NCBI RefSeq assembly: GCF_003428155.1
Contig: NZ_QLIR01000005.1
Location: forward strand, 84,312 to 116,311
Reading direction: 5' to 3'
Source of the DNA: Fastidiosibacter lacustris
GTDB taxonomy: Bacteria; Pseudomonadota; Gammaproteobacteria; Francisellales; Francisellaceae
DNA: 32,000 nt
A program made the translations under genes and the position numbers. The notes under the pieces were generated by a model, which was given only the letters and a program-made list of their open reading frames with translations, had not been told where the DNA came from and did not search any database. How positions within the stretch are numbered: the first letter of the stretch is position 1; the number at the start of each line of letters is the position of its first letter. Shown piece after piece: positions 1-32,000 of the stretch.

Positions 1-88
1 TAACACTTGCTTTTTCAAGTGTATCAGGGTTATTAGCATTTCCATGAGGTGTATAAGGTTTAAGCTCTGCCGTACTTAACCATTGCAT
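1..88 (-). CDS. 5' end of an unidentified protein gene running off the left edge (MQWLSTAELKPYTPHGNANNPDTLEKASV...)
   Basis: ATG at 88-86 on the minus strand with AAGGAA 5 nt upstream. The frame stays open to position 1. Too short to assign a family. Confidence 0.3.
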   Translation of the reverse strand, partial: MQWLSTAELKPYTPHGNANNPDTLEKASV

Positions 89-340
89 AGTGATTCCTTT
101 GGCATTTCATTGAGCAAATAATTAAGTTAAATAATTGCTTATAACGATAGCTTATAAAATTGGAATATCTAAAGATCTTTAGCACAAATCATGCTGCCTC
201 AAGGTCTAGATGATGAATTAGTTATGAAACTAAATGGGAGATTTTTGATTATATTGGGGCTAAAGTAAGATTAAGAATAAGCAGTATATTAATTGTATTA
301 GTCTGGATATAATTGGTTTATGAATAATCTGAAAAGATGT

Positions 341-2395
341 TCAAGCTTTGATATATTCATCAGTTTTGTTTAACCAACGATGAATGATTTTCTCTGCGTG
401 CTTAGGATATTGTTTGATAATTGCTTCAGCAATATTAGTCACATCATCAAAAAGTGCTTGGTGTTGGCTTAAATCAGCAACTTTAAATTGAATTCCCCCT
501 GTTTGATTAGTTCCAAATATATCACCAGGACCTCTTAATTTTAAGTCTTCTTCGGCAATTACGAAGCCATTTTGCGTTTTACGCATAAGTTCTAAGCGTT
601 TTTTGGCAGTATTGGATAAAGGGGAGTGATATAGTAATATACAATTACTTTCTTTGTTACCGCGCCCAACACGTCCACGTAATTGATGTAATTGCGATAA
701 TCCAAGACGTTCGGCATTATCAATAATCATAATATTGGCATTGGGTACATCTACTCCAACTTCAATAACTGTTGTTGCAACCAATATATCTAACTCATGG
801 GATTTGAATGCCTGCATGATATCTTCTTTGTGCTGAGCTTTTAGTTTACCATGTATAAGCCCTATGCGAGCGCAAGGTAGCATGTTGCTTAGCATTTCAA
901 AAAGAGATTGGGCATCTTGTAAAGTAATTAGAACCTCTGAACTTTCAATTAAAGGACACACCCAATAAGCTTGACCATTATTGGCAATATGTTGTTCAAG
1001 TCGTGTAATTAGAATTTGCTTTTTAGTTTGGTTTAAAACACTGGTTGTAATCGGTTTACGATTAGGAGGAAGTTCATCAATAATGGAAAGATCTAAATCA
1101 CCATAGACAGTCATTGCTAGTGTGCGTGGGATAGGGGTAGCAGTCATTACAATCTGATGTGGCTGCCAATTTTTAGTTTTAGCTTTTTCAATTAAACTCA
1201 ACCGCTGCTCTACACCAAATCGATGTTGCTCATCAATTATGACTAATCCTAAATTCGGATAGTCAATGTTGTTTTGGAAAACGGCGTGTGTGCCGATAAT
1301 AACACAATTATCTTGATTCTCTATCGTTTTTAAGGCCTCTTTACGCGCCTTAGTCGTAAGCTGTTGAGCAATAAATACTACAGGAATATTAAATATGTTT
1401 AACCAGTTTGTAAGGTTATGATAGTGCTGTTTGGCTAAAATTTCAGTTGGTGCCATCATGACAGATTGTAGTTTATTGTGTGCAGCTTGAATGACTATGG
1501 CGCCAGCAACAACGGTTTTACCTGAACCAACATCACCTTGAACAAGACGTGATGCTGGTTTATTAAGCGTGAAATCATACAAAATCTCATTGATAACGCG
1601 TATTTGAGCTGGGGTAGGTTGAAAGCTTAAAGTTTCTAAAAAAGTTTTTAAAAGCGTATGATTAACGGCAATTCGAGCAGATGAGGTTATTTGATTGTGC
1701 AACCTTGCTTTTTTAGCATTTAAGTTGTGTGCTAACAATTCTTCTAATGCTAAGCGATAGCGTGCGCGAGCACTAAGGTTATATAGGTTATCAAAGTTAT
1801 CGTTTTTTGGGAAATGGAGAGTATGTAATGCTTGATTTATATTTTCTAGTTGATGTTTTTGTAAAAGTGAAAGTGGCATATATTCATCAAGCTTGATTTG
1901 ATCTTTGAGTTGTAAAATTAATTTATAAAAAACGGCAGAGCTTATTCCTTCAATAGTTGGATAAATAGGAATAATATTACCTAATTTTTTACCTTTATCT
2001 TCATCGGTTAAAATTTGCCATTCAGGGTGAGTGATCTCAACAGCATGATGATTATGAACAATCTCACCAAAGCAGCGAATGATTTTACCTTTTTGCAAGA
2101 GTCGTGTTTGATTTGAGTAAAACTTAAATAAGTGCATTTTACAAACGCCACTGCTATCAAAAAAGTAGCAAGTTAAATGTTTTTTACCAATATCATTAAT
2201 ATTGACTTGGCGAATTACACCTTCAATTTGTTGTTTTTCACCAGCTGTAGTATGAGCAATGGGTATAATTGTACGGCGATCTTGATAGTATCTAGGCAGG
2301 TGGAGTAAAAGATCAGTGACTGTATTGATACCAGCTTTATTGAGTTTATTTAAAATAGATTGACCAATACCTTTTAGCGATTTTAACTCTAGCAT
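341..2395 (-). CDS. recG: ATP-dependent DNA helicase RecG
   Basis: 684-aa ORF with an N-terminal wedge/OB region. Walker A GDVGSGKT, DEQHRFG (DEAH-type box), TATPIPRT and QLRGRVGRG helicase motifs. Length and architecture are typical of RecG. Confidence 0.95.
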   Translation of the reverse strand: MLELKSLKGIGQSILNKLNKAGINTVTDLLLHLPRYYQDRRTIIPIAHTTAGEKQQIEGVIRQVNINDIGKKHLTCYFFDSSGVCKMHLFKFYSNQTRLLQKGKIIRCFGEIVHNHHAVEITHPEWQILTDEDKGKKLGNIIPIYPTIEGISSAVFYKLILQLKDQIKLDEYMPLSLLQKHQLENINQALHTLHFPKNDNFDNLYNLSARARYRLALEELLAHNLNAKKARLHNQITSSARIAVNHTLLKTFLETLSFQPTPAQIRVINEILYDFTLNKPASRLVQGDVGSGKTVVAGAIVIQAAHNKLQSVMMAPTEILAKQHYHNLTNWLNIFNIPVVFIAQQLTTKARKEALKTIENQDNCVIIGTHAVFQNNIDYPNLGLVIIDEQHRFGVEQRLSLIEKAKTKNWQPHQIVMTATPIPRTLAMTVYGDLDLSIIDELPPNRKPITTSVLNQTKKQILITRLEQHIANNGQAYWVCPLIESSEVLITLQDAQSLFEMLSNMLPCARIGLIHGKLKAQHKEDIMQAFKSHELDILVATTVIEVGVDVPNANIMIIDNAERLGLSQLHQLRGRVGRGNKESNCILLYHSPLSNTAKKRLELMRKTQNGFVIAEEDLKLRGPGDIFGTNQTGGIQFKVADLSQHQALFDDVTNIAEAIIKQYPKHAEKIIHRWLNKTDEYIKA

Positions 2396-2398
2396 GTC

Positions 2399-3697
2399 CT
2401 ATCTAAACCATGATTTTAGTTTGTTATTAAGTGCATTATTTAGTGCTTTTTCAATAATAGGTTGTAAGTTTTGTTGTAATTTCTGTTGGTTGATTTTAGC
2501 ACTGAAATTTCCATTTTGGTAATTAAGGATATAGGGAATGTGTAAGCTAGGTTCGACTTGAACATTTAATAACAATGGATAATTAAAATATTCCTTGGAC
2601 ACATCAAACTTCCCTGTACCTGTTATGCTAAATTTAGGTGCAAGCCAACTGAGTCTCGTCGTTGTAATCATTGAGTCAACAAATTGACTCTGTACATTTA
2701 AAGTATTTAGCTGGGTATGTTGATTTGGATCTGCATTAAATTTATCGCTGTTTAAGATTGGCAATATTTGGTTTTTTAAGCTCTGAAAGGCGGTTTCAAT
2801 TTCATCACCACTATTTAGTGCAGTGAGTAGTTTGTGAGTTGAGTCAGCAATACTATTTAAATTGATTCCGTTAAGCTTAGCACTATTGGCGTGGATATTG
2901 ATATTACCTTGTAGTTTTTGAAGGTTATCTTGTTGAAGGTCGAAATTAATGTTGAATTGATTAAGTGTGAGTAAAAAACCTTTCATGTCAATAATTTTTT
3001 CAACAGCAATTTTTGGGGCTGAAAATTTACCTTCAGCAGAAAAATGAGGTTTTAGTTTTATTTGCTTGAGTGTACCTATTAGTTCTTCGCCATTAATATC
3101 AAGTGTAATGTTCTCAATATCAGTAACTTTATCGTTATCAGTGATATAAATTCTAGGAACTTTGAGAGACGTAGAGTGATTATTAATAGTAGTTTGTAAT
3201 GTAATATCATCAAACTGAATTGTGTTTGAATATGGATTGAGCGCCATTTGGAAGTTAAAATCATTAAATTCATTGACAAAGCTCCCTTTAATATTATATT
3301 TCTGGTTTTTCTCGAGGACGTTAAGTGTAGGAATTAAAAATTTTATTTTAGTACCAAGTTTAACTTGTCCTTGTTCAAGATCAAGTGACTTAATTGAGTT
3401 ATTGGGATTTATAATAAGGTCAATAAAATTAACTTTAATGGTACCTTGTTGCCAATGACTGGTGAGGATGTTGTTGTTAGTGTTAATTGTAATATTTTGC
3501 CCATCAAGTTGCATTAACCATAAGTTAAATGAAAGCCTGCCATCAATAAGGATATGAACATTGTTGTTCTGACTAAGTTTATTATTAACCCAGTTTTTGT
3601 AATCATTGGGATTAAAAATAAATTTCAACCAGATGAAAAATAGCAACAGAAGAAGCGTAATTGTAAGAAGGAGACTTAATATAAGTTTTTTAACCAT
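2399..3697 (-). CDS. AsmA-family envelope protein (short form)
   Basis: N-terminal membrane anchor MVKKLILSLLLTITLLLLLFFIWL followed by the NPNDYK motif (E. coli AsmA has NPNDFR at the same place). N/Q-rich beta-rich body. I prefer the ATG at 3697 (AAGGAA 5 nt upstream) over the track start at 3727. The stop lies 3 nt before the recG ATG. Confidence 0.75.
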   Translation of the reverse strand: MVKKLILSLLLTITLLLLLFFIWLKFIFNPNDYKNWVNNKLSQNNNVHILIDGRLSFNLWLMQLDGQNITINTNNNILTSHWQQGTIKVNFIDLIINPNNSIKSLDLEQGQVKLGTKIKFLIPTLNVLEKNQKYNIKGSFVNEFNDFNFQMALNPYSNTIQFDDITLQTTINNHSTSLKVPRIYITDNDKVTDIENITLDINGEELIGTLKQIKLKPHFSAEGKFSAPKIAVEKIIDMKGFLLTLNQFNINFDLQQDNLQKLQGNINIHANSAKLNGINLNSIADSTHKLLTALNSGDEIETAFQSLKNQILPILNSDKFNADPNQHTQLNTLNVQSQFVDSMITTTRLSWLAPKFSITGTGKFDVSKEYFNYPLLLNVQVEPSLHIPYILNYQNGNFSAKINQQKLQQNLQPIIEKALNNALNNKLKSWFR

Positions 3698-3817
3698 GGT
3701 TATTCCTTTATCGTCAACTTTCAGCATGAAATTAACAGAATATGTTTGGCATCATGCACTATGTTTTTTATGATAGTCTGAATTATTGACGAATATTGAG
3801 TTTACGCCAAGTTGATT

Positions 3818-4012
3818 ATGACAAAAAAATACCTCAAATATGGAATTCCTTTATTATTAAACATTTGTATAATAGGTTGTGGGCAGATGGGACCATTATA
3901 TTTGCCTTCTAGCGAAAAAAATGAACCTCAAACAAAATCACAGCCAGTGACAAAAACACCACAAGATGTAGGAAAGTGGCAAAATAGCGATGAAATAGAG
4001 TTTTCAAAATGA
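3818..4012 (+). CDS. lptM: LptM/YifL-family small lipoprotein (LPS translocon maturation factor family)
   Basis: Signal peptide with lipobox IIGC, then GQMGPLYLP. This matches the family hallmark C-G-x-K-G-P-L-Y-x-P of E. coli YifL/LptM. Proline/polar tail and about 64 aa, as in YifL. ATG at 3818 preferred over the TTG at 3812. Confidence 0.65.
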   Translation: MTKKYLKYGIPLLLNICIIGCGQMGPLYLPSSEKNEPQTKSQPVTKTPQDVGKWQNSDEIEFSK

Positions 4013-5154
4013 AAATGCAGCTATTAATTATTACAGTAATAGGGATGATTAATCTATCAACTGCTTATGCAGTAAGTCCTGAAAACGCCAAAATTATGGC
4101 AGAAAAATACCGCGCGTTAGCGGAAAGCTATAACAAATTAGCACAAGAATATGAAATGGTAGTAAAGAATGAAGATATGTTAAATAAGACCCCAGCGCTG
4201 ACTATCAAACAAAAAGCAACGGATGATGCAAAAAAAATACAAACTAAGGAATTGAAAGTACAACAACAAAACAAAGATATTCAATCACAGGCAAACGATA
4301 GTACGCCACTAAATCCCTGGTCTGTTGAATTGGAAACACAAAAAGAGATAAATAATGTAACAAAGTCACCAGTTCACACTGTAAGTGAAAATCAAAGTAA
4401 AAGGCTAATAGGTTTAAGTGAACTTATTCTCCCCGAAGGTATTATGGATGATAATATTGAAGTGCAAAAAATACCTAATATTACAGTAGTAGTACCTTGG
4501 AAAGGCACAAGTTTTGGTCTTGGAGGAAGTATCGTTACAGGTAATTCAGCAGCAACAAACTATAATGCCAATGCCAATATTAGTTATAACCCAATTATTC
4601 CTTGGGAAAACACTTTGGTAATGAGTTATTTGTATAATCGTGATGATATGTCAGGTGGAAAAGGAGTTAAAACAAATAAATTTCAAGCATTAGGTACCAC
4701 TTCATGGAATTTTGATAAAAATAATGGTCTTTATGCAAGTTTAAACTACTTAAATGATCAGCTAGATACTTATACCTATCTTCTTACTGAATCGTTTGGC
4801 TATAAGCGACAACTTTACTCAAGGCATAATATGTCACTCAATACAACTTTAGGTCCGAGTTTAACTCAGTCAAAAATAAAAGAATCAGGAGAGTTTGCAA
4901 ATGCGCTGGGTGCACAGAATACAATTAATTATGTTTGGAATTTTACTGACGCATCAAGTTTTAAACAAAACTTTTTAGTGAACTGGACAGCAAGTGACGC
5001 AACAACTTATCAAACAAATAGTACTCTCTCAACAGAGCTATATGAAAACCTGATCTTGCAATTAGGATTTCAAGTAAACGGTAGCAGTTGGGCAAGCAGT
5101 GGTAAAAAACGTATCAATACGGTTACTTCAACAACAATCGCTTATACTTTTTAA
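4009..5154 (+). CDS. DUF481 (YdiY-like) outer-membrane beta-barrel protein with an N-terminal coiled-coil/Q-K-rich extension
   Basis: SPase I signal (STAYA|VS), then about 130 aa of helical, low-complexity K/Q/E region. The C-terminal ~230 aa have alternating-hydrophobic beta strands and a YdiY-like pattern (GGSIVTGNS..., ...SFGYKRQL..., GPSL...). Terminal aromatic ...IAYTF is typical of OMPs. The start ATGA overlaps the lptM stop. Confidence 0.6.
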   Translation: MKMQLLIITVIGMINLSTAYAVSPENAKIMAEKYRALAESYNKLAQEYEMVVKNEDMLNKTPALTIKQKATDDAKKIQTKELKVQQQNKDIQSQANDSTPLNPWSVELETQKEINNVTKSPVHTVSENQSKRLIGLSELILPEGIMDDNIEVQKIPNITVVVPWKGTSFGLGGSIVTGNSAATNYNANANISYNPIIPWENTLVMSYLYNRDDMSGGKGVKTNKFQALGTTSWNFDKNNGLYASLNYLNDQLDTYTYLLTESFGYKRQLYSRHNMSLNTTLGPSLTQSKIKESGEFANALGAQNTINYVWNFTDASSFKQNFLVNWTASDATTYQTNSTLSTELYENLILQLGFQVNGSSWASSGKKRINTVTSTTIAYTF

Positions 5155-5227
5155 GGTTGTAAATGCTGCAAAAAACTTTGTTAGTGGTATATAATGTTAT
5201 GTTATCTCTACAGGTAGTAAAATAATT

Positions 5228-5677
5228 ATGTCTAAGAAAAAAATCACTTTATCGAACAGGAAGCGTTTAAGTGAGTTACAGACTAAAGCGGTAAAAACAA
5301 ACGCAGATGTTCGTCGTGAACAGATTCAGTCTATGCGTGAAATGCATGTTATGCCTGAAGGGAAGCTTGAGCTTGCAATTGAGCAGATGGTTGCGGATGT
5401 TGTATTTGAGTTGAATAACTTATATCGCCAGTGGAGTCAGCCGCTTGATTATAATCGTTATCGGTATAGCCCAAATGAACGTAATAGAAAGCTATTGAAT
5501 GAGTTAAAGGTATTTTTAAATGAGATAGCGGATTGGCTTATGAGTAAAGGTATTCGTGGTGAGGAGTGCAGGGAAAGGTGTCAGGAAATTGTTGATCGGA
5601 TTTCTCAAGGTTTACGCATAGAAGGGATACCCGTTGGTCATTTACAGTTACATTCTGAAAAGAGACAGGAATTTTAA
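5228..5677 (+). CDS. Hypothetical 149-aa basic, all-helical protein (no family recognised)
   Basis: Long ORF in an otherwise tightly packed region, with the same codon style as its neighbours. The stop is 2 nt before the rlmB ATG. No recognisable motif. Confidence 0.5.
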   Translation: MSKKKITLSNRKRLSELQTKAVKTNADVRREQIQSMREMHVMPEGKLELAIEQMVADVVFELNNLYRQWSQPLDYNRYRYSPNERNRKLLNELKVFLNEIADWLMSKGIRGEECRERCQEIVDRISQGLRIEGIPVGHLQLHSEKRQEF

Positions 5678-5679
5678 TT

Positions 5680-6444
5680 ATGCATAATCTCATAATGATG
5701 TATGGTATACACGCGATCAAATCGCGCATAAAAGTTCATGCTGATGCAATTCAAACGATCTATTGTATTAAAGGTAAAGAAACTGCGCCTAAGCTTGGTG
5801 AGTTAAAGGCTTTGATGTTTAAAAAAAATCTAGAATTTAGCTTGGTCAACAAAGAGGTCTTTAATCAATTATTACAACAAAACAGTTTAAATGATGTAGT
5901 GCATCAAAATATATTGGCATTGTGCCAATCGAATATCAATTTATATCACGAAAGTGACCTTTTATTATTACTTAGACAATCTAAAAAACCAGTCTTTATT
6001 TTGATATTAGATGGTGTTCAAGATCCACATAATCTTGGTGCATGTATACGCAGTGCTGATGCAGCAGGTGTTGACTTTATCGTTTTTCCTAAGGATAAAA
6101 ATGCAACGATCAATGCCACTGTTGAAAAAGTAGCAAGTGGTGCGGTAAGTAGTGCCAAGCTTGTTGCAGTGACAAATTTAGCGCGAGCCATTGGTGTTAT
6201 AAAAGATGCAGGTATTTGGGTAACAGGGCTTGCAGGTGAGGCAAAAAACCTCATTTACGATATTGATTTAACAGTTCCTTGTGCATTAGTGATGGGTGCC
6301 GAAGGTAGTGGACTTCGTTTCGGGACACGTAAAATGTGTGATTATTTAGCAAAACTTCCAATGTACGGTCAAGTATCGAGTTTAAACGTTTCAGTTGCAA
6401 CAGGGATTGCTTTGTACGAAGTCATAAGACAAAGATTAGAGTGA
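5680..6444 (+). CDS. rlmB: 23S rRNA (guanosine-2'-O)-methyltransferase RlmB (SpoU/TrmH family)
   Basis: N-terminal SpoU substrate-binding region (YGIHAIKSRIK). SPOUT motifs LDGVQDPHNLGACIRSADAAG, LVMGAEGSGLR and PMYGQVSSLNVSVATGIALYE. Confidence 0.85.
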   Translation: MHNLIMMYGIHAIKSRIKVHADAIQTIYCIKGKETAPKLGELKALMFKKNLEFSLVNKEVFNQLLQQNSLNDVVHQNILALCQSNINLYHESDLLLLLRQSKKPVFILILDGVQDPHNLGACIRSADAAGVDFIVFPKDKNATINATVEKVASGAVSSAKLVAVTNLARAIGVIKDAGIWVTGLAGEAKNLIYDIDLTVPCALVMGAEGSGLRFGTRKMCDYLAKLPMYGQVSSLNVSVATGIALYEVIRQRLE

Positions 6445-6477
6445 TCTTATGTTTAAAGAGGTATATGGTGCTTAACA

Positions 6478-7005
6478 TTGACGATAGGTTTAAGGGAAAA
6501 GGCTGTGAAGTTTAGAAAATCTAGACCTATGCAATGGGTTGTTTTGATTCTTCTACTATTTATCTTTGTTGGCATTATGATTGAGAATCTGCATACCAAC
6601 CATGAAAGTCAGTTTACACTTAATACCTCTCAACGTCAGGTTCAATTAGATTTAAATGCCTTGTTAGCATCCATTCAAATAAATAGTCAACACAGTGAAA
6701 ATTATCAAGTGGGCTATCATAATTTTGAACAAGGAAACTGTGAATTGGCATATAAACAGGTTCTGCCTTTTGCCAGAAGTGGTGAAACTAATGCTACTCT
6801 AGTGATTGGATTTATGTATGAGTTTGGTTGTGGTGTTAAAGATAGTGCTAAAAAAGCGGCACTTTGGTATTACAGTGGTATCAAACGTAATACTTATAAT
6901 AAGGTTCTAATTTTGCGTGGACTTCATGCTTATAACAACGGTGATTATAATATGGCGGCAGAATGGTTTAGAATGGCTAGTGAGTTAAGTGTTATAAAGG
7001 CGTAA
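6478..7005 (+). CDS. Sel1-repeat (TPR-like) membrane-anchored protein
   Basis: K/R-rich N-terminus plus a TM helix ([16 protein letters not shown]). Sel1-like repeat signatures ([29 protein letters not shown]; [15 protein letters not shown]). The start is uncertain: TTG 6478, GTG 6505 or ATG 6529. Confidence 0.65.
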
Positions 7006-7676
7006 TGAAGATGGATAGGCAACAAGCTTGGCGCGATGTGTTGGCAGAATATAAAAATAGCGAGCGCTTTCAAGATACGTTGGCATTTGTTGCAAATGAA
7101 CGTAAAAAAGGCAAAATAATTTTTCCACAACAACAAGATGTTTTTAATGCGTTTAAGCTGTGTTCATTAGAGAACTTAAAAGTTGTTATTTTAGGTCAGG
7201 ATCCCTATCACAACGTTGGACAGGCACATGGTTTGGCATTTTCAGTGCAAAAAAACGTGATCCCGCCACCCTCATTAGTTAATATTTATAAAGAGCTCAG
7301 TGCAGATATCAATATCAGCGTACCTCAACATGGAAACTTAAGTAATTGGGCAGCACAAGGTGTTTTTTTACTTAATACTGTTCTAACTGTAGAAGCGCAT
7401 AAAGCGCATTCACATGCCAATATCGGTTGGGAGGATTTTACCGATAATGTCATACATATTATTAATAAATATAAAGAGCATGTCGTTTTCATGCTGTGGG
7501 GAGCTCCTGCTCAAAGGAAATCAAGTTTAATTGATGGGAATAAACATCTGATACTAAAAGCGCCTCACCCATCACCATTATCGGCACATCGTGGTTTTTT
7601 TGGTTGTAAGCACTTTTCTCAAGCCAACCAATATTTAAAATTTCATGGAGTAGAACCAATAGATTGGCAGTTGTAG
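7005..7676 (+). CDS. ung: Uracil-DNA glycosylase (family 1)
   Basis: Near-colinear with E. coli Ung: [53 protein letters not shown]. The start overlaps the Sel1 stop (TAATG). Confidence 0.92.
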
Positions 7677-7683
7677 GTACTTT

Positions 7684-7712
7684 TTGATTTTTTTAATTTA
7701 TCAGATTATAAA
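7684..7712 (+). promoter_or_regulatory. Sigma70-like promoter candidate for the arg cluster
   Basis: TTGATT (7684-7689), 17 nt spacer, TATAAA (7707-7712). About 75 nt upstream of the GNAT::argG start. Confidence 0.3.
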
Positions 7713-7788
7713 AATAATGAATTTTATTTATTAATGATCTTTGGTTATCTTTTAAAACCTGTCCCTTAATAAAAAGCAGATTGATGAT

Positions 7789-9615
7789 ATGAAAATATCC
7801 AGTGTTAAAGTTGTAATATCAAATACTGAACATTGTTGTTTTGCAAAAGCAATATCACATGAAATTGCAGAAAGTGCCAAACAAAGAAAAACAGGTATAG
7901 CTATGCGCAGTGTAGATTACTTGCAGACTAAAATGCGTACTCAACATGCGGTGATTGCTATTGACACTGAAAATGAAGAAGTGGCAGGATTTTGCTATAT
8001 TGAGTCTTGGCAGGATAAAAGTTATGTGTCAAATTCAGGACTGATTGTTTTCCCGAAGTATCGCAGTTTAGGTCTAGCAAAAGCTCTTAAGGAAAAGGCT
8101 TTTGAGTTAGCGCGCTTGTATTATCCAAATGCAAGAATATTTGGCCTAACAACCAATCCTGTAGTGATGAAAATCAATTGTGAGCTTGGTTATCAGCCTA
8201 CATCTTTTGCAAAGCTCACGCATGACATGACTTTTTGGCAAGGTTGCCAAAGTTGTGTCAATTTTTCGATTTTGCAATCCAAAAATTATCAGAACTGCTT
8301 ATGTACAGGTATGCTTTATGAACCCAACAACCATAAACCAAAGGAGCAAAAAATGAAGGTCATAGTAGCCTTTAGTGGTGGCTTAGATACAAGCTTTTGT
8401 GTGAAGTATTTGCAACAAGAAAAAAATCTCGAAGTACATACGGTTACTGTAAATACAGGTGGCTTTTCCAAATTTGATCTAGCAGAAATTGAGAAAAGGG
8501 CATATCAATTGGGCGCAACGACTCACCAAAATATTGATGCAACAAATGATTTTTATAATCACTGTGTTAAATATTTAATTTTTGGGAATGTGCTTAAAAA
8601 TAATTGTTATCCGCTTTCTGTTAGTGCAGAGCGTGCGTTCCAATCGATGGTCATTGCTAACAAAGCAAACGAATTGGGTATCAATAAAATCGCTCACGGT
8701 TGCACAGGAGCAGGTAATGATCAAGTACGTTTTGATTTAATGTTCCATATCTTATGTTCGAATGTTGAGATTATTACTCCCATTCGCGATTTATCGTTAA
8801 CTCGCGCGCAAACACAAGCTTACCTTATTAAGCATGGAATTGAATGCTCAGACAAAACAAAAAAATACTCCATTAACAAAGGGCTTTGGGGGACGTCAAT
8901 AGGTGGTGTAGAAACACTTAGCTCACACTTGGCTTTACCTGAAGAAGCTTGGTCAAGTCAGATGACAAAGTCCTTAAGTGATGAAGAAAAGGTGAAGATT
9001 ACTTTCTTAAAAGGAGAACCAATTGCTTTAAATGATGAATTATCTAACCCTATACAGTTAATCAAAAAACTTAATGAACTTGCAAGTTGCTATGCCATTG
9101 GTCGTGATATTCACGTAGGCGATACCATTATTAACATCAAAGGTCGGGTTGGCTTTGAAGCACCAGCACCTATGGTTTTAATTAAGGCACATCATTGCCT
9201 AGAAAAGCATGTTTTAACAAAAGCGCAGTTAAAGCTAAAAGATCAGCTTGCCTGTACTTATGGTGAGATGGTACATGAAGGTCAGTTTATGGATCCTGCA
9301 TTACGTGATATTGAGAACTTTTTAAGCTCAACGCAACTACATGTTAGTGGCAATGTATTTATCAAGCTTAAGCCGTGGTATTTTACAATCACAGGTATTG
9401 AGTCAGATTATGATTTAATGCAGCAGCAAGGTGCACAATACGGTGAAGGAAACACAAGTTTTAGTGGTCAAGATGTAAGAGGGTTTAGTAAAATTTTAAG
9501 TAATCAGCTTGCAGCCTATCATCAGAAGTTGAAGAACAAGCAGAGTAACCAAACAACAAAATTGGTTACTAGTTCGACAGATAAAAAAGCTCACAATGCT
9601 CTATTGGTTAATTGA
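7789..9615 (+). CDS. argG: Fusion protein: N-terminal GNAT acyltransferase domain (aa 1-~185) plus argininosuccinate synthase (aa 189-608)
   Basis: A single uninterrupted 608-aa frame. The N-terminal part has a GNAT core (SGLIVFPKYRSLGLAKALKEKAFELA) and a Cys-rich tail. The C-terminal part starts MKVIVAFSGGLDTS (ATP pyrophosphatase P-loop of ArgG) and carries YSINKGLWGTSIGG. A perfect AAGGAG (8341-8346) sits 6 nt before the internal ATG at 8353. Confidence 0.85.
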   Translation: MKISSVKVVISNTEHCCFAKAISHEIAESAKQRKTGIAMRSVDYLQTKMRTQHAVIAIDTENEEVAGFCYIESWQDKSYVSNSGLIVFPKYRSLGLAKALKEKAFELARLYYPNARIFGLTTNPVVMKINCELGYQPTSFAKLTHDMTFWQGCQSCVNFSILQSKNYQNCLCTGMLYEPNNHKPKEQKMKVIVAFSGGLDTSFCVKYLQQEKNLEVHTVTVNTGGFSKFDLAEIEKRAYQLGATTHQNIDATNDFYNHCVKYLIFGNVLKNNCYPLSVSAERAFQSMVIANKANELGINKIAHGCTGAGNDQVRFDLMFHILCSNVEIITPIRDLSLTRAQTQAYLIKHGIECSDKTKKYSINKGLWGTSIGGVETLSSHLALPEEAWSSQMTKSLSDEEKVKITFLKGEPIALNDELSNPIQLIKKLNELASCYAIGRDIHVGDTIINIKGRVGFEAPAPMVLIKAHHCLEKHVLTKAQLKLKDQLACTYGEMVHEGQFMDPALRDIENFLSSTQLHVSGNVFIKLKPWYFTITGIESDYDLMQQQGAQYGEGNTSFSGQDVRGFSKILSNQLAAYHQKLKNKQSNQTTKLVTSSTDKKAHNALLVN

Positions 9616-9618
9616 AGA

Positions 9619-10596
9619 ATGAATATGATAAAAAACAAAAAAATAAAAGTAGGGATTATAGGAGGTGCTGGTTATACGGCAGGAGAATTATTACGTATCT
9701 TAACCTACCACCCTCACGTTAATATAGACTTTGTACACAGTGATTCAAATCAAGGTAAACCAATAAAAAATGTACATCGTGATTTTTATTTAATTGATGA
9801 AAAACGCGTGTTTGATCATATGCTTAATCCAGAAGTTGACGTTGCTTTTTTGTGTGTTGGTCACAATCAGTCAAAGTCAGTCTTAAAAAACGTAATATTT
9901 TCAAATACCACTAAACTTATTGATTTAAGTCAAGATCATCGTAATAGTTCAGAGAATCCAGAATTTGTATATGGGCTTGCCGATGTTTATCCAAATGAAA
10001 TCAAGCAAGCAACTAAAATTGCCAATCCTGGTTGTTTTGCAACAGCCATTCAGCTTGGTGTAATGCCATTTTGCCAATATGTGCAAGATGATGTTCATGT
10101 CACAGCGATTACAGGTTCAACAGGGGCTGGCGCTAAGTTAAGTGATACTTCCCATTTTAGTTGGCGAGCCAATAACCTTTCAGTTTACAAAAGCTTTGAA
10201 CATCAGCATATGAATGAGATATGCCGAGGTTTAGGCTTAAATAGAAATCAGTTGCAATTTGTTCCGATGCGAGGTGCATTTACCCGTGGTATATTGGCAT
10301 CGATTTATTTTAAATCATCATTAAATGGGATAGAAGCAAGAAACTTGGCACAAGCCTTTTACCACAAGGTCGAATTTGTTAAGGTGAGTGAAGAAGAATC
10401 AGGTCCAGATTTAAAAAGTGTGGTCAATACCAATTACTGTTTGCTATCAGTTAAAAAGTATGGTGATTATTTGCATATTATTAGTGTGATTGATAATTTA
10501 ATTAAAGGTGCGGTAGGGCAAGCCGTACAAAATATGAATTTAATGTTTGGCTTTGATATAAGCTGTGGTTTGACATTGAAGCCAATTGCTTTTTAA
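9619..10596 (+). CDS. argC: N-acyl-gamma-glutamyl-phosphate reductase
   Basis: N-terminal Rossmann motif KVGIIGGAGYTAGELLR, catalytic-Cys motif ANPGCFATA, C-terminal DNLIKGAVGQAVQNMNLMFG. Confidence 0.9.
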   Translation: MNMIKNKKIKVGIIGGAGYTAGELLRILTYHPHVNIDFVHSDSNQGKPIKNVHRDFYLIDEKRVFDHMLNPEVDVAFLCVGHNQSKSVLKNVIFSNTTKLIDLSQDHRNSSENPEFVYGLADVYPNEIKQATKIANPGCFATAIQLGVMPFCQYVQDDVHVTAITGSTGAGAKLSDTSHFSWRANNLSVYKSFEHQHMNEICRGLGLNRNQLQFVPMRGAFTRGILASIYFKSSLNGIEARNLAQAFYHKVEFVKVSEEESGPDLKSVVNTNYCLLSVKKYGDYLHIISVIDNLIKGAVGQAVQNMNLMFGFDISCGLTLKPIAF

Positions 10597-10616
10597 GTTG
10601 AAATTAGGAGAAGAGC

Positions 10617-11597
10617 ATGCAACATTATCTTAGTATTAAAGATATAGACAATATTAAAAATGCAATTGAATCGTGTATTGAGATTAAAAAATCACCTTTT
10701 ACTAAGCTACAGCTTGCAAACAATAAAACATTAGGCATCATCTTTCTCAATCCTAGCTTGCGTACCAAAATTTCAACGATTAAGGCTGCACAAAACATTG
10801 GATTAAACGTGTTACCGATTGATGTTAACAATGGCTGGTCACTGGAATTTAGTGAAGGCGTTGTGATGGATACAAATAAACCAGAGCATATCAAGGAAGC
10901 CGCACAAGTTATTGCAAAATATTGCGATATGGTTGCTATTCGTGCTTTTGCTAAGCTTATGGATAAGGAAGAAGATTATAAAGAGCAAATATTTGCCAGC
11001 TTTAAAAAATATACAAATTGCCCGCTTATAAATTTAGAGTCTACCTTACGCCATCCATTGCAAAGCTTGGCAGATATTTTAACAATTGAAGAGTATAAAA
11101 ATATACAAAGCTTAAAAAAGCTTAAAGTAGTGCTAAGTTGGGCTCCGCATGTTAATCCATTACCACATGCTGTCGCAAATTCATTTGCTGAGAGTATGCA
11201 GTTGATGGATTATGAGTTTGTTATCACGCATCCTAAAGGCTATGAGCTGGATCCTGAGTTTACAAAAAATGCCTCAGTTTGTTACGATCAAGATGAAGCA
11301 TTAAAAGGAGCGGATTTTATTTATGTTAAAAATTGGTCAAGTACTAAATATTATGGCAAGGTGACCAATACAGATCAAAGTTGGATGATCAATAAAAACA
11401 AACTTAAAAACGCGCCTTATGCCAAAGTGATGCACTGCTTACCTGTTCGTAGAAATTTAGTGATTGCAGATGATGTATTGGATTCTGAGCAATCAATAGT
11501 TATTGATCAAGCAGAAAATCGCCTTTATGCAGCGCAATATGTGCTGTCAGAAATCATTAAAACGCTTGATAAAAAAGAAAATAGGCTTAAATCTTGA
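10617..11597 (+). CDS. argF: N-acyl-L-ornithine carbamoyltransferase (ArgF'-type; predicted N-succinylornithine specific)
   Basis: Transcarbamylase motifs PSLRT, HPLQSLAD and HCLPVRRN. The N-terminal 110 aa closely parallel my recollection of the Bacteroides fragilis SOTCase (IKKxxF..NKTL..IFxNxSLRT...DxxKPEH...RAFA). Pro89 in DTNKPEH occupies the specificity position. Strong SD AGGAG before the ATG. Confidence 0.8.
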   Translation: MQHYLSIKDIDNIKNAIESCIEIKKSPFTKLQLANNKTLGIIFLNPSLRTKISTIKAAQNIGLNVLPIDVNNGWSLEFSEGVVMDTNKPEHIKEAAQVIAKYCDMVAIRAFAKLMDKEEDYKEQIFASFKKYTNCPLINLESTLRHPLQSLADILTIEEYKNIQSLKKLKVVLSWAPHVNPLPHAVANSFAESMQLMDYEFVITHPKGYELDPEFTKNASVCYDQDEALKGADFIYVKNWSSTKYYGKVTNTDQSWMINKNKLKNAPYAKVMHCLPVRRNLVIADDVLDSEQSIVIDQAENRLYAAQYVLSEIIKTLDKKENRLKS

Positions 11598-11682
11598 GAA
11601 ATAGAATAATGTAATTCCACTTTACTTATCATATATGACAGATTTATAGAGATATCATGTAAAACCTGGAAAATTTTGGAAG

Positions 11683-12510
11683 ATGAAAAATCAAATCAAT
11701 AAAATAAAAATCATTAAAATTGGTGGTCGTGTTATGGATGACACACAGCAATTAGAACAGTTCTTTGGTGCATTATCTAAGCAAAACGTACCTTTTATTT
11801 TGGTGCATGGTGGGGGTGATAAGGTCAATAAACTAGTTGAAAAATTTCACATTACACCACAGTTTGTTGATGGTCGACGTATAACCGACAATAAAAGCTT
11901 GGAAGCTGTTGTGATGATGCTTGCTGGATGGATAAATAAAGACATCGTGGCAAGTTTACAAGCAAAGGGTCTCAATGCATGGGGTTTAACGGGAGTGGAT
12001 GCAAATTTAGTCATGTGTGATAAACGTTGCATGCAAAAGTATGATTTTGGTTTTGTTGGTGATGTAAAGTCGGTTAACGTATCACCTTTGTTAATGCTAT
12101 TAGAACACGGTATAACGCCAGTTTTATCCCCCATTACCCACGATGGTAAAGGGCAGTTATTAAACACTAATGCCGATACCTTTGCCGCAAGCATTGCAAT
12201 AAACTTGGCCATCATTCAAGGTATTGAGATTGAGCTTTATTATTGTTTAGATTTACAAGGTGTGTATGAAAACCTTGATCAGCCTGATTCGTTGATTGCA
12301 GTATTGGATGAAGATAAGTTTAAAGACTGCCATGCTCAAGGCATGATTAAAGAAGGTATGATTCCTAAGCTTCAAAATTGCTTTAGTGCTTTAGAGCGGG
12401 GGGTTAGTAAAATCTATGTGAGTAATGCTACGCAAATAATTCAACTGTTGATAGGCTTGAAGTTTAAAGGTACAGCAATCGTTAAAAAAGAGAAGTCTAT
12501 ACATGTCTAA
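11683..12510 (+). CDS. argB: N-acylglutamate kinase (amino-acid kinase family)
   Basis: IKIGGRVMDD, VHGGGDKVN, NTNADTFAASIA motifs. About 275 aa. Preceded by the only sizeable gap (85 bp) within the arg cluster. Confidence 0.85.
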   Translation: MKNQINKIKIIKIGGRVMDDTQQLEQFFGALSKQNVPFILVHGGGDKVNKLVEKFHITPQFVDGRRITDNKSLEAVVMMLAGWINKDIVASLQAKGLNAWGLTGVDANLVMCDKRCMQKYDFGFVGDVKSVNVSPLLMLLEHGITPVLSPITHDGKGQLLNTNADTFAASIAINLAIIQGIEIELYYCLDLQGVYENLDQPDSLIAVLDEDKFKDCHAQGMIKEGMIPKLQNCFSALERGVSKIYVSNATQIIQLLIGLKFKGTAIVKKEKSIHV

Positions 12511-13600
12511 GATGGTGTTAGAAAATAAAGAAATGCTTAAGGTGAAATGTGATGCTTTAGCCCTACTTAAAGCACTTATTGCTACTCCGTCGCCTTCGAA
12601 ACAAGAGAATAAAACAGCATGCTTATTGCAATCATGGTTAAATGACAAAGGTGTTGATGCCACTTTAATTGGCAATAATGTTTGTGCCAAAAATAAATTT
12701 TTTGATACGTATAAACCATCGATTTTGCTTGTTTCGCATCATGATACGGTGCCCCCCTCGAAAGATTATACAATTGATCCTTACACTCCTTTCATAAAAG
12801 AAGGGAAGCTTTATGGGTTAGGCTCAAATGATGCAGGTGGACCACTGGTGAGTCTGTTAAGTGCTTTTGTTTATTTTTATGATGAGGAGCATTTGCCATT
12901 TAATTTAATGTTTTGTGCAGCAGCAGAGGAGGAGATTTCAGGTAGAAATGGGTTGGAGTTGGCGTTACCATTTTTTGGTGAAATCAATTTTGCAATTGTC
13001 GGCGAGCCCACAAGTATGGCTTTAGCGATTAGTGAAAAAGGATTAATGGTTTGTGATTGTATAGCGTATGGTAAATCAGGACATACGGCAAGAGACGAAG
13101 GTGAAAACGCGATTTTAAAAGCAATTAAAGATATACAATGGTTGACAAACTATAAATTTGACAAAGTATCTCCCAGTTTAGGGGAGATTAAAATGAGTGC
13201 TACCATGATTGAAGCTGGTATTAAGCATAACATTGTGCCTAATAAATGTCATTTTGTTGTCGATGTACGTACAACAGATGCTTATAGTAATGAGGAAGTG
13301 CTAAAAATTATGCAGCAAAATATGCAATCAGAAGTACAGGCGCGTTCAACTCGAATAAAACCAAGTGCAACACCACTGAATCATCCTGTAGTAAAAGCAT
13401 TGCTAGCACAAGGTGTCACAACGTATGGTTCTCCCACGACTTCAGATCAAGCAATTTTGAGTTGTCCTAGTGTTAAATTTTCACCAGGAGATTCAGCACG
13501 CTCGCATACGGCGAATGAATTTATTTATATTCAACAAATTAATGAAGGAATTGCTTTTTTCATAGATTTTTTTAGTACAATGAGGAATATGAAATGGTAG
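12503..13600 (+). CDS. argE: M20-family deacylase (ArgE-like; acetylornithine deacetylase / possible succinyl-citrulline desuccinylase)
   Basis: Metal-ligand motifs SHHDTV, GSNDAGG and AAEEEISG, plus a dimerisation-domain insert. Overlaps argB by 8 nt and argH by 7 nt. Confidence 0.75.
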   Translation: MSKMVLENKEMLKVKCDALALLKALIATPSPSKQENKTACLLQSWLNDKGVDATLIGNNVCAKNKFFDTYKPSILLVSHHDTVPPSKDYTIDPYTPFIKEGKLYGLGSNDAGGPLVSLLSAFVYFYDEEHLPFNLMFCAAAEEEISGRNGLELALPFFGEINFAIVGEPTSMALAISEKGLMVCDCIAYGKSGHTARDEGENAILKAIKDIQWLTNYKFDKVSPSLGEIKMSATMIEAGIKHNIVPNKCHFVVDVRTTDAYSNEEVLKIMQQNMQSEVQARSTRIKPSATPLNHPVVKALLAQGVTTYGSPTTSDQAILSCPSVKFSPGDSARSHTANEFIYIQQINEGIAFFIDFFSTMRNMKW

Positions 13601-15033
13601 AAAAAATAGTAGATAACCAAAAGCAAAAACTATGGGGTGGGCGTTTTAGTGAAGATAACAATCCGTTATTTGTACAATTTAATGCATCGCTTCGTTTTGA
13701 CTACCGTTTGCTAGCTTATGATATTAAAGCGAGTAAAGTTTTTACACATGGACTTTATGATATTAGTGTATTAACACAAGTTGAGCTAAGTGCACTCCAT
13801 CAAGCGCTAGATGAAATTGCAAAAGATAACCAGCAAAACCCCAAGTTGATTCAAGAAGCAATTTGGGAAGGGGTAGAAGACGTACATACTTTTGTTGAGC
13901 AAAGTTTAGTGGAGAAGTTAGGTGATTTAGCGTATAAAGCCAATACGAGTAGATCGCGTAATGAACAAGTTTCATGTGCGACAAGATTATGGGCGTTGGA
14001 TCACATTGATCAAGTTGTTGATCTTATTCAAAATTTGCAACACGATTTGTGTCAACAAGCACAGACCAACATTGATGTTCCACTCATGGGGTATACCCAT
14101 TTACAGCAGGCACAACCTATTACATGGGGTCATTATTTCTTGTCTTTTTATGAAATGCTCAAGCGTGATATTGAAAGACTATCAGATGTCAAAAAACGTG
14201 TGGACATTTCACCTTTAGGATTAGGTGCAATTGCAGGTAATTCGTGGCAATTAGATCGTTATAAAATAGCAAAACAATTAGGGTTTAGTGAAGTTTCAAA
14301 AAATAGCTTAGATGCTGTGAGTGATCGTGATTATATCATCGAATTTATGGCGGCATTGAGTCTTGTTAGTGTACATTTAAGCCGCCTTGCTGAAGATATG
14401 ATTATCTATTCAACAACTGAATTTGATTTACTTGAGATGAGCGATGAAGTAACAACGGGTTCCTCACTTATGCCGCAAAAGAAAAATCCAGATGCAATGG
14501 AACTTGTACGTGGTAAAACAGGACGTATCTATGGTCATTTAATTGCATTATTAACGACGATAAAAGCGTTACCTTCAGGTTATAACAAAGATCTACAAGA
14601 AGACAAAGAAGCATTGTTTGGTGCTGTAGATACAATAATTGATATATTACGGATTACCAAGATTACTATTGCGAGTTTAAAGATTAAAAAAAATAAGGAT
14701 TATAAGCATAGCTTTTGTGTTGCCACCGAACTTGCAGATTACCTTGCTAAAAAAGGTGTACCATTTAGAAAAGCTCATCATATAGTAGGTAAAATTACAC
14801 GCTTTGCATTGAATGAAGGTCGTCCACTTAAAGAGCTAACATTAACCGAATATCAGCGGTTTTTTCCAAACGTTGAACAAGATATTTTTCAAGTGATAAC
14901 GATTGATTTTGCAATCAATAGTAAAAAGGTAATCGGTGGGACAGCAGTTGAGGAAGTTAAGAAACAGCTAGATGTTATAAACTCAAGTATGAGCGTTGAT
15001 TCAGCAAAGGTCGGTATTCAATACACTTTCTAA
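13594..15033 (+). CDS. argH: Argininosuccinate lyase
   Basis: KLWGGRF N-terminus, fumarate-lyase signature GSSLMPQKKNPD, YNKDLQEDKE. Confidence 0.92.
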   Translation: MVEKIVDNQKQKLWGGRFSEDNNPLFVQFNASLRFDYRLLAYDIKASKVFTHGLYDISVLTQVELSALHQALDEIAKDNQQNPKLIQEAIWEGVEDVHTFVEQSLVEKLGDLAYKANTSRSRNEQVSCATRLWALDHIDQVVDLIQNLQHDLCQQAQTNIDVPLMGYTHLQQAQPITWGHYFLSFYEMLKRDIERLSDVKKRVDISPLGLGAIAGNSWQLDRYKIAKQLGFSEVSKNSLDAVSDRDYIIEFMAALSLVSVHLSRLAEDMIIYSTTEFDLLEMSDEVTTGSSLMPQKKNPDAMELVRGKTGRIYGHLIALLTTIKALPSGYNKDLQEDKEALFGAVDTIIDILRITKITIASLKIKKNKDYKHSFCVATELADYLAKKGVPFRKAHHIVGKITRFALNEGRPLKELTLTEYQRFFPNVEQDIFQVITIDFAINSKKVIGGTAVEEVKKQLDVINSSMSVDSAKVGIQYTF

Positions 15034-15073
15034 TTCCAAATATCAATAATTTAAGGTGTTTAGTTGCAATGTT

Positions 15074-15082
15074 TGATATAAT
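15074..15082 (+). promoter_or_regulatory. Extended -10 promoter candidate for gyrB
   Basis: TGATATAAT (TGn + TATAAT) 40 nt upstream of the gyrB ATG. No good -35, which is consistent with an extended -10 type. Confidence 0.3.
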
Positions 15083-15121
15083 TCCGCGTGATTTGTTTTT
15101 AAGTAAAAATGGAGCGACTGA

Positions 15122-17539
<2,418 letters not shown>

Positions 17540-17602
17540 TTTTGTGACGATGGGGTGCTATATACACTTTAATTTATCATGCTATTAATATATTTGAAAG
17601 GT

Positions 17603-17644
17603 TTGCAATTATTGGCGTTATCTAAGATAAAATGATACCATATC
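17603..17644 (+). promoter_or_regulatory. Promoter candidate with overlapping Fur-box-like AT-rich element upstream of the Fe-S carrier gene
   Basis: TTGCAA (17603-17608), 17 nt spacer, GATAAA (17626-17631). GATAAAATGATACCATATC (17626-17644) matches about 11/19 of the GATAATGATAATCATTATC Fur consensus. Confidence 0.25.
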
Positions 17645-17669
17645 AGTACTATTTTATTGAATAAACCTG

Positions 17670-18056
17670 ATGAGAAAAACTATGATAGAAAAGTTTGATC
17701 CAAATATTGAGCGACCAGTAACTTTTACTCAAGCGGCATTAAAGCACTTTAAAAAACATTTGGAAAAAATAGGTGGACTTGGGATTAAAATCGGTATCAA
17801 GACCACAGGTTGTTCAGGTTTAGCTTATGTTGTTGAGCCTATTCATGAATTACCGCAAGGGTTTATTAGACTAGAAGAACAAGGCGTTTTGTTCTTTGTT
17901 GATCCTAAAGCCTTGCAATATGTTAATGGTCTTGAAATTGATCACATTAAAAGAGAACTTGGTTTGTCACAACTTGTTTATAAGAATCCCAATGAGTCAG
18001 CACGTTGTGGCTGTGGTGAGAGTTTTACCGTTATAGATGAGGGGTTGAAAGGTTAA
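17670..18056 (+). CDS. A-type iron-sulfur cluster carrier (HesB/IscA/SufA/ErpA family)
   Basis: GCSGLAY ... C-terminal CGCGESF cysteine triad, about 120 aa. The start may be the ATG at 17682. Confidence 0.8.
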   Translation: MRKTMIEKFDPNIERPVTFTQAALKHFKKHLEKIGGLGIKIGIKTTGCSGLAYVVEPIHELPQGFIRLEEQGVLFFVDPKALQYVNGLEIDHIKRELGLSQLVYKNPNESARCGCGESFTVIDEGLKG

Positions 18057-18607
18057 TGAAGATGTCAGACGTTGCAATTTTACGTCGTGAGGTAGAAGTT
18101 ACGACGGTGCCTTATGGCGAAAAAATGACACTCATGCCAGGACAAGAAGTTTTAGTGACTCAAGCAATGGGTGCAAGTTTCACACTAAATGTGATGGGTA
18201 ACTTAGTTTACTTAGATGGCAAAGATGCTGATGCAATCAATCGAGAAATTATATTGTTGCCCAGTGATAAAATTGACGTGAAACCAGGCGATGAAATTAA
18301 TATGGATTTAATTTGGGCACAATTGCGCACAGTTTATGACCCAGAAATTCCAGTTAATATTGTTGATTTAGGCTTAATTTATGACATTTCAACTACGTTA
18401 TTGGAAAATAGTAACTATCATATTGGGGTTCAGATGACCTTAACTGCCCCAGGTTGCGGTATGGGACCAATATTGGTGCAGGATGTGGAAGAAAAACTTA
18501 AACAATTTGCTAATATTGATAAAGCTGATGTCGTGCTTGTGTTTGATCCCCCCTGGAATTCAGAGATGATGACCGAGGAAGCAAAATTGGAACTTGGCTT
18601 ATTTTAA
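18056..18607 (+). CDS. sufT: SufT-like Fe-S assembly protein (long form, C-terminal DUF59 domain)
   Basis: The C-terminal DUF59 pattern (VYDPEIPVNIVDLGLIYD...TLTAPGCGMG) and the N-terminal ~70-aa domain match my recollection of long SufT proteins. The start overlaps the upstream stop (TAATG). Confidence 0.6.
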   Translation: MKMSDVAILRREVEVTTVPYGEKMTLMPGQEVLVTQAMGASFTLNVMGNLVYLDGKDADAINREIILLPSDKIDVKPGDEINMDLIWAQLRTVYDPEIPVNIVDLGLIYDISTTLLENSNYHIGVQMTLTAPGCGMGPILVQDVEEKLKQFANIDKADVVLVFDPPWNSEMMTEEAKLELGLF

Positions 18608-18616
18608 GGAAAGCTT

Positions 18617-19111
18617 GTGATAAAAGTAGTATATCCAGGGACGTTCGACCCAATTAGTTTAGGACATATCGATTTAATTAAGCGAGCAAAAGCACTTTTT
18701 GGTGAAGTGATCGTAGCAATATCAACCGGTGATGGTAAAAAGACATTATTTTCTAAAGAAGAGCGCTTAGAAATTACACGTAAAGTATTGGCAGAAATGG
18801 AAGGTGTTCAAGTTGTTTATCTTGAAGGGCTTATTGCTGATTTTGTCAAACACGTTAATGCAAAAGCTGTGATTCGTGGTTTGCGTGTAGTGTCTGATTT
18901 TGATTATGAGTTTCAGATGGCTAATATCAATCGTCATTTAAATCCAAAATTTGAGACGATCTTTTTAACACCTGATGAGAAATATACATGTTTATCTTCA
19001 ACTATGATTCGTCAAGTATCCAAAATTGATCCTTACCGAGTTGCTGGTTATGTGCATTCTGTTGTGCTCGAGGCTTTGTTGACAAAACAGCAAGTAGGGT
19101 TAAGTGATTAA
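18617..19111 (+). CDS. coaD: Phosphopantetheine adenylyltransferase
   Basis: GTG start. VYPGTFDPISLGH nucleotidyltransferase motif, ISSTMIRQ, about 160 aa. Confidence 0.9.
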   Translation: MIKVVYPGTFDPISLGHIDLIKRAKALFGEVIVAISTGDGKKTLFSKEERLEITRKVLAEMEGVQVVYLEGLIADFVKHVNAKAVIRGLRVVSDFDYEFQMANINRHLNPKFETIFLTPDEKYTCLSSTMIRQVSKIDPYRVAGYVHSVVLEALLTKQQVGLSD

Positions 19112-19115
19112 TGCG

Positions 19116-19148
19116 TTTCAATAGCCTTTGATCGATTGAAAATTTTTT
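19116..19148 (+). terminator. Weak intrinsic-terminator candidate after coaD
   Basis: 7-bp AT-rich stem TTTCAAT (19116-19122) / ATTGAAA (19135-19141) with a 12-nt loop, followed by ATTTTTT. Low predicted stability. Confidence 0.25.
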
Positions 19149-19203
19149 GCCATGCTCTTTATTACATAACCTAATGCCACAATAGTCAAATGTGATGGCT
19201 GGA

Positions 19204-19953
19204 TTAATACTTTATAAACTTTAATAAAAGAGGATTGTGATCCGAAATTTTTTGACTATCGATTGCGATTGCATATTCACAGGTGAGGTTGCGATACATA
19301 ACTAGGTCCAATGGGTGTTTAGCAAAGCGTTTGATGTTTTTATTGTTTTCAAATTGCGCTTGGATTAAATTAAGGGCAATACAGAACTGTTCAATAAGAT
19401 AATTACGTTTTTTATTCCAACTATTAAAGTCACCAGCAATGATAAGTGGCGTATCTTTAAACTCAGTCAAATAATCTTGAAGTTGTTCAATCTCTTCGGC
19501 GTAAACGCGAGAGTTATTAAAATTAATAGCATGGACGTTGATGATAATAAGGGGGGTTTGATCTTCAAATAAGTAGTGATTCACAAGGCTAGACTTATGT
19601 GTCTTAAAGAGAAATTCTGTCTTCTTGGATAAGATTTGTTGTGCCTTGTGACTGATAACGTTACTTGCTGTCATCACGCCATAGGCATGGTTCTTAAGTT
19701 GTAAATTTGCAGCAAAATGTAAACAAAAATCGCTCAGGGGAAAGGTATTACTATCAGTATGTTTAGCTTCTTGCAAGCAATAAAAGCCAATGCCAAACGC
19801 TTGTTGTAGACTCCTAATAAAATGTTGAAAAGCGTAAGGTGTTTTATGATTTATCTTGTAAATATTCCAGCTTAGAAGGTTAAAGCGTATTGGGACAAAC
19901 TCAAGCTTAACTTGAGTTTTGCAGCTTTGGGTAATTTGCGTCGGCTTAAACAT
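19204..19953 (-). CDS. Endonuclease/exonuclease/phosphatase (EEP) family protein, YbhP-like
   Basis: EEP landmarks in order: LLSWNIYK, CLQE, GVMTASN, INVHAINF, IIAGDFNSW, SDHNPL. Starts 3 nt after the cls stop, as in the E. coli clsB-ybhP pair. Confidence 0.7.
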   Translation of the reverse strand: MFKPTQITQSCKTQVKLEFVPIRFNLLSWNIYKINHKTPYAFQHFIRSLQQAFGIGFYCLQEAKHTDSNTFPLSDFCLHFAANLQLKNHAYGVMTASNVISHKAQQILSKKTEFLFKTHKSSLVNHYLFEDQTPLIIINVHAINFNNSRVYAEEIEQLQDYLTEFKDTPLIIAGDFNSWNKKRNYLIEQFCIALNLIQAQFENNKNIKRFAKHPLDLVMYRNLTCEYAIAIDSQKISDHNPLLLKFIKY

Positions 19954-19956
19954 AAT

Positions 19957-21348
19957 CTACAAGAGAGGTGCAAGGAGTTTAACCATGTTTTCCCCTAATT
20001 TACGTGCTCTATTTAGGGAAGGTAATTGCTTATCAGCATCTTTTAAAAATTCACTCATCCAGTTTTCCACTTGTATGATAATCGCTTTTTCATAAGCATA
20101 AGTTACCACTTCATAATTAAGAAATAAGCTGCGATTATCTAAGTTGACAGAACCAAGCATCACAGCTGTGTCATCAAAAAGTACAGCTTTGGCATGAATC
20201 ATTTTTTTGTCAAATAAGGCAATTTCGATGCCAGTTTTGGCAAGTTGCCGCATGTAATTGCTACGTGCTAAGTCAGCAATCAAATGATTAGAAACTTTGG
20301 GAGTGATCAGCTTGACATCAAGCCCTCGATAATAAGCAATTTGCAACGCTTCAAGTAATGAGTCAGATGGTACAAAGTAAGGGGTGACAATCCAAATTCT
20401 TGTTTGTGCGGCATAAATGCCCGCAATTAGTGATTCATAAAGTGCATCATTTGGAATATCAGGACCTGATGGAGCAACTTGTAATAAGTTTTGACCATAA
20501 TATTTTTTCATTGAAACTTCAGTCATATTAGGAATATGCTCCTTTGCAGAATATTCCCAGTCTGAAGCAAATATATTGTGAAAATGGCATACTGCATGAC
20601 CCTCAATTTTAAACAAAATATCGTCCCAACGTTTATTGCAATGTGTAGGTCCTAGGTATTCATCTCCTAGATTCATGCCACCGGTTAAAAGACTGTGATT
20701 ATCAAACAAGTAGATTTTGCGATGATTTCTAAAATTAATATAGTTTCGAAATGGCATTTGGATAATAGGCATGAAAAAACATACCTTCCCACCTGCTCTA
20801 CGTAAGTGCCTAAAAGTTCGTTGATTGAAATACACGCGGTAAGAACCAAGTGAATCGATCAACAATTTAACCGTGACACCTTGTTTAGCTTTTTCGGTTA
20901 GTGCTGCGAGAAGTCTTAAGGTAACATGGTCATTTTGAAAGACATATGTGCTGATATAAATACTATGTTGTGCTTTATGTATATGTTTAATAAGTGCTTC
21001 ATAGGCATCAATCCCATCTAAATAAAGCTCAAAATGATTATTACTGGTGGGGGCAGGAATGTCTTGATTAATTAATATTGTACGAATGGTGTGAGGATGA
21101 GAAGCATCAACGTGATCAATTTTACGTAGATTAAATACATGTTTATGACGTTTGCGTCTGTGTTTGCGAATACCAAAAATAAAATAGCAAGGGACCGCTA
21201 CATAAGGAATCAGGATAATTGCTAATAGCCATGCCATCATGCTCGTTGGTTTTTGTTTTTCAGCAACCATGCGAATGACAACAATTAAAATTAAAATTTC
21301 ACAGATAAGCAAAAAAGTATGCAGCTCAATTAATTTAAAAAAGTTCAT
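19957..21348 (-). CDS. cls: Cardiolipin synthase (PLD superfamily, two HKD motifs)
   Basis: Two N-terminal TM helices. HKD motifs HRKIYLFDNHSLLTGGMNLGDEY and HAKAVLFDDTAVMLGSVNLDNRS. Confidence 0.88.
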   Translation of the reverse strand: MNFFKLIELHTFLLICEILILIVVIRMVAEKQKPTSMMAWLLAIILIPYVAVPCYFIFGIRKHRRKRHKHVFNLRKIDHVDASHPHTIRTILINQDIPAPTSNNHFELYLDGIDAYEALIKHIHKAQHSIYISTYVFQNDHVTLRLLAALTEKAKQGVTVKLLIDSLGSYRVYFNQRTFRHLRRAGGKVCFFMPIIQMPFRNYINFRNHRKIYLFDNHSLLTGGMNLGDEYLGPTHCNKRWDDILFKIEGHAVCHFHNIFASDWEYSAKEHIPNMTEVSMKKYYGQNLLQVAPSGPDIPNDALYESLIAGIYAAQTRIWIVTPYFVPSDSLLEALQIAYYRGLDVKLITPKVSNHLIADLARSNYMRQLAKTGIEIALFDKKMIHAKAVLFDDTAVMLGSVNLDNRSLFLNYEVVTYAYEKAIIIQVENWMSEFLKDADKQLPSLNRARKLGENMVKLLAPLL

Positions 21349-21502
21349 AACGTCCTTTTTGAATCTAGTAGTTAGTTTTTTCCTATTAATTTAACGCCAA
21401 TTGTAGTGCAAAAAACCTTTTCTGGGGAATTTATTTATTGATGAGTATACACTGAGTAACGAGAAAAAAATGATTGGAAAGATTAGCTGCATAACTAATA
21501 TC

Positions 21503-23008
21503 TTATCGATTTACATTTGCTGGGGGTAAATAAGCTATTTGAAAACGTATTGGTTGTTGCTTAGGTTTGTGCCTTTCCCATTTAACTTCTTGGTATGGCG
21601 TGATAACTAAATTTGGATATTCATTTAAAATCTCTTTAGAAAAGCTAGATGGGCCTTCCATTTGTGGAATTAAAATAAATACAGCTCCCTTTTCTTGCAA
21701 GTCCCTCATATTAAGTGCTGGATTTAATTTTGGGTTAAAATCAATCAATCCTTCTGGACGATCTTCAGAATACCTTGCCATATAGCTAACTGGACGATTA
21801 TAGCCTGCTACATACTTAAGTGGTGTATGATAACGATCATGCCAAGAATCGGTCATGATTTTAGCAATAGTGCGCGCTGGGTAATTTGCGCTGGAAGTTT
21901 GGCTACGAGATATTGAAACGCTATAACCTATCATTAATAAAATGGTCACTAAGGCGGCTATTAAAATAACTCTATATACTTTAGCTTTAGTTAAAATTGG
22001 TTTGGTCCATACAATTAAAATCACTCCCCATAAGCTTAAAAGAGGAATGCCCCACATCGTATGAACTTTCCAACCCGAAACCATTGAAATAAGCACTGTC
22101 AATAAAAATGGTGCAATACCAACGTAGAATAAGAATCGACGATTATATTGATCAATATAGGGTTTTTCATTTAGCTTAGTTTGTGATGTTGTTTTTCCAA
22201 AATAGGCGAGTAAAAAGACTGCTACAGCTCCGATAAAGGTACCAATTTGCGCAAAGAAAAAATTAATGCCATAGCCGAAATGTTTGGTGAAAAAGCTTGT
22301 TGTATCTGCTGAATGATTTAACTTTGATAAAGAGTATTGAATCGGAACGAAATCATATTTAAGTAGCCAAATTGCATGAGGTGTTGAAATAGCAAAAACA
22401 ATAATAAGTGAAAGATATATCTTGTACTCTTTAAAAAATCTATGGTTTGATTTATCAAAGAGCATAAATAGAAGCATAGCTACTAAGGGGACAGCAGTAT
22501 AGTATTTTGCCATCATTCCAATACCAGCTATTATGCCTAAGTAAAGCCAGTACTTTAACCGGTTAGTTGTTAAGCTTCGGTAGAAATATAAAAACATAAG
22601 TGGCCATAGCCCAAGCTCACAAGCATTGTCGTTAAAATCTATCACCCCTAAATTGTAGTATTGGATAGCAACTAAAATAATCACTGCGATTAAGGCTAAA
22701 TAATCGTTTTTAAGGATCATTCGCCCTAAACGCCATACTGACCAGACTGCTAAAAGTACCATCATTTGAGAGAGTAAATAAACGCTCCAATCGCGATCAC
22801 CACTCATCCAAAGTGCTATTTTTGTTAAAAGTGCATTAAACCACGGATCTCTTGGATAGCCCCATTGCAATACTTGTCCCCACATAGCTCCTTCTGTTGA
22901 ATCCATTGGTGTAACAAACCTCACTATGGATGGAGTTATGACCCAAAGCGCCGCATAGATAATAAAAAATGACCATAACAGATAACTTGGTTTTAGAAAT
23001 TTTGGCAT
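21503..23008 (-). CDS. Glycosyltransferase family 39 / ArnT-PMT-like polytopic membrane glycosyltransferase
   Basis: About 11-12 predicted TM helices. First periplasmic loop has an acidic motif (PMDSTEG), then ...GMMAKYYTA... as in PMT_2/ArnT-like enzymes. A C-terminal ~130-aa soluble domain. Confidence 0.65.
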   Translation of the reverse strand: MPKFLKPSYLLWSFFIIYAALWVITPSIVRFVTPMDSTEGAMWGQVLQWGYPRDPWFNALLTKIALWMSGDRDWSVYLLSQMMVLLAVWSVWRLGRMILKNDYLALIAVIILVAIQYYNLGVIDFNDNACELGLWPLMFLYFYRSLTTNRLKYWLYLGIIAGIGMMAKYYTAVPLVAMLLFMLFDKSNHRFFKEYKIYLSLIIVFAISTPHAIWLLKYDFVPIQYSLSKLNHSADTTSFFTKHFGYGINFFFAQIGTFIGAVAVFLLAYFGKTTSQTKLNEKPYIDQYNRRFLFYVGIAPFLLTVLISMVSGWKVHTMWGIPLLSLWGVILIVWTKPILTKAKVYRVILIAALVTILLMIGYSVSISRSQTSSANYPARTIAKIMTDSWHDRYHTPLKYVAGYNRPVSYMARYSEDRPEGLIDFNPKLNPALNMRDLQEKGAVFILIPQMEGPSSFSKEILNEYPNLVITPYQEVKWERHKPKQQPIRFQIAYLPPANVNR

Positions 23009-23168
23009 GATTGAGTTTATGTTTATAGAAAATTGTTATTTTGAGCATCATAACAGTCAAATATATATTTTCAACTACTATTCCTGGCGTTAAACGAGGG
23101 CAATAGCCACTGAAATTCAGCTAATTTAGAAAAGAGTACTTTAGAAGTGGACAAGAAATAAAGATGTA

Positions 23169-23197
23169 TTAGCAGTTTTAACAAAAATGCGTACAAT
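23169..23197 (+). promoter_or_regulatory. Sigma70-like promoter candidate for the DUF2147 gene
   Basis: TTAGCA (23169-23174), 17 nt spacer, TACAAT (23192-23197). About 70 nt upstream of the ATG. Confidence 0.3.
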
Positions 23198-23269
23198 ATT
23201 GCAAAGGGATATAGTTTGGTGACTGCCCTACATGAATCAAAATGTTAAATTCATCAATAAGGAGATAAA

Positions 23270-24043
23270 ATGTTAAGTCAAATGAGGAAAAAAAAATTAT
23301 TAGCTATAGCAGCAATATGTTGGATAGCTATCAGCATTCCTGCTTATGCACAAGATGAGTTAAACTCACCAGGAAATATTGAGAATACAATACCAAAAAT
23401 GATTAATGATCAAACAATTGTAGAACATAATAGGCAGCAAGACTTATATTCACCAGTGGGTTATTGGTTACAGTATACTGATGACGGAAAGCAAGCCCAG
23501 TCTATTCTACAAGTTTATAAAGGCAAAAATGGTCAACTGGAAGGCAAGATTGTGGTGCCATTTGTGAATATTGTAGATGGGAAAAAGCAAGTGCCTGAGG
23601 TAGTATGTAAGAAATGTGGAAAGGGAAATGAAAACGGTTATCAGTTTGATTATTCAAATTATCCCAACAATCAAGTGCAAGATCTTAAAATTATGTGGGG
23701 TTTTATCAAGGGTGGGAAAAAAGAGGGTTCAGATGGTGCTTTATATGATGATGGTTCAATTTTAGATCCATCTAATGGCAAAGTTTATAGCTGTAAAATT
23801 CAAGTCCAAGAAAATGGTAACAAACTTTATGTAAGAGGTTATATTGGTTTCTCATTATTTGGGCGTACGCAATATTGGTATCGAATTGATGAGAATCAGG
23901 TTAAACAATGTGCTAAGGCGTGTGGATTAACGGCTGAAGGTCATTATCCATATACTGATAAGAATGGCAAAATGGCGAGTGAGAAACTATGGGAACAGTG
24001 TTCCAATATTACGTTAAAAGCTCGTGATTTGTGTGCATTTTAA
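23270..24043 (+). CDS. Secreted DUF2147-domain protein with a Cys-rich C-terminal extension
   Basis: Signal peptide (PAYA|QDE). DUF2147 pattern GYWLQYTDDGK..SILQVYK..G.LEGKIV, CKKCGKG, ILDPSNGKVYSCKIQ, LYVRGYIGFSLFGRTQYWYR. Strong SD AAGGAG. Confidence 0.65.
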   Translation: MLSQMRKKKLLAIAAICWIAISIPAYAQDELNSPGNIENTIPKMINDQTIVEHNRQQDLYSPVGYWLQYTDDGKQAQSILQVYKGKNGQLEGKIVVPFVNIVDGKKQVPEVVCKKCGKGNENGYQFDYSNYPNNQVQDLKIMWGFIKGGKKEGSDGALYDDGSILDPSNGKVYSCKIQVQENGNKLYVRGYIGFSLFGRTQYWYRIDENQVKQCAKACGLTAEGHYPYTDKNGKMASEKLWEQCSNITLKARDLCAF

Positions 24044-24183
24044 TCATTTTTAACGTTGTAACCATCAGAAAAGATTTTTTATTTATTATTTCAATAGATA
24101 AGTTTTGAACTAATAATATTTTTTACATAAAATCATCGTCAAACTGAATTTGACAAACTAAATTTCGGAATAATGGAGTAAAG

Positions 24184-24801
24184 ATGAGATTAAATATCAA
24201 GATCAAAAAAATATGCCTTTTACCTACTTTATTGTCGGTAAGTTTACTAGCAGGTTGTGCAAGCTCAGGCAATGTAAGCTATGTTGACCCACAAGGTGTT
24301 GACACTACTTCAATTAATTTTAATTCAACTGATCTGCAAACAACGACCCAGAAAATGGTTGGTGGTATGTTGTCATCGCCTGCAATTGCGCGCATTACCG
24401 CAGGTGCACAGCCTGTTGTATTCTTTAGCACCATTAAGAATGAAACAGCAGAGCATATTAATACAGGGATGTTAGCCAATACGGTTTCCACTGAGATTAT
24501 TAATAGTGGTAAATTTCAATTTACCGATATGTCTCAAGTCAAAGAAATGAAAGAACAAATGGACTACCAAGCAGGCTCTGGCATGGTTGATCAGGCAACT
24601 GCAATCAAAATGGGGCAACAAATTGGGGCACAGTACATGATTTATGGTAGCATTGCTGATATGCAATCAATGAATAGTAACCAGCAATCTTTATTCTTCT
24701 TGATTACGCTAAAAATGATTGACTTGAAAACTGGTATCATCGTGTGGCAAGACCAAAAACAAATTCGTAAGACTCAAAAACGTAGCACCTTTGGTTGGTA
24801 A
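24184..24801 (+). CDS. LpoB/YcfM-like (COG3417-type) outer-membrane lipoprotein
   Basis: Lipobox LLAGC. Body parallels the E. coli LpoB C-terminal domain (..MV..ML......V.......N.T...IN...L...V...I..SGKF.......Q......Q........D...A..IG...GA.YM.YG). SD GGAG. Confidence 0.55.
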   Translation: MRLNIKIKKICLLPTLLSVSLLAGCASSGNVSYVDPQGVDTTSINFNSTDLQTTTQKMVGGMLSSPAIARITAGAQPVVFFSTIKNETAEHINTGMLANTVSTEIINSGKFQFTDMSQVKEMKEQMDYQAGSGMVDQATAIKMGQQIGAQYMIYGSIADMQSMNSNQQSLFFLITLKMIDLKTGIIVWQDQKQIRKTQKRSTFGW

Positions 24802-25021
24802 AGGAAACAAAAATCACTTACTTCACATGTATTCCTTAAGGAGTATCACAACGTTGGAAACGCAACACGCAGAAGATTGAGCGTAAATCTTTAAACGTTT
24901 AGAACGAGGATAAAGCGCCTTGTGAGGAAAACTATCTGTTTCTCAAAAAGTGAGCTAATGCGTGATGCATGCACTGTAATTGGTCTTTATATCAACCAAA
25001 TTGAATGGGGACGGGGTATAT

Positions 25022-26419
25022 ATGAATAACAAAGTAAAACGCTACAAAAATTTAATACTTAGCGTTGTTGGTATTATATTTTTATTGTTATCAGGTTGTG
25101 CCACTTTTTCAGCATCCTATCCTAAAAAAATATCTGAAGTTAAAGTTGATTTAGCTAAAGGAGATGCTAAAGCAGCACAGAAATCTTTTAGTAACCAGTT
25201 TGGAGATAATCCAACAGAAGATAATCTATACTTATTGGAGCAGGCACGTTTAGCACAATTAAACGATAACGTTGAGCGATCAAAAAAAGGCTATCAAGCC
25301 GTTATCCAAACAGTAGCGACCAATAAAATGGCTGCAAAAGTCCAGGTGTCAAAAGTTTTACAAAATATGGGAGCAGTATTAACCAATGATCGAGGATTAC
25401 CTTTTTCTACACCTGATTATGCGATGACATTTTTATATCCATATCAAGCGCTAAATTATTTATCACAAAATGATTTAAGTGGCGCTTTAGTTGCCATTCG
25501 TCAGTTAAGCAATGCTCAATATTGGACATATCAACAAAAATTAATGGTGGAGGATATGCAAAGTAAATATCAAAAAGATACTGCTAAGGTCGATATTGAT
25601 GAAGAAAACTTAGGACTTAAAAAATCTAAAGAAATTAATGAGATGTTTAGTTCAGTAAAGGATGCTACCAATGCGTATGAAAATGGATTTGGTTATTATT
25701 TAGCAAGCATCTTGTATGAAGCGTTTGATGAGAATTACAATAATGCGTTTATATCCATTAAGGATGCTAAACGAGTGCTTCCAGATAATCCTTACGTTCT
25801 ACGCACATATCAAGAAATAGAGCGTGGCTTTAATGGAGGAAGTGCTTATGAAAATGGCAAAGGGCGTTTGGTTGTAATTTATGAACAAGGTTTTGTAACT
25901 CCTAGAGAGGCGATTAAACTACCATTATTTTTAGGCAAGCTTGGTTTACAAGAAGTAGCGGTCGCTTACTACCCATCCAAATATACGTTGTTACCAGAAA
26001 AAAGCATATATGTTGCTCAAAATGATCGGATTCAAGATCGTGCTCAGACAGCGTTGCTCGTCAATACAACTCAAATGGCAACTAAATCGTTGACAGAGGA
26101 GTACCCTGTGATTATCACGCGTGAAGTGATTCGGTTGGTAGTAAAGTCACTTGCCACTTATGAGGCAACTAACCAGGCTGGTGGCTGGGGTTTATTAGCT
26201 GGCTCAATCTATAGTTTTGTCACTGCACAAGCAGATGAGCGCAGTTGGCTTTTGTTGCCAAATAATATCCAACTCTATGAAAATCAATTTAAGGCAGGTA
26301 ACTATACAATTGATCTTGGTAAAAAGCAGCAGAACGTTGAAATAAAAGCCAATAAGACAACCTTGATTTGGTTTGTTAATATAGATGACTTTAATAAGGT
26401 TTATCATTTTATTTTGTAA
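25022..26419 (+). CDS. Large lipoprotein with N-terminal TPR-like region (COG3014-like uncharacterised family, from memory)
   Basis: ATG at 25022 gives MNNKVKRYKNLILSVVGIIFLLLSGC with lipobox LSGC. The N-terminal helical repeat region is followed by a mixed alpha/beta domain. Family assignment is tentative. Confidence 0.5.
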   Translation: MNNKVKRYKNLILSVVGIIFLLLSGCATFSASYPKKISEVKVDLAKGDAKAAQKSFSNQFGDNPTEDNLYLLEQARLAQLNDNVERSKKGYQAVIQTVATNKMAAKVQVSKVLQNMGAVLTNDRGLPFSTPDYAMTFLYPYQALNYLSQNDLSGALVAIRQLSNAQYWTYQQKLMVEDMQSKYQKDTAKVDIDEENLGLKKSKEINEMFSSVKDATNAYENGFGYYLASILYEAFDENYNNAFISIKDAKRVLPDNPYVLRTYQEIERGFNGGSAYENGKGRLVVIYEQGFVTPREAIKLPLFLGKLGLQEVAVAYYPSKYTLLPEKSIYVAQNDRIQDRAQTALLVNTTQMATKSLTEEYPVIITREVIRLVVKSLATYEATNQAGGWGLLAGSIYSFVTAQADERSWLLLPNNIQLYENQFKAGNYTIDLGKKQQNVEIKANKTTLIWFVNIDDFNKVYHFIL

Positions 26420-26595
26420 AATAAGAGCATCATACTGATAAAATAAAATATATTCAGTAATATTTTGCTCATTTTCAATATTGAATTAGCATAAAATAGT
26501 TAGCATTGAAAAACCGTAAGTATAACAATATAGCCATAGGCAGATTTTTTTGTTAGCCTTTTGTTATAGTTAATATGCAAAAAAGGAAATTGCAG

Positions 26596-28512
26596 ATGTC
26601 AGAAGGTTGGTTGACACAATATCAACGAAGCATTGATGATAATGCTACGTTTTGGGCAAAAAAGAGTGAGATTATTGATTGGATTAAACCGTGGAATACT
26701 GTAACCAGTGGATCCTTTCAAGAAGGAAATGTAAAATGGTTTGAAGAAGGTATCTTAAATGTTTCTTATAATTGTGTTGATCGCCATTTGTCAAAATATG
26801 CAGATAGAATTGCATTTTATTGGGAAGGGGATAACCCTAAACATAGTCAAGCGTTGAGTTATCAAGCACTTTACGATAGGGTTAATCGCTTTGCTAATGT
26901 TCTTAAAACCCTTGGTGTCAAAAAAGGTGATGTAGTTTGTATTTACTTGCCAATGATTGTCGAAGCACCTGTTGCTATGCTTGCCTGTGCGCGTATTGGT
27001 GCGGTACATTCAGTTATTTTTGGTGGTTTTTCCCCTGTTGCAATCGCTGATCGTGTTAATGATGCAAAGTGTACATTTATCATTACTGCAGATGGCGGTT
27101 ATAGAGGTGGAAAATCTATTCCACTGAAAACTAATGTTGATGAAGCAATCAAAAACTGCCCAACAGTTGAAAAAGTACTTGTGGTTGAGCATGCCCACAA
27201 CATAAATAATTGGAATGATAAAATTGATGTCCATTATTATAAGCTTGCTCAGCAAGTAGACGTGTTCTGTCCAATTGAACCCATGAATGCGGAAGATCCA
27301 CTTTTTATTTTATATACTTCAGGTTCTACAGGTAAGCCAAAAGGTGTAGTACATACTACAGCAGGTTATTTGGTTTATGCAGCAACAACACACAAACAGA
27401 TTTTTGATTTGAAAGATGGTGATGTTTATTGGTGTACAGCTGATGTCGGTTGGATTACAGGACATTCATATGTTATTTATGGACCACTGGCTAATGCCAC
27501 AACAAACGTGCTATTTGAAGGGGTCCCAAGTTATCCACAAAAATCACGTTTTTTTGATGTGGTTGATAAATATAAAGTGAATATTTTTTATACTGCACCT
27601 ACGGCTATAAGAGCTTTACAAGCAGAAGGTGATGATGCCGTATTGGCTAATACAAAAAGAGATTCGTTACGTATTTTAGGAACAGTTGGTGAACCAATTA
27701 ACCGTGAAGCTTGGCATTGGTATCACGATAAAGTAGGCAAGGGGAAGTGTTCAATTGTGGATACTTGGTGGCAAACTGAAACAGGTGGGGTTATGATTTC
27801 ACCTGATCATACTCAATATCAGAAACCAGGTTCAGCAATGTATCCTTTTTGGGGGATTGAGCCTGCGATTTTGGATAAAAACACTGCCAATGAACTAAAG
27901 GGTGCGTTAACAGCACATGATTATGGTGCAATTGTTATTAAACGTCCGTGGCCGGGGATGATGCGTACGCTCTGGGGTGATCATAAGCGTTATATGGATA
28001 GTTATTTTAATGTTTATCTAGGTTATTATTTCCCAGGAGATGGTGCATATCGTGATAAAGATGGGCACTATTGGATAAGTGGTCGGTTAGATGATGTAAT
28101 CAGCATTGCAGGGCATAGAATTGGTACAGCTGAAATTGAAAGTGTTATCGATTCTCACGAAGCTGTTGCAGAAACAGCTGTTGTTGGCATTCCAGATGCA
28201 ATTAAAGGTGAAGTCATTTATGCATATGTAATATTAGAGAAAGGTATCACACCATCTGAATTGCTTAAACAAGATATTATGGAATGGGTGCGCAAAACGT
28301 ATGGTCCTATTGCCAGTATTAAAGTAATCCAATGGGTGCCAATGCTGCCTAAAACGCGTTCAGGTAAAATTATGCGTCGCATATTACGTAAAATTGCGCA
28401 TTTTGAAGAACAGCAAATCGGCGATACCTCTACCCTTGCCGATGCAAATTGTGTTAAAAACTTAATTGCTAATCGTTCAGATTATCGAATTGTTAAGAAA
28501 GGGTCGCAGTAA
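26596..28512 (+). CDS. acs: Acetyl-CoA synthetase (AMP-forming)
   Basis: Colinear with E. coli Acs: DTFW-like NATFWAKK, ACARIGAVHSVIFGGFSP, EDPLFILYTSGSTGKPKGV, WWQTETGG, GDGAYRDKDGHYWISGRLDDV, PKTRSGKIMRRILRKIA (regulatory Lys). ATG at 26596 preferred (AAGGA 8 nt upstream) over 26575. Confidence 0.95.
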   Translation: MSEGWLTQYQRSIDDNATFWAKKSEIIDWIKPWNTVTSGSFQEGNVKWFEEGILNVSYNCVDRHLSKYADRIAFYWEGDNPKHSQALSYQALYDRVNRFANVLKTLGVKKGDVVCIYLPMIVEAPVAMLACARIGAVHSVIFGGFSPVAIADRVNDAKCTFIITADGGYRGGKSIPLKTNVDEAIKNCPTVEKVLVVEHAHNINNWNDKIDVHYYKLAQQVDVFCPIEPMNAEDPLFILYTSGSTGKPKGVVHTTAGYLVYAATTHKQIFDLKDGDVYWCTADVGWITGHSYVIYGPLANATTNVLFEGVPSYPQKSRFFDVVDKYKVNIFYTAPTAIRALQAEGDDAVLANTKRDSLRILGTVGEPINREAWHWYHDKVGKGKCSIVDTWWQTETGGVMISPDHTQYQKPGSAMYPFWGIEPAILDKNTANELKGALTAHDYGAIVIKRPWPGMMRTLWGDHKRYMDSYFNVYLGYYFPGDGAYRDKDGHYWISGRLDDVISIAGHRIGTAEIESVIDSHEAVAETAVVGIPDAIKGEVIYAYVILEKGITPSELLKQDIMEWVRKTYGPIASIKVIQWVPMLPKTRSGKIMRRILRKIAHFEEQQIGDTSTLADANCVKNLIANRSDYRIVKKGSQ

Positions 28513-28562
28513 TTTCAGTATAAGTTTGAATTTTGATTAGCGTTTACTATTTTCCTGTATGA

Positions 28563-29756
28563 TCAGATAGCTAAGCTGTTGTAGTTTTTTGGTGTCTTAA
28601 ATTTAAAAATCAAAATAATTGCCAAAATATAAAAACAAGTAATCATGCCACCAAGTAAAATCAAATTTGGATACATTAAATTGGCAAAAATTAATGAAAG
28701 AGCAATAAAAAGGTCAAGACTAAGCCCATAAATGGACGATGCAACTGCATTATGGGATTTTTCTATGAGCAAGAAAGCAATAGTCGATGAATTGACGCTT
28801 ACTAATGCAGATGAGAAACCAAATAAAATTGCACTGATACCTATAATATAGATGGCAAGATTCACGGGAGCTAAATATGCAAAGATAAATAACAAACCGC
28901 TAAAAACTGCTACAAATGAAAATAATAAAGCGCTTTTCTCATAACTCATTATTCCATGTAGCCAACGAATATTTATCCAGCGGCCAATGGCACCAAAGAG
29001 GATAAGTAAAAAGGACAACCAACCGTAAATAATTGTGCTATAACCAAGTGTACTGATGACAATATAAGGTGTACAAATATAGAAAATTGACATCCCTGAC
29101 CAAGCAGCAGAAGTAATATAACAATAACTTAGAAACTTTATATTTTTAAGGATGTTAACCATTTTTTTGCGACTGGAAATTTTTTGGTCGCTTTCATGAG
29201 AAGGCGGATTTTTAAAGTAAATAAGTACAACAAATAAAGTTAAAATTGAAATAAGAATAACGCTATTAAAAACCGATTGCCAACCACCAAAGTAAACAAT
29301 ATAACCACCAATAAAGCCGGCGATAGAGGGGGCAACGTAGAATAAAAGTGTTAAGCTTTGCCAGGCTCTGACATATTCGTTGCCAGTCAGTAAATCTTTA
29401 GGAATGGCAATTGCAATAATGTATAAACCAGATGCACCAATCCCTTGTAAGATGCGTCCCAAATAAAAAATGTAAATGCTGTTTGCTAAAAGACAAATGA
29501 CACTGCCAAGAGCAACTACGCAAGCATATAATATGAGAGCTACTTTGCGACCAAATTTATCGCTGATAACTCCAGCAGGAATTGCAAAAACTGCTCCTGC
29601 TATAACAAATAAGGTAAGCGTTAATTGGCTTTGACTAACACTTACTGCAAAATCTTGCTGCAATAAAGGCAAGGCAGATATGTACATATCATAAGCACAA
29701 ACGTATACACCAACTAAAAAAATAGCGAAAAAATAAACGTAATTTTGTGCTTTCAT
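28563..29756 (-). CDS. MFS transporter (12-TM, Bcr/CflA-like drug:H+ antiporter type)
   Basis: 12 hydrophobic segments. MFS motif A GVISDKFGRKVAL between TM2 and TM3. Confidence 0.75.
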   Translation of the reverse strand: MKAQNYVYFFAIFLVGVYVCAYDMYISALPLLQQDFAVSVSQSQLTLTLFVIAGAVFAIPAGVISDKFGRKVALILYACVVALGSVICLLANSIYIFYLGRILQGIGASGLYIIAIAIPKDLLTGNEYVRAWQSLTLLFYVAPSIAGFIGGYIVYFGGWQSVFNSVILISILTLFVVLIYFKNPPSHESDQKISSRKKMVNILKNIKFLSYCYITSAAWSGMSIFYICTPYIVISTLGYSTIIYGWLSFLLILFGAIGRWINIRWLHGIMSYEKSALLFSFVAVFSGLLFIFAYLAPVNLAIYIIGISAILFGFSSALVSVNSSTIAFLLIEKSHNAVASSIYGLSLDLFIALSLIFANLMYPNLILLGGMITCFYILAIILIFKFKTPKNYNSLAI

Positions 29757-29905
29757 GATGTTTTGAAATGAATGAGCTCTTTAAGTCAAAACAGTATAAC
29801 AGAAGGGGTTTGTAAATAAAGAGATAGCATGGTATTGTTAGCAATTGCTTTTAGTTAAGACTTTTATTATTTTCTAGTAGTAAGAAAACTCAGTAATTTA
29901 TTTAG

Positions 29906-31240
29906 TTATGCTTCTTTACGATTATGCAGATTCCAGCACAATGCAAGTAAAATAGTTGCAATGATGCTTGCTGTAAGTAAGAAAATAAATACTTCATTCC
30001 AACCATAATAAGCTGCAATTATGCCAATGACGGCTTGTGCGCCAACCGTTCCTAAAAAGTAGCCAAAAAGTCCAGTAAATCCAGCAGCTGTTCCTGCTGC
30101 TTTTTTTGGTACTAAATCTATTGCTAAAATACCAATTAAGGCTACAGGTCCATAAATCAATATTCCCATAGCGGATAGAGAAAGTAGCATTATCCAAGGT
30201 GTATTGCTTTGCCAATAAACAAATAATACAGCAATAAATAACACCATACAGATAACGCTCATGGGTGCGCGACGACCATTAAATAAACGGTCTGTTAACC
30301 AACCAATTAAAATTGTTCCAGGGATGGCAGGTAACTCAAATAAAGCAAAGCCAAGCAAACCTGTTGTCATAGACATATGTTTCACTTGTACAAGATAATA
30401 GGTGGACCAGCTTAAAAGGCCATAACGTGCACAATAAACAAATGCATTAGCAATTGCAATTGTCCAAATCCAAGGGTTGTTTAACACATGTTGAAAAAAT
30501 ATTGCTTTTGCGCCTAACTCTTTTTCTCGTTCTGCTTTGGTTTTAGCACATGCCACAGGTGGATAGTCATGGCTATAATCTTCAATTGGAGGTAAGCCGA
30601 CAGATTGAGGTGTATCTGCACCAAAAATGAGAATAAGCACGGCAATAGAAATACATAAAATTCCAGCAAGATAAAAAAGACCATGCCAATTGTCTTTAAA
30701 TAAAAATATACCTAATGGCACTACGCCGATTGCAAATATGCCTGCTCCAACGTTATGTGCGGTGTTCCATATCCCCATTTTGGTACCACGCTCTTTATCA
30801 CTAAACCAGTGGGTAATGATGCGCGCACATGCAGGCCACCCCATGCCCTGTCCCCAGCCGTTTAAAAACATTACAAAAAACATGATTGCAACACCAGCAT
30901 TTAAGAATGAAGGTAGAAGTAAATTTAAAGTACCAGAAATTAATAGCCCTGTTGCTAAGAAGACTTTAGCATGGCTGCGATCAGAGACATTCCCCATTAA
31001 GAATTTGCTCAAGCCATAAGCGATTCCTAAAGCAGCACCGATAAACCCAAGTTGATCGGTTGTTAAAGTAGTAATATATTGCTTAGAAATATCAAAGCTG
31101 CTGCGCCCAAAGTAATAGGTAAAATAGCCAATATAAGCGACCAAAAACATTCTTAATCGCCAATGTGGATAGAGTTTGGCAACTGTTGTAGCTGGTAACA
31201 TTGTGACCGCTTTAGCGGGTTTAAAAAAGTGTTGAATCAT
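29906..31240 (-). CDS. MFS organophosphate:phosphate antiporter family (GlpT/UhpC-like sugar- or glycerol-phosphate transporter)
   Basis: N-terminus W/RLRMFLVAYIGYFTYYFGRSSF and GIAYGLSKFLMGNVSDRSHAKVF match the GlpT/UhpT signature region. 12 TM segments. Confidence 0.75.
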   Translation of the reverse strand: MIQHFFKPAKAVTMLPATTVAKLYPHWRLRMFLVAYIGYFTYYFGRSSFDISKQYITTLTTDQLGFIGAALGIAYGLSKFLMGNVSDRSHAKVFLATGLLISGTLNLLLPSFLNAGVAIMFFVMFLNGWGQGMGWPACARIITHWFSDKERGTKMGIWNTAHNVGAGIFAIGVVPLGIFLFKDNWHGLFYLAGILCISIAVLILIFGADTPQSVGLPPIEDYSHDYPPVACAKTKAEREKELGAKAIFFQHVLNNPWIWTIAIANAFVYCARYGLLSWSTYYLVQVKHMSMTTGLLGFALFELPAIPGTILIGWLTDRLFNGRRAPMSVICMVLFIAVLFVYWQSNTPWIMLLSLSAMGILIYGPVALIGILAIDLVPKKAAGTAAGFTGLFGYFLGTVGAQAVIGIIAAYYGWNEVFIFLLTASIIATILLALCWNLHNRKEA

Positions 31241-31512
31241 AAAATAATCATTTTTATTAAAAAAACAACGGTTGAGTTTAGTTTAAGTTGTTTTCAAAGT
31301 AATGCAATTTTAAATCTATAGAATAATGTAACATTTTATTGAAATTTTAAGAAGGGTTACACAAAAAGAGTATTGATCAATAAAACGTAGATAAATGTGC
31401 TTACACAAAAAAATACAAAACCACAAATAGTTGCATTGATGTACACACTTTTCTTGCTGAACTTAAAGATAGAATTACATTTTATATAGCGTTTAAATAG
31501 TACATTTGCAGT

Positions 31513-31538
31513 AAACCAAGTAATAAAACCAAGTAATA
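31513..31538. repeat. Perfect 13-bp tandem duplication (AAACCAAGTAATA x2)
   Basis: Read directly: 31513-31525 equals 31526-31538. Confidence 0.9.
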
Positions 31539-31560
31539 ATTATGGTAATAATAAGTGATA

Positions 31561-31616
31561 TGAAAAAACTAATTAGCATAAGCGTTAAGGTTTTTTATTA
31601 AGTGTCGTTATGCTAA
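31561..31616 (-). terminator. Intrinsic-terminator candidate for the right-edge minus-strand gene
   Basis: Perfect 9-bp inverted repeat TTAGCATAA (31573-31581) / TTATGCTAA (31608-31616) with a 26-nt loop. On the minus strand it is followed by TTAGTTTTTT. Lies 45 nt downstream of the stop at 31661. Confidence 0.35.
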
Positions 31617-31660
31617 CGGAAATACGTAAAAAGTACAAGATGAGGCAAAGTGTGTGTGGA

Positions 31661-32000
31661 TTAATGAGAGTCAGAGCTGTTAGAGGGCATAGAATGTATT
31701 GAAGGCCCAACTATCTTCAAAGAGCGTGAAGATTCAGAAACGCTAGTCAATTCAGTGGAATCAGAAACTTGAGGGGTTTGATGAGAATGATGATTGTTAT
31801 TATTTGTATGTATAGCTTCAGTTGTCATTTTTTCATCAATTATTTCCGTTTGTATGCTATTCTGTTCCTCTACCATTTCAACTTTGATTTTATCTAAGGT
31901 AGGTTTGATGTCAGAATAAGCTTTATCGATTTCCTGGTTAAATTGACCTTGACTTTGTGCCTTTAACACTTCCTCTACCTTTTGCTGTAACTGATCTAGT
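31661..32000 (-). CDS. 3' part of a coiled-coil protein with a Ser/His/Asn-rich low-complexity C-terminus (truncated by the window edge)
   Basis: The minus-strand frame is open from 32000 (…LDQLQQKVEEVLKAQSQGQFNQEIDKAY…) to the stop at 31661. The track's GTG start at 31969 is probably internal. Confidence 0.45.
   Translation of the reverse strand, partial: LDQLQQKVEEVLKAQSQGQFNQEIDKAYSDIKPTLDKIKVEMVEEQNSIQTEIIDEKMTTEAIHTNNNNHHSHQTPQVSDSTELTSVSESSRSLKIVGPSIHSMPSNSSDSH

Follow-up and report, generated by a model that had tools for sequence, protein, structure and literature searches.

How does a gammaproteobacterium come to carry an arginine cluster built like those of Bacteroidota, and which acyl group does its pathway use? 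The question is raised by the lake bacterium Fastidiosibacter lacustris (Thiotrichales, Fastidiosibacteraceae), in which six co-oriented genes (GNAT::argG, argC, argF', argB, an M20 deacylase and argH) occupy positions 7789-15033 of the window, that is, of the whole stretch of 32,000 nucleotides that was analysed. A preliminary description had placed these genes between ung and gyrB, with several of them overlapping. We recovered all six ORFs and found two overlapping pairs, argB/M20 (8 nt) and M20/argH (7 nt); the remaining intergenic gaps in the cluster are 3, 20 and 85 nt. The features are:

7005-7676: ung, 5' flank of the arg cluster
7677..7788, + strand: intergenic region of 112 nt between ung and the cluster, presumed from the sequence to hold the operon promoter
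7789..9615, + strand: ArgA2::ArgG, an ArgA2-type GNAT plus argininosuccinate synthase, one continuous ORF of 608 aa
7789..8328, + strand: GNAT (ArgA2-type) domain, residues 1 to ~180, predicted N-succinylglutamate synthase, pathway step one
8329..8352, + strand: short K/E/Q-rich linker, with an internal Shine-Dalgarno AAGGAG at 8341-8346
8353..9615, + strand: ArgG domain, argininosuccinate synthase, beginning at a conserved internal ATG (Met189)
9619..10596, + strand: argC (TIGR01850, 275 bits)
10617..11597, + strand: argF', knotted-type acylornithine carbamoyltransferase, predicted N-succinylornithine transcarbamylase
11683..12510, + strand: argB, N-acylglutamate kinase, predicted N-succinylglutamate kinase (TIGR00761, 196 bits)
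12503..13600, + strand: M20 metallohydrolase of the ArgE/DapE family (TIGR01910), predicted N-succinylcitrulline desuccinylase (ArgE')
13594..15033, + strand: argH, canonical-type (non-Bacteroidota) argininosuccinate lyase (TIGR00838, 562 bits)
15122-17539: gyrB, 3' flank of the arg cluster

Farther out lie recG, rlmB, sufA/sufT, coaD, cls, lpoB, acs and glpT. None of the six cluster ORFs is disrupted, and the residues for catalysis and substrate binding are retained. As had been noted before, no argD, argA/argJ, carAB or argR was found within the window. A sigma-70 scan of 7677..7788 gave nothing above chance, no ARG-box-like site was found in the same region, and the ATG at 7789 has no evident Shine-Dalgarno motif in front of it.

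Apart from ArgH, the proteins of the cluster (GNAT, ArgG, ArgC, ArgF', ArgB and M20) display 42–58% identity with Bacteroidota homologues (35–47% for ArgB) versus 23–31% or no match in E. coli, and these homologues are encoded in the same gene order, which agrees with that of Flavobacterium loci. The identities to Bacteroidota and to E. coli are 49–58% and 23% for ArgG, 42–51% and 31% for ArgC and, for ArgB, the range given above and 31%; the M20 protein is 44–55% identical to the M20 at the same position in Bacteroidota clusters and 26% to E. coli ArgE. It scored 348 bits to PDB 3ct9 and <60 bits to all other solved deacylases. The ArgG and ArgC motifs quoted in the preliminary description are present, YSINKGLWGTSIGG at residue 360 of the fusion and NPGCFATA at residue 136 of ArgC. 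The best matches of the GNAT domain are standalone Bacteroidota GNATs of 190–240 aa (52–62% identity), and its identity to the GNATs whose genes immediately precede argG in Bacteroidota loci is 48–54%. For ArgF', matches from its own family (63–79%) are followed by more than 100 others, of which every named one comes from Bacteroidota (55–59%). No proteobacterial homologues occur among the top ArgF' or GNAT matches.

The trees agree with this picture: the cluster proteins other than ArgH nest within Bacteroidota. These were neighbour-joining trees with distant outgroups, and the ArgB tree gives no resolution. When the ArgF' tree was rooted with AOTCases, the gammaproteobacterial clade was monophyletic in 200/200 replicates, and 0/200 placed it as sister to the Bacteroidota as a whole; in trees rooted with E. 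coli, the Bacteroidota were monophyletic in 40/200 (ArgG), 0/200 (ArgC) and 21/200 (M20). Neither ArgF' nor ArgG fell among the canonical gammaproteobacterial OTC and ArgG clades. ArgH has 44% identity (426 bits) to its E. coli counterpart versus 28–35% to Bacteroidota ArgH, and the two types formed separate clades in 200/200 replicates. Its nearest named matches outside the family are from Acidobacteriota and Myxococcales, with extra-family identities of 46–52%. The cluster is therefore a mosaic, and the earlier label of a Bacteroidota-style cluster holds for the gene order and the other proteins, but not for ArgH.

The cluster is not peculiar to one genome. The cluster or its marker genes were present in 5/5 Fastidiosibacteraceae genera (Caedibacter, Cysteiniphilum, Fangia, Facilibium and Fastidiosibacter), as well as in two metagenomic lineages of greater divergence, with cluster proteins 48–81% identical between genera. 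The comparison of composition that had been proposed gave a GC3 of 0.285 for both cluster and flanks, and a codon-usage distance inside the flank range. Since the cluster thus matches its surroundings, its transfer would have been ancient, in line with the earlier suggestion of an anciently transferred operon. The relatives compared have no flanking synteny in common, so the single acquisition that we propose for the Fastidiosibacteraceae ancestor is drawn from monophyly and not from genomic position.

ArgF' had been assigned to the knotted acylornithine type instead of the classical OTCs, and the motifs quoted for it are all present (PSLRT at residue 46, HPLQ at 146, HCLPVRRN at 273). Its best NCBIfam model is NF003384 (277 bits, just under the cutoff of 288), named N-acetylornithine carbamoyltransferase. 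ArgF' nevertheless scored 342 bits to the B. fragilis SOTCase (1js1/2fg6) versus 170 bits to the Xanthomonas AOTCase, and it falls inside the SOTCase clade in trees. Positions 90, 181 and 282 of the B. fragilis enzyme discriminate the two types, being A/S/P/V/Q, P and V/I/E in SOTCases and E, N and K in AOTCases (PMC4581275). The corresponding P89, P183 and V282 of ArgF' are SOTCase-type at 3/3 discriminators; no member of the gammaproteobacterial clade has E at position 90, where P, A, V or T is found instead. Residues W74, E141, H178, K238 and R278 are conserved. R178, one of three succinyl-carboxylate anchors in the B. fragilis SOTCase, is replaced by Asn in Fastidiosibacter (N180), Caedibacter and Cysteiniphilum. 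As the preliminary description had surmised, ArgF' and the pathway are probably of the succinyl rather than the acetyl type.

The first ORF combines two enzymes, those of the first and the penultimate step of the proposed pathway: family scans placed Acetyltransf_1 at residues 50–110, followed by ArgG (TIGR00032, 289 bits). The NCBI record (WP_116963717.1) reads only 'argininosuccinate synthase [Fastidiosibacter lacustris]'. The AF2 model of the GNAT part is confident (pLDDT 86), its closest PDB folds being NAGS 2r8v and M. tuberculosis ArgA 5yge/5yo2, and all five cysteines invariant in the GNAT family (C69, C153, C156, C170 and C172) are kept. B. thetaiotaomicron needs a member of the same family, BT3761 ('ArgA2'), to grow as an arginine prototroph, and this protein has been proposed as N-succinylglutamate synthase (PMC8121099, PMC7311316, PMC9026213). 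By analogy with these genetics, we predict that the GNAT domain is the N-succinylglutamate synthase of the first step.

A GNAT gene directly before argG had been likened to Bacteroidota clusters. The order is indeed the same, but the two genes form a single ORF in 13/13 gamma-type loci and are separate in 70/70 Bacteroidota loci examined. At 50% identity, only two clusters among 1.84 billion representatives span the GNAT/ArgG junction. The fusion is a new point and is specific to this gammaproteobacterial clade, apart from an independent one in Blattabacterium. A second new point is the conserved ribosome-binding site and start codon inside the fused ORF: 13/13 fused genes retain ATG or GTG as a start codon at the beginning of the ArgG domain, and 12/13 have a Shine-Dalgarno core 4–16 nt 5' of it (background 5.9%), while the linker differs in length and sequence from genus to genus. 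This suggests that free ArgG is also translated from the same mRNA.

The missing argD is likewise a new point. Most Cysteiniphilum loci and L084 have argD between argC and argF', and it is of the Bacteroidota type (45–50% identity versus 32% to E. coli). In several independent lineages, F. lacustris being one without the gene, the cluster lacks argD and is otherwise intact. In this lineage, the cluster has lost its argD secondarily.

We consider it likely that the arginine operon of F. lacustris was derived from Bacteroidota by horizontal transfer, with a probable succinyl pathway, a fused ArgA2::ArgG and a canonical argH. The Fastidiosibacteraceae ancestor would have gained a block of GNAT, argG, argC, argD, argF', argB and M20, which here survives as five genes (six enzyme functions) and now adjoins argH. 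Loss of the stop codon that separated the GNAT gene from argG would, in this lineage, have given the fusion protein, with free ArgG also made by way of the internal start. In the proposed pathway, the GNAT domain would acylate glutamate, succinyl-CoA being the most likely donor, and ArgB and ArgC would take the resulting N-succinylglutamate on to its semialdehyde. Since argD is gone from the cluster, we propose that a transaminase encoded outside the window makes N-succinylornithine. ArgF' would carbamoylate this to N-succinylcitrulline, the M20 hydrolase would take off the succinyl group, and ArgG and then ArgH would turn citrulline into arginine. The chemistry is not new, the same pathway being known in Bacteroidota, and the cluster is a clear example of pathway transfer across phyla.

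It seems rather unlikely that the cluster instead encodes a Xanthomonas-type acetyl pathway, with ArgF' as AOTCase, the GNAT as N-acetylglutamate synthase and M20 as acetylcitrulline deacetylase. The name of the NF003384 model, the annotation of Cysteiniphilum ArgF' homologues as acetylornithine carbamoyltransferase and the Asn in place of R178 would fit it, as would the GNAT relative Cabys_1732, the sole family member said to be characterised, which was called N-acetylglutamate synthase from unpublished results (PMC5317091). Yet the model score stays below its cutoff, E92, N185 and K302 of the AOTCases are all absent, the match to the solved SOTCase is twice as strong, the protein sits in the SOTCase clade, and the mislabelling of Bacteroidota SOTCases as AOTCases is widespread, as documented by GapMind (PMC7311316). 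We regard it as extremely improbable that these Gammaproteobacteria inherited the cluster vertically as their own, or passed it on to Bacteroidota. Such an origin would be compatible with the flank-like composition, the surrounding core genes, the presence in every genus of the family and the succinyl-type ArgF' of other Gammaproteobacteria such as Steroidobacter (preprint 10.1101/2024.10.14.618325). The gammaproteobacterial clade, however, is nested among Bacteroidota sequences and in no case forms the sister group to all of them, the top ArgF' and GNAT matches include no proteobacterial homologues, the ArgA2 family has been reported only from Bacteroidetes and Caldithrix (PMC5317091), the ArgA of Steroidobacter-type clusters is different and unrelated, and ArgH has a separate history. 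We found no characterised acetyl pathway to go with the family-wide cluster.

Could the cluster be a decaying remnant, so that F. lacustris, whose family is fastidious and often lives with hosts, no longer makes arginine? The lost argD, the window without carAB or argR and the obligate endosymbiont Caedibacter within the family (PMC7297999) point that way, but the intact ORFs with their kept residues, the identity between genera, the retained translational coupling of overlapping genes and the several lineages that keep everything but argD make it very unlikely. Moreover, class-III aminotransferases are often encoded elsewhere; ArgD of E. coli, for example, is unlinked and bifunctional. Also highly improbable, in our opinion, is a fusion without functional meaning, with ArgG, translated from the internal start, as the only product and the GNAT stretch left untranslated or as a dead relic. 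The strong internal Shine-Dalgarno and ATG, the lack of an evident one before 7789 and the NCBI product name would suit it. Against it, the GNAT frame is open and 61–74% identical between genera, every family-invariant residue is kept, the structure model is confident, the cluster has no other ArgA candidate, and the independent Blattabacterium fusion has no internal Met.

Among known systems, the closest is the N-succinyl pathway of Bacteroidota (B. fragilis SOTCase; B. thetaiotaomicron BT3761 'ArgA2', BT3760 ArgG and BT3549 desuccinylase; the Flavobacterium clusters), for which B. fragilis ArgB has been reported as an N-succinylglutamate kinase (PMC7311316). The F. lacustris cluster shares its enzyme set, the order GNAT, argG, argC, (argD), argF', argB, M20, argH of Flavobacterium loci and the SOTCase discriminator residues. 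It differs in its gammaproteobacterial host, the single GNAT–ArgG ORF with an internal start kept, the canonical ArgH, the missing argD and the replaced R178. The AOTCase pathway of Xanthomonas campestris (PDB 3kzc and related) is alike in its knotted carbamoyltransferase, gammaproteobacterial host and carbamoylation before deacylation; ArgF', however, reaches only 170 bits against its AOTCase, has P, P and V in place of E92, N185 and K302, and is accompanied by another ArgA type. Steroidobacter-type clusters are predicted to use succinyl intermediates on the basis of the same ArgF' residue, but their first-step enzyme (ACG33_RS14135 family, predicted alternative N-succinylglutamate synthase) is, by its description, unrelated.

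Fusions of a GNAT-type domain, a short glutamate N-acyltransferase, to a late-step enzyme of the pathway are also found in argH(A) of marine Gammaproteobacteria (Moritella, Vibrio/Alteromonas group; PMC1382215). There, however, the partner is ArgH, and the GNAT is C-terminal and corresponds to the C-terminal domain of classical NAGS in an acetyl pathway, not to the ArgA2 type. The only other full-length ArgA2::ArgG fusion among the 1.84 billion cluster representatives is that of Blattabacterium, a cockroach endosymbiont of the Flavobacteriia (CP003605.1), which likewise lies within a Bacteroidota-type arg cluster, with carA and carB inserted and no adjacent argH. It is of independent origin: it grouped with the gammaproteobacterial fusions in 0/200 replicates, its nearest relatives are unfused Flavobacterium genes, and its junction, unlike that of F. 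lacustris, has no internal Met or Shine-Dalgarno.

The cluster at 7789–15033 had been announced in the preliminary description as six co-oriented genes, and we found the same ORFs at exactly those places; every motif quoted there could also be located in the window proteins. F. lacustris belongs to the Fastidiosibacteraceae (Gammaproteobacteria, Thiotrichales), and the fusion protein (WP_116963717.1), the M20 protein and ArgH are identical to NCBI F. lacustris proteins. A profile scan assigned the ORFs as follows.

7789–9615 (+): 608-aa ORF, GNAT domain (7789–8328) fused to a complete ArgG (from 8353)
9619–10596 (+): ArgC
10617–11597 (+): ArgF', an acylornithine-type carbamoyltransferase
11683–12510 (+): ArgB
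12503–13600 (+): M20 deacylase of the ArgE/DapE family
13594–15033 (+): ArgH

A complete Bacteroidota-type succinyl arginine pathway would comprise ArgA2, ArgB, ArgC, ArgD, ArgF', a desuccinylase, ArgG, ArgH and CarAB; the cluster encodes seven of these functions. argB and M20 overlap by 8 nt, M20 and argH by 7 nt, and the remaining spacers measure 3, 20 and 85 nt. The housekeeping genes recG, rlmB and ung lie upstream, and gyrB, sufA, sufT, coaD, cls, lpoB, acs, an MFS transporter gene and glpT downstream. As previously described, argD, argA/argJ, carAB and argR are missing from the 32-kb window, and scans of its whole length found no Rfam family and no tRNA. For seven sizeable flank ORFs, NCBIfam gave no match at E ≤ 1e-10.

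2399–3727 (−): flank ORF
4009–5154 (+): flank ORF with an apparent signal peptide at its start
5228–5677 (+): flank ORF
6478–7005 (+): flank ORF
21503–23008 (−): flank ORF
23270–24043 (+): flank ORF
24980–26419 (+): flank ORF

A search for the ArgR operator TGAATWWWWATTCA with up to two mismatches returned 4 matches versus 9.2 expected by chance. An ArgR operator was rejected, since the matches are fewer than expected and none lies upstream of the cluster. The promoter and terminator scan of 7500–15300 gave a result at or below chance level.

The carbamoyltransferase contains the Pfam domains OTCace_N and OTCace and the transcarbamylase core motifs SxRT, HPxQ and HxLP (PSLRT at residue 46, HPLQ at 146, HCLPVRRN at 273). 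Compared with solved structures, it scores 342 bits to the B. fragilis N-succinylornithine transcarbamylase (SOTCase; 1js1, 2fg6) and about 170 bits to the Xanthomonas N-acetylornithine transcarbamylase (AOTCase). The alignment to 1js1/2fg6 runs end to end, including the proline-rich loop WAPHxxPLP and the tryptophan of the 80's loop (W74). The knotted subgroup is marked by a proline-rich loop, extended 80's and 120's loops and nearest similarity to solved knotted enzymes; by this alignment ArgF' can be placed in it, and by homology the knot itself is presumably present.

Three positions discriminate between the two types: Glu92, Asn185 and Lys302 in AOTCase (X. campestris) versus A/S/P/V/Q, Pro and V/I/E in SOTCase (PMC4581275). 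At the first of these (B. fragilis position 90), ArgF' has a proline (residue 89, nt 10881–10883) that corresponds to B. fragilis Pro90. Across the gamma clade, that is the Fastidiosibacteraceae and some divergent metagenomic lineages, this position is P, A, V or T. The other two (B. fragilis 181 and 282) are also of the SOTCase type, with P183 and V282. ArgF' does not show the pattern of a Xanthomonas-type AOTCase: Glu92/Asn185/Lys302 are replaced by Pro/Pro/Val and the NF003384 score of 277 bits is below the cutoff of 288. The top NCBIfam model for ArgF' bears an acetyl name, yet the score falls under that model's cutoff, and according to GapMind acetyl labels were routinely wrong for Bacteroidota enzymes of this type (PMC7311316). 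W75, E142, H176, K236 and R278 (B. fragilis numbering) are all kept. Among the reported anchors of the succinyl carboxylate (H176, R178, R278), the histidine and R278 are retained, and the position of R178 is occupied by Asn in F. lacustris. Caedibacter and Cysteiniphilum also have Asn here; Fangia, the metagenomic loci L084 and L085 and Bacteroidota have Lys or Arg, and AOTCase has Lys. We consider it fairly likely that ArgF' is specific for the succinyl substrate, with a predicted preference for N-succinyl-L-ornithine.

The GNAT domain is tied to the arginine genes by its fusion to argG and its position as first in the cluster. It shares 52–62% identity with standalone Bacteroidota GNATs and 48–54% with GNATs upstream of argG (Flavobacterium, Bacteroidales, others). 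All 52 invariant columns of the ArgA2-type family alignment are retained, which assigns the domain to the family of BT3761 and Cabys_1732, as judged by comparison with Bacteroidota GNATs. In B. thetaiotaomicron, BT3761 adjoins argG, is co-fit with arginine genes, is required for growth when arginine is lacking and is arginine-repressed; it has been proposed to be an N-succinylglutamate synthase (PMC8121099, PMC7311316) and was called ArgA2 in PMC9026213. In 2017 the known distribution of ArgA2-type GNATs was limited to Bacteroidetes and Caldithrix (PMC5317091). The AlphaFold model of the domain is confident (pLDDT 86). Among PDB structures it comes closest to the GNAT domain of N. gonorrhoeae NAGS (2r8v) and to M. 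tuberculosis ArgA (5yge/5yo2), with acetyltransferases acting on glutamate analogues next. At the level of the fold, the model is thus consistent with the predicted use of glutamate and an acyl-CoA (succinyl or acetyl). Five cysteines (C69, C153, C156, C170 and C172; GCQSC...NCLCTGM) are invariant in the family and kept in the window GNAT. We found no mention of them in the literature consulted on the family. The four at the C-terminal end, C153, C156, C170 and C172, could form a metal site. The motif occurs in both copies of a 396-aa metagenomic protein (P0407) that is a tandem duplicate of the ArgA2-type GNAT.

The preliminary description had regarded the cluster as Bacteroidetes-style. By their identities to Bacteroidota proteins, this holds for GNAT, ArgG, ArgC, ArgF', ArgB and M20, but not for ArgH, which is of the canonical type.

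Identity of the window proteins to Bacteroidota and E. coli homologues
GNAT: Bacteroidota 48–54%; E. coli no match
ArgG: Bacteroidota 49–58%; E. coli 23%
ArgC: Bacteroidota 42–51%; E. coli 31%
ArgF': Bacteroidota 48–55%
ArgB: Bacteroidota 35–47%; E. coli 31%
M20: Bacteroidota 44–55%; E. coli 26%

Values similar to those for Bacteroidota are obtained when Flavobacterium is compared with other Bacteroidota classes. The closest ArgF' homologues come from Cysteiniphilum (78–79%), Facilibium (64%) and MAGs labelled Francisellaceae (63%); the further named matches among the 120 listed are all from Bacteroidota (55–59%), none from other Proteobacteria. We also scanned species-representative genomes with the fusion protein as query.

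Loci found in the genome scan and their identity to the window fusion
Caedibacter taeniospiralis: 71%
Six Cysteiniphilum or Cysteiniphilum-like genomes: about 69%
Fangia hongkongensis: 66%
Two MAG loci: 66–69%
70 Bacteroidota-type loci, mainly Flavobacterium: about 50%

The Flavobacterium order is GNAT, argG, argC, argD (at times with extra genes), argF', argB, M20, argH and matches that of the window. With Facilibium, where ArgF' and ArgH are encoded on one 10.4-kb contig, the cluster or its marker genes were seen in 5/5 Fastidiosibacteraceae genera. Two more divergent metagenomic lineages also carry the cluster, L084 (GC 32%) and L085/L086 (GC 39%). Three MAG contigs labelled Bradyrhizobiaceae (L068), Bifidobacterium (L076) and Chitinophaga pinensis (L034) contain typical Bacteroidota-type clusters with split GNAT and argG. 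L034 groups closely with Flavobacterium (70–84% identity), and all three contigs were probably binned or labelled wrongly.

In a neighbour-joining ArgF' tree rooted with AOTCase, the gamma sequences were monophyletic in 200/200 bootstraps and never sister to all Bacteroidota. They were placed beside Flavobacterium, with B. fragilis and others branching deeper, but with no firm support for any one sister group. In trees rooted with E. coli, Bacteroidota were monophyletic in 40/200 replicates for ArgG, 0/200 for ArgC and 21/200 for M20, and the ArgB tree gave no resolution. The preliminary description had pointed to GC3 and codon usage as a check, and here the cluster was indistinguishable from its flanks (GC3 0.285 in both; codon-usage distances within the flank range). 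A compositional island was rejected, as GC, GC3 and codon usage equal those of the flanks, and nothing points to a recent transfer. The best reading of these data is a single ancient transfer from Bacteroidota into the ancestor of the gammaproteobacterial family, followed by full amelioration and rearrangements.

The chromosomal position offers no argument for a single insertion, since ung, gyrB and the other window neighbours adjoin the cluster in no relative examined. A gene for a PlaA-like GDSL lipase lies directly upstream of the cluster in Cysteiniphilum (L003, L006) and Fangia (L010). In Cysteiniphilum, carB and genes for an ABC-F ATPase and a FadL-like protein are found further upstream, and pyrG downstream. 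Since the ung/gyrB context of F. lacustris is unlike that of Cysteiniphilum and Fangia, the cluster must have changed position one or more times in the history of the family. The region upstream of the arg cluster in L084 (1–4302) encodes dapB, dapA, a dapD-like tetrahydrodipicolinate succinylase, a lysA-like decarboxylase and an AstE/AspA-family (succinylglutamate desuccinylase-like) gene, after which a YoeB/YefM toxin-antitoxin pair precedes the arg genes. The AstE-family gene might provide the desuccinylase of a succinyl-DAP lysine pathway.

Most Cysteiniphilum loci and L084 carry an argD (384–391 aa) between argC and argF', and Cysteiniphilum has carB nearby. These ArgD proteins share 45–50% identity with Bacteroidota cluster ArgD and 32% with E. 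coli ArgD. As they are of the Bacteroidota type, the ancestral transferred block had argD. No argD is present in the cluster of F. lacustris, where a 20-nt gap is left, nor in that of Caedibacter, C. halobium, Fangia or the compared loci L009 and L085. In F. lacustris, the transaminase step must therefore come from elsewhere.

M20 scores 348 bits to PDB 3ct9, which we take to be a B. thetaiotaomicron protein (possibly BT3549), and below 60 bits to all other solved deacylases. It shares 44–55% identity with the Bacteroidota M20 at the equivalent cluster position, a similarity profile that fits the role of N-succinylcitrulline desuccinylase proposed by GapMind.

ArgH shows 44% identity (426 bits) to E. 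coli ArgH and 28–35% to Bacteroidota ArgH, and the canonical and Bacteroidota types formed separate clades in 200/200 replicates. A Bacteroidota descent of all components was thus rejected. The nearest ArgH matches outside the family (46–52%) are unnamed or come from Acidobacteriota and Myxococcales. Within the gamma clade, ArgH identity declines in the same order as that of ArgF' (Cysteiniphilum > Caedibacter > Fangia > L085), so ArgH has accompanied the cluster from an early stage of the clade. In L084, argH is absent at the cluster position. The block may have come in without argH and been joined to a gene already present, or its Bacteroidota argH may have been replaced.

GNAT and ArgG form a single ORF of 582–630 aa in all 10 gamma loci of the genome scan (ORF calls), whereas the 70 Bacteroidota loci all encode them separately; L084 and L085 carry the fusion too. 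A word-indexed homologue search with the GNAT alone missed the 608-aa window protein and the family fusions, although the window protein is present in the collection; with a single domain as query, such searches may overlook long multidomain proteins. The count of fusions therefore rests on an exhaustive search through 1.84 billion cluster representatives, in which only 2 clusters align across the GNAT/ArgG junction: one gamma-type fragment and one 588-aa protein from Blattabacterium (CP003605.1). A common origin of the two fusions was rejected, as they grouped in 0/200 replicates. The Blattabacterium fusion has unfused Flavobacterium genes as nearest relatives, and its junction lacks a Met, unlike the gamma clade. 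The Blattabacterium locus (L081, 10001–21068) reads GNAT::argG, argC, argD, carA, carB, argF', argB, M20, with carAB embedded and no argH adjacent.

In the gamma clade, the linker is rich in K, E and Q and variable in length. An ArgG start codon (ATG or GTG) within the fused ORF is retained in 13/13 genes. A Shine-Dalgarno core (GGAG, GAGG or AGGA) precedes it by 4–16 nt in 12 of the 13, versus a background of 5.9% for the remaining in-frame positions, in a genome that mostly uses Lys and Glu codons not ending in G. In the window, AAGGAG is found at 8341–8346 and the ATG at 8353. From this arrangement we infer that free ArgG may be made from the internal site alongside the fusion protein, which would be a testable instance of two proteins from one gene.

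The overall interpretation of the preliminary description was supported, with corrections. The pathway and all enzyme families are already known from Bacteroidota, and succinyl-type ArgF' has been noted in other Gammaproteobacteria with a different ArgA (preprint 10.1101/2024.10.14.618325). Among the papers available for our search, none dealt with arginine synthesis in Fastidiosibacteraceae. Novel features are the range of hosts, an ArgA2::ArgG fusion that is specific to the clade and keeps an internal start, a mosaic make-up in which argH is canonical, and losses of argD that occurred repeatedly. The arginine pathway via succinyl intermediates and the ArgA2 family would thereby be extended to a whole gammaproteobacterial family, which includes Cysteiniphilum, an emerging human pathogen, and the Paramecium endosymbiont Caedibacter. 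The cluster is a clear case of a multi-gene biosynthetic operon that crossed phyla, was fully ameliorated and then was remodelled: two genes fused, an argH of another type was recruited, and argD was lost more than once. The NCBI product name of the fusion is only 'argininosuccinate synthase', so the enzyme of the first step is hidden. ArgF' of Cysteiniphilum and Facilibium is named 'acetylornithine carbamoyltransferase' or 'Rossmann-fold NAD(P)-binding domain-containing protein', and the probable desuccinylase 'M20/M25/M40 family metallo-hydrolase'. Because of such misleading names, automated reconstruction could call arginine synthesis incomplete in these organisms.

It is conceivable that the fusion and its conserved internal ribosome binding site are a functional device and not an accident. 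A single mRNA would then yield ArgG on its own and, in smaller amounts, a GNAT-ArgG protein that enters the ArgG oligomers. The first, committing acyltransferase, itself without a regulatory domain, would be tethered to a late enzyme of the pathway. Another possibility is that R178N of ArgF', found on the Fastidiosibacter/Caedibacter/Cysteiniphilum branch, marks a change in the acyl group accepted. We regard these proposals as speculative and rather unlikely. Tethering of the GNAT to ArgG might provide fixed stoichiometry or feedback control, and the closest analogy for the ArgA2::ArgG fusion is ArgH(A) of marine Gammaproteobacteria (PMC1382215).

Follow-up and report, generated by a model that had tools for sequence, protein, structure and literature searches.

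Arginine synthesis in Bacteroidota and Calditrichota starts with a stand-alone GNAT acyltransferase of the ArgA2 family, represented by BT3761 of Bacteroides thetaiotaomicron and Cabys_1732 of Caldithrix abyssi. Genetic data show that B. thetaiotaomicron needs this family to make arginine, and the C. abyssi member has been reported to be an NAGS isoform (PMC8121099, PMC7311316, PMC5317091, PMC9026213). BT3761 and BT3760 exemplify an arginine operon GNAT located immediately before argG (PMC7311316, PMC8121099). In marine gammaproteobacteria of the Alteromonas/Vibrio group, a short NAGS domain is fused to argininosuccinate lyase in ArgH(A) (PMC1382215, PMC4490483). Other described fusions include the bifunctional NAGS/K of Xanthomonas (PMC1865377) and the NAGS-ArgC protein of Haliangium (PMC4490483).

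The argG locus of Fastidiosibacter lacustris, analyzed here within a 32,000-nucleotide stretch of contig NZ_QLIR01000005.1 (the window), shares features with each of these systems. Like the stand-alone ArgA2 proteins BT3761 and Cabys_1732, it encodes, in the same operon place directly before argG, a domain that is 50 to 62% identical to family members and has the same invariant residues and four cysteines. In contrast to them, this domain has neither a stop codon nor the basic C-terminal tail of 25 to 50 residues and runs into ArgG, and its host is a gammaproteobacterium and not a member of Bacteroidota. As in ArgH(A), a short GNAT-type glutamate acyltransferase appears to be joined to an oligomeric enzyme that acts late in the pathway, the two steps being nonconsecutive. 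However, the partner is ArgG, the GNAT domain is N-terminal rather than C-terminal and comes from a different GNAT family (the similarity is limited to the fold, at 16 to 17% identity), the chemistry is probably of the succinyl type, and an internal start site is conserved. The Xanthomonas and Haliangium proteins also combine a first-step acyltransferase with another enzyme of arginine synthesis, but their NAT domain is of the vertebrate-like or classical kind, and the steps that they join are adjacent.

In-frame nested genes with an internal ribosome-binding site include lysC of Bacillus subtilis, which encodes the α and β forms of aspartokinase II, and infB, clpB, and cheA of Escherichia coli. 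The F. lacustris gene resembles them in having a conserved internal Shine-Dalgarno (SD) element and start codon within a single open reading frame (ORF). It differs from them in what the long form gains, a complete further enzyme instead of a regulatory or N-terminal domain, and its two products are predicted candidates. The original prediction named no described fusion of the presumed first-step acyltransferase to ArgG, and a literature search likewise found no paper describing an ArgA2-ArgG fusion.

Domain architecture of the fusion protein

The fusion ORF (positions 7789 to 9615 on the + strand, as are all features below) begins with ATG, contains no internal stop codons, and encodes a 608-residue, 68.0-kDa protein in which an ArgA2-type GNAT domain is followed, in frame, by a linker and a complete ArgG. 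The Pfam assignments are Acetyltransf_1 (PF00583) at residues 50 to 110, with 23.7 bits versus a cutoff of 20.7, Arginosuc_synth (PF00764) at residues 190 to 352, and Arginosuc_syn_C (PF20979) at residues 360 to 573. An identical protein is present on 2 contigs of the public collection. The ArgG module (8353 to 9615; 420 residues, 46.7 kDa if produced alone) gives a full-length match to the equivalog model TIGR00032 (289.2 bits versus a cutoff of 268.2) and matches the solved ArgG structures 4U7J and 1J1Z. It retains the SGGLDTS ATP-binding motif as invariant residues S196 to S202, and its C-terminal tail (residues 584 to 608) is disordered in the full-length model. The interdomain linker (8326 to 8352; residues 180 to 188, NNHKPKEQK) differs in length and sequence among relatives, and its residues 183 to 186 have pLDDT values below 50 in the full-length model.

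The N-terminal domain (7789 to 8325; residues 1 to 179) contains the acyl-CoA-binding motif of the GNAT fold, R/Q-x-x-G-x-G/A, in the form R92-S-L-G95-L-A97. A homology search with this domain returned 7,330 matches, the best with E values of ~1e-66 and 50 to 62% identity to stand-alone Bacteroidota GNATs of 195 to 240 residues; identity to two Calditrichia loci (L028 and L041) is 53%. In an alignment of 61 family sequences, 46 columns are invariant, and the domain keeps every one of them. These include four cysteines (8245 to 8304), C153 and C156 in a GCxSC motif and C170 and C172 in a CLC motif, which are invariant in both fused and stand-alone members and possibly form a metal site.

The AlphaFold2 model of this domain (pLDDT 89) has the GNAT topology. 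In Foldseek, it retrieves 577 GNAT matches from the PDB at E values of ≤1e-3, with the NAGS structures 2R8V, 5YGE, and 5YO2 at the top (TM scores of 0.62 to 0.65). A phmmer search of the PDB at E values of ≤10 returned generic GNATs, PA4794 among them, and no NAGS, and residues 1 to 188 are covered by no NCBIfam model. A kinship with the short NAGS domain of ArgH(A) is therefore not borne out at the sequence level, the likeness being one of fold. Sequence comparisons instead place the domain in the ArgA2 family, separate from the ArgH(A) domain, with the connection to BT3761 and Cabys_1732 made through operon position and homologues that belong to the same orders and phylum. A domain outside the pathway, either regulatory or an unrelated acyltransferase, that acts for example on ArgG itself or on another small molecule, would agree with the generic GNAT character of the sequence-level matches to solved structures. 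This seems very improbable, as the arginine prototrophy of B. thetaiotaomicron depends on family members, which are repressed by arginine (PMC8121099), their genes consistently come first in arg operons, and NAGS enzymes are the best structural matches.

Distribution and origin of the fusion

A database search for the GNAT plus Arginosuc_synth architecture yielded approximately 24 protein clusters with full-length homologues that are 48 to 71% identical, including those from Cysteiniphilum, Facilibium, Caedibacter, and Calditrichota metagenome-assembled genomes (MAGs). An architecture shared this widely is neither an assembly error nor a recent accident. Many independent projects, covering isolates as well as MAGs, have recovered the same in-frame junction, which confirms the predicted fusion and, because full-length fused homologues come from so many independent assemblies, excludes a missed stop codon or indel at the junction. 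An artificial joining of two genes during sequencing or assembly, a general possibility for any such locus, is thus of negligible probability here; the one frameshift encountered, in a Caedibacter-like metagenome contig (L096), lies inside the GNAT part and not at the junction.

Fused genes occur in Caedibacter, Cysteiniphilum, Facilibium, and several uncultured lineages, among which identity is 55 to 73% in the GNAT domain and 65 to 73% in ArgG; between the lineages of this Fastidiosibacteraceae-type gammaproteobacterial (gamma) clade, 4-fold degenerate sites have reached saturation. These values do not support the recent origin suggested earlier. The idea that two adjacent genes were joined has fared better, since 77 of 78 unfused loci have a homologous GNAT gene as the direct, same-strand upstream neighbor of argG, the gene order of Bacteroidota and Calditrichota. 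An ancestral argA2-argG pair would have fused with the loss of the basic C-terminal tail and the stop codon of the stand-alone protein.

In neighbor-joining trees, all fused sequences form one clan in 0 or 1 of 200 bootstrap replicates, which rules out a single origin of all fusions, whereas the gamma clade alone is recovered in 178 to 200 of 200. Judged from these trees, the fusion arose at least twice. Such independent origins support the view that short acyltransferases gain from an oligomeric partner. The ArgA2 family and the succinyl-type pathway probably reached Gammaproteobacteria by horizontal transfer.

Operon organization and predicted acyl chemistry

The fusion gene is found at the head of an operon with the Bacteroidota-type order argA2G-argC-argF'-argB-argE'-argH. 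It is followed by argC (9619 to 10596; TIGR01850, 275 bits), argF' for a transcarbamylase of the N-succinylornithine type (10617 to 11597), argB for N-acylglutamate kinase (11683 to 12510; TIGR00761, 196 bits), a gene for an M20 deacylase of the ArgE/DapE family (12503 to 13600; TIGR01910, 152 bits, below the cutoff of that model), and argH for argininosuccinate lyase (13594 to 15033; TIGR00838, 562 bits). The M20 deacylase is a candidate N-succinylcitrulline desuccinylase.

ArgF' scores 342 bits against the N-succinylornithine transcarbamylase of Bacteroides fragilis (1JS1/2FG6) versus 173 bits against the N-acetylornithine transcarbamylase of Xanthomonas campestris. Its KPEH segment aligns with KPEH of 1JS1, so that Pro89 (10881 to 10883) corresponds to Pro90, the specificity residue in B. 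fragilis; the P90E mutant (2G7M) has KEEH. Succinyl specificity is associated with Pro (or Ala, Ser, or Val) at the site equivalent to B. fragilis Pro90 and X. campestris Glu92, a rule cited in one report (10.1101/2024.10.14.618325). Given the proximity of ArgF' to the B. fragilis enzyme and its retained proline, the N-terminal domain is probably an N-succinylglutamate synthase and its acyl donor is most likely succinyl-CoA rather than acetyl-CoA. Cabys_1732 has been reported to be an acetyl- and not a succinyltransferase, which counts against the succinyl reading and leaves the assignment of the donor resting on a single ArgF' residue.

A scan of the window for ARG boxes (ArgR operators) gave 20 matches versus 40 expected by chance and thus nothing usable. 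Counts of σ70 promoters and terminators between positions 7400 and 15200 did not exceed the shuffled expectation. The + strand between 7789 and 8353 has no promoter-like site in the σ70 scan and hence no hint of an internal promoter.

A candidate internal start site of argG

The SD-like element AAGGAG (8341 to 8346), formed by the linker codons AAG GAG, is followed, as originally noted, by a 6-nucleotide spacer and an in-frame ATG (8353 to 8355), which encodes Met189, the first residue of the ArgG module, and is a candidate second initiation site. The 26 long ORFs of the window contain 198 in-frame internal ATGs, of which only this one has AGGAG or GGAGG located 4 to 16 nucleotides upstream. 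The predicted duplex with the anti-SD sequence has an energy of −7.9 kcal/mol, stronger than at 24 of the 26 ORF starts and compared with −1.8 kcal/mol at the start of the fusion itself. The presence of AAGGAG before this ATG is more than chance. The mRNA near the internal start is weakly structured (z = +1.64).

In the gamma clade, codon 1 of ArgG is ATG in 9 of 11 loci and GTG in the other 2; ATG is seen again in one further lineage (L094) and in contig L096 with its frameshift. A purine-rich SD-like element is kept 5 to 10 nucleotides upstream of this codon in all gamma-clade fusions, although it is weak in some lineages (−4.9 to −5.6 kcal/mol). Nine of 10 lineages have AGG at positions −11 to −9, where the encoded residue pairs vary (KE, RK, RE, EV, and KV). 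The background frequency of AGG is 2.0% overall and 7.7% after Lys, Arg, or Glu codons, giving P of ~1e-9 for 9 of 10 in register, a value to be read with the register and trinucleotide having been chosen after the data were seen and with the shared ancestry of the lineages. Synonymous recoding of individual loci gives P values of 0.02 to 0.51, modest support for the SD element. Linkers rich in Lys, Glu, and Arg are purine-rich by nature, an observation that counts against reading the element as selected.

A second group of fused proteins has other residues at ArgG codon 1 and no start codon there, with duplex energies of +1.0 to −3.5 kcal/mol; a Met at this position is therefore not structurally required. 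This group evidently copes without an internal start, which counts against a need for two products. In unfused Bacteroidota, argG starts lack an SD (median, −0.15 kcal/mol; 0 of 62 reach −7.6 kcal/mol). The fossil start considered originally is thereby ruled out for a ribosome-binding site of the Bacteroidota type, and plain inheritance from an operon of that kind does not account for the motif.

These data point to a long-conserved bifunctional gene that yields both a 68-kDa fusion and, from the internal start, a free 47-kDa ArgG, a reading we favor with moderate confidence. Of the two options first proposed for this locus, the production of a fusion plus free ArgG thus gains strong comparative support from the conserved SD element and start codon, while a recent loss of a stop codon does not. 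The gene might instead produce just the 68-kDa protein, the SD element and Met/Val codon being relics of the argG start from before the fusion or by-products of a linker rich in Lys, Glu, and Arg. The purine runs favored by Lys- and Glu-rich linkers, the per-locus recoding values, and a second fused group that functions without a start codon would all agree with this. It appears unlikely, however, given that AGG in register and a start codon in all lineages examined persist despite saturated 4-fold sites, that both non-ATG cases are GTG, which makes up merely 10% and 34% of the Val codons in those loci, and that the rest of the linker varies freely in length and sequence. Alternatively, the element might pause translation through the anti-SD sequence, letting the GNAT domain fold before ArgG emerges, with no initiation. 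Its location exactly in the interdomain linker would suit such a role, and nucleotide-level conservation fits any function at the RNA level. Still, a pause leaves the constant downstream ATG or GTG unexplained, the element is absent from the second fused group, and SD-mediated pausing is itself disputed, so this explanation is improbable.

In the favored reading, the N-terminal domain would acylate glutamate and open the arginine pathway. Ribosomes starting at 7789 would produce the 68-kDa fusion, and those starting at the internal SD element and ATG (8341 to 8355) would produce free 47-kDa ArgG, releasing ArgG abundance from the 1:1 ratio forced by a plain fusion. ArgG might then assemble into mixed oligomers, with the acyltransferase present on only part of the subunits. 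In a more specific version, which we put forward tentatively, a weak upstream start would provide a little N-succinylglutamate synthase tethered to ArgG and a stronger, selectively kept internal start would provide the bulk of ArgG in free form, their coassembly making the ArgG oligomer a scaffold for a substoichiometric first-step enzyme. Such a scaffold would stand in for the tail at the C terminus of stand-alone ArgA2 and might make the activity of the first step depend on the state of the penultimate enzyme. The fusion does link steps 1 and 7, as first proposed, but because these steps are not consecutive and have no common intermediate, the link cannot mean substrate channeling between the domains, which is ruled out on pathway logic.

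Fused proteins of 580 to 630 residues are named plain “argininosuccinate synthase” by NCBI. Since this naming and NCBIfam both miss the N-terminal domain, pathway reconstructions will report a missing first step (ArgA) in Fastidiosibacteraceae and their relatives even though the enzyme is encoded. The ArgA2 family, together with a Bacteroidota-style arginine pathway of the succinyl type, now appears to extend into Gammaproteobacteria, and ArgG becomes the fourth partner among the arginine enzymes to which glutamate acyltransferases have recurrently been fused. The conserved internal SD element and start codon offer a testable case of a fusion that may keep the expression of one module independent, with a bearing on how gene fusions meet unequal demand for two activities.

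Architecture of the fusion and its operon

The ORF at 7789-9615 (+) is open through all 608 codons, with no interruption in the ORF scan, and joins a GNAT domain in frame to a complete argininosuccinate synthase (ArgG), as the original prediction had it. Pfam searches detect a weak but above-threshold GNAT match (residues 50 to 110) and two ArgG domains (residues 190 to 352 and 360 to 573), and the ORF passes the ArgG equivalog model TIGR00032 (289 bits; cutoff, 268); residues 1 to 188 are matched by no NCBIfam model. The calculated mass is 68.0 kDa for the whole fusion and 46.7 kDa from Met189. Both modules are confident in the full-length model (pLDDT 84, pTM 0.60), with low confidence for linker residues 183 to 186 and the C-terminal tail.

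Residues 1 to 188, searched alone, give 7330 protein matches, the best being stand-alone GNATs of 195 to 240 aa from Bacteroidota and Balneolota (50 to 62% identity). Among 80 genome loci identified with an N-domain profile (2 fused, 78 unfused), an argG homologue comes next on the same strand in 77 of the 78 unfused ones (gap of -19 to +223 nt in 75 of these 77), which supports the joining of two adjacent genes; the remaining locus stops at a contig edge. This unfused pair is BT3761-BT3760 of Bacteroides thetaiotaomicron. Growth in arginine-free conditions depends on BT3761 (“ArgA2”), an arginine-repressed gene that is co-fit with arg genes (PMC8121099; PMC7311316; PMC9026213). Its Caldithrix abyssi homologue, Cabys_1732, is a reported, newly characterised isoform of N-acetylglutamate synthase (NAGS) (PMC5317091). 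In a 61-sequence family alignment, the window domain matches at every one of the 46 invariant columns, including the CoA-binding R92/G95 and cysteines C153, C156, C170, and C172. These cysteines, in a GCxSC ... CLC arrangement (8245-8304), are invariant in all examined fused and stand-alone ArgA2 proteins; the four suggest a structural metal site. Stand-alone members have an additional basic C-terminal tail of 25 to 50 aa, which is missing from the fusions.

The AlphaFold model of the N-domain (pLDDT 89) best matches 2R8V, the NAT domain of Neisseria NAGS, and 5YGE and 5YO2, M. tuberculosis ArgA/Rv2747 (TM 0.62 to 0.65, 16 to 17% identity); NAGS homology is not detectable for this domain at the sequence level. 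Similarity to the short NAGS domain of ArgH(A), cited as a parallel at the outset, is confined to the fold, and the N-domain probably works like a short NAGS while lying outside that family.

The fusion is followed on the same strand by a tightly packed row of genes: argC (9619-10596, +), argF' for a transcarbamylase (10617-11597, +), argB (11683-12510, +), a gene for an ArgE/DapE-family M20 hydrolase (12503-13600, +), and argH (13594-15033, +), with gyrB next. The overlaps of argB with the argE-like gene (8 nt, 12503-12510) and of the latter with argH (7 nt, 13594-13600) fit translational coupling inside the operon. Uracil-DNA glycosylase, RlmB, and RecG genes lie 5' of the fusion, and the window G+C content is 35.5%. 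The aminotransferase gene argD is absent from the cluster (9619-15033); in several relatives it sits between argC and argF' or argB. Elsewhere in the window, the ORFs at 2399-3727 (-, 442 aa), 5228-5677 (+, 149 aa), and 24980-26419 (+, 479 aa) have no Pfam match, and the first two have no NCBIfam match either.

ArgF' scores 342 bits against the Bacteroides fragilis N-succinylornithine transcarbamylase (1JS1/2FG6) and only 173 bits against the Xanthomonas N-acetylornithine enzyme. The proline of its NKPEH motif aligns with B. fragilis Pro90 (KEEH in the P90E mutant, 2G7M), a position reported to set succinyl versus acetyl specificity (Shi et al. 2007, via the summary in 10.1101/2024.10.14.618325). 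Because of this similarity and the specificity proline, the operon appears to be of the Bacteroidota type, which uses succinylated intermediates (PMC7311316). By its closest solved relative and the same proline, ArgF' is predicted to be a succinylornithine enzyme, so automatic annotation likely misnames it; it scores 277 against 288, just under the NCBIfam cutoff for “N-acetylornithine carbamoyltransferase.”

Distribution and origins of the fusion

The GNAT-ArgG architecture recurs in about 24 clusters (582 to 630 aa, 93 to 98% query coverage, 48 to 71% identity) among 5.8 billion clustered proteins. They include Cysteiniphilum halobium, Cysteiniphilum sp. QT6929, Facilibium subflavum, and “Francisellaceae” and Calditrichota MAGs, and any names they carry are “argininosuccinate synthase,” “GNAT family N-acetyltransferase,” or “hypothetical protein.” Caedibacter taeniospiralis came in from a genome scan; the named genera Cysteiniphilum, Facilibium, and Caedibacter belong to Fastidiosibacteraceae. 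Of 1.84 billion representatives at 50% identity searched exhaustively with HMMER, only 2 have the full architecture. The fusion is rare, not unique. Ten nearer-relative contigs carry it at the head of the same operon (fusion-argC-(argD)-argF'-argB-argE). Fused homologues from many independent assemblies exclude an assembly or sequencing artefact. In some loci of a second fused group, argF' is absent from the fetched part of the cluster.

These modules also occur in other rare fusions: ArgR (both repressor domains) with an ArgA2-like GNAT (P0355), ArgG with a C-terminal GNAT (P0331; reversed order, different ArgG lineage, 34% identity), ArgG with an MGS-like domain (P0345), and an ArgG + ArgH fragment (P0389).

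Neighbor-joining trees of 96 GNAT and ArgG pairs group the gammaproteobacterial fusions as a clan in 178 to 200 of 200 bootstraps, and the second fused group is interspersed among unfused sequences. A single origin of all fusions is ruled out by a joint clan in 0 to 1 of 200 bootstraps. The window GNAT and ArgG are 47% and 55% identical to the second group and 52% and 55% identical to unfused Bacteroidota. Because of this clan support, and because the window domains resemble the second group no more than they resemble unfused Bacteroidota, the same adjacent gene pair fused independently at least twice. Two Calditrichia MAG loci, L028 (1759-1793) and L041 (about 3170-3199), keep argA2 and argG as separate genes in different frames with an overlap of about 19 nt, and a single indel would fuse them.

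A candidate internal start for ArgG

The predicted AAGGAG (8341-8346, +) indeed precedes an ATG (Met189, 8353-8355, +) at the junction, which reads ...CCA AAG GAG CAA AAA ATG AAG GTC.... Of the window's 198 internal in-frame ATGs, no other has AGGAG or GGAGG 4 to 16 nt upstream. The anti-Shine-Dalgarno (SD) duplex energy (dG) at this ATG, -7.9 kcal/mol, is stronger than that of 24 of 26 window ORF starts (the fusion's own start has -1.8). SD usage across the window is weak overall (median dG, -3.05 kcal/mol, n = 26; only 2 starts reach -7.9).

In 11 gammaproteobacterial loci, ArgG codon 1 is ATG (9) or GTG (2), with a purine-rich, SD-like element (AAGGAG, AAGGAGG, AGGGAG, AAGGAA, AAGGTG, or AGAGG) 5 to 10 nt upstream. 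A metagenome scan found the same features in one further lineage (L094) and in the frameshifted L096. The latter, a Caedibacter-like contig (275-2108), is broken within the GNAT part into ORFs 275-643 and 672-2108, and its junction SD and ATG are intact; either a sequencing error or pseudogenisation of the N-domain may account for the frameshift. The linker varies in residues (KEQK, RKQQ, REQS, EVSR, KEEK, KETK, KVNK, KTNQ) and by up to about 30 residues in length. Two Cysteiniphilum proteins (P0003 and P0004, loci L082 and L083) have low-complexity Q/K/N-rich insertions of 20 to 30 residues just 5' of the SD and ATG. AGG occupies -11 to -9 in 9 of 10 lineages, in different codon pairs (AAG-GAG, AGG-AAA, AGG-GAG, GAG-GTC, AAG-GAA, AAG-GTG). 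Against a background in which 2.0% of these genes' codon junctions have AGG in that phase (7.7% after K/R/E codons), the probability of at least 9 of 10 is about 1e-9, for a register picked after inspection. Fourfold-degenerate sites are at or near saturation (identity of window to others, 0.25 to 0.41; expected, 0.26 to 0.31), so shared descent cannot explain the nucleotide identity.

In four second-group fusions, the codon matching ArgG codon 1 is GAT, AGA, GAA, or AAG (dG, +1.0 to -3.5), and thus methionine is structurally dispensable there. As for the fossil start first raised as an option, the SD is not left over from a Bacteroidota-style operon, as SDs are practically missing from 62 unfused argG starts, mostly of Bacteroidota (median dG, -0.15; 0 of 62 reach -7.6). 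On the weaker side, synonymous-recoding tests of single loci give p = 0.02 to 0.51, some gammaproteobacterial SDs have little strength, and the mRNA at the candidate start has less structure than its shuffled controls (z = +1.64).

Implications for arginine biosynthesis

Among described systems, those nearest to this one are stand-alone ArgA2, NAGS/K, the NAGS-ArgC fusion, and ArgH(A) of marine gammaproteobacteria (PMC1382215; PMC4490483). As anticipated, literature searches found no description of an ArgA2-ArgG fusion, and text searches of the most relevant papers show no mention of one. Compared with known acyltransferase fusions, this one is new in its partner and in its GNAT family, and it has a conserved putative nested start and at least two independent origins.

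Ribosomes loading at 7789, with its weak SD, would make ArgA2-ArgG, and those loading at 8341-8355 would make ArgG alone. The acyltransferase would commit glutamate, probably as N-succinylglutamate, and the ArgG module would catalyse the penultimate step. For the proposed physical link between steps 1 and 7, channelling is ruled out as the benefit because these steps have no common intermediate. More likely benefits, we infer, are co-regulation, stabilisation, or oligomerisation of the small GNAT on the ArgG oligomer, which may replace the lost C-terminal tail of stand-alone ArgA2. The internal start would restore an independent, higher dosage of ArgG and may permit mixed oligomers.
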